DNA from: Psilocybe cubensis
Lineage: Eukaryota
Direction of reading: 5' to 3'
DNA: 64,000 nt
NCBI GenBank assembly: GCA_017499595.2
Contig: CM039009.1
Span: 1,240,001-1,304,000, forward strand
Of the stretch, positions 1 to 64,000 are shown in pieces; within the stretch, counting starts at the first letter, position 1, and every line of letters starts with the position of its first letter. The translations under genes and the position numbers were made by a program. The notes below the pieces were generated by a model, which did no database searches, had not been told where the DNA came from, and was given only the letters and a program-made list of their open reading frames with translations.

Positions 1-1
1 A

Positions 2-850
2 GCACCAACTACACCAACAGTACCAATAGTACCAACAGCACCAACAGCACCGATCAACACTCCAGTCGCGTTCGGAGGCATTGCCACCCCGAGAGCGTCT
101 CCGATGACATACGAAACTCAGATTGTCAGTGCAAGTGCCGGTCTCGCCTCGCCTCCCCCTTCTTCAGCGTCATCTTCTGCGATGGACGACGGCCACCGGT
201 TGGCGCCGCTCAGACGCGCACAAGCTGCTGACAGACTCGGAAACAGAGGCTCGTTCAGTGACAGCGCGTCGTCGTCGATGCCTCCGTTATCTGAACTGCT
301 AGGACGTAGACAATCGTCGGACAGCTCGGGTTCTTCTATTCCTATGTCAGGTAGTTCTGGAAGCACATTGCCCGGCAAGCGTTCGTTCTCGGCGCCGAAT
401 GCTACCACAAATGGCGACGCCGCACCTGCTCAAGTTGTTTCTACGAGCACACCCACAAACTCAATGTCGGGCCCAGAGATGGAAGCCTATCTGCTATGCC
501 AGCAACGCCCAGTTAACAACAACATTCACAGCCATGCAAATGGGGTTCCAAAGCACCCTCAGGCGGCCCCGCAATCTCCTCCCAGCGACCCACGACTGCG
601 CGTGCAAGTTCAGCGCGAATCGTCGAGCGTTGTAAAGACGAGTACCGAGAGTAGGCTGCCCACGCCGCCACAGTCTGGGCAGTCGCCGCAGGTCTCGCAG
701 GAACAATTGTTTGCGAGGCCAACGCATACACATGAGCAGATGACGACGGCAACAGCTGCTGCTGGGATTTCGCCATCTGCGCGGGTTTGGCCTGGCCAGA
801 CTGGACCTCAACATCCGTATCCTGTTCCAGGGGATCGTAATAACAGATAA
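2..850 (+). CDS. 3' part of a gene encoding a Ser/Pro/Gln-rich disordered C-terminus; function unknown, 5' end outside window
   Basis: The frame of ORF 104..850 is open back to position 2 (APTTPTVP...), stop TAA at 848-850. No recognisable domain. Confidence 0.6.
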   Translation, partial: APTTPTVPIVPTAPTAPINTPVAFGGIATPRASPMTYETQIVSASAGLASPPPSSASSSAMDDGHRLAPLRRAQAADRLGNRGSFSDSASSSMPPLSELLGRRQSSDSSGSSIPMSGSSGSTLPGKRSFSAPNATTNGDAAPAQVVSTSTPTNSMSGPEMEAYLLCQQRPVNNNIHSHANGVPKHPQAAPQSPPSDPRLRVQVQRESSSVVKTSTESRLPTPPQSGQSPQVSQEQLFARPTHTHEQMTTATAAAGISPSARVWPGQTGPQHPYPVPGDRNNR

Positions 851-1977
851 TGATCGCTGCCTGGTTTCTGGTTCGACGGCGGGTGACCCGGGCTAGCCTA
901 GCCCTCCATGTCTTGATTGTTGCGGATGGTCCGACGACGACGACTCACTTGTTAGTCGTATAGTGGTACCGTCCTCCCCGCGACACCACTTGCAATTTTA
1001 TTTGCGCACGTCCATAACATGGGCAACGCGCATTCTCATTCGACCCAACCGCCACTTTAAATCTATTTGCATCTTTTGACCCATTTTCGTTCTCCGAGGT
1101 TCGACTCAACTCACTTGATCAGGCAAACGGCGCGCCGCATTGCACATTTATTGACACAGGCCACCTTTATTTTGGCTTTTTCAGCATCATCATCATTTCC
1201 ATGATTGCCATCTTGATACTCATTTCTTGAATCATCTTTCGACTTTCTTGCAACACTTTGTTCTTTTTCACCGTTTATTATCCCACTGCTCCAATTTTAG
1301 CAGCGATTTTGCTACTCACACTACCATTGATGAACAACCATGACCAACCATGAAGCCCGTAGCGTAAGAATTCATATAATCCCTCCTACATACTATATAC
1401 TTGCCACTCCAGATTCCAATTTGCCACACAATGCAGACCTCACAGAACGTTGAGATTGCAGCCTCGTGTAAATACAAATACCTCGTGTTTCAATTCTGTA
1501 CTTGTATTTCTTGAAATGATACATTGGACAAGCGTCCAGCAATTAATATTCCGAAATATCCTGCTTGTGTGCCAACAGATGATCACACTGGGGCTCCACA
1601 CTAGCCCCGTTTGCAATGCTCGCGAGCGAGTCTTACTTTGCAGGCTCAACTCAAAGCATTCTTGCAGTCGATCCTCTTCCTCCTCACTTCACCTAGGCAC
1701 ACCCGGCGGCACAACTGTTCTTACTGACGTCTCTGCACGTTTATTTGGCGCTAGTAACTTTATTCAAAACCCCATGGATTATATTCTGAATAGTCAGATA
1801 TCGCCGCGGCATCAGAAGTGTCGGACCGAGAAGTCTTCAGTTGCTGGTTGCCATATGCATACGGCAGTGCCGTTACTTAAGAAGTAGCGCGAAAAATATC
1901 CTTCTCTGTCTGTTCTCATCCCTATAACCTACTCGCAAAACGCCCCCCGCTGGCGGCCCTGCAAATCCCACAAGTCG

Positions 1978-4165
1978 ATGAGCTTCCTCCATCGCCGACG
2001 CTCGCTTCAAGCCCCACTTCTCGTTAAGGAGAAGGAAAAAGACCAAAAACAAACAGTTCCAGCCGTCTCTTTGATCCCAGCACCATCAATATCTGCTGCT
2101 GCCGCCATCGAGAATGTTCCGCGAAAGGGGACGCGAACACGGACTACGAGCGCGTTAGGTGTCATCAAACGCGTCTCGTCCATTTTTACAGGCTCGACGC
2201 CGCGCAAGAAGGCACCTCCCAGTTTGTCGATCGTCGATCACGCGCTCGAGACAAATTCCCGGCCGCGCTCGTTCAACTTTGAAGTTTCCTCCATAATCTC
2301 CTCCACCGAGTCCGAAGACGACATACGCAGGCCGAGTGGCCTGGGTAGCCCCGTCGCGCTCACTATACACTCCAACTTGTCGCTACCGCCGTCTCCGTTT
2401 TCTCCGACAGGCCCACAGGAAGTTTACAACGCGTATACTTTTGATGGGAATGGCGAGTACCAGCGGACCAGGGCAGTTAGCTCACCTAACCTGCTCCGGT
2501 CGCTCAGCTGGAAGGTCAGAGAGAAAGTCAAGGCGCACCATGCGTCGATCACGCCCAGCCCGACTAGCGAACAACCGCCATCGCCGCTGTCGCGGATGTT
2601 TTCGATTCAGTTCCCGTCCGAAATCCTGGTCCTCGTCATGGCCCACCTACCTCGACATGACGTAGCGATCGCTGCTACAGTCTCCAAACTATACGCCGCG
2701 GCTGCACGTAAAGCGTTATATGATTCTCTAGACTTTGACTCGCTCTCCCCGTCCCAGGCAGAAAGATTAATTGCGCAATTGGCGTCGCGAAGGGATTTGA
2801 CAGACCTAGTAACGACGTTCGTCTGCCGAGCTTGGCCACCTTTCTACATGTCAGGCAGTGGCGTACACGGACAGCCGTCTGCCCAGAATGGTCGTGAATT
2901 CAAGCACCAGGACGCCTTGCTAACGGCAACCTTCACACTGGCGCTAGAGCGCATGTCGAACCTCCACTCACTTACATTACCTTCCTTTGACCCATCCCTT
3001 CTTTCCCAGTACTCCGTGTTTGGTCTCAGAAGCTTGACATTGCTAAATCATGCCTCGACAGATACCGAAATCAAGGAGATCCTTACCTGGTTGGACGCCC
3101 AAGCTAACATCACATGCCTACGATTCCCGAATCTTGAAGATATACCTCCGAAAGCCTCAGACATACCAGTCCTTAATCTTGACGATACCCAATCAACCAC
3201 CGAGCCATCAACGCCATTCCTTCGCCCGTATACTTCCAACGGTTTATCCCCGCATGTCTCTCCTTTGTCGTCGCCCCGCTCAACCATCTTCCATTCGCCA
3301 TCCACGCCGCCTAGTCCATCCGCTATATTGCCCGCGTCGACGTTGCTACCGAACCTGAAAATTCTCCATGCGTCATCTACCTTGGCTATGCTACTCTTAC
3401 CTTCTGAGCCACACGTTCGTCAAACGCTTACATCCGTAACCCTGAACATCAGCGCCACCCTGTACAACGGCCTGCGGCCTGCCGCTCTGATGTGCGCCCT
3501 GAAAGGCATCACGCACCTCTCTCTCCGATTCAGCGAAAATGTCGATAAACGGACGCTCGAAAAAGTCGTGGGCGCTGCTGGAGCCTCGTTGGGTTTGGTG
3601 TACCACAAAAGCCCGGTTACAGTGGACGTCACGCCTCCGGACGACTCTCAAACTCCGCCCATTTCAACTTCGTCCAACAACGAACGGTCGGGCCTTCGTT
3701 CGCTAGAAATCTCCTTTCCAAAACGCTCTACTGCTCCATCGGGACGTGAAGAGGTTAGTCTGCGTCTTTTTTGTCTTTATGTGCGATCAGAATCTGATTG
3801 GAATGTGTGTTGTGTGCTTTTATCTTGCTTTTTTTGTCCGGTGCTAGGCCCTTTACAAGAGCCTGCATGCATCGCTGGCGCGATACAAGATGCTTACTTC
3901 TCTGCGGCTTTTCGTCGACCATCCCGATCAACCAGATGAGCAAGATTATGACGGAGTAGATTCCGATGCGCAGAAGGAGAAAGGCAAACACAACGCGAGC
4001 ACGCCACCGCCTCCTTCTGCGCTAGAGCTCATCCTCATCTCCTCGTGGGTGAAGCTCTGTCCCACCCTAGAGTTCATCACACTTTTCTCTGGTTCGCGCT
4101 GGGACCGCGCTACCCAGCCCATCCAGAAAACGCAATCGGAACCGAAGGTGTTCAAGTTTCCATAA
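1978..4165 (+). CDS. Protein with disordered N-terminus, F-box-like motif and LRR-like C-terminal region
   Basis: Long ORF with FPSEILVLVMAHLPRHDVAIAATVSKLY (F-box-like). Intron 3754..3847 (GTTAGT...CTAG) joins in frame to ALYKSLHASLARYK-MLTSLRL..., which is ORF 3890..4165. Confidence 0.75.
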
Positions 4166-4817
4166 TGTTTTTTTTTAAAAAAAACTTCTGCTGGACACAC
4201 GACCCGGCGCTACCTCACCTCCTGTCTTTCAGATCCGAGGTCGCCTTACGCTATGACAATGCCGTCCCTTTTGGACCCACACTTGCACACACACTCCATT
4301 CGTTATCCTGGTTTATACCCTTAAAAATGCAATCGCCAATTGCTGCACGACCCGCCCGGCGTGTGATCGATTCAGAAATATATTGTTAATTACTATCCAC
4401 GCTACAGCAACTCTACCCCTCCCATCCCCATACCGCACTAGTGAACTCACATTCGAGATTTTTGTCCTGCTTTAACCTCCTCAAGTATCTACAAGTGTTA
4501 CATCTGTGTATCCGTTTTCATCTGTTCGAGTTAACTTATTTTCTTGCAGATTCTAGTCACTGCTTTTTTTTATTTTTCTTTCCTGGCTTTTTAGTGGTAG
4601 TAGTGGACACTATACCCTGTATTTTATATTTATATCATCTAATCGATAGTGCAGCATATAAACTATATCTATATCCTCCTTTCCTTTCTTCGTGCTTATT
4701 TTGGGTCAGGCTTTAGAGTTGTTACAAATACAATTCCATTGTTGTCTTCCGTAGTTTGTATATAACTACAATCTACCGCAGCTACTTTTTCAATCAACAA
4801 CACACACTCAAAGATTA

Positions 4818-7754
4818 TTACTCTAGGGTAATAAATAGGTGTTTGCTCGTTAACACTGCCTTAGCACCTGGTACGATCACGATCGTCTGCGTGTTGTCGA
4901 TGATCATCGCCGGGCCCTGCACGACGTCGCCAATTTCCAGGTTGTCCAGCAGAAACACGGGCGTGTCGTCCACTCGGCCGACCTTGTCGAAGTACACGCT
5001 GTATCTTGAATCGACTTTCGCGGCATGGTCAACGTGCGTTTGGGTGAGTTGCTCGACTTCCTCGTAGACAGACTGGCCGAGCGTGTCAAAGGTCTTTCCA
5101 ATGCCGCGGACCTAGAGAGTTGAAAAGAAAAATTAATTACTACACCAAAAAATTGAAAGAATACCACGGCAAAAAAAAAAACACGTACTTTAATATCGTC
5201 AACGATGATGACCTTTGTCTCGAGCAAAAACCCAAACTCAGACTTATACACGCGCTTGAACGCCGCCTCGAAGTCCTCGTCGCCCTCACCGTCTCCGTCC
5301 ACAGGAAGAACCATAAGCGCTGTATCCGTGCCCTCAAAGCGCATATTGAGCATACGCTCGACGTGAATATGGTCGTCGTCGAAGCCCTGCTTCCCCAGCT
5401 CAGTACGCACCTCCTTTGTCAGTTTGTCAAGCCGGGCTTTGAGCGTTGGCACGTTCTGTGGGGTGTAGAACGTCGAGCTCGGTTCTTGCAGTTCAAATGC
5501 TCTGTTTTGAGAAGAGGAGGGTGGGTGATTTTTAGTGATATAGAAGAAATAGAGTAGGTGGTGGGTACGTACCGGTCTGCAAGGGCCAGGCCGTAGGCAG
5601 AGAGGATAGAGCTGTAGCGATGGATTAGGATGGTTTTGATGCCTAGCAGGCTGGCGATTTCGCATGCATGCTGACCGCCTGCCCCACCAAAGCTTGCTAG
5701 ACTAGAGGCACAGGTTTAGAAAGGTACATTCAATTGCCTGTTACATGGCAGTTAAAAAATTTACATACGTATGTTTCGATGTAGCATGGCCCCTTGCCTC
5801 GGTCAACGCGCGAATAGGGCGACACATGGTCTCATTGGCAACCTTGATAAACCTGATACATCGCTCCGAAATTCAGCCCGGTCCAAATGTGAATGAAACC
5901 ACCACGCACCCGTAAACTATCTCATCCAGCGAAAGCTTTTTATCCTGGTCAGCGTTAATTTCCTCCGCAAGCTTTTCAAACGCGGACCGTGACGCCTCAG
6001 CGTCAAGAGGCTCCTTTTCAGATTTTCCGAAGATCTTGGGGAAGTAGTCAGGTATCAGCCGGCCAAGGAGCAGGTTCGCGTCTGTAACAGCCAAAGGACC
6101 TCCTTTTCTGTGCGGTTTTTGTGTTGTAAGCAAATGCCTTTATATACTGAGAGATAATTGGGTTGTATCGTACCGGTAGCAAGCAGGACCTGGCTGAGCC
6201 CCAGCACTTTCTGGGCCGGCCAGGAAGAGACCGTTGCGGAAAGTGAGACAGGATCCGCCGCCTGCCGCAACAGTGTTGATATCTAGCTGAGGGGACTGGA
6301 TAGTAACGCCCGCAGTAGTCGTTTCATAGACCACCTCGTATCGTCCATCAAATCGGGATACATCCGTTGATGTTCCTCCAACGTCCAGCCTAGAATACTG
6401 CAAATGAGCGGTGCTCGTTTAGAGCAACGATGACACATACCCAATGATAGGGTGCTTCCTCTTTTCGTCCCAGCTAGTTAGTGCATAACCAACCACACCT
6501 CCAGCAGGACCACTAAGGATACTCTTCAGCCCAGAGAAGTTATTGAGGTCTAGCAGGCCACCGTCGCTTCCCATAAATTCAACGCGTGGGCTCCGCAAGG
6601 AACCATCTTTCAATTTGCTATCAAAACCACCGAAGAACCCATCGAGATATTCTCGTAGGATGGGAGTAAGATATGCGTCTGCGGTGGAAGAGACACCACG
6701 GGGCACCATTTTGATCATGGGCAGTAGCTGTGCGGATTCAGAGATATGGGTGAAGCCGACTTTGCGCGCGATGCCGCCTATGAGACGTTCATGTTCGGGG
6801 AAGGTGTATGAGTGCACGAGAACGATGGCTATCGACCGGAAGCCTTCATCGTAAATCGCCTTTAGGTCTTTTTCTACGGTGGCAGGATCTACGTATAGAA
6901 TGTCAGAACCCAAAGTAACGTTTGAAATTAATAGGAGTAATATACCAGGCTTCTTCATAATTCGTACTGCCTCTCCAGATAGACCTTTCACGATCTCTCC
7001 TGGGCCCTCTGCATCACCCTGTCCGTCCCAGCCTTTGCCTCGATACCCCCTAACAACTTTGCCGTCCTCGTCGAATTGAACTGCATGTTCCTCTGCCTTG
7101 GGGTCGGAGGTGTATCCTACAAGCGTCACTCGTTCATCCACTTCAAGGACCTTGGAGTACAGTGGAGCAGGTCGTCGGATATTGAGATCAAAGATTTTAG
7201 GACGCGACTGGTTTCCGATAAGCAGAAGATCTTTGAAGCCTTTCGTGATTACGAGCGCGTGCTTGTGGCCTTTTCGTTCGAGCAGAGCATTGGTGGCTAC
7301 TGTCGTTGAAAGTCGGATGTAATCTAACAAACAACGCGTCGGTTATTACTCTCCTAAAGATATTAGATCTTGGAAAGAGAGCTTACCAATTTTATCAGTC
7401 TTGAGGACTGAACCCCTAGGAATCTGTTCGCCGGTGACAGCCTCCAGCACTCGACGGATGCCTTCTGTCGGGGCGTCTTGATAGTTACCTGGATCTTGCG
7501 AGACTATACAGAAAGGCCGGAGTCAATTTACATGTCATCGCACATGGTCTTCCACAAACTGACGCAGCTTCACAACAAGCTCCTTTCTCTGTTCAGGATT
7601 TTCAGGATCGGGGTACGATCTAATTGGCAGCCATATCAGATAAACTCCGTGATGAGCACAGGAAAAACAGCTTTGCAACTTACGCGTGAACATCACAGAA
7701 CGTGCCTCCTCTATCAGCGCAGATGCGGATCGAGCGATCAGGTATCGTAGGCAT
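4818..7754 (-). CDS. 5-oxoprolinase / hydantoinase A-type protein (N-terminal half of eukaryotic OXP1/OPLAH only), multi-exon
   Basis: Motifs [84 protein letters not shown]. Last exon [32 protein letters not shown] is followed by TAA TAA (first stop 4818-4820). Confidence 0.92.
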
Positions 7755-8395
7755 TACGAGAAAAAATAGGTTTGAATGCTGATACTGATAGAGCGACGTC
7801 TGATATGTGTGGGTCCACCTTCTGGGTTGGGGGATTGTGTATTTTGCAAGGACTTTTGAATGGCCCCAATACGACTCCAAGTCCTATTTTGGAGCCCGCT
7901 CGGAAACGAAACGGAATCCAGCGAACCGGAGGAGGCGGCGCCATTCTCGACAGATTTTTGCACACTGCATACTTTGGAGAGCCGTATAATCTAAGATAAG
8001 GTCACGGACGCTGCGAAAGATGGAAAGACGTGAGATTGGCTTTCCGTTGTTTCCGTTTACGACCTATGAACATCGTGCCTTTGACAGTTGCGGCATTCAG
8101 ACGGGATGATCTATCCTGATGGTTAGGGTTACAGTGAGTAAGCTATTGCTTCCGAACTGACTTAGCCGCTCAACTACACCAGTAACCACCATGACCATCC
8201 TCGTAGCGCTTACCATTGACAAGACACGCTTCCAATATCACTCCGAAGAGAAATGAGACAACAAAGACGACGGAACTAACAGGAACGCAGCAAGAAAGTC
8301 AAAAGGGTATTGTCATTAACCGCCTACAGGAGGACGCTTTACTAAAGAATAATCGACACTATCCATAACACGCAACCACACAAGAACCCAGTAAT

Positions 8396-8873
8396 CTAGA
8401 GGTTGACAGGAGTGCATCCAAGGTTGATGAGACCATCTACGAGAACGCGAAAGATCAGTAAAAAGAACAAGGAACACCCCAACAGTGACTTACTGTAGTG
8501 GTTGCTGGTGCAGCAGACGGGTTGCGTAGAGCTGAGACGACCAAGGTCAGCATTTTTTAGAGAAAGTATGTGATGGAACTGACCAAACGTTGCCACCAGC
8601 GGCGATGACACTAAGGGGAGAGCAGTTGATGCCGACCTGTCCAGTAATAGCACCGGCAACGACGTTAACAAGGCTGCCCAAGAAGTTGGCTTCCGAGGTG
8701 CCAGCAGCGTAGGAGGTGTTGCCTATGAAAGAGTTCATGAAGAGAACACAAAAAAAGGATTGTGAAGACATACAGCATTGAACATCGCCAGTGTTGCAGG
8801 AGGCGTTGATGTCACCAGCAGCGACGAAGACAGCCATGGAGGCAGCAGCGAAGATAGCGAACTTGGAGAACAT
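8396..8873 (-). CDS. Class I hydrophobin (4 exons)
   Basis: Signal peptide MFSKFAIFAAASMAVFVAA. Spliced product has 8 Cys spaced C-X6-CC-X32-C-X12-C-X5-CC-X12-C and ends GLINLGCTPVNL*. Three GT-AG introns. Confidence 0.95.
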
Positions 8874-8924
8874 TTTGAAGTTAAAGTAGAGGGGTGAGAG
8901 GGTGGTAGCTTTGCTGCTTTTGGC

Positions 8925-9148
8925 GTTGAGTAGACGATGTGAGTACTTGACTGAAGAAATGTAGGTGTTCCACTGAGGTCTTTATAGTTTTCCCCCATGG
9001 ATCGGCGCCACCTCAAAACGCGAAACGCGTAGACGCGTCGGGGACTAAACGTGAGCAGCCTAGAATTTTTTTCAAAACTTACGAGAAAAAAGCTTCGAAT
9101 GTTTAGCGGATTAGATGTCTCCGCGATACTGATCAACACTAGAAGTTG
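8925..9148 (-). promoter_or_regulatory. Hydrophobin 1 promoter block: TATA box plus motifs shared with paralog
   Basis: TATAAA on - strand near 8981-8986. ACGCGAAACGCG, AGACGCGTCGG and GCTTCG..ATGT..AGCGGATTA.ATGT blocks are also present upstream of hydrophobin 2. Confidence 0.55.
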
Positions 9149-9825
9149 TTTTAGTTTATAACTACGTAATGGGCGCGTTGTTGTCAAGTTGCAGAGTTGT
9201 ACGTGATTGTACGCGTCCATCACCGACACCGACAGCGCCAATAAGCCAATTCGGGCCCGCTACGTGAGCAATATGCGCGCAACGCCGCCTCTTATTTCTC
9301 TACTAGCCGCGTTCTACATTTTGTAAGCTTCTTTCTGTATTCCCACTCCTTCAATAGTTTTTGACCTTAAATTGCAGTATATAGGTCTTTGCTTGTTGAG
9401 CTATGGTTACCGAATCTTTGGAACTGTCCTGAATAAACGCCTAAACACTAACGTTACACCCCCTGGCCCGCGTTCGATTAACGGTATACTCCGCAAGGTG
9501 CCTTCTCAACAAAAATGGCTAATGAACGATAAAATCCAAGTATAGCTCTAAATACCAAAAATATTCAAATAGACCAAATTGCGCGACTTCCGACAAAAGT
9601 GAATGGGACACCGGGCCACCAAAAGACATACCGACAACGAAATGGCAGACGACGAAACCTCCCTGCCCAACGTGAAAGACCGAGAGAAGAGTATTATGAT
9701 TAATCGCCTAATAAACGATATCCCAAATCCGAATTATCCACTACTACGCGACAAACACCATCTCAATCACAAATCATGACCAGCTACTACGCTCATCAAA
9801 AGTCCACCGAATCAGATTAACCAAC

Positions 9826-10329
9826 TTAGAGGTTGGCGTTGACGGGGTTGCAGCCAACGTTGACGAGACCGTCTAAAAGAAGAACATTCAGAAACTAATA
9901 AAATTGGGAAGGCAATGAAGCTTACTGAAGTGGTTGCTGGTGCAGCAGACGGGCTGGGTAGAGCTGAAAAATTGCAGAATAAAATAAGATTGCGGGGCAA
10001 TGCAGATGGAGGAAAAAGTTAAACTGACCAGGAGTTGCCAGCAATGGCGAGAACGCTGACGGGGGTGCAGTTGACACCGACCTGGCCGGTGATAGCACCA
10101 GCGACAACGCCGACGAGGCTAGCGAGGAGGTTAGCCTCCTTGGTGCCAGCAGCGTAGGAAGTGTTGCCTGCGAACAACAAAAACATGATCAGCTAACGAC
10201 TCAAAATGAAAGAGCCGAAGGAAACATACAGCATTGGACAGCGCCGGTGTTGCAAGAGTCGTTGATGTCGCCAGCAGCGACGAGGACGGCCATGGAGGCG
10301 GTGAAGAGGACAGCGATCTTGGCGAACAT
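9826..10329 (-). CDS. Class I hydrophobin, tandem paralog (4 exons)
   Basis: MFAKIAVLFTASMAVLVAAGDINDSCNTGAVQCC|NTSYAAGTKEANLLASLVGVVAGAITGQVGVNCTPVSVLAIAGNSC|STQPVCCTSNHF|NGLVNVGCNPVNANL*. Same intron positions as the 8396..8873 gene. Confidence 0.95.
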
Positions 10330-10394
10330 TTTGATAGTGATTAAGGAGATGGGGGTAAGAGGGTAAGTGGTTGCTTTTTTGGGTTTTTAAGTAG

Positions 10395-10642
10395 TAGTAG
10401 TAGACGATGTAGAGTACTCGACTGGAGAAAAGTTGGTGCTGTTGGGGTTGGCTTTATACTTTTTTTACCTCCTTCCTGGGGGTAGAGGTTCCACTGACTT
10501 GGACTTGCCAGCTCAGAGCACTGGAGCGACGCGAAACGCGGAAGTCTGAAGACGCGTCGGCGAATTGATTGTTGTGGCTAGACCGCTTCGATGTCCAGCG
10601 GATTACATGTTTCTCCTCGTATAATCGACGCTAGAAGGCGTT
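10395..10642 (-). promoter_or_regulatory. Hydrophobin 2 promoter block: TATA box plus motifs shared with paralog
   Basis: TATAAAG on - strand near 10452-10458. Same ordered conserved blocks as 8925..9148. Confidence 0.55.
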
Positions 10643-12104
10643 GAACGCTGATGGGGTGCTAATTCGCGTATATATCATTATGTTAATGGTTAAACTTAAT
10701 GTTATGTTAGGTTATGTTACGCGGTTGAGATGCCGCCGAGGACGCGTCGCGTTGATGTTGAGATGTCCAGATGGGTTAATACAGTATTACTATTAGTATT
10801 AGGCGTTTTGGTGAGTTGATGAATACTGTAAACGCTTAGTTATTTTCGATTTTCGCCACCGCTCAAAGTCAAAGTTCGAGTGCTTGGGGTTTAATTCTCT
10901 CCACTTCTACGAAATCACTCGGTGGGAAGGCCATTCAAGACGCGGTAATGCCTTTACGCTTCGTACTGAGGAAGTTATTAACAAGACAATATGTACCGGT
11001 GCCAGAATTCAAATTTTCGAAATTAAAAAACGGCGCGGAGCGTGATGATGATGGAAAGAACCACAAAATTAGCTCGTGAATTTGAAAAAACATGCTCCCC
11101 AGACGGCGGACGCGTACCCTCAGCGTTGACAGCGGCGTGTCAGAATCAGATCCACACCCTACAAGCACACACAAATGGCTTCTGGAACTTCTTGTACTTG
11201 CATTTACACGCTGTGATTACAATAAATTAAATCAACTAGCGGGTGGAGGTTGCCACGATCTCAAAACTCGACTTGCTGGCTCCAGCCTCCCCCTTGTTCT
11301 TCAAATTGGAAATCAAAATGTGTACGTACGTACGTACGTGTGTATATATTGTAGATCCTTATTCTATTTCGTGAGTTAGTTTACTAGGACCCACCGGAAC
11401 TTTCCGAGAAAATAATTCTTCCCTTGAGGCTTGAAGTCAAGTATTGTATCATAAGTGGCGCGTTTTTGACGTGGAAGAAGGAAAATGAAATTTCATAGTG
11501 ATTTAGTATGTATTCAATATTGAAAGTTCATGTTCAGGCCTCAGAATCCAGAATACAGTAGACGACTCCACTGAGGTCATCCCACTCCGCGGCACTCCAC
11601 TACGAGTTACGGGTTACGACTCGTTTTTCACTGACAATTGTCTTTTGGATTCAGCATAGGACTCGTAAAGTCGTAACTCACGTTTTTCACTCAAACAAAT
11701 CAAGTTAGCTGAGGGTTTCAACGTTCACGTTCCGAGCACTCAAGCTGGCTGCTAACCCCGGATCCAAGCGCGGCCCACTGCCCAGCGATAGTTATCGCCG
11801 CCCTCCCTGAGCTGAGCACCAACCAATTCAAATTTCCAGGGACCCATCCCATTTCTTCCTCTTCTTCTTCTTCGTTTTCGTAAGTGCACGCCTCACACTG
11901 ACGGTAAGTGCAAGGAGTCAATTCAATAGCCGCTCCTTAGCTCTGTGCCCCGTCCGGGAAATGCCTGAATACAGTACATACGTACATACTGATACATAAT
12001 TTCGAAGCGGGCTGGGATTCCTCGACATTGTACGGTTTGGATGTTGAGTTCGTGGATGATGACCCTTTTCTAATTCTTGCTGATTGCCTTTGCCAGTGGT
12101 GTGT

Positions 12105-12718
12105 CCCGACTACCTTCTATTTCGAACCCGACTTGAGTCGACTTCGTCGATCAGGTCGACCCGACTATAATCTATTTCTAGTCCGACTAAGCCGCCCAAG
12201 TCGACTTGGTCGTGTCGGTCGACGACTATGTTCTAGCCCGACTATATTCGACTTCGAATCCGACTTGGTCAATCAGGTCGTGTTTAGTCGACCCGACTAT
12301 GTTTTATTTCGAGCCCGACTAAGTCGAGTTAGTCGTGTCGGTCGACGACTATGTTGTATTTTTGGTCCGACTATGTCGACATAGTCGTGCAGGTCGACCC
12401 GACTTTGTTCTATTTCTAGTCTGAGTTAGTCGCCCAAGTCGACTTAGTCGTGTCGGTCGACCAATTATATTCTATTTCGTGCCCGACTAAGCCGCCCAAG
12501 TCGACTTGGTCGTGCAGGTCGACCGACTATGTTCTATTTCGAGTCCGACTTGGTCAATCAGGTCGTGTTTAGTCGACGACTATGTTTTATTTCGAGTCCG
12601 ACAATGTCGATCAGGTCGACCGACTATATTCTATTTCGAGCCCGACTAAGCCTCCCAAGTCGACTTAGTCGTAATTCGGTCGACCGACTATGTTCTATTT
12701 CTAGTCCAACTTGGTCAA
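12105..12718. repeat. Degenerate palindrome-rich minisatellite, ~12 units mostly 44-64 bp
   Basis: Core GACTATGTTCTATTTCGAGYCCGAC recurs at about 12108, 12163, 12224 (short), 12240, 12295, 12347, 12401, 12463, 12525, 12578, 12622 and 12686. The linkers are rich in GTCGAC. Confidence 0.9.
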
Positions 12719-14142
12719 TAATTGTGTTCAAACTTCAGGTACTTCACGCGCACTCCTTGCAACCTTTAGTACTTACCATCAAGTCCATATATTTATTTGA
12801 CTCTGACTCCGACTCATAGTATTAGAATAGAATTAGTAAATAGTCGAAGGAAGCAAGCCTGAGTGTATTTGTTTATTTTATTTTTAGTTTATTTGGACTT
12901 GGGTTGGACAGGACTTGCTTAGGCGCCCGTGGGCCGTGGGCCGTGGCCGTGTCACTGAACTGTACATGTGCAGGCAGCAGTGGATCATGATCAGGCGCCT
13001 GTCCGATTGCCTGATTCACCTGCGCCGCGCCGCGCTGCGTTGCGTGATGGGTGACCCCACCAACCGATTAACGGACGTCGGACGAACCGACCGAGGAGAT
13101 AACTCAAGTTCGAACCTACTTACTTACTTACAAGTAGGTGTAGTTGTAGGAGTATCGATGTCGCTATCGGAGATTTAGAATAAAATAATGGTATACTAAA
13201 ATAATTTAGATGTAGATATTTAGATGAGGGATGTATCATATGGACGAGGGATGAGGGATGAGGGATGTGGGAGGTGGGAGGTGATGTTCGATCTGAGCGG
13301 AGCGCTGAGCGCTGAGCACTGAGCGTTGAGTACGAGTCCTTGTGTGTTCCGGAGCGATGAGCGAGGGTGATGTGATACGTCGAATGCGAATGCGAATGTT
13401 AATGCGAATGAGGATGCGAATGAGGATGCGAAGGTGAGGTGGATGCGTGTGTGAATGTGAATGCGTACGCGACGCAGGCGCAGGCGAAGGCGCTGCTGAT
13501 TAGATTCGGATTCGATCTGGATTTTTATGTTATGTTATTTCAGTGCGCATTGGCGGATGTTAGAGCATTCGAACATTCGGGATGTGTGTGGAATATAAAT
13601 GAGGGAAGAGCGTGGAGGGTAGGCGCAGAGCGGAGGTAGAGGCGGAGGTTGGAAGGAATGTCGAAGGAATATGAAGGAATATAGGCGGAATATAGCAGAT
13701 GGATGAGAAGATGACAGAATCAGAATCAGAATCAGAATAGAATAAATAGAAATAGAAGTGGGATGGGGTAGGATGAGACGCGCACCTGTCGAGACTCGAA
13801 GAAGCAAGGGTACATAGTTGTCATTTCCGGGTATGGGTATAAATAGCGCTGAGCGCTCGCGCTCAGCACTCAGTCGTTGATTTTGATTTTGAGTCTCCTT
13901 TTCATCCTCTCCACCTTTCCTTTCCTTTCTTCCTCACCAGGATCCAGCTCTCGCGCCCTTCGCGTCTTTAGCTTTATTAGTTATATCATACACAACGCGT
14001 GTTGTCGGCGCATGTCCGTCTACGTCTTTGTGCTGAACCCGCTTCGATAACCAATATCCAATATTCGATGTTCGACATTGAATGCGCGTCTTGACGTTCG
14101 CTCAGGCTCCTCCTCGCCACCTCGCCGTCTTCCCCCCTTCTC

Positions 14143-14642
14143 TCAATCTTTATCCTTGCTCCTATCCTTTTCCTTCCCCGCCATATCATTTCCCTCATCC
14201 TCATCCTTAACCTGAGCCTCATCACCCTCCTTAACCCGAGCCTCATCACCCCTCCCACCCGCACCCTCCCTCTTCACCCGCCCAAACGGCCCAAACGCGC
14301 ACCCGAGCCGCGCATCGAGACAGTGCACGTTGATAGCGTTCGCGACGAACCAGTAGATGAGCGGGTGGTCGGTTGCTATTTTGTCGAGGTTGGTGGGGGG
14401 TTGGGAGGAGGGAGAGGAGGAAGAGGGGAGGGGTGATGATGTTGGTGTTTGTGTTTGTGATGACGGTGGTACAGATGAATGTGGAGGTGGGAGAGATGTC
14501 GGTGTGGGGGTTGATGATGATGATGACGGAGACGGGGACACGGAGGATGAAGATGAGGAGGAGGAAAAAGAAGAAAGAGTGGATAACATTGTGGAAAAAA
14601 GAGATGGTCCCCCGTTGGATAGCATACTGTCGAGATAGTCTG
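14143..14642 (-). CDS. Possible 3' exon of an unknown gene (Ser/Pro-rich, then a non-repetitive segment, then a charged tail)
   Basis: CTGAC...AACAG acceptor just upstream. Non-repetitive segment LDKIATDHPLIYWFVANAINVHCLDARLGCAFGPFG. Upstream exons could not be reconstructed. Confidence 0.3.
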
Positions 14643-15502
14643 TTCAGTCAGTTGAATTGAAGGCGGTGAAGAAGGGTATAAGTGTAATCGTCCACTGTAA
14701 ATGGTATGGGTGTCGGTGTCGATGTAGGTAGGGTAGGGTACGGTCGTACAACAAAATCCAAAAGTAAGTACAAATACAAGTGCAACAAGCTTTTTCCTTA
14801 TCACCTCTATTCGCTACTCAACCATATCCCGCGATCTCCCATCTCCCAACATAACACCGATATACATATTGAATCATCCAGAAAGGTGAACGTTGAAAAT
14901 TTTTTTTTTCATTATTTGGAATTCGGTCAAATCTTATCGCACCGCCGCACGGCTAAGCGCGCGTTCTGTGCCGGTGCCGCGCACTGGGCGGAGCGTCGGA
15001 CGGGCCTCGGAGGATTGGGCGTGGAATCCGGATCAGAGGGTACTAGTAAACAGATGTACATACAGGCTGATCAGTGCTAACGCAATCTTATCAGTATCTT
15101 TCGCTGGAGTGTCACGGTTGTTCAAGTTCCAGTCTCTCTCTTGCTTGCGCTATACGACATACGACAGTGTGTACTATCTATCTATCATATCACCTTGCTT
15201 GTTCGTTATCCGTTATCCTGAAAGATCTGAAAGATCTTTCGTTGTCATCGTCCGTTCCATTCGAGTTTTGAATCGATTTGGGCTGTTTGCGAGGTCTTGC
15301 ATACGCTGCGGTTGGTCTAGTCTCATTTCAACGAACTTTATTTAGGTGGATACGAGGTTCAAGGACACTCTATTCTATCTTATCCTCTTGCTTTGCTTTT
15401 GCTTTTACCTCGACATCGACCTCGAGAACGTCGATCCCAGCACCTCATACAATTCAAATTCGAATACGATCTGCTGCTCTGCACAACGTAACGTAACTTA
15501 CA

Positions 15503-18500
15503 ATGGACCCTTCTTCCAGCACCAGCACCACTACAAGCACGAGCGCGAATACAGGCGCAGGGACAGACAAACTCCTCGTTGAACAACACGTCGCGTATAT
15601 CCAGAAACTCGGCGAGGTGCGTTAGCGGTGCTCGTGTCGTCCACTTGCGTCTCGCGTCTCGTTCTCGGTATCATTCTCGTTGCTGACTCCCTCTCCTCCT
15701 CCACTTCTATTCAAATTCCGTTTGTGTTTGGTATCGCAACCATCACCACCTTTCCGTTCCCGTTCCCCTCTTCCTCTTCGTCTTTCTCATCCTCATCCTC
15801 CTCATCCTGCACCCACGAAACCTCTCTCTCTCTCTCCCCTCCCCCCTCTCTCTCACACACAGAACAAAGACGACCTCACATACCACCTCACCGCGCACCT
15901 CCGCCTCAACGCCGTCTACTGGGGCTTCACGGCCCTCTCGATCCTCGGCCGCCCCGACGCGCTCGACCGCGAGGAGATGATTGGGTTTGTGATGAATTGT
16001 TGGGATGAGGAGGCTGGTGAGTTTTTTTTGAGTTTTTGGGTTTTTTAGGGGTTTTGGGTTTTTGGGGGGTTGGGATTTCGGATTTGAGAGCTTGGATTGG
16101 AGAGTTTGGATAGATGATGGTGGATGGAGCATGGGATGATCAATAACCTTCTAATTTCCCCTTCCCTTCCCTTCCCTTCCTTTCTTTTCCACTTTCATTT
16201 TTCATTTTTCTTTTCAACCCGCTTTCTAATCCAACTACTAACTAACTCACCCACCCACCCACACACTCACTCACTCGCACCCTCACTCATATGCACACAG
16301 GCGCATTCGGCGCCCACCCAGGCCACGACGCGCACCTCCTATCCACACTCAGCGCGATTCAGATTTTGGTGATGCAGGATGCGATGGAGAGGGTTGATGT
16401 AGAGCGGGTTGTTAATTGTGCGTATGATTTTTTTTGGGTGTGGCTTTTTTTGGTTTGCGTTTTGGCTTATCTTATGTCATGTCATCTCAAATCTCACTTT
16501 GGCTCGCGCTCGATAATCGACCTCACACAAAACCAAAAAAAAAAAAAACTGCAACACCTAACCCACCCAATATATATAAAAAAAGTCATACTCTCCCTAC
16601 AACACCCATCCGGCACATTCACAGGCGACCGATTTGGCGAGCAGGACACGCGGTTTTTGTATTGTGCGGTTAATGCGTTGTCGCTGCTTGGGAGGCTTGA
16701 TGCGTTGGATGAGGGTGTGCTTGGCGAGGGTGTGTTGGGTGAGGAGGGTGTGGTGGATGAGGAGGGTGTGGTGGATGGAGAGGAAGAGGAAAAGGGGAAG
16801 GGCAGGGGGGAGGGGAGGGAAAAGGGGAGAGAGAAGGGCAAGGGCAAGGAGAAGGTAGTGGAGTATTTGCAAAGGTGTAGGAATTATGATGGTGGGTTTG
16901 GAAGGAAAGTTGGTGCGGAGAGTCATTCGGCGCAAGGTGAGATTTAGTTTTTGTTTTTTTGTTTTTTCTTGGTTTTCTTGTTTTTTTTATTTTGACGTTG
17001 ACTTTAAACTGATCTTTCTCCTCTTTCTACTCTTTCACTCCTTTTTTTGTGTATGTGTACATGTGTGCGTGCGAACAGTATTCGTATGCGTAGCGGCCCT
17101 CGCGATCCTCGACAGACTTGACGTAGTAGACGTTGACACGCTCGCGTTTTGGTTGGCGGAGAGGCAGCTTCCTAATGGGGGGTTGAATGGGAGGCCTGAG
17201 AAGTTGGAGGATGTGAGTTTTTTTGTTTTTTTTTTTCTCTTCTTCTTCTTCTTCTTCTTCTTCTGCTTTTTTTTGTGGTTTTGGTTGGGTTGGGGTTTTT
17301 TGGGTTTTTTTGGGGGGTTGGGGCGCACGCGAGCGCGCGCGAGTTCGTTCGTTCGTTCGCGTTCGTGTCGATGAACTGCACACTGCACAACTACTTCTTC
17401 ATTTTAACCTTCTTTTTATCATTATTATTATTAACATTGCACCCAAAAAAACACTATACTAACACCTCCCCCCTCCTCTTCCTACCCCCTCCTCCTCTTA
17501 CCCCCTCATCTCTCATCTTACCCCTCTCATAAAAATCTTACCGTCTCTCTCTCTCAAAACCAATAACCACGCTAACCACGCTAACAATAATAAAAACGCT
17601 AACAATAATAATAAAAACCAGGTATGCTACAGCTTCTGGGTCCTCTCCGCGCTCTCGATCCTTAACAAGCTTTCGTGGATCGATGAGGACAAGTTGACGG
17701 GGTTTATTTTGTCTGCGCAGGTGAGTTTGTGGATGTTTGTGTGTGTGTGTGTGTGTGGATGTGGGCGTGGATGGGGATGGGGAAGATGCAAGTGCGGAAA
17801 TGCTGATGATTATGGCTTTTTCTCTTTTTTTTTTTTTTGATTGGATCTTTCGTTTTCTTGAATACGATTGCGATTACGACTGTGACTTCGACTTCGACTC
17901 GACTTCGACTATGACTACGACTACGACCTACGAACACAACTATAAACACGAATACGAAAACGGTTATGGACGCGGTCATTCGGTGTCTTTCGCTCATCTT
18001 CTCGTCTTAACTTTTTCTTGTTCTTGTTACCTTTTTTACGGTAACTGCGATCGGCGCCGTTTGTTGCACACGCACACGCACCCCGCACACGCACGCTTGC
18101 ACACGAACGCACAACACGCGCTCCCGCAAATACTCGCACGCGATCATACTCACGCACACGAACGCTCGCTCACGCGATCGTACGCGCTCAGAACGCAGAA
18201 AGCGGCGGAATCGCGGATAGGCCAGGGGATATGGTCGATGTGTTTCATACCCATTTCGGGATTGCTGGTGAGTTTTTTTTTTTTTTGCGCGCGTTTTCGC
18301 TTCGTTTTTGGTTTTGTTTTTGTTTTGTGTTTTGGTTTTTGGGTTTTGGTTTTTGGGGGTTTGGGGTTTGGGTTTTGGGTTTTCGGGGTTTGGATGGACT
18401 GTGCTGGACTGGGACTTTTTTGTGCGCGGGTGCGGCTACGGCTGTGCGATGCCGATGCGTGCAAGATGCGTGCAAGATGCGAAGATGCGCGGATGAGCAT

Positions 18501-18841
18501 GAATGTGTGGTCTTTGTGCTGTGTTTGTGGTTTTTGTGGTTTTTGTGGAACTGAAACTGACTCGAATCGCCTTTTACCTCTTTGTCCCTTTCGTTTCCGT
18601 TTCCGTTTCCGTTTCCGTTTTCGTGGCTGTATATCACGCTAATCACTTTCCACCCCCACCCGCAACCCCCTTCCATCCCCCCCCCAACAAAACAAAACAA
18701 CATCAAACCCAAAAAGGTCTATCGATATTGGGATACCCGGGCCTTGTGGACCTCGACCCTGTGTATTGTATGCCTGCGCATGTTATTGAGCGGCGTGGGT
18801 TGAGGAAGGGGTGGAAGGCGCTTGAGAGGCGGGTTGGTTGA
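15503..18841 (+). CDS. BET2: Rab geranylgeranyltransferase (GGTase II) beta subunit, 8 exons
   Basis: Exons 15503-15616, 15863-16016, 16301-16417, 16586-16936, 17079-17212, 17622-17720, 18192-18267, 18717-18841 splice in frame. Motifs [79 protein letters not shown]. Confidence 0.95.
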
Positions 18842-20016
18842 GATGGGTTGCTTGGTTGAGAAGCGGGTTGGTTGAGAGGCGGGGTGTGTGTGTGGAGTTG
18901 AGTGAGTCATGTTTTGTGTGGATGGAGTCATGTTTTGGGGGTGTAGAGCGGGCATGGATGAGGCGGAGATCAGGAGATTATGAGGCGGGCGGGAATGAGG
19001 CGCGCATGAGGCATGAGGCAAGGCGGTGAGGCGGTGAGGCGCGTTAGGAAGGCTGAGGAGACGATATGGGGATCCCGCATCCGCAGCGTGTATTGTGTAT
19101 GTTTACATTGTCATTGTTGTTGTGCTGTGTGGAAGTGAGACGCGAGATAAAGGGGTTTAACGTTTGGGATTAGGGGCTAGTTAGGAGACAATGGCGAATG
19201 ACATGACAATGATAATGATATTAATAATGACACGCCACCGTGGTATCGTGGCCGGCCCCGTGATCGCGTCGAGCCGCGAGCGGCGCGGTGAGGCCGGGAG
19301 GTTGGGAGGCTCCGGCAGTGTTTGGGACTCTGGAGGCCGAGGGGTTAATATTGGTATTAGTATTAGTAATCAATGATAAATTATGCAATGGCCTTGTTAT
19401 GGTATGTGAAGGCCCGAAACGGCAACGGCCACGGATCCGGATATGGGCGGATCCGGGATGAGTCAGTTTTGAGTGGCAGTGGCCAGTGGGCGTGGCCAGT
19501 TAGTGGCCTAGTGTGCGATGGCGATGGCGATGGCCATGCGGCGCCGAGTCATGTTGTATATGACATATGTGTCCCCATTGTCTCTCGGCGTTTCTTGCAA
19601 TTCGCGAGGGGGGCGGGGAAAAAGGGGGGGGTTTGTGGTTTGGAGTTGTTCCCACGGTGATTTGTAACGGCCACGGGGACTGACTGACGAGCGAGCACGG
19701 GTACGGGTTGACGGTAACGTTACAACCCTTACGACCACTTGCTTCTTACTACTATACCAGTGTTATCTGGTTTGTTGCTCTTGTCTTTATCTTTATCTTT
19801 GTCTTTATCCTAGTCCTGGATACTTGTGTTCTACCAAGACCGGTGACCTGTGACTGGTGGCCAGTGGGATTTGGGTTCATTGTCCTGTCCTGTGGGTTTT
19901 GTCAGCTGGGATAAAGACTCGGAGCAGGAGCAGCGGGGACGATTACGTTACGGGTTGTGTTTGCGGACGAGAGGATTCCGACTCGATTCGACACGACTTG
20001 ATTCGACTCGAATTCG

Positions 20017-23000
20017 ATGGCGACGGGGTATGGTCGTGGTTATAGTTATTGTGCGGGTGCAGGCGGGGGAGGGAGAGCGAGTGCCGGTGCCACTCCGGGC
20101 GGAAATGGAGGCAGAGCCACTGGACAATCGAATGTGAATGCGGATGTGAATGGCGATGATGGCACGAATGGGACAATAGATCTACAGGGGGGCCGTTATG
20201 AGTCTGACTATAAGAGGCCCGCTGTTGCGCTTTTGTCGGGTTCCCTTTCTCCTTCTCCGTTTGCTTTTGGTTTTGCGCCTTGCTCTGATACTACGACTAC
20301 GACTACGACTACGACTTCTACACCAACGACTACAGCGAATATTGCTGCTACACCGATGATACCGACGCAGAAGACAGCTTCGTCATTGTGCCCCGATATG
20401 GATATGGATACGGGTATGGGCATGGATATGGATATAGATACGATTCCCGCCTTGTCCGCTTCCGCTTCTGCATCCAGTTCTAAATCCACAGTACCTTCCA
20501 CATCCACATCCACATCTACGTCCTCGCCATCATCATCCTCTTCCTCATCATCATCATCTACAACAACTCCCTCTTCATCCATATCCACCTCCTCACCATC
20601 ATCATCAACAACGACAACACTACCACAAACATCCACATCCACGACAACAACGACAACAACATCAACATCCCGCTTCCCAACATGGCGCACCCTCGGTAAA
20701 TTCGCAGCAGCAGCAGCAGCTATGACCCTCCCACTCCCCGCGCTCGGCGAGCGCTTCCGCTCAAAGTCGGAGCCTGCCCAGGTCCATCCTCATCCCCATC
20801 CCCATCCCCATCCTCATAATCATCCGTTGTCTTCGCCGCCGCCGATGGTGAGCGAGGACGTGGAGATGGGAGATGCGCGTGCGCGTGTGCGGGACGAGGT
20901 TGGGGGTGGGTTTAGGAGGGCGAGTAGTGAGAGTGCGGCGGCGGCGCGTGCGCGTGGTGCGCGTGTAAGTGGGGGGAGAAGGAGGTTTGATGTGAGTCTT
21001 TTGCTTTGCTTTGCTTTGATTTCTTTTCGTCTGTGCTTTGCTCTTTGCTCGCTTTGATTTTTTGTTTCGTGCTCGCTTTGATTTTTCTGTTCTTTGCTCG
21101 CTTGTTTTTTACTTTTTTTCATTTCATTTTTTTTTTTTGCTCCCCCCGCTCGAAGCATACCGACGCTTTTCATGCCATCCTTTTCCTTCTTGATTACACC
21201 GCCGTTGTTCACCCTTCACCGTTCAACGTCCAACGTCCAATTGCTGTCATCCTTTTTGTTGGCTCTGCGATGGTATTTTTGGATTTGGATTTGGATTTTG
21301 GGATATGACTAATTTCCATTTTTTTCACTCTGTTCTTCTTCCTATTTTCTATTCCTATTCTTGTTCCTGTTATTATTATGCCTATTATTGAATCGTATGC
21401 CTATCACCGATGGTTCGATCCATTCGCTATGTCGCTTGACATCATCCATCATTTATCATCGCGCTTCTGTTGTCCCTCATCGCGTGTCGCTCGTTGATCC
21501 CGCGTTGATTTCTTTTTGTTGTTGTTGTTGGTGGTGGTTTTTGATTTTTTTTTCTTGTTTCTTCATTGTTCTTATTCTTGGTTTTGTTGTTATGGTTTTG
21601 TTTGGCTTTACTCTGATTTGATTGCCTCACTTCTATTACTTCTTCACTCCAACGCTTAACTTTAATTTTACTTGTTCACTCCCAACTCCCAACTCCAACT
21701 CTTTCACTTGTGCTTTGATACTGACTCCACCCTTTGTCTCTACAGGACCCAATGCCTAGCGTAACAGAGTCCACAGAATCACCAGCAACAGAATCAACAG
21801 AGTCCACAGATAGCGAAGACGAGGCGTGTGCGGTCGAAGCGCAGATTTTCGGGCCTGTTTCTCCTATCAAGTCCAAGGCCAAGGCCAAGTCCGAATCCAA
21901 GGCCAACGTCAAGTCCAAGGCCAACGCAAACGCAAACGCAAATGCGAATGTGAATGCGAACCGCAAAAGCAAAAGCAAAAGCAAAAATGACATCGGCGGG
22001 AATGGCCAGGCACGCGAAGAGGAGGATACCGATACCGATACAGACACGGACACCGACACCGAGAACGAGGAGCAGGAGGAGCAGGAGGAGCAGGAGGAGG
22101 ATTGGGCGGCGCACTATGATTATCCGCAGTCGCAGCTTCCGCGGTTCCCTGATGAGATTGAGAAGATTGAGAATCAGGGTGTGTCGGTGGTGGTGGTTGA
22201 GCAGGCGTCCGAACAAGAACAGCAGCAGCAACGACATGCGTCGTCATCGCCATCGCAATCGCAATCACAACCACAACCTCAAACGCAAACGCAAACCCAA
22301 ACGCAAACCCAATCCCACCACCAACCACAACCCCAACAACAACTAACCCGCACCATCTCAAACGCATCCACCGAAGTATTCGACACGCCCCCCGAAGATG
22401 TGATGCGCAACCTTGTACGGCGCGGCATCCGGATTCGGGATTTTGCGTATGTGCGTGGGTCGAGGGCGCATTTTCATGCGGGGTTTGATGGGGAGGGGGT
22501 GGGGGTTGGAGAATCGAGTGAGGAAGGGGGTAGGGATGTGGGAAGGGATGTGGGAAGGGATGGGAGTAGGGAGAAGGAGAGGGAAAGGGAGAAGGAGAGG
22601 GAAAGGGAGAAGGAGAAGGAGAGAGCGGAAGAGCGTATAAGGCGGATGAATACGCAGCCTGCGGCTGAGATATTCGATCCTATCAAGGCGCTCTCCGAGT
22701 GCGATTATAGATGGTGGGTCGTCCCTGCCCCTGCCCCTGCGCCGTCGTCCACATCAACATCAACATCAACGTATTCGGCGGCGCAAGCACCAGCACAACC
22801 ACAAACGCAAGGACAACCGCAAGGACAACTAGCACCAGCACCACAGGCGCCGAGACAACGCAAGTACGCAGTACCAGGTAAAACGCTCCGACGCCTTTTG
22901 GATATAGGGTGGCTGTCGCATGAGGAGCTCCGCGCGAGAGGGGACGAGAAGGATTGGGAGAGTTTGAGGGTTTATGATGAGCGTGTGAGGGCGTCTTTGG

Positions 23001-24594
23001 GGGTGTATGCCTCGGCTTGTATGTCTTCTGCTGGTGGTGGTGGTTCTGGTGCTGGTTCTGTGGGCAAAACAGGAAAAGCATCGGTATATGAAGGTGGAGC
23101 AGCTGCGCAGATGCAGACGCAGACGTGGGGTGGAGGCGCGTACCCTTGGAGACCGATGAAAGTGCGCGAGCGGCTTGCGGAGGGGTTGGCTGCGGGTGTA
23201 GGGACGGGTGCGGGTGCGGGGACGGGGACGGGTGCGGGGGGTGTTGTGCAGAACGGTGTGCAAGCGATCAGCGCGATGATCAGTTCCGCGCTCGGCTCTT
23301 CTTCTTCTTCTTCTTCTACCTCCTCCTCAACACCATCATCCTCGTCGTCAACATCAACTCCTTCGTCATCGTCGTCGTCAACGACAACGACAACACCATA
23401 CACCCCCTGCGGCCCACCACCTACACCCGCACAGCGCCTCGCAGCGCTCAAAGCTCTCTACCCGTTCTGGAGGTATATGGACTCGACGAGGGAGAAGCAG
23501 GAGAACTTTGAGAGGTGGGAGAGGGAGAATGAGGAGAGGGTTAGAGCTGTTATTTTGGAGCGGGAGCGGGTGGGGGTGGGGGAGAGGGTGGGGGTTTGGG
23601 CTGGTGCGGTTAGTAGGAATGAGAATGCGGGTGTGGGTGCGAATGGACAGGGACAGGGACAGGGTGCGAATGGAGTGAGGAGGGGGAGCAGTAAGCGCCG
23701 ACTGGATGAGCGCGAGGAAGCCGGCGATGCTCAGAGTCAGGTCGTGGAGCAGAAGCAGGAACAAAAGCAAGCGCAGAGCGAGCGGAGCCCGAAGCGTATG
23801 CGGATGACGCCTGAGCGCGAGATGCGGTCGTCGCAGTCGCAACCGTATAGACAACAATCCTTCTCACAACCCTCCTCTTCCTCTTACTCGTCGTCGTCAG
23901 CAGCGGCGGCGCAGCCACATGCGTATTACCCGCTGTTCTCCTCACAGCCCACGCCCACCTCCTCCTCCTCCTCCTCCTCCTCGTCTCATCCAACGCACCA
24001 GTACCAACAATCCCAACCCGCGTACCCACACTCGCACTCACACTCACACTCACACTCACACTCGCATCAGTACCAGTATCCATATTCATACCCATACGCG
24101 CCGCCGCTGAAACAGTACCCAGCCCCACTGCGCTCGTACGATCCGCAGGTGTACCCGGACGCGGCGAGCGTGATAAGCGGGAGCGGGCAGCCGCGCGCGA
24201 ATGATGCGTTGCCTTTGTCGCAGGAGAGTGCTTCTGGTAGAGGTCGAGGACAGGGGCAGGGAGGGGGAAGGGGCAAGAGGTTGGGGAGGGTTGATACGCC
24301 GCCTTTTGATGGCGATGGCGATGGCGATGGCGAGGGTCAAGGTCAGGGTCAAGAAGGAGGAGAAGGAGGAGAGGAGGGCGATGGAGTGTTTGGGTCGCAG
24401 TCGCAGGGCAGTCCAGGGCGAAAGCAGGGAGGCACGAGGCTTGTTCATCCCAAGGAGAGAAAGGCGATGCAGCGCGCGTTGAGTCGGACGCAGACGTATA
24501 CCCAGCTGTGAGTCTTGTTTTTTTTTTTTTGTTTCTTTGTGGGATGGGATGGGATGGGATGCTGATGTTCTTTTTTGGTTGTAGGATTGTATGA
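20017..24594 (+). CDS. Large (~1250 aa) low-complexity protein of unknown function
   Basis: Exon 20017-20991, intron 20992-21745 (GTGAGT...CTACAG), exon from 21746 in the frame of the 925-aa ORF. It ends either at TGA 24509-24511 or via intron 24508-24584 to LIV* at 24594. Islands of normal complexity: LVRRGIRIRDFAY, VPGKTLRRLLDIGWLS, YDPQVYPDAA. Confidence 0.65.
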
Positions 24595-25089
24595 GGATCA
24601 GGATGATGACTTGGATATATTATCGCATAACGCCTGAATATTGAATGCCGGAATGTAATACGGAAAGACGAGCGAGCGAGCAGGCAGGCAGGCGGCCAGT
24701 AGAAACAACAACAACGACGACGACGGCAAAAAACGCACACGCACACGCAATGCGGAACCTTTCTATTTTATTTTCTTCTATTTTTCTACTTTTTCTAAAG
24801 TTGGGACATTCAATGAGAATGCGAATGAGAACGTGAACGTGAACGAGAACGAGAATGGTAGAAGAAATGGTAGAAGAAATGGTAGAAGAAATAGGAAATA
24901 GCAAGGTTTGCGTGTATACGAAGCGTTAGCGGGACACTTTTTTTCTCTCTTTTTTTCTTTTTTTTTTTCTTTTTCTTTTTAATTGTTCATTCACGTTAAT
25001 CATTTTTATTCTCCGTGGATTCTTGGTTTTTTTAATTACTTTATTCAATTCAAGTTTGATTCAAGTTCCCATTTTTTTCCATTTTCCAT

Positions 25090-25214
25090 TTTTCACTTTT
25101 GCACTTTTCACTTTTCACTTTTCACTTTTCACTTTTCACTTTTCACTTTTCACTTTTCACTTTTCACTTTTCACTTTTCACTTTTCACTTTTCACTTTTC
25201 ACTTTTCACTTTCA
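25090..25214. repeat. (TTTTCAC)n heptamer microsatellite, ~15 perfect copies
   Basis: Direct reading of 25102-25212. Confidence 0.97.
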
Positions 25215-26334
25215 TCATCATTATCCCTCAGGCCCTCATCGACATCGATCATCATCAGCAGATTTTTCATCGCATTATGAATCATGATTCACATCGCATT
25301 TTCTCATCTCGATTCGATTCGACTCGATGATTTATCGTATTTCCTCCCCCTCCTCCCCGTCCATTCCCCTTCATTTTCTTCATCCCCATCCCACTTCATC
25401 CCCTTCATCCACTTCATCCCCTTCATCCACTTCATCCCCATCCCCACCTTTATCCCATCCCCATCCCCATCCCCATTTTTTTTCTTTCTTGAAACAATTG
25501 AATATCGAGTCACTTACTATCCCGCGGATCTCCCATTTCTGAATTTTCTTTTTTCTTTTTTCTTGAATGTACCGTCGTAATCCCTCTGTGTTCTGTGTAC
25601 ATTGTGTTTACATTGTGTTTACAGCATTGTGTATATGAGCATGAAATTGAATTGAATAATGTAATGTATAGAATTGAGTTGAGTCGAGTTGCACGTAACG
25701 GTGTACAATGGTACATGTACATGGATTTTTTGTTACCTCTGCATGTAAGTAAGTTAAAATGTCCGGCTCCGGCTTCAGCTCCATTGACTGCTACATGGTA
25801 TGATGGTAATTACAAGGATAAAGCATAAAGGACCAAGGACGGACGTCGGAGGGTTTATTGGAAGTATAAGTGACAGAAAGTATAGGTGTTTTACTATTGG
25901 AACAGTGGAAAAGTGGGATAGATAGATAGTTTGTAAACTTGTATTTTCTATAGTCTTAGCCTTAGCCTACTCTCATTACAAATTTTCAAAGTGGATTTCA
26001 AAGATTTTACAGGAGTCCAGGACTATACAGTACAGTATGGGATCAAAGCAGAGAAATGATGGATGATTCAATGAATAGTACTACAGTTACCAGTACTTGT
26101 TCATAACACCATTTACAAGTACAAGTACAACGTGTAGTGAGAAAGTGAATTATTTAAATCGAAAGCAAAGCAAAAAAAGCAAAAGCAAAGCAAAGCAAGA
26201 TAGTCAAGTCATAGCGCCAAATCCAATGCATATCATGTTATATCATGTTCATGTTCTGTCATCTCATGTCATATCACATCTAGATCCCACCCTTCCCTTC
26301 CCTTCCCTAGCACACCATCCATTCTACAAATACT

Positions 26335-27696
26335 ACCTCCATTTCTTCCTCGCTTTCTTCTGCGCCTCGGTCATCCACAGCGGCGACTGCCTCCGTGATG
26401 ACGGTGAGGGTGACGATACGGATGCAGATGCAGATGCTCGCGCCATGTACACCCGCGTTGCACGCAGTGTGCGCTTTACTTTACTTTGCCGTCTCATTAT
26501 CGGCGGGCCTGGATGAGTGAGTGAGGTGTGAGTGAGGGGGTGGGAGTGTGGTTGATGATTGATGAGTGAAATGTGGTAGTCGGTTAGCTAGTCATAGAAA
26601 TAGGAAGCTTACAGTATGATGATCCTCACCGTAGAGCGACTCAAGCTCAGAATCCGAATTATCCGAGCCATCGTCATCGTCATCCGAGTCATCGTTGTCC
26701 GAGTCGTCCGAGTCATCGTCGTCCCAGCCGTTATCATTCGAATCATCGTCAGAAGACGTGCCTTCAGCTTCAGATTCTTCAGATTCTCTCGCGGACTCGG
26801 AAGTGTCAATGTCCATGAGCGGAAGCGGAAGAGAGCCGCGAAACGGAGCTGGAACTGTGTCGGCAGCTGTGTTGTCCGAGTCAGGGTCCGGGTCAGAGAG
26901 AAGGTAGTACATGTCGTCGTGGATGTAAAGAGCGAACATCGCGTTTGCGACCGCGTCTTCGTCTTCGTCTTTATCTTCGGCCTTGTCCTTGTCCTTGTCC
27001 TCATGTTTATTTTTATCTTTATTCTTGTCTTTATCTTTATCTTTATCTTTATCTATAAATTCAAAGTTCAAAGTTCAAAGTTCAAAGTTGCCCTCAACAT
27101 CGAGGAATCAAATAATAAAATAGGACACACCTATTCGCTTGTTCGCATTCACCTTGGGCGCCTTGGGTGCAGTTGAAGCCCTGGGTATTTCGACTCGGAC
27201 CTCGACGTTCTCCTCCGTCATAATACCTATATATGTCGCATCGCCGAGGTCAAGTTCGTCTACATCCCCTTCAACCACCGGCTTATCGTCTGCTGAGAGA
27301 TGAGGTTTGAGGAGCGGGTACTTTTAGGGGGAGAATGTGGATATGAGGTGCGCACCGGGGGATGCTTGGAGGTGCGGGGTGTTATCAATGTCAATGTCAA
27401 GTTCGTTCAAGAATTTCAAGTATTCGTCCTCTGGATTTGTTACAGTGATTGTGCAATGCGGATAACATACCATATCATACCCATACCCGTACCATAATAG
27501 CATAACATCCACCGAGACAATTGAAATCCAAAAAAAGAAGTACAAAAGAATACACTTCCATCAGTTCCGTTGTACAAGTGATAACCAAACTCCTGCCTTT
27601 TGAGCTGCGACACACACCTAACTCTGGCTCTGGCTCGTACTCGGATTCGTAGTCGCTGCCAGTGCCAATCGAGTCGTCGAGATCGAACAGTGACAT
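26335..27696 (-). CDS. Putative multi-exon acidic low-complexity protein, unknown function
   Basis: MSLFDLDDSIG... start. Candidate exons EDEYLKFLNELD..., DDKPVVEGDVDELDLGDATYIG..., DKDKDK...ESLYGEDHHT are separated by GT-AG introns. The 3' end is ambiguous. Confidence 0.4.
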
Positions 27697-28247
27697 CACT
27701 GATCAGTGATCACTAGCAGCAGCAGTAGTAGTAGTAGTAATAGTAATAGTAGGAGAGCAGCAGAGAGCAGTCAGCAGAAAGTGAAAGTCCGTTCGCTAGA
27801 AATCAGGATACCACGGCACCCTGAACGATTGAAAATTCCAAGACTTGAACACAGCTATGAATTATTTGATGTCGATTTTAGCGATCGACCTAGGGCTAGT
27901 ATGTAGTCTCTAGTCTCGTCGCTCGAGGACCGAGGTAGCCACCTTGGAGCAGCAGACAGCCTGAGGCGCGGAAACGAAGCAAACCGGAAGCCCCTAACTA
28001 AAATAAAGGTTGTTAAATGCCGGTTATGCGGAGATTGAATATATTGAAATTTATTATGTAATATTATTAGTTTATTTTTGAGCCTAGGGGCTCTCAAACT
28101 TCTCAATTCGCCCACAAGTGCTTACTGCTCAGTTGGCTGTTCTGGTATTTATTTGTATTGTGCTGGGGCAACTATGATTGAGCTGACGGCGTAAGAACAC
28201 ACGCTGGTGAAGAGCAACTTCATGGCGGTCGCGTCGCGTCGCAGGTG

Positions 28248-29762
28248 CCCGCATCAGGAAAACAGGCGAGGAATAGAACAAATAGAACTAGCAAAAATAT
28301 TTAATTATATTTAATATATTGATTCTATTTGTTTATTTGTCGAAATAGATCTAAGCCCTCTGATCGGATTGCAAATCGACGTTTAGAAATATATGCCATG
28401 TCGGAAACTATTTCAACTGGTAGAAACGGCACTACAGGTATTTCTAGCATGCACTTATAGAGGAAGTAGAATTTGAGATATAATCAAATAGAACATTGCT
28501 TGAATTGAATAGATTTTTACATTTTTTAAGCTTCACCCAAATAGTAGAGATAGAAAATTTATATTTTGGTTAATATGTACTCAAAAACATTCATGTACTA
28601 TGAGAATATCCTAAGAAAAAGCTACTATTCCTGGTTTCCTGGAAGGGTGGCATGAATTGACAACGCGCGAGGATAGCTAGAAAGCTAATCAGGTTTTGCT
28701 GAAGCTACAATAGTACATGTCAGCGAGCAATATCAACAAGAACAATAACACTCACAGCCTAGCAGACGGCGGCGGTGTTGTCTGTAGTTGTAGGAGTGGG
28801 GTAGTTAGGAAGGTGGAAGGAATGCACGTACCTCACTCAAAGCCGAGCAGAGATGGCGGTGGTGCGATCTGTAATTGTAGGAGTAGGGTGGTAAGTTAAG
28901 GGAGGTGGAGAATGCACGTACCTCACTCGCAGCCGAGCAGAGACGGCGGTGGTGTCATCTGTAGTTGTAGGAGTAGGGTGGCAAGTTGAGGGAGGTGGAA
29001 GGAATGCACGTACCTTGTTGGCCTCCCCTCACGACTCTCACGCGCCCTTTGTCATGTTTACAGCTGCGGTGAACACATCGTGTTGTTGCATCAGGCGTCG
29101 TCCGAGTCGTGTCTTCATTGCGTTGCGACGGTTGTGCATACGTAGGAGATGGTGGTAAGTTGGGACTTGTGTTGAACGTGAAAAACGCGGGATGGCTTGT
29201 AAGTCGGAGTTTGAACATTTGATCGAAAAATTAAATCGGATCACTTGTCGGGTGAATAAATATTTCGGCCGCGCCAAGTCCGCGGAGAGATGAATCCGAC
29301 AAGTGCTCCTCCAACGGAGGAGCAATCCATACCCGCTGCGCTTTGTCGGGGTCATTTTGCTGTATCCGTAGTTGAATCTGGTTTCGCATTCAAGTTGGTG
29401 ATGAGTCGTTTATCGGCTTGATTTTGTGTCGTGACCGCGTTGTCGGGATAATTTGGGTGTTAAACATTTAATAGTTTGTGTCACCTTTGTGGTGTGGCGG
29501 TTATGTCTGACAGTTGTAATGACCTTTTTTGTAAGGTTACGCGTTCGATCCTGCACGAGCGTCGTTTTTCTGGACTTGATAGAAATATAACTCACCCCTG
29601 TAAAACATGGAAAAAAATTCGTTGAATAGGATTTGATAGGAAATTTTCATGTAGTTGATAACATTTAGAGAAAAATTGTTAGATAGAAAATGGTACATTA
29701 TGTGGACTATCCCTTCTATATCTTATATCTCTTCTAATCCTCGCCTGTTTTCCTGATGCGGG
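28248..29762. mobile_element. 1515-bp non-autonomous DNA transposon with TIRs (possibly CMC/EnSpm-like)
   Basis: Left TIR CCCGCATCAGGAAAACAGGCGAGGAATAGAA (28248-28278) matches the reverse complement of 29732-29762 at 30/31. GTG flanks both sides (28245-28247, 29763-29765). AT-rich subterminal zones contain many TAGA(A) motifs. No transposase ORF. Confidence 0.9.
28751..29013. repeat. Three ~80-92 bp tandem direct repeats inside the transposon
   Basis: Unit CTCAC...GCCGAGCAGAGAYGGCGGTGGTG..ATCTGTARTTGTAGGAGTRGGGT...GGTGGA..AATGCACGTAC ends at 28831, 28921 and 29013. Confidence 0.92.
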
Positions 29763-29951
29763 GTGAACGCGCGCCTGGCGCGGTCCAGCTGACAGACACC
29801 AGTGAGTATGATTAAATCCCTGGTATATGCATAAAGCGTGTTACTTAAATGATGTGAGAGCTGAATACTGCTGCGCAGTGGATGAATTTTTCTTTCTTTC
29901 TTTCTCCTTCAGCTGTTCGACTCTAGATTTAATTTGACTGGGACAACCAAG

Positions 29952-31253
29952 TCACTCGTTTCTACTCTTGATTGCATTCTGCAAAGAAAGCAAAGCCAAC
30001 TTGTCCGCCTTCTTAATCTCTTCTTCCGACATATTGGTATCGGCAAAGTTAGGTTCGTTAGTCGCGTTCGCGTTGATGTAGTGTCCTCCAGGTTCCTCCA
30101 TCGACATTGTAGCATATCCATTCCCATTACTAAGTTGAAAATCAAATGACCTCAACTTCCCCAAATTCCTTTCAAACTCCCTGAAAATCTCCGCCCACGA
30201 GCGAAATTCGGCCATTATATCGATGAAGCAATCAGACAGCAACAAATGCTGAAGCGTGTTGTGATGCAGAATGATGAACGTTTCCAGACAGCATGTCCGG
30301 AGCACGACATCGCCGTCAAGATACGAGTAGGCAAATAGGAAACCGTTAAGAGACAGATTCTGTAGTCTAGGGAAAATGTTGACGCTCCCCCATGTGTTGT
30401 AGGCGTCGGCATCGCTTGTCAGGCTCAATGAGGTCAAATTGCAAGCGGCGTCGAGGAGAAGATCAAATTCTCTCCAGAACGGGATGAATTGAGGGTCATG
30501 CTCCCGTGGCGGATGTTGGAACAGTTCCTCGAGCCTAAGGTCGGGGACGATCTGGATATCGACCTTAAAATTCGTGAGAGACGCTAGAAATGGCCTTAGT
30601 TTGTCGATATCGAAATGTACACTCCAGAATGACATGAGATTATGGATGACTATAGTGTTCATAGTAGGCGGGATAAGATCTGGGTTGCATCGGCCTAGCA
30701 TATGAAAAAATCGTTCCTGCTGATGCAGAGCAAGATTAGAAGCAGTGATATCAGATTCAAAGGCCGACCGGGACCCCTGGTCGTTTCTACCCGGTGGAGT
30801 GAAATTATTTTCAAACTCCCAAAAGTCCGGGAATGAGAATATCAAGGTAGTGAGGTTGTGGAATTTGGGAATGTAAAGGGCCATCCCCACGCGAAATGGG
30901 TCATCACTACTAGGTTGATCTAGAGGAACCATCTTGAGTGGAAACTCGACTTCTTCGAGAACGACTTCAGAAACAAGTTTTGCCAAGGGAGAATCGGAAA
31001 TTCTTGCAATCCCCGCGAGACTTTCAGGCGCTCGAGATAGAGTCAACCGTCGAAACCCTAACGGGCTGGCGACCTGCATAAACATCTTCGATATCAGACG
31101 GCTGTTCAGCAGGTCTGTCTTTTCATACAGTTCGCTTAGAATCAGATAAACTATTTCTGCAGGAATTCGAAGAGAAAGTGGGTCTGGGTCTGTTGAGTTA
31201 CAAATCCTGATCAGTCCGAAATCTCTCGGTGAGGTACAAATCGTCTTACCCAT
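29952..31253 (-). CDS. F-box-like / LRR-like protein (family A)
   Basis: RIPAEIVYLILSEL...SRLISK motif. Shares LE(T/S)FI.RH..L..L.L.DC.ID with the 45956 and 47792 genes. Probable in-frame 60-nt intron right after ATG G. Confidence 0.75.
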   Translation of the reverse strand: MGKTICTSPRDFGLIRICNSTDPDPLSLRIPAEIVYLILSELYEKTDLLNSRLISKMFMQVASPLGFRRLTLSRAPESLAGIARISDSPLAKLVSEVVLEEVEFPLKMVPLDQPSSDDPFRVGMALYIPKFHNLTTLIFSFPDFWEFENNFTPPGRNDQGSRSAFESDITASNLALHQQERFFHMLGRCNPDLIPPTMNTIVIHNLMSFWSVHFDIDKLRPFLASLTNFKVDIQIVPDLRLEELFQHPPREHDPQFIPFWREFDLLLDAACNLTSLSLTSDADAYNTWGSVNIFPRLQNLSLNGFLFAYSYLDGDVVLRTCCLETFIILHHNTLQHLLLSDCFIDIMAEFRSWAEIFREFERNLGKLRSFDFQLSNGNGYATMSMEEPGGHYINANATNEPNFADTNMSEEEIKKADKLALLSLQNAIKSRNE

Positions 31254-31687
31254 TATTGTTACTAGCTCAAAGTATGACTAGAGTCAACCGATCTCGCAGA
31301 TCTAACAGATTCTTCGGGGTGAGGGTTACGGTCGTTCCAGGGTCGTTAGGGCCAGTTAGTGGCAATAGTGTAGTAAAAAAAGAACCCCCGCTTTACATTG
31401 ATTTTCAAACCCCGAACTACAGTGCAGAAACCTGCCAAGTTGACGAACAAGTAATGAACGTTGAACAACTATAGAAACAGCCAGATTATGGCTACAAACT
31501 TGTCCTGATATCAACCTACTAAACTTACATCCTAAGATAATTAGAAGTTTTGGTTTATGGATTAATACACTTTTTCCCTTAACCACCGTCTCTCATAGTC
31601 CTTCAGTAATAGCTAGAATTTCCAGTCGACCTCTCGGACTCAATATTTAACATCGGTAAGCGCTCATAGTCATTTCCAAGGCAAGGT

Positions 31688-32101
31688 TCAGGCCTTCTTG
31701 ATGTGTACGTGCGATATCCCGCTCGTCCTGCACTCGACCCTAATCGTCGTAACAGCATCGCCCAGCGCAGCACCCCGCTCAACCGTGACGAGCAAGCCAT
31801 GCGTCGACACTCGCCCCGATCCCTCCTCCTGATGATCGCCATGGTCTTCTAAAGACCCAATATGATAGGGCCCGCGCATGCCAGTTGGGTACACCCAAAA
31901 AACGAGTCCAATCGTCGTCCGCCCGGCGCTGTCGACGCGGCCTTGATTCCGGATATAACGCTCGACGGCTCCAAAGTCTTCTGCCGTGGATATCTCGTCG
32001 AATGCGTCGGTAGCGAGAAGAGAGGCGATGAGTGGGTTGTTCTCATCCGTAAAGCTGCCCGAATCGTACGAACGGGCAACTGAGTATGGGTATGAAGACA
32101 T
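31688..32101 (-). CDS. Small intronless hypothetical protein (137 aa)
   Basis: ATG-initiated ORF of normal complexity, with TATAAAAA on the - strand about 155 nt upstream. No recognised domain. Confidence 0.5.
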   Translation of the reverse strand: MSSYPYSVARSYDSGSFTDENNPLIASLLATDAFDEISTAEDFGAVERYIRNQGRVDSAGRTTIGLVFWVYPTGMRGPYHIGSLEDHGDHQEEGSGRVSTHGLLVTVERGAALGDAVTTIRVECRTSGISHVHIKKA

Positions 32102-32556
32102 GACGGAACTGGTACAAGTTCAGGATATTATTGATTCGTCTGATTTGAGTTGGTGGATAACGATTAATGGAAACTATACTTGATGATTGCTCGATAAAAA
32201 GTATTGTGTAGTGGGCGGGATATAGATAGGGGCTGCGTCGCGTTTTTCGGGCCTTTTTATACGATACTGCGATGGAGCTGTCGAAGGGCCGATGGACAGG
32301 TTCTACCTGGAAGCTGAGTCAGAGCTAGTGCATAGCTTGATTACATCGCTCAGTTCCGGGTGCTATGACGCGATAGAATGACTCCGCAGACACTTAAACC
32401 ATACTTTAGGCCTGGTACCGCTCTTTCTACAGGCCTAACTGGAGAACCTAACCAGAATGCGTATAGTGGATTCTACTAGTAGTCGCCAACGTCATAAACA
32501 GAGGAACGTGTGCGTCATGAGGGTTCATTAATTACAAAATACAGAAACGAAGATGA

Positions 32557-34212
32557 TCAGGCAAAAGTGGGAACAGGCCGGCAAAGGCAATCATATCGAA
32601 GTCCAAATAGCACGCTATTACTGGTCGACAGGCTTGGTTTCACAGCCTCCATGATGGGAAGATTAGGATGCGGATAATGACAGTATGGCGAAGATGAAGA
32701 TGAGGATGTAATGCGCAGGAACTTCAATGCCAATGTCGGATATTTACGCTCTCGAATCCTTTGGCAAAGAAGGTGCTATCGAATAGTCTGTTACACATCG
32801 CTAGTAATATGAAAGGGTAGACTGAAACGTACCTGCTCTGGAGCTTCATTTTCAAGATTTTCGGTAGCAGAAGCGATGAAAAGTTCCAATGAAGCCAGCT
32901 TTGGTAAATTTTGGGCGAGAAGATCCAACAATTTGGGGGTCAGAATGTCTATTTGTAGTGTCAAAGACTCCATTTGACACAATCCATTAGGCCTAGGAAG
33001 GCAAACAAAGAGGTCCATAACATTATCGAAGTTAAGTTCTATGTTCTTGATAGATAATGCAGTCAAATTTGGGCAAATATGCTGTAGATTGGGGAACAAC
33101 GATGAAGAACGATGGGATCCGTAAGCCATATGGTACTGGTAAGCAAGTTCCAGAGTGTGCAGCTTTGGTAGAGGTTGAAGAGGAAAGCCGCCATCGTCGC
33201 TAAGCCACCGTAGAAATAAACGACTGCTGAGATCAGAATTGGCTTCCCGAGTTGCAGGATCGATGATGAGGTGCTCTAGAGTTTTAGAATGCCTAGCGAT
33301 AAACTGCTGGAGTGGTACAATCTCTTTTATGTCACGCTCTACATTGAATGTTGAATGTAGTTCCAGTTTCTTTAGTTGTTCGAAAGTCCCTGATGCTGTG
33401 AACACTGAGATAATATGAGGGATCAGGTATCCAGACACTGTAAAGGACACCAGTGACCGTTCCAGGGCAGATAGGAAAGATGCGATATGGTGGTAGTTAC
33501 GACTTTCATTACTGAGGTATAGTATATGGCGGAAGCTCAGGTCGAGTTCCTCGATGTTGATCACAGGAGGGGGCGATAAGCCATGTACCGAGAACATTTC
33601 GAAGACAGTAGATATCGGTAAGTCCGAAGCCTGCATAGATAGTCGTCGGATCCTCGGTCCAATGGATTCGCGGTGCCAAAGAGATCTGAGGAATGGCTTG
33701 AAATAGGGTTTCAATGGCTCTAACAAGGAACCGCTGAAATCCATCTTGAGGTCCTGAAGGTTGAAGCATGACTGCAGATTATACCGAGCGATCGACAATA
33801 GTCGAGCATAGGAATCCTTTCCTTCATTAGAACCAGTGTGTTTAGGAAAGGGTGTACGATGTGAATCGCTATCTGAGCCGATGCAAGGTTGAGGAATCGG
33901 AAGAGCCTTTTTTCGTGGGTTGTCGGGTCGGACAAATATTACCAATCGTCGAACTCGTCTAGAAATATTGGGGTATCTGGATACGATTTTTTGGTACAAT
34001 ATATTGTTTAAACTTTGATATGATACGTACTGGAGCTGAAAAATTGCAAACCGCGCTTTATCATCATCGGCGCACAGGATAATTTCTTCATAGATGTCGT
34101 CCATAGCTAGTTCGAAAAGTGCACGGCTAACCCCAATCATCTTCCTTCTAAATCCTCGAGGCAAATGTGAAAGAACCTCGATCCACAGCTCGATGGGTAG
34201 AAGGTCGGACAT
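32557..34212 (-). CDS. F-box-like / LRR-like protein (family B), 3 exons
   Basis: MSDLLPIELWIEVLSHLPR... N-terminus. In-frame intron near 33979-34030 and intron 32776-32832. Last exon HLLCQRIRERKYP...PHPNLPIME...CLCRPVPTFA*. Confidence 0.8.
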
Positions 34213-34880
34213 TGTGGCAGTAGACGTCGTGTCGGGAGTGCGTGATAGTGAGTCAACTATTGTTCCTCCCGATTGCTCAGGTTCTTATATAGACCACCCA
34301 AGAGTTGATTATCTATGGTCCAGGCCACATAGGCGTCATAGGCACCTCATTTGTTTTCCACGTTAAAACGTACCTGTGAACAAAGAAAGGCTTTGAACGT
34401 CGATCTCCTGTCTTTGAACCAAGTGGTGCACCGAATCGGAGGCCAGGTAGGTTCATTAAGCAGCCCAGCCGCCCCTGCCGCATGGAACCATAAGAAACGG
34501 CATTTTTATACCTGACGGTTCACGGATTACTGCAGAGAATGGAAGGAAAAAACCCAGGGTACACGCGTTCGAGGTTCCAAGAACTTTCTGGTTCGGAAAA
34601 ATTGGTTGCGCTGAGAATTTGAGTGTCGGTCCTGTCGGAGAATGAAACCATAATTAGGGGCTTGATCTCGATTTGGACATTTGGTCGGCCCAACATCGAT
34701 GTGCACTGGTGAGGTTTTGTGACCGATACAATCTCAACTTCTCCGTATAAAGAGTAATATCAAGTTGGCTTGTTAAAAATTATTCAGAAGGGAATTCACT
34801 GTAGAAATCGCGATATAACGCTGATAGAATTTACGTCAAGGAAATAGTAGCGAAGTTGAAGTGTCTATAACTCGGAAATT

Positions 34881-36536
34881 TTATTGCTCATAACATTGAC
34901 ACTCGTAAGTCAGGTCAAGTATCGGAGGAGTCAGGAGCGTTCTAGCTAGGGACTCCATGGCCTGAATATTTGGATGGGGAATGCCGCAAGACGATGAAGA
35001 TACTATGCGTATATGACATAGTTTCCACGCGGGATATCTGCGTTCTTGAATGATTTTATAGAAAATATACTGTAATAAATGTCATACAATGCCATCTTGC
35101 TGAAGAAATAAACCACTTACCTGCTGCAAATCGCTCGGTAGTACGTATTGGGAAAGGCGTAACGTCAAGGAGGAGAGACCAGATAGTGCGGTACTAAGCA
35201 GGTCGACGAGTTCTGGGGATAGTATTTCTATGGAGATGCTAAGCGATTCTAGCAAATATGCTCCATCGTGACGAGGAAGAAGAGCCAGTAGCTCAGACAC
35301 TCGTTCAAAGGAAAGATCCGCCTGCCCGATGGTCAAAGCTGTCAACCTCGGTGCAATTAAACTAAGGTCAGGAAAAACAACTTCATGATAGGCAGGTCCA
35401 TTAATCCAGCGATCGTAATGGAGGAGCTCCATAGATGTCAGTTGAGAAAGAGTCCTTCCGGAGAATGATAGGTCTCTTTCATCACCTGTACCATTCAAGG
35501 TTAGCCAGCGGAAATATGCGTAATTGCCCATGTTTAAAGTGCCCACTCTCGGTTTTGGACTCAGAACCATTTTTTGAAGGGTGGGTGACTGAGCATCCAA
35601 AAACCGATTGAGATATTCCAATTGTTTCGTCCTCTGGACGTTGAAAGAGATGTAGGAATTGAAGAACGAAAGCCTAGGAAATTTCGGACAGACCTCCAGG
35701 ACATGCATTATATGTGGATCCATTAGGCCGGACAAAGTTAGTGATGTCAGATTATCCTTCAACCTATCGAGAAAACTCGGTAAAGAGGAGTTCTGCAGAG
35801 AGAGAAGATCGCGATTGGGGTTGATCGTCAAGTCAAGACTGTTGATGTTGGCATCAAAATTTGAGGGGAACTTGGAAGGAAGGATCAGCTGAGATAACGC
35901 AGATGAAGATGCGGTGATGGCTAGATTCCGAATCCGCTGGAGGATAGATCCTGGCTGCCAAAGGGATTGAAAGAATGTCTCTAGAGAAACGAGCATGGTA
36001 AAATGATTGTCATTTAAGATGATGTCAAGCTCCTTGATATTTGTGCAGTGTTGAATTGAGCGCCTGGCGGTGTTAAGGAGAATATCGGTTGAGGTTTGAG
36101 GTTCCGAATGAAGGTGATGGGTGGTAACGACACCGGACCTCCTGGAGTTGTGGAATAAACTAAATTCTTTTCTGGGTGTCGTTCGAGACTCTGTATCGGT
36201 GGCAGACGTAGGGTCCGGTAGCACAGCTGGAGCCTCGTAGTAAAGAAAGGACGGCTTTACAACTAAATGTTGAACACGATGTGCAATATTTAGGTTTCTA
36301 ATAATTTTTCAGTCAGTTAGCTCTGACACCAATAACATAAATCGAAATGCTCACTGTAGTCTGGTAAATGTGAACAAGGTACTCTCGTCATCATGTGAGA
36401 GTTCTATTTTTTGGTATATTACGTCGAGGGCGTACTCGTAAAGAGCACGATTTATTCCAATCAGTTTTCGGTGATGCTTTCGAGGAATGTAGGACAGGAT
36501 TTCCAGCCAGAGCTCAAACGGAAGCAAGTCCTCCAT
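34881..36536 (-). CDS. F-box-like / LRR-like protein (family B), tandem paralog, 3 exons
   Basis: MEDLLPFELWLEILSYIPR...; ORFs 36351..36536 and 35082..36224 are joined by an intron. Last exon IQERRYPAW...PHPNIQAME...ECQCYEQ*. Same intron positions as 32557..34212. Confidence 0.8.
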
Positions 36537-37069
36537 GATGCAGTTGATACAGAGGCTTAGTTGTGCAGGAGGTCTTTGACTGAGATGAAAGTCAAGCGAG
36601 AAACTCCGTTGATCTGTTGAAAAGGAAATCCAGTAGAAGGCTGTGCAGCCTGGACGATAGGGTTCAACGTTCTGAGTTCGATTCGATCTAGAGGTGTCGA
36701 GGAGAACCGAAATCGAGATCTAAATTTATCCGCTGGTGCCGCTGGCAGTTTTTTCAATCCCCGGGTCACCATTCATATTTAGCGGCCACCCGGGTACAAA
36801 AATGGCCTGTCATACTGCAGCGACGGTAGTGGACAACTGACCGGACGTTAAACGGTTTTGGACTAGTAATTACTTGATAGGTTGAGCTACTAAGTATTGA
36901 AAGGGCAGAATCTGTTCATAGAGGTAGTTTTAAGAACTTGAATTATTGAATTCCACATTCCCATGCCCCTCCCTAAACGTTCAGATGATCAAAGTCTACC
37001 CACACATTTCACAATTTCAGTAAAATATGCTATACACTGCAACATTGCATACGTATATCAACGTCAATC

Positions 37070-39763
37070 CTATGCAACTGCGGCTTTATCTTTCTCAAAC
37101 ACTTGGGCCTTGGAGGGATCCATAACATCGATACCCATCTCTTCAGCTATAAAAAATCAAAGGAGTCAAACGGCATGATGCGGATAACTGTATTTACCTG
37201 CGATTTGTTGCACTGGTCCGATAAACCAGTTTCGGGCGCTGAGCACCCAAAAGCCCAAGCTATACACCATAATTATGCCTACTGCGACGATAGAATAATT
37301 AAGTGTCTGGGAATCGACGGGCTATTCCAATTTATTTAGTCAGTCAACCTGGGATCCTGGAACGGACAGAAGCTTGACTTACGTTGACCTGCGGAAGAAT
37401 GAAACCAATAGAGATAAACACTACCCATAGAACGGCCACAACAGCCACAGGATAAGAGAATTTCCCCAGATGAAATGGTCCCCGAATAAACTGGTCACGG
37501 TATATAACACGGAGAGCAATTGGGATGCCTAGCAGATGCGTTGGTGGTCACATCAGAGCCATAAGTGCAATATTTAACCTACCGTAGGATATATAAAGCC
37601 CAATAGTAGCAATAGATGTCGCTGCCGAAAATGCAACCAAGCTCCCTAAACTTGGTAAACCAAGAATGAAGCTCAATGTGCACGCAAGCCATACTAAATG
37701 AACATGGTAAACTAGCAGTAGCTAAATCATTTGGATGGTAGATTTCATACCAGTTCTAATAGGAGATTTCCATTGTGGATTGACTTTGGCGAAAAATTGA
37801 TGGCCCGGAATGCCACCGTCACGAGCAAAAGCATACAGAGTCATTCTTGAATTGGATGTAATAGAGAATGTCCTGTGTTCGTAGCGTAAGAGCAAAGGTT
37901 GGCTCGTTGCATGATTAGAGTCAGGACAGGAGTTATCACTCACCCGCAAAAGTACATAGCACCAATGACTATGACCATAAGTACGATTGCTCCCTTCTCA
38001 CCAACAGTGTCCAAGAAGATTTGGGTCACAGGCTGTCCGGTTGCCGAGTCTAAGGTTCCGTCCAAATTTTGTATAGAGAAGAGCAATCCGAGAATAAGAA
38101 ACCATCCAAGAACTGCCGATACACCGATGGCTGTAATAATTCCAATACTTCCTGACATTGCGGCGTTGCGAGTTTCTTCAGTCATCTAACATAGCAGTTC
38201 AGGTTTTTAAAGTTAGAATTATAATACGTTCAGACTTGCATGAGCGCTAGCATCAAAACCTTCAACGGTAATCATTATCATTATCCGTTCATCTATTCTA
38301 TTGAATAAACGTACCAGTTATTGTATACTGTAGTCCATCCGTCGAACATGTCAGAGCGATTCGAACTCAATAGTATTCCCATACCTGAGCCATGAGAATC
38401 TGGGCAGTGTTAGGATGGACAAGTCAGCAAACGATATCATAGGTACTTACACCAATAACTGCTACATAGGCATGACTAGCCCTTTCTCCCCAGCCTTCTG
38501 ATCCGGGAAGGCCAGTGTTATCAATGAACGTACGAAAGACGAATTTACCGGATTGGTGGCTGGGAGCCTTTGCGAGGATGGCAATCACCAGGGATGTTGT
38601 GCCCACCGCATGCCACCAGACAGAAATATTGTTTAAAATATGAAGAAGGTGAACCCCAAAGGTGTTTGTTAGCCCTTGGCTTGCCAGGACCGCTGCGTAG
38701 ATACCTAAAAATTCAATTTTCAATCATTATTCATGAGGATGACATATTATAGTAGTTTCTAACCGATGGTTTTTTTGGGTGAGGGTACAAACCCAGTGTT
38801 GCCAAGAGTGCATGCCGTGGAGATGAAGTTAGCACATGCGTAACTAATTCCTGTTGTGACTGCAACCTGCCCGAGCAAATTAAACCAGCCTTGAAACAGA
38901 CAAAATTCTTATGATTAAAAGTTCAAAATCGAGTGTAATCATATACATCATACCTGTGATCCAAGAGGCTAGTGGGGCATTTTTCTTTCGTGACAACATC
39001 GCTGCCCAGAAGTAAGGACCCCCAGACGTAGGGTGTGCACTAGTATTCCACAAAGATCATCGGCATGCTAAATCGACCGCCCGTAGTGACGCCCTCGTAC
39101 CTGCAAATTTCTATGGAGACAAGGAAGGTAGTCAGCCATTGTGGTACACGATAACAGGAGCTGAATGGGAGTTACCAGCCATTGCAAGTCCGACAAGCAT
39201 AGTGAAGCAGGCTAGATCACATTTAACTTCAGTACAGCATATTTGATAGAACATAGGGACAATGATGCAGACACACGACAACCCATCCCCATACCATCAC
39301 GGCTGGACCACCTGTATTCTTTTCAATAAAATACACATTATCAAAATCTCCTCGTGGACTACGTCAACCGATTTGTTTACGAACCAAGCCATACAGAAAA
39401 AGAGAAGGAACACCAGTGATGACGGAGATGATTGAAAAGGAAACCTATTTGCGTTTAAATTGGTCAACACGTATTCGGAGAAACAGCGAAATTCGCTCAA
39501 AACTCACGCCGAAATTCTAGTCACCAATAAAAAGACGCGTTAAAATATAAATAGGACGCGCTTCAGAGAGAAACACACCTGAAGAACGCCCAAGTCTCGC
39601 CTGAAAGAAGTTAAAGTCGGTACAGATATTCAGTTATGGTGGAAGTGGGCTGTCAATGGGAGACTCACTTCAGCTCCTGTCTATATCCCATCCGTGCCAA
39701 CTCTGCTTCATCCGTCGCCATAGAACTAGCTTTGTTTCTGGACGGGGAGGGGGAGTCACTCAT
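37070..39763 (-). CDS. APC-superfamily amino acid/GABA/polyamine permease with many microexons
   Basis: Spliced motifs DEAELARMGYRQELKRDL, NFGVSFSIIS, GGPAVMVWGW, AMAEICSAHPTSGGPYFW, YTITGFDASAHMTEET, SITSNSRMTLYAFARDGGIPG, WVLSARNWFIGP. Confidence 0.9.
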
Positions 39764-40335
39764 CTTGCGCAACGAATTCGTGATGAGGGTGGTTCAAGGA
39801 AGAGAGAACTCTTTTGAATTCCCGCACGTCGTCAAACGCCCCATGTGGCCCTGATAACACGGAGATAGATCCATATATTCTAAACAATCCGTCGCAAGTA
39901 TACATTGAGTCGCCTATTTTTGATGGAGAGGGCGATAAGCTCAAGGACAGCTCACAAATTATTGTCCTGCATATATGTACTAAGTCTCAACGTTCCTTAA
40001 GGTCAGATGGCTCACGAAGACTCACCGCCAGCCTGTCGGAGTCGCATTCTAGTCTGACCACTGCCACACAGCCTAACGAAAGCGCAGTACTATGTTGAGT
40101 ACACGCTCCTTGGGACTCCTTTGACCATTTGTGCTCCTGAGAAGATGCTTATTTTTGTATCAGAGCTTGGGTACGATATCGTAATGACAAGGTGAAGGAC
40201 TTTCAAGTCGAGTTCCTGGCCGCGCATATTCTTGGTTCCACAGTACGAGTGTGAGAATATTTTTCGGCAAATTGCGCGGCAGGGTTGACCACGGCGGCTC
40301 ACACGAAGTCCTTCTCAAGTACCAACTTGGTTGAG

Positions 40336-41771
40336 ATGGACTCCGACTCCGACGAATACTCAGGTTTGTCTAATGTCGAATTAACAATTCAAACGTGTTC
40401 ACAGTCTTTGGGTAGAAAGTCGACATCATACCACCCCCTATCCTGAAATTCACACAAAATTCATCGTCCAATGTTCTCAAAGTCGAATATACAGGCCTTG
40501 GAGACGATGGGTGTAAGCGTTTATTTCGGTGGCTGAGGACTGGAGTTAACTGGGAAAGTGAAGATGGTGAGTCCAGGCTATCTTATGCTTCTTTATGAAA
40601 CAGATAGACCCGGGGCTGACCGGGACCGGAAGCATGTTCAAGTCACTTTCCAGGCTTTCCTCGAAGGTTGTCAGAGCTTGAATTGAATAAGGTTTCCTTG
40701 ACCGATCAAGGATTTGAGTATTTCATCAATTGGTTGCGATGTCTGCATGCTTCGGACGGATCGACGGAAACGGTGTTGAGAACTCTGGTGTTGAAAAATG
40801 TGAGGGAACAATATTCTGATAACGTCCTGCTAACCTATCACTAGAATAAAATCCAAGGGACGTCAGAATCAGCTTCAGACTTTATATCGATCGTTGCGGC
40901 AACACCGTTTCTCAGAGTCCTGTCTCTATCCAACAATCCCCTCTCTACTAATTTCAGGCAGAGCCTTTTTTCCAGGCTGCCTGCGGTCTCTTCGCTCAGG
41001 TCTTTGCATGTCTCACTGGCGGGAATACAGTACACGGACGTAGACGTTTTGGCAGAGTACTTGGCGAACTGTCGACTCAACGAATTCATTGCAAGCGGAA
41101 ATAGCATGGGGTACCGAGGCCTCAAGGCTATAGTTGCCGCTATGGAACGTAACTGGACTTTAGAGAAAGTGAATTTGTTTGCAAACAACTCTCTCGATGA
41201 ATCCGAAGCCGCAGGTCGCACGGATGATCTTGCAGATTACAATCGCCTCATGTCCATGGTTAAAGCCGATTTTTCAACCTCCCAAGAAGAGCTCATGGTG
41301 TTGGCCTGGGGTAGCGGGTGCGGTCTCTCACACCTCGAGTCTAAGCTGAAGATAATAATTGGCCGCAACATTCTGTATAAACGACAAGTCAAAAAAGAAG
41401 CTGTGGATCTCCTCCGATACTCTAGGCTGATGCTGCACAAACCTGTTGAGGCTCCCCTCTCCTTTGGTTCCCTCCCCATTGAACTTCAGCTTTCCGTTCT
41501 GTCCCATACCGCGCCCTTTTTGTCCACCTCACAACGGATACGAATTTTTGAGTACGCAGTCAACAAGTCAACGTTGCCGAATCTTCGCCTTCACTTGCCT
41601 GTTCGAAAACCTTCTCTTGATCCAACACCCAGCCCCAAATCCGGAAAAAAGATTGGAAGTTTGGGGCCTCGGAACACAAATATCTCAGGGGGTGTTCAAA
41701 GGAAGATGAAGATTGACGAATGGCTAGAAAGTGTGGGCTGTGATTCTTACGACCCCGAACCTGTCAATTGA
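40336..41771 (+). CDS. RNI-like leucine-rich-repeat protein with a C-terminal F-box-like motif
   Basis: LRR-like units LKVEYTGLGDDG, LELNKVSLTDQG, LRVLSLSNNPLS, FIASGNSMGYRG, LEKVNLFANN, then FGSLPIELQLSVLSH near the C-terminus. 5' exon boundaries are tentative. Confidence 0.65.
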
Positions 41772-43314
41772 TGTATGTTTCCTTTCTTTCTTAATCGGTT
41801 AATGGGGCCGTTTCTGTGTATCTTATATTATGCTGCTCCGCCCGCATCAGCCCGCGGGGTACCATGGAATCCAGGCAATAGATGACAAAGGGGCAGGTTT
41901 CCGGCTGCGGGTGTGGAGAGTTCTGATCAGCGTCACCATCTTATCTGTCTCTGGTTTTTAAGCCATCGTAATGTCTGGCATTGCTCCATTGGCGATCCCA
42001 GCTGTGCATAGAGCAAAATTATGACATTAGCTCCTAACGTTACGCCTTTTCATGTTGAAACGACGTGCTAGAGGTTATGTGTAAGTTTCTTCTGGTGATA
42101 ATAAGTTGGTGTATAGGTCACCGACCCACCTTCGATGGGGGTTGAATATCATACCCATGAAGAATTTATATGTCCAGGACGAGTTCAAACCTTGTAACTG
42201 ATGCTTCCGCTCTTGCAGGATTTGTATTAATAGATTCTAGAACCTATACAACAGGCAAGAGCTAGTATTTCAGTTCTTCAATGTGGTCCACTGCCACAAA
42301 ATTTTTGATCATTTTACAGATGACTTGGTGGAGTTTACAGTGCAGTTAAAAACACATACAAGGGTACATGGAAAATTTTGGTCATCGCCACATCACACTG
42401 ATTGTTCGATGAAAGAAACGTCATAGTAAAGTAATTCAAACTAGGGTTACACATGCTCATTTGGTATAGAAATTTGTGGCCCGATAAAATGGAACGTACC
42501 ATCTCATATGTCATAGGATTACTTAGGCGCTAATCGAAATTATTTATTGCCTTTACCGGAGCAACTATGCACCATGCTTACACCGGCCTTCTCCATCAAG
42601 ATAAACGCACAATATACGTTCGAATTACATTCATTCCCACAGTACAGATTAATCCAGACTAGTGAATAGAATAAATGAAAGATAAATAAAATTTTACCCA
42701 TCAAATGCTTGGAATAAATGTTCAAGCTTCAAGGACTTGGTATGAGACCCATCCTCTCCGTCGAGTCATGATCATGAGAAAAGAAGAGGGAGTCTGACGT
42801 CATTGAGCGCTCTGAGTATAGTTACGGCGCTTCAACAAACTCAACGCTGCATTACGTCGAAAGTACCAAAGTTAGAAACAATTGCACTCCTGGTTACTTC
42901 GCTTTCATATATTTTAGGTGGTTTGTCGAAATTGGCTATGCATGGCGGTGATACTCGCCTTGAGTTGTAATCGTCTAAAAATATACTGGCAAAGCTTATC
43001 AGGGCGCCTAAATAGCCCTCTTCTTAATCTATCACAATCAAGGCCGCCATAGGAAATATGACTCACGTTAGAGCGACTCACACTATAGGTCCCGACACTG
43101 GGGCGGTGACGCCTTGGATTATTTCGCCTGGGGCGGAACGGTGTGCATCAATGAGTCAAGTAAAGTTTGTTTTTGATGATCCTAGCCAATTTCCTGTATC
43201 CATATATAATAGGGTGGAGTATAGTCAAGTCGAACTTTAACGCTCTCAAAAGCTAACTGCTTCTCTACTAGTACATTTTTAATCACTACCAAATCTATTT
43301 AACTGCTTGCTACC

Positions 43315-43950
43315 ATGCCTGGAGTCAATCGACACGTCCACTTCAATGGAAAAGCGTCTCCCGCATCGTCATCATCATCCTGGCCGTCTTCAGGGGGACC
43401 TATAACACCACCACCAACCTACGGCTATGTCCCTCCCCACTACCCTTTACACCCTACAGCAGAATCAAATGGTTTCGTCAATCCAGTCCTATCTCCAAAT
43501 AATCCAACATTTGACTTCAACCTCACCAAACCCCCTACCTCGATGATGGACTATGCATCCATTCCCGTAAGCATCTGGCAGCAACCAGCTACAAGTCCCC
43601 CTGTTCCATCTATGGCAGTTGTTTGTGAGCAATTGCCCTGGATTCTTAACATCCCGGGAAACATACAATTTGGCTACGTCAGCGTGGGCGATCTTGTGTT
43701 TGGCCTTTACAAAGCCCTTTCCACCCCAGTATCACAATCGGAATTCCTTACCCTCTCTCCAAGGGGTCAGCACGCTGTCAGCAAGGCTTTCAAAAACAGA
43801 TGCAAAGTATGCTTTGACTCTGACGAGTATCGAACAGAGTTTAGTCAAGGCGTGAAACGAGTAGATTTCCTCGTCGGCTTCACGAAATTCTCTGGAGTTA
43901 GACCGGACAAGATTGGAAAATGGACGCTACTGGTTAGGGCCGATGAGTGA
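43315..43950 (+). CDS. DUF6699-like basidiomycete protein
   Basis: Pro-rich N-terminus, then QPATSPP...LPW...VSVGDLV.GLY..L...GVKRVDFL motifs, recalled as typical of this family. Confidence 0.7.
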   Translation: MPGVNRHVHFNGKASPASSSSSWPSSGGPITPPPTYGYVPPHYPLHPTAESNGFVNPVLSPNNPTFDFNLTKPPTSMMDYASIPVSIWQQPATSPPVPSMAVVCEQLPWILNIPGNIQFGYVSVGDLVFGLYKALSTPVSQSEFLTLSPRGQHAVSKAFKNRCKVCFDSDEYRTEFSQGVKRVDFLVGFTKFSGVRPDKIGKWTLLVRADE

Positions 43951-44485
43951 TTTGGCCACATTTTCCAGCTCCAAATTCTGCTTCTATTTAACGACATCTA
44001 CCACTATTGGCCAATGGCAATCCCCTTATTCATATCCCCACTCTGATCACCATATTTCGCTTGGACATTGAATACTTATATTTCATATATTAGGGTCTTT
44101 GATATTTTTACCACTGCATAGCCCCAACTCAGGCATTATGGACAGACCTCTGTATTTTTAGAACAGTTTTGGACAAGTAGTGCCCATCTTGTATTGTAAC
44201 CAGTATTTTTGAACCACCTTGACTTCATGACTTAGGGGCTGTTTGTTTCTTCAAACTCCGCTTGAAAATGCATGACATAATAAATCACTGCAGCTGTGCA
44301 ACGCGGGCGCGTCCTCTTTCCAGTTTCAAGTGTTAATGTCAGTGTCAACTGGGATTGGCAATGTACATTATATCTATAAACGTTGATTCATCCGCATCAT
44401 CGAACATGAACTTTTCTCACGCTATTCTCCGTTATAAACTCTTCATCCCTGGAACTTGCTGAAATTATCCTGACCAGTAATCCAA

Positions 44486-45626
44486 ATGCAATCGAACCTG
44501 AACAAACGAGCCAAGGCACCGAAAGCATCTTTGCTAGGACCGGGCGATGCCATAGGCTGTGGAGACTCGTATCTTGTTGCCGATCTACTACCCACTGAAA
44601 TAGCAGACACTGCTTTTGAGAAGCTCAAGGCAGAAGTGAAATGGGAGACAATGGCTCATAGAGGTGAGCATATAGCATATAGCGTAGCTTTGTTCTGCGG
44701 GTTGATAACAATCCGTATGTTAATCTCAAGGGGGTGAGGTTCCTAGACTGGTGGCCATGGAAGGTGAAATTGCCGAAGATGGGAGGTATGGATGAGTGGT
44801 AGATGTCCGTTAACCGTATCACCAGCTAAATTTCTGCAAGTTATCCGGTGTATCGATTTCCTTCGGACGGGCACCCACCAATGTTACCATTTTCTCCAAC
44901 AGTTGCTCTTATCCGTGAACATGTTCAAAAGGTTCGCTCAATTTATTCTAACATTTTATGCCTTTTACTCAATTATGCCCGCAGGTGCTTAAACACCCTG
45001 TGAATCACGTCCTTATTCAGTTCTATCGCAATGGAAAGGATGCTATATCCGACCACTCTGATAAGACTATTGACGTTGTTCGCGGGTCTAGCATCGTCAA
45101 CGTCTCACTCGGTGCCCAGCGTACTATGACACTTCGATTGAAGAAAGATAAAGCCGACGTGGATGACCCAGTCCAGCACCAGTTAGATTCAACACCTGAT
45201 GATGCTCCACGTCAATCCGTCTCCACTTTCGGTGTACCACGAGTGACACAGCGTATCCCACTGCCTCACAATTCTATGTTTGTCATGAGTTTAGAGACCA
45301 ACGCCAAATGGCTGCATGGGATAAACCCTGACAATCGTCCACTACATATCAAGTCTCTCGAAGAGCGTGCCGAAGACGGTGCTCGAATCAGCCTCACATT
45401 TCGCCATATCGCTACGTTTATATCCAAAGACCAATCGCTTATCTGGGGCCAAGGAGCGACAGGGAAAACGAAGGATCAAGCGAAAAAAGTTGTATATAAG
45501 AGTGAAGAAGCAAAAAAATTGCTGATGGAATTTGGCAATGAAAACCAAAGAAACGATTTCAAATGGGATGCTGCTTATGGAAAGGGGTTCGATCTTTTGG
45601 ACCTCTTAGATAGAAATGCTGCCTAG
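44486..45626 (+). CDS. AlkB-like 2-oxoglutarate/Fe(II) dioxygenase, 4 exons
   Basis: NHVLIQFYRNGKDAISDHSDKT (HxD), SIVNVSLGAQR, WLHGI (distal His), RISLTFR (RxxxxxR). Introns near 44663-44730, 44786-44840 and 44932-44984. Confidence 0.85.
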
Positions 45627-45955
45627 TACATATGTATCAAAACATTGCTATTTTATTGTGCACTAGTTCTAGGTGACAACATTTGAATTTGAAATCTGAG
45701 CACTGACTATAATGAGGCTCAAAGTAAATCCCGTGACTTTAAACCAGAAATGACCTGAAACCTGAACCCCGTCGCGAAGTTTTCCTTTCACCAATACCAT
45801 CTCTTCTCTTCTGTGTGAAATTGTTCGAACACTCACGGAAAAATTACGACCGTTAACGACGCCGACCGCTTCAAATGTACCAGGTCAATCGGCTGCCTTC
45901 GAAAGTGCAGAAAACGTCGCGCTACGGTTCTGGGGCGGACTCCAAGTTCAAAAAT

Positions 45956-47270
45956 ATGACGGCTTCATGTATGTAATACACATTGATTCTCTAGTGTAAT
46001 ATGTTCTTCGACACCATTGTGCCCAACCTCTATCCCTCCAGCACCAGCAGCCCCACTTCTGCCCCCGGAAATTATCACGATAATTCTGAATTATGTCGGC
46101 GACAAACGTGCTGTACTCAGAAGCCGTCTCATTCGAAAGGACTTTGAGGCAGTTGCCACCACCGTGGGGTTCAAGAAACTCACTGTGTGCCGCGGACCTA
46201 TCCCCAATCTGCTAGGTTTTGAGGCAATCGCTGCTTCACCACATCTGAATTATCGTGTAGAAGAGATCACATTCCTCGAGCATGACGAAAGCCCGAAGTG
46301 GGATCCCGAGAATACCAGTATCGAAGAGTTTTGCCTTTCATTGCTCCGCCTTCCACAATTTCCGAACCTTCGCGCATTGCAACTCCATTTTCCACACTGT
46401 CATTACGACGAATACTTGCCTAGTTCTGATCCTGAGGATACAAATAATCTCTGCTTATCTACAGGCTACAGCATGCCATCCGACATCGAGATCTCATTTC
46501 CCAGGTTTCTGCAAATCAAGTTTTTTCAAAAGATCGCGTCAGAGGGACGACTGATGCGTCCGCCTCATCTAAAGGCACTGAATATCTGCCCACTTGTGGC
46601 ACATGAAGGACTTTTTGGCTTACATGAATTCAAGTGGCTTTTAGAGCCTCTTACAAGTCTCAAAATCGGTACGGTGACCAACGACTCAGAATGGTTCCAT
46701 CAATCGCTTGATTTCTACGAAAACTTTTGGAACATCAACATGAGGTCTGCACTGAACACCGCTCGAAATTTAACATCCTTGAACCTGTCGAGTGATATAC
46801 GAACTTCCATCATATCCTGGGATCAAGTAGACGCGATACCGGGCCTGGAAAAGCTCTCCTTCTCCAGTTTTATTTTCACGGACTATAACGAAGATTCAAC
46901 TCCCGATTCTTCATCCATTGAATCCTTTATTCTCCGCCACCCAAATCTACTTGTATTGAGGTTAAACGACTGTTGTATCGATCTATGGGATTCCAATGTG
47001 ACATGGGCAACGACATTTCAACGGTTTAAAGACCATTTGAAAAAACTCCAATGCTTCGATTTCACGCCCGTTCCAGAAGGCCATGATGAATCATCAGACA
47101 TCTCTTATTTTTACAGCTATGTCTGGCCTGTCTGCGAGGCGGAGTATGAGGAATACCGATCCGACTTCGACCATCGTGACGCACCGGACCCTCCACCGAA
47201 TGGAACAAGAAATTCAGACAAATCGGCATACGAGTCTTTGCAGCAGAAGATTTCACAGCGTAAGGCCTAA
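45956..47270 (+). CDS. F-box-like / LRR-like protein (family A)
   Basis: LLPPEIITIILNYV...SRLIRK. The listed ORF starts at a non-ATG codon. A 13-nt first exon 45956-45968 plus intron 45969-46041 restores an in-frame ATG (tentative). Confidence 0.75.
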
Positions 47271-47791
47271 CGGCTTGTTTAGTTTGGGTCATTGACTATA
47301 CAAAAACGCAAAATGGCGGCCGTTTGCAGATCAATCACTCTGACGCGAATCTCGTCAAAAATTCAGAATGTATATCTACGAGACTGTAAAAAACTTTGAA
47401 TCTTGGCGTCAAAACAGGAAGTGGAAACGTTTTTTCAACCAATGTATTGCCCCTGGTATCTGTGCCGAGTGCTCGCAGAGAAGAATCATCGCTATTCGTC
47501 ACGGTTTGTGTGAGGGAGAATGTGATGGGGTTGATTATTTCGTTGGAAGTTGTTGCTCAAATCAACCAACTCAAAGCACAACCTTCACATTTTCGATTAT
47601 TCTTTTACGTCTCAACCCTCAAAGCAAATCCTTATAACATTGGGTGGCACTGCCGATCGATCATGGTCACTGAGTCTACATGAGTACTAATTATAAGGTT
47701 GGCCGCGTACCTGATTCACTTTGACCTGCACAAACCACCTCGAAGTTTCACTTTTCCAGACACTCTCATCTACACCTCCACCTTCTAAATC

Positions 47792-49186
47792 ATGGCAGAA
47801 AACAATTTTGTAGGTGAACAGGCTCTTGCGCAACTATTCTACTCTATGCTTGAGCTGGGGATTCGCAGTCGAAGAACGCGAGTTTCCATTGTACAGAATA
47901 TGCGACTACCACCAGAATTGATCATCGCAATTCTCAGTCACGTCGATGACAGATCCGCGCTGCTCAAAATCCGTCTTGTTTCAAAAGTCTGTAACGTTAT
48001 CGTTAGCCCTAGGGCATTTCATACGTTAACTGTTTATCGCACGACGGCTAGTCTGGAGGGGTATCAAAACATTGGGCTTGAACTGGAATGTATGGAGTTG
48101 AGAGAACATGTGGAGGAAATTATACTCGTTCAGGACCCCCTTGGGCACATCGACCGCTCGAACGACAAAGACCAAACTTTAGCGGAGTGGACTCCTGATA
48201 TTCCCGTCAAGGGTTGGGAATACCTTTGTCTTGCAATGGTTCCTTATTTCAGAAACGTAAACTCATTGAGAGTCATTTTATCTTCTGAAGTGTCTGACGA
48301 CTGGTACGCAATCGAAGGGGCCAACTTCGATCCAGGCGAATTGGACGAAATCGAAAACCCTCGTACCAGGATCCATCTTCAAGACAGGACGATGCAACTG
48401 TTGGGTGGGATACACGACGAGAACTATAAAAAGGTTCCGGAGAAGATGGTCGTAGGCCAGCTGCAAACTTTGGAAATAACCAATTTGGCTGCGTACCCAT
48501 GCGATGCATTTGCAATGGCTGGGATGAAAAACCTTCTGGGGGGGATTACCCGACTTAAATTCAGGTTCTTGTCGAACGTGGCCGCTGGCGATTTCATATA
48601 TTACCATCCATTCGTTTTCTTTTGGGAGCGTAAGGATCTGCCGATTATTATGAACACTTCCCAGAATCTCACCTCGCTCGAATTGTCGACAAATGTACTC
48701 CGTATCTGCGACTGGAATCTCTTCGAAACACTTCCAAAACTTGAACATATTTCCCTTACCAACTTCGTCTTCCAGTACACCGCCCGTGGACTTACGCGAA
48801 ACTGCCTCGAGTCATACATTCTCCGCCATCATAAAACGCTGTGCCGCCTCGAATTATTAGGGTGCTGCATTGACCTTACGCGTACCACTTCACCGCAGCC
48901 GTGCTGGGCAGACGTATTTACGCGTCTTGAAACAAGGTTACCAAAGCTCCAGAGCTTCCAGTTCCATCCTCTTCCCATGATCTCTGCAAGGACTAGCGAT
49001 ATAGTTGATTATGAAGGTTATGCCTGTGGGCATGATGACCGTCAAGGATACAAGCGCAGATTCCGCATTGGATTGCATGCTCCGAATGACATTCTGCCAC
49101 GGGATGGAGTAGAGCTGGTGGATAAAGACGCGTACCAGCATGTCAAAGAAGTACTAGATAAACGAAGCCCCGTCGCGATTGCTTAG
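47792..49186 (+). CDS. F-box-like / LRR-like protein (family A), tandem paralog
   Basis: RLPPELIIAILSHV...IRLVSK, CLESYILRHHKTLCRLELLGCCID. Possible in-frame 5' intron 47810-47896, or start at 47900. Confidence 0.78.
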   Translation: MAENNFVGEQALAQLFYSMLELGIRSRRTRVSIVQNMRLPPELIIAILSHVDDRSALLKIRLVSKVCNVIVSPRAFHTLTVYRTTASLEGYQNIGLELECMELREHVEEIILVQDPLGHIDRSNDKDQTLAEWTPDIPVKGWEYLCLAMVPYFRNVNSLRVILSSEVSDDWYAIEGANFDPGELDEIENPRTRIHLQDRTMQLLGGIHDENYKKVPEKMVVGQLQTLEITNLAAYPCDAFAMAGMKNLLGGITRLKFRFLSNVAAGDFIYYHPFVFFWERKDLPIIMNTSQNLTSLELSTNVLRICDWNLFETLPKLEHISLTNFVFQYTARGLTRNCLESYILRHHKTLCRLELLGCCIDLTRTTSPQPCWADVFTRLETRLPKLQSFQFHPLPMISARTSDIVDYEGYACGHDDRQGYKRRFRIGLHAPNDILPRDGVELVDKDAYQHVKEVLDKRSPVAIA

Positions 49187-49406
49187 ATTAAACATGCCCT
49201 CGTATTTGTCTCATACTTTGCATCTTGCGATCGATAATTAATGATGGTTTTTTTACTCCATTAGCTTCGTGGTTGCGGAAGGGCTGGATTCATGTACAAA
49301 AATTGTCGCGACTCGATGATTGAAAAGTCTTAAACTGCAATGAAATCATTCTGTAGTTCAACTGTTCACAATCATGATGAGGTTGATGAGAAAAGGGCAA
49401 ATTCAT

Positions 49407-49955
49407 TTACAGATTCTCGCACTGATTTCTAATTTTGTTGACTACCTCCTTCAACCTAATGGCACCATCATCCTCCATGAGATCACAGTCCCACCAATCT
49501 GATGGTGTTGTATCTTGACAGTCTTGTCCCGGAGTTGGTGGCATCCTGGCAGGCATGATCGAGTTCCCAGCACTGGCGGTGTAGAACGCCAGTCTGGTAC
49601 CAAAGGCACTCATAGCATGTAGAGTGGGCAAGGGACAGAAAGGAAGTAAGTCCCGGACGTGTATTCGAATATGATCGTCGGCATTCTCTCGTGCGGAGAT
49701 TCGGGAAAGGGTGGGGTACGCATGGAGGTCCAGAAGGAAGACGGGCGAGTTCCTGTAGTACACGGTAAAGGTTGTGCGTGCTGTTGGGGTGCTAAGATCT
49801 TCATGACGGTGGACCTGAGGAAAGACGGTATAAGGCGTATTCACCGGGAAAAGCGTATTCAACAGCTTGTTATACGCTGCTGGGGTAAAATCTGATTCAA
49901 GATCAGGTTTGATTTTTTGGAAACATTCCATGATTTCGGAAGACCAAGGAGACAT
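49407..49955 (-). CDS. Intronless conserved basidiomycete-type hypothetical protein (182 aa)
   Basis: Motifs YNKLLNTLFP...VFPQ, PVFLLDLH, R..ADDHIR, LHAMSAFGTRL, WDCDLM...G. These resemble a fungal family recalled from memory. Confidence 0.7.
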   Translation of the reverse strand: MSPWSSEIMECFQKIKPDLESDFTPAAYNKLLNTLFPVNTPYTVFPQVHRHEDLSTPTARTTFTVYYRNSPVFLLDLHAYPTLSRISARENADDHIRIHVRDLLPFCPLPTLHAMSAFGTRLAFYTASAGNSIMPARMPPTPGQDCQDTTPSDWWDCDLMEDDGAIRLKEVVNKIRNQCENL

Positions 49956-51114
49956 AATGATAAACTGTAGACGTTTTCTTGGGTGTGCTTGTGTTTATAA
50001 CTAGATGGCTTTCTGATTGAATATCCTCTTTTCAGACATGGTTAGTGGAGAGATTCAATGGTACTCACCCCTATTCGAGACGGTGGAATGGATAGGGGTA
50101 AGATAATGTTGAAAGGGGTGTATGTTTTGCCGTCCATTAAAATTTACAGATAAATGGGGCGTGTAGGTAACAAGAATATCAGGGATATAAATATTTAGAA
50201 AGCTGCACAGACAAGGAAAGAATCTTACCCTTGATTTACTGTCACGGTGATTGTGGTCAATGTTTTGGTTCAAGCCTGACAGTGATAGATCTGATAAAGT
50301 CGGCGCTTAGTAGATTAGATAAGGTGTCCATGCCGAGTACGCCGAGCTCCCAATTGGTAAGTGGTCCGAATAGATCCAAGTTTGAACTAGCGACAATGAC
50401 TTCTACCCTTCAGAAATATTCGATGGAATTCGCGAGATAATCACGAACAATAGAGAAGGACAAGCAAGTTGACAATGAACTTTCCAACCTCGCGGAACGT
50501 TGAATTACTTTTGGCTGCGTGCGAGAGCGTGGAGTAGCAAACGTGGGTTGTGCGGCTCTGATCGCAAATCTCAATGAAGTAGTTGATACGAACTCATTAT
50601 TATTAACTATATTACTTGAGTCAAAAGAGTGCCATTTCGCATGGGTTAATTTCCCATTCAATGTAACACTGTTAAGATACTTGTAAGGTGTGGATGCTAC
50701 AAAAACATTTATAATAGACGGATACTGGATAATAGACGAGAAAGGTACCTCGGTGTTCTAGCCTTTCCTTCACCACACACCTCGAAGCTGCGCAGTTAAA
50801 TTGCACTAGATAATGTCATTTTTATCCTGATATTCTTTCATTGGTATTTTATTCCCAGAACACCCACATAGCACCATTATAAAAATACATTCTATTCCCA
50901 GGAGACGATTAGCGGAGAGTAATCCCGCTTGGAATTTGCGACTTCTGTCTAAATTTTAGTCATTAAGCATCCTTGCAATGAGATCAGAAGATCATATCTC
51001 TTGGACGTACCATATGGACGTGCTCCTGAATTCTTTCGCGAAGAGAGGTAAAAAAATACATAAAGAGGGTATACAGATAGAGAATACTCAACGTTTTACT
51101 ATCTGAGATTCGAA

Positions 51115-52618
51115 ATGCGTGTCTTCCACAGCTTGTATGCATTATGTCTGTTGGCGGTTGAAGGCAAGTGAAGTCTTGATAGACCTACAAGCAAAGACTG
51201 CTTCCTGACAAACGTTTAGTATCTTCTCAAACGATCTTTGGTTCGGTTAACCCATGGCCCCCAGGTCCAGGAAACGTACTGGTGCCACAAGCGCCTGATC
51301 CTGAACTAGTCCAAATCCTCAGCAAAGTCGACCCAAACCGCGTCAAAGCGATAATCGAGAAACTAGTAAGCTTCGGCACACGACACACTTTATCCAATCA
51401 AACGGACCCCGTCCGCGGTATAGGCGCGGCCAGAGACTGGATCGCATCCGAAATGCGCTCATTTGCTGCTGCTTCTAACGGGCGAATGACAGTATCGGTG
51501 CCAAGCTACGTTCAACAGCCAACCTCACGCATCCCAAACGCCACTGTAATTAGCAATATCGTCGCAACACTCAAAGGTTCCACTGAGCCTAACCGTGTAT
51601 ATGTCATCTCTGGCCATTATGATTCTCGAGTGACTGACATCTTGAATTTCACGGACGACGCACCTGGCGCAGACGACGATGGTTCTGGTGTTGCGGTTTC
51701 GATGGAACTAGCTCGAGTGATGGCGACCCACCAGCCAGCCGCAACGATTATGTTTGCGGTCGTTGCAGGAGAAGAACAAGGTCTTTTCGGATCCAACTTT
51801 ATGGCCACCACATTGGCCCAAAATGGTGTGGATGTCCAAGGAATGTTCGACAACGACATCGTAGGAAGTTCAACAGCTGATGACGGCACCGTTGATAAGA
51901 CGGACATCCGCATGTTCGTTTCAGGCCTTCCTCAAAACAATACCGCCCAACAAAATCTGAACCTCGCAGCGATCGGAGGAGAAAATGACTCGCCATCGCA
52001 TCAGCTAGGCCGGTTCGTTGCTGAAGTTGCGCAAAATGTTGTGACCCAATTGAATGGTTAGTTCGATTGAATGAAGGGAGATATCAAGTATTTGACTGAC
52101 CTGTTATCGACAAATCAGTGCGCACCATCTATCGCCCAGATCGTTACTTACGTGGCGGAGATCATGAGTCATTCCTCCAGCAAGGATTCCCAGCAGTTCG
52201 CTTCACAGAACCCCATGAGAATTTCGCACATCAACACCAGGATGTCAGAGTGGTCAACGGGGTCCAATTCGGTGACCTCGCCGAGTTTGTCGACTTCGAC
52301 TTCACTGCTCGGGTGGCAAAGGTCAATGGCGCAGGACTGTGGTCGCTCGCACAAGCACCAGGCACTCCTAAGAACGTGTTCATCGACGCCACGGTATTGA
52401 CAAACAATTCGACGCTCAGATGGACTGCAGATCCCAACGCAGATAGCTATGAGATTGTGTGGAGAGAGACAGACGAGCCTCAATGGTCTCGCGTCATCCC
52501 AGTGGGAAAAGTAAGCTCTGTGACTGTGAACTTGTCGAAAGACAACGTCCAAATGGGAGTGCGGGCCGTCGGAAAGAACGGGTTCAAGAGCCCAGCCGCT
52601 TTCCCTTTCCCTGGGTAA
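51115..52618 (+). CDS. Secreted M28-family zinc peptidase with C-terminal FN3-like domain, 3 exons
   Basis: Signal peptide MRVFHSLYALCLLAVEVSS, ISGHYDSR, PGADDDGSG, AGEEQGLFGS, NDIVG, RGGDHESF, HQHQD. Introns 51164-51219 (GC-AG) and 52057-52118. Confidence 0.92.
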
Positions 52619-52988
52619 AGTTGACACCTACATTGGAAGTAGAAGAGTTTTATCAGTATTGTCACATAAAAGTGTAAAAAATGGAAAAGCACCTCGATCA
52701 TCTTTAATTGAAGCAGTGTGTGTGTGTGTCATGACATGAAGTGGAGAATAGCTACTAAGGTGATCATGAGCTCGAGAATAAAGAGTGAAGGTACTCAGAG
52801 AGCAATATCAAATGAGAATGCTACGCTACCAACCAGAATGACCAAAATATCAACAGAGTTATTTGGACGCATTATCCATAATACAAATAAAGGAACAGGA
52901 AAATACTAAATTGAACCTCCGTTGCTGGGGAGGAGTTAAAAAAAAGTACACATCGATGAAATTTAACATTGATTTCTCAAGTAAAATC

Positions 52989-53588
52989 CTAGGGCAGCGC
53001 AGCAAGGGATCCTCCAACCTCTGAAGAAGGATTGAAAATTTAAATCAAACAGTGCGAAGATAGATAAGCGAAGGGACATACGCTCTACCATGACATCAAT
53101 GGTATCTATTCACCACACAATTAGTCGAGACACCACGACGATTAGGCAGGCCATACCATTGTCTTCCATATCAAGAGTCGCAGGTGTATCATCTTCTTGT
53201 ATCCGGGACCCATCGTACAGGAATCTGAACAAGCCGAGTTAGAAGCAATGCGTTTGGCGGGGTCTCAGGTGCACTGATCTCGCAGAGCAGCCATGCAATA
53301 AGGTAGATCGGTGGCTTACCGGATGCTTCCAACATCTTTGCCAACCTTGCTAGCATAGGCTCCCTGGAGCTTGCTAAGCCTGGTGCTTCGCTTGATCTTG
53401 AAGAAAACCTCTTCGCCTGACGAGCTCACAACCTGCGAATTCACAACATCGATAAGCCACTCGATGATTTCACCGAAATCGCGCTTCTTTCGAGAATGAC
53501 GACGCACCTTGATGTTAATGGTTGCGTTGGCATCTTCCTGCTTGAGCTCGTGCTCCTGGGTGTTCGCCTGATGGTCTTCCTCCGACAT
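52989..53588 (-). CDS. SMT3: SUMO (small ubiquitin-like modifier), 5 exons
   Basis: TINIKVVSSSGEEVFFKIKRSTRLSKL...[42 protein letters not shown]. Confidence 0.96.
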
Positions 53589-54234
53589 GGCTGTAGTAGG
53601 TAGGGGCAAGCTAGAGTTGATGGTAGATCTGAACTATAAAATCCTGGAGGTTAATAAAGATATATATGCTCCCTTTGAAAATAAATACAACAGCGGCAGT
53701 AGATATAAAGTTCAAGTGCTGAAGCTTGAAGCCTTGAGGGAGGGGGCTCGAGTGTGCAAAGTGAAGCAGTGAAAGTCTCTGACCTGGAAATCTAAATGAA
53801 AGATTACATAATCACAACCATTCATGGGAGTAGCGATGTCGACCATGATGAGTGCACAGACATTCGTCGAAAAGGTTCTGTCAAACACAGTTTATCCAAT
53901 AAATTCCAATAGTATTTATAGTAAATTATAGTGCTTCATAGTAGAAGTGTAGGGCTGATAATGAGAAACAGAAATATACACAGAACAAATCAAGCAACGC
54001 CTTGAATAAATCAGAGGATAGAGAAAACGAAAGCCCAGTAATGTAAGGTCAAAAGAGATGCGGGATAGAGATGTATAGTGAACGTGTTGGGTCGCCAGGT
54101 TGTGGAAAGTAGAGAGATAGGCGGCCGTTCGGTGCGATGATATTAAATAGTCCCATAGCATAAGCAGAAAAAACCAAAGAGTGACTGACACAAAATCAAA
54201 AGAGAATCGCAAAACAGAAAAGGTCGAAAAACAG

Positions 54235-57200
54235 TTACGCCTTGTTGGCGACCATACGGCTGACATCCTTCTCTCTCTTCGCTGCACGAGTTAGTAGCCT
54301 CTTGGCTCGCACATATTGCTCGTCTTCGTCAGATCCAGAATCCTGCCACATATCGTACACCACCTCGGGCTGCCGATGAGAAATACCAACATGAGTAGGT
54401 GCCGCTGCTCGAACTGGTACAGGGGCGGGAAGAGGGGCAGGCATGCTGTAACGTCTGTTATTCTCTTCGGAACCCATAGTTTCTCGACCCGAAGCACGAC
54501 CCTGCGAACTAGAACTAGCACCGCTCCAGGGAGAATACCTCTTTTCTTCCTCCTCAGATTCGTATTCAATGGCCGGCGGGGACGGAGAGAAGGTGGGTTG
54601 CAATGATACACGCACACTCTTTCTCCTACGAGGCTGAGAAGACGGTGTGTGCAATGATGATCCGCCCAAAACCGTCGAAGACGTAGAATGAGATATATCA
54701 GACCTAGGTCCATCATTTTCAGGATGCTGGCCATTCACTGCTCGAGGAACAACACCGCCGTTTGCAATAGGTGCTTTGAGAGTGGAAGCGGAGGAAGAAG
54801 GACCAGCGACACCAGCCCTCTCCACCTCTTCCTGATCAGAATAGAACTCGTTTCCAGTCTCGTATGACTCCGACTCGTCAGTGTTGTCGCCGCTCTCAGC
54901 GTCGGTGGGTCGAACAGGGGCCTTTCCTTTGCCCTTGATATCCTTCGAGGTCTTCATAGGGAGTGTTGACGGCACAACCCCCCCAACAGGGGAAGGCGAA
55001 CGGCTAGACTTCAACGCGCTTCGCAGAGGGGTTCCGAGCATTCGGGTCGCACTACTACTAGACGCGACGGCTGCCGTCCGAGGCTGGGCATGTCCACTCT
55101 TTGGCACTGACGTCTGTGCCGGTTGATGAGTGTTACCTGTAACCAACGTAGGCGCTGATGCTGAAGCCTCTCTCGACAATTCAACATCCTTTGCTCTTTG
55201 ATCGAACACCGAGCCCGGAGCCTTGATCTCGAACATGCTTATCTTCGGAGGCGTCCTGGCATTTGATGAGGCAGGAGGCACCAGCGTCGAAGAGGAAGGG
55301 GAGGTGATTGACGTTGAAGTTTGGCCACCCGCTGCTAATGTCCTGACTTGTACCGCATCCATCGCCCTGAGCTCCTCTCTACCTAACGATGGCGGAGCTT
55401 TCACCAGTTCAATCATGCCTGTTGGCTTCTGCACCCCACCCGCATTCTTCTGTACTTTCAGATCGCGGCTCCATCCCTCCCTATCCCTATTCACCCTCGC
55501 CACGTCCTCCACGATACTCATCAAACTAGGCACAGCAGGGGTGGCTTGCACAACAGCCCCATTCGTATGGGCAGCACCGGAACGCGCAGCACTAGACCCA
55601 GCCTTGCCACTTGACAGTGACACCTGGCTAGAATTGCCTAACGATGACCGTCTTCCCAACCCACTTCCACCCATACCCTGCCCAAGAGTGGTCTGCCTTT
55701 TAGCTCGCGTACCAGGACCGCTCGGCGCGCTCGCCGAGCTGGTAATTGACGAATTCCGAGACAGGCCTCCACCCATGACCTGGGCCTGTTCCGTCCAGCC
55801 GGGCTGAGAGACAAGAGTGCCACTAGGACGATCACCTCCGGACCGCATAACGGTCGCCCCGCCCACAGCACCTGAATTGCCAGGGGAGGTCTTAACGGGA
55901 GTTGGCGTCCCAGAGGTCTTCATTGACGATTTCCTCGCGGGCGAAGGCGTGTTGACGACATCTTTTTGCACTGGTGCAGCCAGAGGTATCGAGCTCGAAG
56001 CAACGGGTACGGGAGGTGGGGCAGTCGTACCTGCAGAAACTTGATTCTTCTTCTTAGTCAGGCTCTTTTTCCTCGTCACTGCAGGCGCAGAGACAACCGC
56101 AGCAGAGTCACTCGAATAGTCTTTCGTCGGCGTCGTTCTGAGCACACCATGAAAAGGTTTGACTGGCGGAATCACCGGTCGTGAGGCAGGAATTGCTGGA
56201 GGAGGTGAAGAAACCGCAGCAGGTCGCCTTCCATCATCTCGAGGCCCACCAACTTCACTTGCCGTTCTCCTTCTCCATCCTAGGTCAACGATCATATCAC
56301 CGCTATCCTTGGGACTTTCTTCCTGAACCCAATCTCGTCTCTCCGGATTTACATCCACACTGGCGCTCCTACGATTGCCTACCCCCGCCGGCTTCCCTGT
56401 AGCTTTGCTGGCTGGTGGCACAGAGGTGCTTACAGCTCTGACAGGTGGTTTCTCAGCGGCTGTCTTTTGCCCAACGTCAGCTGGAGGATGTCGAGAAGCA
56501 GTCGTCACCTCCACAGGCCCGGCGGTTCCCTTGTCGTCTCCAGATAGCGCGACTCCAGAAGCTGAAGGAGCAACAGGCGGACCAGTTCGATTTTTCTTCA
56601 GCTTCCTCCCAGCAGGACCCGCAGCCGCACCAGCACTAGAACTCGTCATAACACCAACGTCGCTCGCCGCCCTCGTTCTTGGTCCAACTCTCGCGTCAGG
56701 GGCCCTGCCCAAGCCAACCCCATTCGCATTGACAACACCAACATTCGCCACCGCGTTCCCAGCCAAACCCCCTTCCAAAGCAGCACCAAGTCCCACACCG
56801 CGCCTACCAACGCTTCCATCATCAAAGCTTCCCTTCCTGGTGAGTTGCTGGATATTCTTGTCTGTCCTGGTCTGCCATTTACTCGATGTGCGCTCCTTGT
56901 CTTTGGATCCTCTGAAAAGGTTCTGTAAACCTCCGCCTGCACCTCGGGTAGTCGGCGACTGGTCGTCGTCCGAATCGTATAGATCATCCACCTCATTTGC
57001 AGCGAGAGAAGTAGAATCGCGCTTGAATTTAGTGCGCAACGGGGACGATGGGGAGTCTTTCGGATGTCTTGAAACGAAAAGGCCTTTGATACTGCCCAGG
57101 AAGCCTTTCGACGGCGACGCATTTGAGGATTTGGGTGCTTCATCGAGGGGTGACTCTGGAGTAGCAAAACTGACATGACCATTGCCCTGCTGTTCGTCTA

Positions 57201-59226
57201 CAGCCTGTACCTGAGCCGGCCGTGCAATGTGCGAATGGGATGAAGAATGAGAATGGAAGAACGGGAACCTCTTCTTCTCCTTTCCCTTGGTCTCGCCATC
57301 CTCATCCTCATCCTTAGCCTTGCCTTTCCCCTTAGCCCTCTTCGCTTCTTCAGCCTTTTCCCTTTCCTCCTTTTCGAGCTCCTTTTTACGGGACTCGGTC
57401 AAGAACCTCGGATTTTCAACAACCTCCAACTTTCCTTCCTGGATCAGCTTCCCTTCCTGCTCGAGCTCGTCCTCAGTACTCGAAGCTCCATCATCCTGAC
57501 GGGCTTCTTCTCCGCCACGCTGTGTATCCTGACTCGCGCTCCGCATCTCTTCTTCCGTAATGCGCCTTTCCAGCACGTGGCGTTTCGGATATGAAGCAGC
57601 AGGCTGGGGTGTCACCAACGGAGTCGTCTGCGGCGTCGACCTGCCTGACGCAGACGGCGTGGCAGACCTCGACGAGGTCCTCCGCTGCAGGTTCTGTTGC
57701 TGGCCAGACGGCCCCGCGACAGGCTGCCGATCCGGAACAGCTGTGGGTATATCGAATGCATATCCCTCGAGTGCATGAGGCGCCGGTATCCGAACTGAAT
57801 TGTGGGAATCGCGGTGGTCGCGATCGTCCTTGAACAGCTCGCTCGATGTGGGAACTTGCGGGCTGCTGGTGCCAGCACTCGACGAAGCTTCTCGGCCTGG
57901 AACATGTACAGCTACGGCTGCTGCATATGTTACCGTTTCCACCTTATAAGTTGCCGGCGTGGCAGATACAGACGATAGAGTGGTTGACACCCCCGAGGAG
58001 GGACGTAGTCCAGAGGTCGTCTCGTGTGGTTGGTGATTTTCGTCGTCATTGTTTGGCTGCGTGTTCTCATTATGTTCCTGTCTCGCGGAAGGCTCGCCGA
58101 ATAATCCGGAATTCATTATGGAACCGATATGGACAGCAGGGGGGATGTCATTGTTGTTCAGGTTCACCTGGGATGCAGACTGAGAAGGCCCAATGGAGGA
58201 CAAATCGAACGACGGTCGGGTAGAGTGGGGATCTGTATTTTCGCGGCTGGCTTCGAGAGTTTCTCCCAAATAGGGTTCGTGTATGTAGGAAGCACGGCGT
58301 TCTAAGAAGGAAACGAAACATGCATGTTAGAACAATACTGTAGGGCATATAAACTGTCAAAGATAAAAAAAAATTAACATACCGACGTTCTCTGCCTTCA
58401 ACTCTTCCAAAGCGCGAAGAGAATCTTTCCCGAGCTGACTCCATGCCCAACCGCATTCCATCATGGCTTTGGCGCGAGCCCCGAGCCCATCGCGGATTGC
58501 AGCATTCCGCTTCAGCTCAAGCTCGCGTTCCTTAGCCGCGAGATGTGTTTCACAAGCCTGCAGCTCCGTCTGTGCGGCAGCTAGCTTCGACGAGGAGAAT
58601 GCCGCAGACAACGGCCCTGTTTACAGATGAGACATTAACGGTCAGCACAACCATCATTCGTAAATTGATAACACAACGTAATAGCACAGTAACGAAGGTA
58701 ACGTACGAGATGAACTAGGTGAAGGCGAATCCTGCTGTCCGAGGAAAGACGACGAAAGAGAAGAGGACGATGGGAAGCGCTGGTTTCCCAACAACAGTGA
58801 ATCACGGAAGTTGCTAGAACCGCTCTTGTGCGACTTGGAAGCCTTGATCAACCGAGTGACCCTTGATGAATTGCGAGTAAGTTCTCCCACAGCCTAGTGA
58901 ATATATGTGTCGAGAACGTACAGAATTTCCCTGTCTCTCATGATATTCCCAACCTCGTCTTCGGCGTCCTTCAACGCGCGCATGGCATCCCTCCATTCTT
59001 CGACACCATGGACGTATCTTCTGAGCGCTTCGTCGGCCGCTGCTAGTGAACCAGCGACCGACATGATGACCTGGGAAGCAGGGCGCGGTGACGCTGCTGC
59101 ATAGGCACCGAAAGATGCCAGAGAGACATTAGAGGTGTCTAGAACCTGGTTTAGCTGCTTGATGTATTCCTTCTCTTGCTGCAGGAGGTTTGTGAGCAGG
59201 CGTGAGTCTGCTGGACGGTGCACCAT
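54235..59226 (-). CDS. Large protein with N-terminal helical coiled-coil (BAR/Pil1-like) region and long disordered C-terminus
   Basis: Exons 59226-~58921, ~58864-58700, ~58617-58384 and a final exon from ~58300 containing the 1344-aa ORF. The N-terminus is amphipathic and helical. The BAR assignment is inference. Confidence 0.75.
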
Positions 59227-60427
59227 GTCCTAGACGTCGCCTCTGTCGTTATTATTGGAGGATAAGATATTGAGAAGAAAAAATGGAGGAGGTCGGAGGA
59301 ACAGAGACAGTGAGCATACGCGAGTCTTGGATCAAAGTCAACCTTGACATACCCCCTTGGCCCGTTTGATTAGTCAGCATTAATGATGTCACTTTCTGAT
59401 TTCATTCCTCGGACGCCCCTATTTGCAAGTCGTTCAGCGTCACCAGCGGAGCCAAATAGCATATCTGAAGATTTGCTACTACTCGAGCAGAGCAAACACA
59501 ACAGATTATCCTATAGAGAGCTTCTACTGCATGATCTGACTGCTGAACAGTTCCATCAGCAAAATTGAAGCGCCTTGGAGGGCTCGATCGATAATACATT
59601 CTCAGTCTACATTTCATGACAAGGTTTAACACTGAACAAGTAATTTATTTGGCAGTGAAAGTCATATAAGAGACACGGATGATACTAACCTAGCGATAGA
59701 GTAACCAACAAACTAATTTTCTGAACCGTGAATCATGACTGTATACCGGTGAATATAAAAACAACACATAGAGTCTTGAATTAGTAATTAGCAAAATAGA
59801 TGAACGTTGTTAAGGTGAAGTTAGATGAATGGAATAAATGGTCAGTTAGATGAACAGATAGTTGAAAGCGGCTAAGTAGGAAAAATAGGGTGACGTAGGC
59901 GTTAGATGAATGTATGAAGAGATGTTAACGAAGAGGTCAAGGGATAGGGACAAATGGTAGTAGGAGAAGCTCGATGAAGGGGATAGTCAAAGCCCACAGA
60001 CGGATATCTAGGGTGTAGGAAGGTAGTATGGAGTGTTTAGGTTGAAAGTAAACGGTAGATCAATCAAAGATGATAGGAGGTAAGCACGCTGGGTAGAAGA
60101 AGCAGAGGAATAGGGTGCCGCAGTGTGTAAAGGGGTGTCGCAAAGGTCTAAATGTAGAATGTGCAGTAAACTACTTTAATCGCTGAATAGAATGTCTGAA
60201 CAAATGCAAGGACGATGAAAGGGAAAAACAATACTACATCTAAAGCACACAAGGACGGGAAATGGCAAAATGCGAGGCACCAGAATCATCGAGGTTTGAA
60301 AGACATGAAAGGGCATGAACTGTCAAATCAAATGCAACCAATCATCGACAGACGTCAGAGATTGGATCCAACAGAAGACCTGTGCGTTCTGCAATTTTGG
60401 CATGACAGAAAGGTCGTCGCGATTTCA

Positions 60428-63400
60428 TCACATAATATGCCACGATGGCCCAGTATCATCGGCCGGTCTGTCCACCAACGGCCCACCAGACATATTTGCA
60501 CGATGTCTGCGCACAGCCGATGATCCCCAGCTTCCGTCGTCAGGACCAATCGTCGCTTGCGACATGTTGCTTAACGTCGCGGTGTCCGTGTCGAGTGTGG
60601 CTGGTGCGGTGACAAAGCTACCGGCGGCAGTACTGATGTCCGGAGGAGAACCACTGCTGCTGGTTTCAGTGTTGGCAGTCTGGCGGGGAGGAAGGGCTAG
60701 AGTGTTCGGTGTAGGGGGATGGAGGAAGATGCGGTGTGAGGCAGGGAGTGTCCACGGGATGGGTATTCCTTGTCGCTCAGAGGAGCCAGAGTGATCATCG
60801 CTGCTTGACTGAGGAGGCGAACCAGAAAGAGCAGTATTCATCGTATTTGTTGGAGAAGTAGATGGGTGGATTGGAATTGGGATAGCCGCAGATGCTGGGC
60901 TCTCTGCTCTTTCGTCGACGTCGAAGTACATCTGCGATTCCAAAGACTGAGGCACGCCTTGTGTGGTGGGATCGACAGGAGTATCAGGCACTTCAGGTTG
61001 TTCGTGGACCGGTGAGGGAGGTGGAGGTTGGCGAAGGAATGGCATGGGACGACCGAACGTGTAATTTTCAGCGCTCATGCTCAGACTCTCGCTTCCACTG
61101 CGCGAATGCGTACCCCCAGACGACGAGTACGCTTCTAGATCCTGTTCGAATCGAGGATTCTGATATTGATGAACCGGAGGCAAATCAAGAACGACGTCCT
61201 CTTCCAGCCTGGCCATTGACGAGTTGACGCGACTGCGTGGACGACTGCTGTGACCACTGCCGCTTCCACTTGCACTTCCATTACTGCTGCTCCTATTGCC
61301 AAAGCCACCTAGACCCGCTGCAGGACCCGTCGCACCGCGCATAATGTTGTCCAATTGTGTCATGGAGGCTGAAGCAGCACCTTGCATCAAAGAGCGCATA
61401 GAGGCACCTAGAGAGTTTGCGCGTTCACGTACACTGTGCAGAGAGGGTGCAACGCGCGACGACGAATGTGTTCGTGTTCGCGACCGGACTGAATGGCGTG
61501 AATGAGTACGCGACCGTGAAGCTTCGCCAGACGAGGACGTATTGGACAGCGAGACACGCGAATTGCGCGCTGAAGATGGAATTCCCAGCAGGCCGACGCT
61601 GTCCTCATGTTCTCCATGGTCATCTTCCTCTTCTTCTTCCCCATGTTCGTCCTCGTCCTCAGCCTCGTCATCATCATCGTGGTCAAAATAGCTAACGGCC
61701 GGATCGACAATGATTCCATTGCTCGTAGTAGGTCCGCTATCCATCCTCTGCCTGTAAACACTAGGGAACGCGATGGGCACATGTGCACTGCGTGCTCGTC
61801 CAGCATTTGCAGCGGCTGCGGGGTGTCGTGGAGGCATGGGGATGTGGCCGGGGCTGCTCGATTCCGCAGATTCCTGGTTGCCCGTGCTATGGGTAATGAC
61901 GGAGCCAGCGCCGCCTGAAGACAATGCAGACGATACACCAGACATTGTGCGTCCATGTCCTGCACCTGCGGGTCGTCGAAGGCTGAAAGGGTAGCGGGAA
62001 GACGGGCTGATGGGTTGACCGAGGGATGACATTGAGCCAGAGGCGCGACCAGAGGATGGTTCCTCGCTGCCTTCGAAATCTTCATCGTCTTCATCATCTT
62101 CCTCATCATCGTCCTCATCATCATCATCCTCATCGTCGTCATCCTCCTCCTCATCATCATCCTCTTCCTCATCATCGTCGATCTCTTCGCTGGTGCCACT
62201 GGTAGCGCTGGAGCTGCTCTTGCTCTTGCTTGACTTGGAGCTGGCCTTCTTCTCCTTTTCAGCGTCCGAGCTCACGCTAGCAGGGAAAGGCACCGAGTCC
62301 TTACTCGACACCTGTCCCGCTCCAGGATTCGAGAATGGATAAGGAATCACAGGACCTTCCTTGTCTTTCGAATTCCTTTTAGCGACCTTTGGCATTTCCA
62401 GCTCGGTACCCACAGGAACAAATACGCCTTTACCCGTCGAAGTTGACGCCTCGGCAACCACAACGTCCGGTATCAGAGAGCCCATCGGCGGAGGAGGACC
62501 GGAGAACAAATCCTTGCTCAGCACACCGCGCTTCGCAGGCGACGGCCCGCCTCCCAATCCCACAGCAGCCAGGACCTTTTCAATGCCTTCAAACTCTTCC
62601 TCCTTCTCACTGGCTTTCGCAGCGTCCAGCTTTGGACCTCGTGGCTCTTTCGACAGGCCATCAGGCTGTCCATGTCTGACAGCTGGGGCTGCCGACCACC
62701 TTAATGCCTGACCCGCATCGTTGACGCCGCCGCCGCCGCTCCTCCGCCGCGTCATAAGACAAAACTCGAATGCGTCCTGCACCCGCGTGCGCGTTGTCTC
62801 CCTCCACGCCCATGCCAGCTCATCGCCTCCATAGTCGCTTCGCCTGTCGTCTGCGCCGTACGGGGTGCCTGCGTACGGGCTCCCTGGGAACCCGTAGAAG
62901 CTGGAGCGATACGCTTCGTATTCGGATGCTGCTGCGGAGTAGCGGGCGCGGGTCTTTTCCTGTGCGTATTCGTCCCATGTATGGCGGGGTCCGCACAGTC
63001 CGCCTAGTCGCTGGTTGGAGAAGATCCAAAGGCCAAGCCTGGAAAATGATGATGTAAGTATTGAAACTGCGCAATCGAGAAGGGTACACGTACCAGGAAA
63101 CCAGTACCACCAATGCTCTCCATCCCGTCCACGCTGCATTCGCGATAAGGATACCACGCGAGTAGTCCGTAAGGCTTCCATCAGAGCGGAAGAATGTTCC
63201 GTCCCTATTCGAAGGCCCATTCAACGACGGCGCAGACGACGAAAACGCGAACAAAAGAGCAAGACAGAGCGCAGCGCGGGGAAGGAGCAGCGCAACAGTT
63301 GGAACATTCTGGGAGTAGAAAAAGAACGTCTCCGCCAATCCCTGCTTCCACGCGATCTCCACCTTCTTCTTCCTCTTCCTGTCGCTATCGCCATCGTCTC

Positions 63401-63852
63401 CATGAAGCGCGGTCCGACGCTGCTTGACGCGCTGCGTCGACGATGGTGTAGATGCCGAATTCGAAGCGCTCGCTTTGGGCGTCTGAGCTTGTGCGACATG
63501 CCTCCTGCGGCGCTTCTCATCCACCTCCAAAATCTCGCCAAACTCGCCTGTGAACTCGTCGTCCAGCCCATCATCGACCTCAACCATACTGCTGCGCTCG
63601 ACGTCCTCACTTTGACCGGGCACCTGTTGCCCGTCGCGCCGCACGTGTACTTCTTCTTCGACTTCGGTGACGGGGATCACGATTGGACCTGTGGCTGCTG
63701 CTGTGCCGGCGCCACTGGCGAGATACGCGTCTTCTGGGCGCATGAACGCGGAGATTCGGAGGTGTTGGAGGAAGCTGAAGTTGGTGTACGACGTCATAGC
63801 CGCGAGGTTAAACCCAGCAGAGGAAAGGAATATCGGGAGCATGAGAGGCCGG
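60428..63852 (-). CDS. Membrane protein of unknown function with long Ser/acidic disordered C-terminus; 5' end probably outside window
   Basis: ORF 62820..63842 (hydrophobic VALLLPRAALCLALLFAF, GILIANAAWTGWRALVVLVSW) is joined through intron ~63040-63093 to LGLWIFSNQ... in the 930-aa ORF ending at 60428. Confidence 0.75.
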
Positions 63853-64000
63853 CCTGTGTGGGCGATCGTTTACGGTTAGCAAATGCCCATTTGTGGATAA
63901 ATCAAGGTGAAGAAATGTTTTGTTGGGCGAGAAAAATTGAAGTGCCGGGAGGGTATGTACAGGAGCTTGGAAGGAGTAATGAATGAAATCAAGCCAATGC

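Follow-up and report, generated by a model that had tools for sequence, protein, structure and literature searches.

The 64,000-nucleotide stretch of Psilocybe cubensis DNA analysed here (the window) contains an SSR-saturated island at 12800..27800, in which two conserved genes are embedded. The first, on the + strand at 15503..18841, is BET2, the Rab geranylgeranyltransferase beta subunit, modelled in eight exons from PF00432 relatives and exon HSPs. Its complete 389-aa frame is interrupted by seven GT-AG introns of 142-471 nt (15617-15862, 16017-16300, 16418-16585, 16937-17078, 17213-17621, 17721-18191 and 18268-18716). The second is a conserved Agaricomycete gene for a mostly disordered protein, whose main exon (21734..24511, +, 925 aa) was recognised by alignment with relatives. 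All motifs conserved in the family are kept in this ORF, and each linker between them is filled by repeat-encoded runs. A Ser/Thr-rich, repeat-encoded open frame at 20002..20990 (+), to which no Pfam family could be assigned, may be a 5' exon of the same gene, with a putative repeat-filled intron of ~750 nt running from GTGAGT at ~20991 to a 3' splice site near 21746. On the - strand, a 166-aa open frame of uncertain gene status (14143..14643), consisting mostly of Ser/Pro/Thr and acidic repeats, has no Pfam family and no homologue in 18 related loci. The same holds in Pfam and the related loci for a putative acidic-protein gene at 26592..27697 (-), a predicted model with Asp/Lys, Asp/Ser and Glu repeats and a start codon ~100 bp inside the right border of the island. 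The first-pass annotation of this DNA held that genes in the block are intact, as is evident from the spliceable frame of BET2 and the retained motifs of the 925-aa ORF.

Tandem repeats identified by TRF (222 rows) cover 32.1% of the island, against 2.0% of the left flank and 1.6% of the right. Dinucleotide-shuffled versions of the island (n=20) reach a mean of 0.27% and a maximum of 0.61%, and the microsatellite saturation originally claimed is thereby confirmed. Each kilobase from 12 to 29 kb holds 167-447 TRF bases, compared with 0-88 elsewhere in the window. One exception outside the island, at 62-63 kb, has 171. Perfect SSRs number 10.8 per kb in the island and 0.43 per kb in the flanks, with hexamers making up 63/162 and 1/20 of them, respectively. 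The tandem repeats form 137 non-overlapping clusters, among which we counted 121 distinct canonical motifs; arrays have a median length of 26 bp and 3.8 copies, the longest pure one (25075..25212, +; 7-bp unit, ~19 copies) lying in an intergenic part. Neighbouring arrays are often variants of each other, and no long repeat families are shared across the island arrays beyond low-complexity look-alikes. Since nearly every array has its own motif (121/137), the arrays arose from local sequence, with no spreading element involved. Every sequence class is affected. Periods of the 90 non-coding arrays peak at 5, 6 and 7 (11, 24 and 17 arrays, together 52/90), while the period is a multiple of 3 in 46 of the 47 coding arrays; in exons only such units survive, which keeps the frames open.

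A two-changepoint fit placed the borders of the island at 12401 and 27800. The sharp bounds described in the first-pass annotation hold for the right border; the left is softer, with mild enrichment over 10-12 kb and a minisatellite at 12.1-12.7 kb (12106..12738, +; units of ~44-62 bp in a single orientation). The unit of this minisatellite matches the window eight times (0.01 expected), always within 12106-12738. The flanking DNA is ordinary, as had been stated, with SSR-free ORFs for an oxoprolinase, hydrophobins, a 2OG oxygenase, an M28 peptidase and F-box proteins. We used the 5-oxoprolinase/hydantoinase gene of the left flank (4821..7745, -), in which there are no SSRs and the two cleanly resolved introns measure 64 and 77 nt, as a control. 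Just outside the right border, a repeat-poor, AT-rich segment (28248..29762) with 40-nt inverted repeats at its ends, 90% complementary, and an internal 90-bp x3 repeat (28749-29015) looks like a small non-autonomous DNA transposon.

The + strand of the island had also been described as oscillating between C/A-rich and G/T-rich blocks under a strand-polarised regime. All eight blocks singled out in that description carry the sign attributed to them, and 100-bp GC skew has a standard deviation of 0.46 within the island versus 0.23 in either flank. Neither periodicity nor a polarised regime could be sustained, however. Shuffling the blocks yields spectral peaks that equal the one at 536 bp (keto skew, p = 0.23; GC skew, p = 0.47), and runs of array orientation (55 versus 65.5 expected, z = -1.85) indicate that switches are slightly rarer than chance. 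Averaged across the island, skews are close to zero (GC +0.05, keto +0.09, purine -0.02), with 63 G-rich and 66 C-rich arrays. The alternation is a by-product of the repeats, because the composition of any short repeat is lopsided and two types of block alternate by definition. Real strand polarity is confined to introns: all BET2 introns (7/7) have a G/T-rich 5' half followed by a C/A-rich 3' half, in the direction of transcription, and T/G-rich, G-quadruplex-like runs recur in three of them. This ordering might reflect slippage amplifying the local composition of splice signals, with arrays that make false splice sites being removed.

Comparison with related loci shows that the neighbourhood is conserved and its repeats are not. 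We found 18 related metagenome loci, 13 of which are informative in having at least 1 kb upstream of the disordered-protein gene orthologue; BET2 lies directly upstream in 10 of these 13 (10/18 overall). Flank genes adjoin the pair in single relatives, namely a hydrophobin in locus L007, the window's 37.2-37.7 kb gene in L003 and its 40.8-41.8 kb gene in L006. BET2 and the flank oxoprolinase occur on equal-sized contigs in 7 of the 29 species named in both match lists, and in Cyclocybe the orthologue of the disordered-protein gene shares the contig with both. Across the 18 loci, TRF coverage is 0-4.6% compared with 32% in the P. cubensis island, and repeat-filled introns or inserts appear in none of them, nor in nine aligned BET2 orthologues or five further BET2 gene calls.

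The same comparison gives a measure of growth. From the start of BET2 to the end of the disordered-protein gene, the distance is ~3.0-4.0 kb in six loci, 6.0 kb in one and 9.0 kb in the island, a 2.3- to 3-fold lengthening of the pair over its relatives. The BET2 introns, 2-4 times the length of those in relatives, sum to 2169 nt (1094 nt in locus L008), and exon 4 has a repeat-encoded insert of ~45 aa which is missing from the nine aligned orthologues. The disordered protein, whose family comprises 54 relatives of 178-742 aa, is about doubled in length with respect to the relatives compared for size (~335-600 aa; 389 aa in Cyclocybe). An Atlas model of its orthologue has a pLDDT of 0.47.

A mobile or foreign island, such as a transposon or a giant cargo element, was considered and rejected, as no repeat is common to both borders and the gene pair is adjacent in 10/13 loci; of the ORFs compared with Pfam, none belongs to a transposase or integrase family. 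Horizontal origin was likewise rejected. The flank oxoprolinase is 86% identical to that of Galerina and 85% to that of Gymnopilus, of the five BET2 exon HSPs that resolve cleanly, four are most similar to Gymnopilus, and the nearest relatives of both genes are of Hymenogastraceae/Strophariaceae type, a coarse assignment from best hits and not from trees.

Sequencing data from other studies bear on the reality of the block and on its variation. Raw reads of an independent isolate cover 30/30 bins of 8000-25080, the left border included, at depths comparable to the flank, and part of 9000-18999 is present in 11 of the 14 runs listed, from four studies. Contigs built from short reads are repeatedly interrupted within the island, and at the left border no listed contig formally bridges the junction, the single joint having 21 letters on its short side, much as would be expected of an assembly artefact, a chimera or contaminant DNA. 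Set against these reads, against genes that are spliceable and conserved, and against a gene pair and single flank neighbours that are syntenic in relatives, such an origin is scarcely credible. Contig depth is ~3-fold at 22250-22819 and some reads run into other low-complexity sequence, a hint of similar loci elsewhere in the genome.

The repeat-rich form is present in 4/4 runs compared, under three organism labels. Strain differences from the window include 5-15 bp, repeat-sized indels and array replacements in X5, X7 and X13 (among the 12 listed of 200 indel rows), and the copy number of the left-border minisatellite differs between runs, with joints that skip 54-56 bp and, on the short side, 522 bp. 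Among the contig pieces listed (24 of 403), other letters per base are 2.4-3.6 times as frequent in the island as in the flank (71/3526 versus 25/2983 in X5; 124/3445 versus 37/3650 in X7), an excess which weaker constraint alone may explain, the flank pieces being largely coding.

These many strain differences in repeat length, in a native and syntenic block whose repeats are absent from relatives, support the first-pass proposal of a local regime acting in place. We consider it very probable that the island is a native, conserved Agaricales neighbourhood, flooded in place and in this lineage alone by births and small expansions of short tandem duplications. Homologous introgression, or an old divergent haplotype, from a repeat-rich and GC3-rich related lineage, with old crossovers as borders, would also produce sharp edges and would explain why the block differs from its flanks in two independent aspects of composition, its repeats and its BET2 GC3, and homologous replacement would keep synteny, in agreement with the related loci. 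Nevertheless, we judge it distinctly unlikely. No donor is seen among the 18 related loci, the nine BET2 orthologues and the five further gene calls, island BET2 and flank oxoprolinase have the same nearest relatives, and none of the runs compared, whichever their label, departs from the repeat-rich form.

Base composition offers a further clue to the cause of the flooding. GC3 is 0.70 in the conserved exons of BET2, versus 0.44-0.57 in 13 flank ORFs, and at aligned codons the window's BET2 exceeds its relative in 10/10 loci (+0.04 to +0.23). For the 37-kb flank gene, GC3 is lower than in L003 (-0.14), the reverse of BET2 against the same locus. Conserved blocks of the disordered-protein gene have a GC3 of 0.67, with two up and two down when paired with relatives (n = 30-48 codons), and three further island ORFs have 0.47-0.53; the rise is solid for BET2 only.

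Among the causes put forward in the first-pass annotation, a recombination or repair hot region appears to fit best, because BET2 GC3 is raised and sizes are inflated, while a signature like that of mismatch-repair loss fits poorly, mono- and dinucleotide arrays (4 + 2) accounting for just 6/90 in non-coding DNA. We tentatively propose that the block has long been a hot domain in which recombination or double-strand-break repair is frequent. Slippage-prone repair synthesis would create changes in repeat length, conversion of small length differences between parental copies would favour the longer allele (insertion bias), and GC-biased conversion would raise synonymous GC. Chromatin-opening repeats could keep the domain hot, helping to account for its sharp edges. 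Net inflation relative to orthologues, seen in the gene pair and the BET2 introns alike, is in keeping with this proposal. Two further clues are the excess of other letters in the island pieces of X5 and X7 and the polymorphic minisatellite at the left border. The rise in non-coding GC expected from GC-biased conversion is hardly seen, non-repeat non-coding GC being 0.462 in the island versus 0.436 in the flanks (0.458 in the left flank) and 0.425 in the AT-richer non-coding arrays. Known fungal recombination hotspots are 1-2 kb wide, compared with 15 kb here. A hotspot study (PMC6485458) documents, in humans and Drosophila, that short length differences undergo insertion-biased conversion and that hotspots are enriched in repeats; it also reports deletion bias for a 10-nt difference, so that a bias towards insertion need not extend to units of 5-7 nt. 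Taken as a whole, in-place flooding driven by a hot domain is the best explanation we can offer, with a probability of roughly 0.4.

Recombination may, alternatively, have had no role. The island would then be a domain, defined by replication or chromatin, where loops of 5-7 nt formed by slippage go unrepaired. This could come about because replication there is late or difficult, because forks stall at repeats that are G-rich or form hairpins, or because loop repair is poorly recruited. The domain-like extent with its sharp right edge, the involvement of all sequence classes and the G-quadruplex-like T/G-rich runs in three BET2 introns would suit this explanation, as would the unit sizes, which fall within the loop range handled by Msh2-Msh3; in yeast, repair of loops of such size depends on Msh2-Msh3 and not Msh6. 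We think it unlikely, given that it does not predict the raised GC3 of BET2, mutation bias usually being towards AT, that the classic sign of mismatch-repair failure is so scarce among the non-coding arrays, and that a housekeeping gene such as BET2 would hardly be expected in silent chromatin.

If recombination were suppressed or the effective population size low, for instance through linkage to a locus under balancing selection, slightly harmful insertions and repeats would accumulate, as they do on young sex chromosomes, and this could account for inflated introns and proteins and for high strain divergence; microsatellites are reported to have built up on a young Y chromosome (PMC3547029). 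The Pfam-scanned ORFs include no mating-type-like or other candidate balanced gene, no transposons lie within the island, whose sole element-like neighbour (28248..29762) is outside it, and BET2 GC3 is raised rather than lowered in genes that remain intact. This possibility is accordingly very unlikely, and the hot domain remains our preferred cause.

Our literature searches returned no matching description of such a bounded, microsatellite-saturated gene block. Four known systems come closest. The instability of mismatch-repair-deficient cells is dominated by mono- and dinucleotide runs. Such cells, e.g. in yeast (PMC3755907), share with the island an excess of repeat-length mutation. Theirs is genome-wide, whereas the island is local and dominated by 5-7-bp units. 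The young non-recombining Y (PMC3547029) resembles the island in a regional build-up of simple repeats, whose limits are set by a change in recombination regime, as they would be here; it has few motifs in long arrays over megabases, unlike the 121 motifs, short arrays, 15 kb, lack of transposons and intact housekeeping genes found here.

In the hotspot system (PMC6485458), repeats and length heterozygosity go along with a transmission bias to the longer allele for small differences and with a GC bias, as proposed for the island. Together, biases of this type would account for the gain of repeats, the inflated sizes and the higher GC3. Those data concern poly-A tracts at a kilobase-scale human hotspot, where a 10-nt difference is deletion-biased (PMC6485458). 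In the island, non-coding GC is hardly raised.

There remains the comparison with slippage on its own terms. Cryptic simplicity, reportedly described by Tautz, Trick and Dover in 1986, is said to be slippage-generated simple sequence pervading genes and spacers. The island is similar in its many unrelated short motifs of few copies each, in coding as well as non-coding DNA, with frame-preserving units in exons. The classical accounts deal with individual genes or with entire genomes, and not with a bounded multi-gene block. The density seen here, by contrast, is limited to ~15 kb with a changepoint-sharp edge, in a conserved neighbourhood whose genes show no such density in relatives. By its coverage above chance, its length polymorphism and its origin from local sequence, the island nonetheless qualifies as slippage-generated simple sequence.

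Tandem repeats saturate a single block of the window and are sparse on either side of it. TRF covered 167–447 bases in each kilobase from 12 to 29 kb and 0–88 per kilobase outside it, except for 171 at 62–63 kb, a coding repeat region. The island at 12800–27800 returned 222 TRF rows and 32.1% coverage, against 10 rows (2.0%) in the left flank and 25 rows (1.6%) in the right, while 20 dinucleotide shuffles of the island gave a mean of 1.9 rows and a mean coverage of 0.27% (maximum 0.61%); the microsatellite saturation described in the first-pass annotation is thus borne out. Perfect repeats, taken as at least three copies and at least 12 bp, reach a density of 10.8 per kb in the island versus 0.43 per kb in the flanks, and hexamers make up 63 of 162 of them in the former and 1 of 20 in the latter. 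A two-changepoint likelihood fit placed the borders at 12401 and 27800. Sharp bounds had also been claimed, and this holds for the right edge, which is abrupt and has the start codon of the last island gene ~100 bp inside it, but only partly for the left, where repeats are already mildly enriched at 10–12 kb and a minisatellite occupies 12106–12738. Located exactly at the left border and absent from the rest of the window, this minisatellite runs in one orientation with units of ~44–62 bp rich in GTCGAC and CGACT words, and its copy number varies from run to run. It may, for example, act as a boundary element, mark a hotspot or represent the subterminal array of a transposon.

The make-up of the arrays indicates how they arose. 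After overlapping TRF rows were merged, 137 arrays remained in the island and 32 in ~47 kb of flank. With motifs counted up to rotation and strand, the island arrays comprise 121 different motifs, the median array being 26 bp long with 3.8 copies and a 90% match. Unit lengths in non-coding island DNA peak at 5, 6 and 7 bp (11, 24 and 17 of 90 arrays), mononucleotide and dinucleotide units accounting for four and two of the 90, and units are a multiple of three in 46 of 47 coding arrays. Such a profile is characteristic of short tandem duplications born independently many times from the local sequence, expanded modestly afterwards and screened by the reading frame; no spreading repeated element lies behind the arrays. 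We conclude that in this lineage a regional process has acted on the spot, giving rise to short tandem duplications in all sequence classes and lengthening them modestly, and that selection removes only those repeats which break the frame and, presumably, those which break splice signals.

Strand composition follows from this saturation. The eight skew blocks named in the first-pass annotation all show the sign given there, and the standard deviation of 100-bp GC skew in the island is twice that of the flanks (0.46 versus 0.23). The broader claim of an oscillation, or of an island-wide polarity, did not survive: mean skews across the island are near zero (GC +0.05, keto +0.09, purine −0.02), G-rich arrays (63) are as common as C-rich ones (66), and the strongest spectral peak, at 536 bp, does not rise above 2000 block shuffles (p = 0.23 for keto, 0.47 for GC). 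A periodicity at 536 bp was rejected because shuffles of the same blocks give an equal peak; the value is close to the spacing of exon plus intron in BET2, which encodes the Rab geranylgeranyltransferase beta subunit. Array orientation switches a little less often than it would at random (55 runs observed, 65.5 expected, z = −1.85). Skew alternates because each array is compositionally lopsided and two block types alternate by definition, and the apparent rhythm within BET2 arises because its exons plus introns are spaced by a few hundred bp. The sole non-trivial polarity in the island follows transcription and belongs to the BET2 introns.

The predicted gene model of BET2 (15503–18841, + strand) is complete, with 8 exons, 7 GT-AG introns and 389 aa, and Gymnopilus is most similar in four of the five cleanly resolved exon HSPs. 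Its introns measure 246, 284, 168, 142, 409, 471 and 449 nt (2169 nt in total), and tandem repeats fill 50–76% of the four measured. At L008, a related metagenome locus, BET2 has introns at the same seven positions, which total 1094 nt and consist of ordinary sequence. In each of the seven window introns, both G and G+T are more abundant in the 5' half than in the 3' half, with a keto skew difference between halves of 0.35–1.05, compared with −0.03 to 0.39 at L008. Intron 2 (16017–16300) is predicted to form a single long hairpin between a G/U-rich 5' half and a C/A-rich 3' half, 81 of 81 predicted pairs crossing the midpoint (z = −5.0 against shuffles), and the fold of intron 5 is also unusually stable (z = −3.3). 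Among the seven introns folded in this manner, only these two were clearly more stable than shuffles; intron 7 was borderline and four were not significant. Three introns carry T-run/G-run repeats which appear G-quadruplex-prone (16022–16094, 17267–17331 and 18313–18393). A T-run follows each of their 5' splice sites, and the repeats begin directly after the splice site in two cases and ~55 nt after it in the third.

Coding sequence carries repeats as well. Exon 4 of BET2 is predicted to encode a repeat-derived insert of ~45 aa at a surface loop (16700–16850), composed of Gly/Val/Glu and then Gly/Lys/Arg/Glu runs; it is missing from all nine aligned orthologues, one of which carries at this position an insert that is unrelated and not repetitive. 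Downstream of BET2, a second gene (21734–24511) encodes a mostly disordered, conserved Agaricomycete protein of 925 aa. A word-indexed search with residues 200–625 of this protein found no relatives, probably because repeat words crowded them out, most relatives also falling below the searched length range. An exhaustive profile search with the protein recovered 54 relatives of 178–742 aa, the best being 509, 602 and 369 aa long. Their alignment reveals short conserved motifs common to all, and in the window's copy repeat-encoded runs fill every linker between these motifs. The Cyclocybe orthologue, at 389 aa, has a poorly ordered Atlas model (pLDDT 0.47), and an Atlas look-up of this orthologue gave no usable match. 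Three further open frames in the island matched no Pfam family and had no homologue in 18 related loci; they may be lineage-specific genes or repeat-generated frames, and some may not be genes.

These 18 loci, returned by scanning metagenome contigs with the alignment of the 925-aa protein's relatives, have a tandem-repeat coverage of 0–4.6%. BET2 lies directly upstream on the same strand in 10 of them, or 10 of the 13 with at least 1 kb of upstream sequence; it is missing upstream in two more distant loci (2.5 and 4.8 kb of upstream sequence) and in one other (1.5 kb). From the start of BET2 to the end of the second gene, six loci span ~3.0–4.0 kb and one 6.0 kb, compared with 9.0 kb in the window, and the matched part of BET2 measures 1.47–1.91 kb in the eight loci with most of the gene matched, compared with 3.34 kb. 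Single relatives also have flank genes next to the pair: L007 a hydrophobin upstream, L003 the counterpart of the gene at 37.2–37.7 kb downstream, and L006 that of the gene at 40.8–41.8 kb. BET2 and oxoprolinase occur on equal-sized contigs in 7 of the 29 species common to both match lists. Homologous introgression from an unseen repeat-rich relative, which has to be set beside these repeat-poor loci, seems to us quite unlikely.

The window is Agaricales DNA. In the left flank lie a 5-oxoprolinase gene (4821–7745, − strand), one exon of which is 86% identical to Galerina and 85% to Gymnopilus, and two tandem hydrophobin genes (PF01185; 8550–8981 and 10022–10386, − strand). In other strains, both contigs and reads contain joints linking one hydrophobin copy to the other (10274 back to 8816), which suggests copy-number change or conversion between paralogues. 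Immediately beyond the right border lies a 1.5-kb element (28248–29762), AT-rich and poor in repeats, which is bounded by 40-nt inverted repeats (90% complementary) and contains a 90-bp tandem repeat in three copies at 28749–29015; it resembles a small non-autonomous DNA transposon. Long, intron-poor, SSR-free ORFs, some with weak F-box or F-box-like matches, form a cluster at 29952–36224 and 46017–49186 that takes up the interval from the island to the gene at 37.2–37.7 kb. In L003 only ~1.2 kb separates the counterpart of that gene from the second gene of the island, so the cluster may represent an insertion specific to this lineage. No tRNA genes and no Rfam families were found in the window.

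Public sequencing runs indicate that the island is real and variable. Part of 9000–18999 is present in 11 of the 14 rows listed, from four studies, and the raw reads of an independent study (X13) cover 30 of 30 bins of 8000–25080. Depth summed over both read orientations is ~18–48 per bin in the flank versus ~11–39 in the island. One gap-like bin at 18830–19399, in intergenic sequence downstream of BET2, reaches ~4.5; this segment is missing from run X7 and present in runs X1 and X5, so that strains either differ in whether they have it or have diverged extremely there. In two further runs, one of them labelled as a different organism, contigs contain the island but with repeat-sized indels and replaced arrays. 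Together with synteny in relatives, the independent coverage as far as 25.1 kb makes contamination, chimeric assembly and non-homologous transfer very unlikely, and an artefact is scarcely credible. Among the 24 pieces listed out of 403, differences number 71/3526 in the island and 25/2983 in the flank for X5, and 124/3445 and 37/3650 for X7, although constraint differs between island and flank. At 22250–22819, contig depth in X5 and X7 is ~3-fold above neighbouring bins, and many X13 reads pass from a hexamer array at ~22280–22312 into other low-complexity sequence, which hints at similar repeat-rich loci elsewhere in the genome.

Base composition at synonymous sites adds a further signal. 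GC3 is 0.70 in the conserved exons of BET2 (246 codons) and 0.67 in the conserved blocks of the second gene (293 codons), compared with 0.44–0.57 in 13 flank ORFs. Over aligned codons, the window's BET2 exceeds its relative in 10 of 10 loci (+0.04 to +0.23), whereas the flank gene at 37 kb is lower than its counterpart in L003 (−0.14), a relative against which BET2 is higher. Paired comparisons for the second gene are few and mixed, the three other island frames have a GC3 of 0.47–0.53, and GC in non-repeat non-coding DNA is 0.462 in the island versus 0.436 in the flanks. Raised GC3 is therefore not general across the island. A low-recombination block we regard as decidedly improbable.

Our main reading, to which we assign a probability of roughly 0.3, is that the island results from a hot domain for recombination or break repair, with slippage and biased conversion. 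Repair synthesis would slip within such a domain, short length differences would be converted towards the longer allele, and GC-biased conversion would raise synonymous GC. This cause would jointly account for the repeat gain, the 2.3–3-fold inflation, the GC3 of BET2, the border minisatellite and the higher strain divergence. For a human hotspot, insertions are reported to be favoured when the difference is 1 nt and deletions when it is 10 nt, alongside enrichment of poly-A at hotspots (PMC6485458). A more elaborate proposal, which we hold only tentatively, is a heritable, sharply bounded hyper-slippage domain: a self-reinforcing meiotic break-repair hot domain in which duplications would be born at a high rate and fixed by insertion-biased conversion, so that a conserved housekeeping gene pair tripled in size in one Agaricales lineage, while selection would sort intron repeats into G/U-rich 5' and C/A-rich 3' halves able to pair, keeping oversized introns spliceable. 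A domain defined by replication or chromatin, in which loops are poorly repaired, is in our estimation unlikely; it nevertheless ranks first among the rivals, followed by introgression, the low-recombination block and artefact.

As a case of regional heterogeneity in mutation, the island is striking, well controlled and unexplained, and it is not yet evidence for a new system. Should a local cause be found, the locus would constitute a natural experiment: the same conserved genes can be compared under a high-slippage regime and outside one, and an internal control lies only a few kb off. The locus could reveal to what extent a regional regime of repair or recombination determines intron size, the low-complexity content of proteins and the expansion of genomes, as well as how splicing tolerates introns grown several-fold. 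It also serves as a warning that some fungal loci change length far faster than their surroundings, breaking short-read assemblies and inflating apparent divergence.

A literature search at the level of listings turned up no account of a fungal genome with a bounded microsatellite island. A mobile element or mobile island was considered and rejected: no border repeats are common to both ends, the ORFs scanned include no mobility genes, synteny is kept, and the inverted-repeat element lies outside. Instability through loss of mismatch repair does not match either, since the unit sizes are wrong for it and the effect is local. Unlike Y-like repeat accumulation, the island is without transposons, its genes are intact and GC3 is up. 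In texture it matches the classical "cryptic simplicity" as well as the repeat enrichment seen at recombination hotspots.

Follow-up and report, generated by a model that had tools for sequence, protein, structure and literature searches.

Mirror-image asymmetries of base composition have been described in several systems. At human meiotic break hotspots, C>N and A>N mutations are found on the forward strand, which is single-stranded to the left of the break, so that C and A loss on the single strand gives a mirror asymmetry, and the indel rate is raised (PMC7615360). Resection there reaches 1–2 kb, the asymmetry peaks 700–800 bp out with none in the central 100 bp, and the signal comes from rare mutations that are in statistical excess in the 1–2 kb flanks (PMC7615360). 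Yeast break hotspots have about twice the usual frequency of long microsatellites (PMC2267716), and the crossover regions of Schizophyllum are marked by a (CNN)n motif (PMC4209137). Yeast nucleosomal DNA carries a palindromic asymmetric profile that influences which codons and amino acids are used, with a fixed unit of ∼150 bp that is genome-wide and is seen on averaging (PMC4422121). In fungal genes, coding DNA is C-rich and then G-rich, with fourfold sites and amino acids affected, as one modest gradient per gene that is found genome-wide and leaves AT skew flat (PMC3315797). Finally, the bridging AC/GT introns of zebrafish have complementary simple sequence at opposite ends, where more than 75% of positions are paired in the exemplar, and this is confined to the intron ends (PMC4691745).

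The skew-oscillating islands described here, one of which holds the gene BET2, work like break-centred asymmetric mutation and resemble the fungal gene skew, and they fail one defining feature of each. As at breaks, C and A are lost in mirror image, here about the G-to-C flips, with raised repeat turnover and GC, but asymmetry tracts of kilobase length are absent: the composition is near-saturated, the flips recur every ∼200 nt, many per island, within essential coding sequence, and the breaks themselves are putative. Instead of the single gradient of other fungal genes there are up to 15 flips in one gene, the skew is strong and repeated for each exon or core, AT skew flips as well and only islands are affected. 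A palindromic profile around a centre is shared with yeast nucleosomal DNA, but a genome-wide periodicity of nucleosome length is not; block length varies, and the pattern is visible in single genes and in islands only. Compared with the zebrafish introns, pairing beyond that expected from composition is limited to two of seven introns, repeats are not restricted to intron boundaries and the skew runs through exons and intronless DNA. Literature searches that covered skew, breaks, nucleosomes and hotspots in basidiomycetes, most subscription papers excepted, turned up neither such islands nor a near-saturated mirror skew on a 200-nt scale. What is added here is a phase rule that holds over eight genes, controls from orthologs and from background DNA, a test of intron folding and a polarity prediction that failed.

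Skew cycles across BET2

BET2, which encodes the β subunit of Rab geranylgeranyltransferase, lies at 15503..18841 on the forward strand of the window, the whole stretch of 64,000 nucleotides that was analysed, located mid-contig in a genome of 46.6 Mb and 21 contigs. Its eight exons join into an open frame of 389 codons (389 aa), the product matches the prenyltransferase domain PF00432 and its nearest homologues come from Agaricales. All seven introns are GT..AG, and their re-derived lengths of 246, 284, 168, 142, 409, 471 and 449 nt are exactly those given in the sequence-only reading that preceded this work. The contig of run X10, putatively RNA, lacks introns 2 and 3, with joints at GT..AG, and passes over intron 1 as well. 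None of the runs is registered as RNA, the assignment of this one is a guess backed by its joints, and introns 4–7 are placed from frame and homology.

Third positions of exons 2–8 (Met and Trp codons excluded) are C or A in 102 of 170 cases in the first halves of the exons and in 28 of 169 in the second halves (p = 8e-17). Omitting an insertion in exon 4, the counts are 101/153 and 20/141 (p = 2e-20). The score for the phase of exons and intron halves is 9.16 for the real layout, while 1,085 layouts shifted within the island give a mean of −0.09 (SD 2.11) and a maximum of 7.80. The switch points are therefore not placed at random relative to the exon boundaries (0 of 1,085 shifts score higher), and the earlier proposal that the oscillation is in phase with exon structure stands, also in other island genes. 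A two-state model places C-to-G flips in exons in five of seven cases and G-to-C flips in introns in all six. The BET2 pattern is genuine and far beyond chance; it is neither specific to BET2 nor tied to splicing.

Going along the gene (all features on the forward strand), exon 1 (15503..15616) is C/A-rich throughout without a flip, and intron 1 (15617..15862, the one jumped by the putative-RNA contig) is C/T-rich with no G-rich start. Exon 2 (15863..16016) flips from C to G at ∼15969 in the hidden Markov model (HMM), with C/A in 22/24 third positions of its first half versus 9/23 of its second, and intron 2 (16017..16300) flips back at ∼16141. The flip is sharp in exon 3 (16301..16417; ∼16352, 17/19 versus 1/18), where five of the listed strain differences fall at 16350–16384, and it is followed by a G-to-C flip at ∼16483 in intron 3 (16418..16585). 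Exon 4 (16586..16936) switches at ∼16631 and is G-rich from there to its end. The exon contains a G-rich, low-complexity insertion of ∼41 codons (16715..16846, edges approximate) in which TRF finds units of 15 and 18 nt. Intron 4 (16937..17078) has a weak G-to-C change at ∼17000 and a weakly C-rich end. Exons 5 (17079..17212; ∼17146, 17/22 versus 0/22) and 6 (17622..17720; ∼17669, 11/15 versus 2/16) again flip from C to G, and intron 5 (17213..17621) flips back at ∼17374. An extra cycle, with flips at ∼17885, 17962 and 18067, is found in intron 6 (17721..18191). The C-to-G flip is weak in exon 7 (18192..18267; 8/12 versus 3/12, p = 0.10). Intron 7 (18268..18716) flips from G to C at ∼18549, and exon 8 (18717..18841; 8/20 versus 0/19) has a mixed start and only G or T in the third positions of its second half.

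The description of exons 2–6 and 8 as starting with C/A-ending and finishing with G/T-ending codons thus holds for the set as a whole, but the start of exon 8 is mixed and exon 4 is non-significant when split into halves (19/58 versus 13/59, p = 0.22) because its switch lies near 16631 with the G-rich insertion after it. Most introns do run from G/T-rich to C/A-rich as described; the exceptions are intron 1, the weak intron 4 and intron 6 with its extra cycle.

Orthologs, neighbouring genes and islands

The half-exon difference is absent from three basidiomycete-like BET2 ortholog transcripts that are 71–78% identical (p 0.28–0.64), and among 15 ortholog transcripts or intronless genes a single one reaches p = 0.049, as expected by chance. 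L051, a genomic ortholog, shares all seven intron positions, its introns being 50–60 nt long, and its exons are flat (C/A 55/125 versus 64/125). These lengths bear indirectly on the ∼50–60 nt that the sequence-only reading gave for introns elsewhere in the window. In this tabulation of third-position bases, which the sequence-only reading had suggested, the BET2 exons flip, the orthologs lack the pattern and no short-intron ortholog with the same codon pattern turned up. As these orthologs are flat, the skewed state of BET2 is derived.

The exon-4 insertion (∼41 residues) is missing from all 16 aligned orthologs, one of which has an unrelated insertion of ∼20 aa at the same loop. No ortholog is longer than 362 aa, and none has the insertion, among the 120 best of 167 matches and the 120 best of 274. 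Five of the six lineage-specific BET2 substitutions to the left of a flip are towards C/A codons, and most, not all, of the ten to the right of a flip are towards G/T. Judged from these substitutions and the insertion, the push of the skew extends to the amino acids of BET2. Third-position GC is 65%, compared with 46–55% in three orthologs.

Seven further island genes were annotated by hand from open frames with GT..AG introns (the end of BCS1 is approximate), and Pfam matched 10 of the 12 exons tested (PCNA, WBS methyltransferase, TRAPP, S13, Miro EF-associated, HECT and BCS1). All eight exons of these genes that lie between two introns of at least 130 nt flip from C/A to G/T, with C/A in 129/170 third positions of the first halves versus 34/170 of the second (p = 9e-26). 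Of the 29 exons that have a short intron next to them, 17 flip in this direction and nine in the opposite one. C-to-G flips are exonic in 24 cases and intronic in nine, and G-to-C flips are exonic in 11 and intronic in 17 (p = 0.011); by inspection of the sequence, several of the exonic G-to-C flips sit in low-complexity insertions.

The exons, with which the earlier reading had found the oscillation to be in phase, are not its cause, as the same cycles are present without them. A PCNA intron of 2.8 kb contains four complete cycles with four C-to-G flips, and an uninterrupted neighbouring frame of 928 codons (21725..24511, forward strand; taken as unspliced from its open frame, with partial RNA cover) passes through four C/A-to-G/T cycles at fourfold sites. 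Homologues of this frame were found neither by word search nor by exact look-up, and a full scan gave 28 weak matches. Three of its four C-to-G flips lie in blocks common to these homologues, which make up 19% of the frame, and one shared block is at a G-to-C transition. Short repeats cover about 10% at G-to-C flips versus 1% at C-to-G flips. The phase rule is that C-to-G flips occur in constrained cores and G-to-C flips in expanded stretches.

At the fourfold sites of the eight island genes, the G-blocks contain G.54, T.22, C.14 and A.11 (n = 1141) and the C-blocks C.52, A.18, G.22 and T.08 (n = 971). These are approximately mirror images on the two strands, and the force is strand-symmetric. 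The blocks were called on G/C alone and A/T still follows (p = 1e-18); at twofold sites, T is.69 in G-blocks versus.20 in C-blocks and G is.79 versus.32. Introns are T-rich in both kinds of block. Block lengths have medians of 192 and 232 nt and a 10th–90th percentile range of 60–480 nt. G-blocks on the sense strand are longer than C-blocks (313 versus 175 nt, p = 0.008), which implies a superimposed component that depends on the direction of transcription. Silent GC is 0.68–0.74 in the island genes and 0.48 in 13 frames outside the island, the latter being fast-evolving genes not matched to the housekeeping class.

The island around BET2 is rich in tandem repeats and spans 13100..26600 (∼14 kb, edges approximate, no strand assigned) as judged from skew SD, segmentation and repeats. 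The skew SD is 0.41–0.48 at 12–28 kb and 0.13–0.28 in the rest of the window, polarity-blind segmentation delimits the island at ∼13.2–26.6 kb, TRF returns 81 rows within 11.5–28.5 kb and short repeats cover 4.8% of the island versus 0.2%. None of 31 evenly spaced 10-kb tiles of the genome has a skew SD of at least 0.30 or a repeat cover above 1.1%. Targeted fetching, in which 16 of 40 pieces were extended to 28 kb, delimited another 16 islands, 2–15 kb long and spread over ten contigs. With the window island this makes 17, a lower bound because the pieces were picked by repeat-like motifs, and the repeat content of the islands is for the same reason partly selected; narrow repeat patterns used as a search retrieved few islands. 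Over 19 island stretches short repeats cover 3.4%, compared with 0.2% of the background; GC in islands is 0.52 versus 0.45. In background DNA, 105 putative short introns (from a motif scan restricted by design to 45–70 nt) have no skew beside them (−0.01 before donors, −0.03 after acceptors). About 11 of 55 donor-plus-T-run matches, tallied by eye, lie within 250 kb of a chromosome end versus ∼14% expected, an unconvincing excess. The oscillation is a property of discrete islands and not of BET2. An assembly artefact was ruled out, as independent runs have the same type of sequence and spliced exons.

Splicing, chromatin, transcription and replication as possible sources

The sequence-only reading had offered complementary intron halves that bring distant splice sites together as one cause of the pattern, and selection for paired ends that shorten inflated introns would parallel the zebrafish AC/GT introns. 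Folding against 30 composition-preserving shuffles per intron bears this out for introns 2 and 5 only, which fold below global shuffles (z −4.2 and −3.9) and below local 40-nt shuffles (z −2.6 and −2.3). The drop in skew from end to end also grows with intron length (ρ = 0.56, 51 introns). Introns 1, 3, 4, 6 and 7, however, fold no better than shuffles, none of five exon-spanning folds lies below its shuffles and several inflated island introns are wholly C/A or wholly G/T. As a general cause the idea fails; the cycles in the intronless frame and at fourfold sites far from splice sites are outside its reach. Pairing is at most a side effect that may aid single introns, and we consider it exceedingly unlikely as the source of the pattern. 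The alternation speaks for a local mutation process of unusual strength and not for an aid to splicing.

The other suggestion of that reading, exon-centred nucleosomes, has the right geometry. Widened from exons to any constrained core, the idea is that nucleosomes strongly positioned on GC-rich coding cores, with long repeat-rich linkers between them, could impose a palindromic bias of mutation or repair around the dyad. The A/T and G/C skews, GC and CpG all have the C-to-G flip as their centre and fade at ∼200 nt from it, and the palindromic base profiles of yeast nucleosomal DNA reach into codons (PMC4422121). Block lengths vary widely, however, autocorrelation over 14 island pieces and the window island has no peak at 160–180 or 320–360 nt, ordinary genes have no skew beside their putative short introns, and the sharp island limits and the expansion of repeats are left unexplained. 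We regard nucleosomes as an unlikely cause.

The longer G-blocks on the sense strand would suit a link to transcription, in which inflated introns and loops act as cryptic two-way promoters or pause sites and reproduce on a small scale the C-rich-start, G-rich-end pattern that is described for many fungi (PMC3315797). Deamination of the non-template strand would, however, be expected to give the opposite sign downstream of a promoter, AT skew is flat in that paper and here flips together with GC skew, and the island limits find no explanation. A transcriptional origin is very unlikely.

If mismatch repair in a domain is weak, dense initiation or Okazaki-fragment junctions could give rise to an asymmetry linked to replication. 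Replication has two-fold symmetry about its origins, and the saturation with repeats suggests poor mismatch repair. Fork direction or junction phase would nevertheless have to switch every ∼200 nt and remain unchanged in the course of evolution, which makes this explanation scarcely credible.

Recurrent breaks as a candidate source

BET2 and the other island genes are subject to a local process that mirrors itself on the two strands and is near saturation within discrete domains of 5–15 kb. To the left of a G-to-C flip the top strand is short of C and A, to the right the bottom strand is, and short repeats and length expansion (long introns, protein loops) peak at these flips. The best reading, in which our belief is evenly divided, is that DNA breaks recur in unconstrained stretches and are accompanied by strand-asymmetric loss and by slippage during repair. 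With the G-to-C flips taken as centres, the strand that has lost C and A is the one that 5′-to-3′ resection would leave single, and the sign agrees with that of human meiotic break flanks. If a promoter or a replication origin lay there instead, the same chemistry would be expected to act with the opposite sign.

The breaks and their meiotic nature are inferred from this pattern, as are damage to single strands, slippage in repair, a bias in conversion and the depletion of nucleosomes. The G-to-C flips would be sites of recurrent double-strand breaks, most likely meiotic, in DNA that is repeat-rich and probably nucleosome-poor. Resection would bare the 3′ strand on either side, from which C and A may be lost through damage and error-prone fill-in. 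Slippage in repair synthesis would lengthen the stretches wherever selection permits growth, and GC-biased conversion would lift silent GC. Introns that contain a break zone would inflate, and exons with such an intron on either side would become C/A-rich on their left and G/T-rich on their right. The phasing with exons would then be a by-product of where purifying selection tolerates break zones.

Several observations count against breaks as the source. The median block lengths are 5–10 times below human resection, and GC and CpG peak at the C-to-G flips and not at the supposed break sites. The same is true of the component that follows transcription direction in the sense-strand G-blocks and of the lack of a clear concentration of islands at chromosome ends. 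An island-wide polarity, G on the left and C on the right, is predicted if tracts are long and had been suspected by eye on 8-kb pieces. With polarity-blind islands on 28-kb tiles (one open island and one below 3 kb omitted) it is absent, being found in nine of 15 closed islands (p = 0.6). Given the short blocks and the absent polarity, the break reading needs short tracts.

Both the nucleosome bias discussed above and conversion anchored on conserved cores have the same geometry as breaks in the expanded stretches. In the latter case, heteroduplex and conversion would form only where homologues still match, that is in exons, and strand-directed repair or synthesis outward from these cores would give the mirror skew. 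The GC peak at C-to-G flips suits this, as does the preference of Schizophyllum crossovers for conserved exons (51 of 71 regions; PMC4209137). Among the differences between strains listed in a filtered table, 12 of the 14 in exons lie within 50 nt of a flip (p = 0.02), a clustering that is also expected if flip positions still drift. That table gives 40 of the 308 differences, mis-laid repeats among them. If the break lay in the core, however, damage to the single strands around it would have the opposite sign, and nine of 33 C-to-G flips in the other genes are intronic. We consider core-anchored recombination decidedly unlikely.

The strain contigs differ from the window by ∼1–5% with many indels, which is a hint, and published diversity figures for this species were not found in the literature. 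One contig carries a diverged haplotype at 22283–23289 and matches the window exactly from 23404 onward. The haplotype breakpoint (23289–23404) lies at the G-to-C flip near 23286, a hint from a single case. At sites 17128 and 18236 the window and three runs together present every one of the four allele pairs, for which recurrent mutation is an alternative explanation.

Recurrent breakage can be taken one step further, tentatively and with more doubt than conviction: the islands may be long-lived, self-reinforcing hot domains of recombination in which essential genes have been overwritten, up to saturation, by break repair of short range. Breaks would make repeats and repeats would draw breaks, while introns and protein loops swell.

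If true, the sequence alone would mark the places of DNA breakage and repair in a mushroom, and a break map could be read from one genome at a resolution of ∼50 nt. Introns of housekeeping genes would have been lengthened up to fifty-fold by an undescribed route to intron inflation, silent codons set and conserved residues changed, so that a bias of mutation or conversion overrides codon and amino-acid constraint in core genes. This would be a warning for studies of codon usage, selection and dating that include island genes, and it would provide a testable candidate cause for the unexplained skew of fungal genes from a C-rich start to a G-rich end.

BET2 introns and the surroundings of the window island

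The third intron of BET2 (window 16418–16585) is 168 nt long, lies in frame and contains no stop codons, and its retention would therefore leave the reading frame intact. An AAG acceptor is used by both introns 3 and 7 of this gene.

The repeat-rich island that houses BET2 has a tandem array close to each of its edges. A degenerate array (window 12130–12720) with GTCGAC-rich units of 22–62 nt lies just outside the left edge. Near the right edge, a nearly perfect array comprises 19 copies of a 7 nt unit of the TTTTCAC type (window 25075–25212). At window 23289–23404, a position where the top strand turns from G/T-rich to C/A-rich (a G-to-C flip), one strain contig passes from a diverged haplotype to that of the window itself. 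The minus strand carries, at window 8390–8870 and 9790–10340, a pair of short genes that resemble each other, contain cysteines and have small introns; we take them to be putative tandem hydrophobins.

Possibly repeated islands

Near-identical skew tracks recur elsewhere in the genome. Three of them (L031, L032 and L033; G000:C3, 846–876 kb) follow each other at a spacing of about 10.7 kb and represent either an island triplicated in tandem or an assembly repeat. Two others, L136 and L137, occupy separate sites on a single contig (G000:C10, 1.28 and 0.81 Mb) and point to a duplicated island.

Genes in other islands

The HECT ubiquitin ligase gene at L139:720–7800 (G000:C11) has a 1654 nt intron that is mostly G/T, and its coding sequence carries numerous low-complexity insertions.

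Contig G000:C12 starts with a telomere repeat (L003:1–170) of the 7-mer CCCTAAA, whereas the usual fungal repeat is a 6-mer. The same contig carries an island (L125) with a candidate intron-containing tRNA gene just past its right edge (7070–7185). The PCNA gene of this island (L125:1416–6019, about 74–79 kb on the contig) has a 2815 nt intron and encodes a 404-amino-acid product whose C-terminal domain is interrupted by a long acidic/basic insertion. A 75 nt intron located at a G-to-C flip splits this insertion. As the PCNA of the mushroom Coprinopsis reportedly also contains a long insertion, that of L125 may be ancestral.
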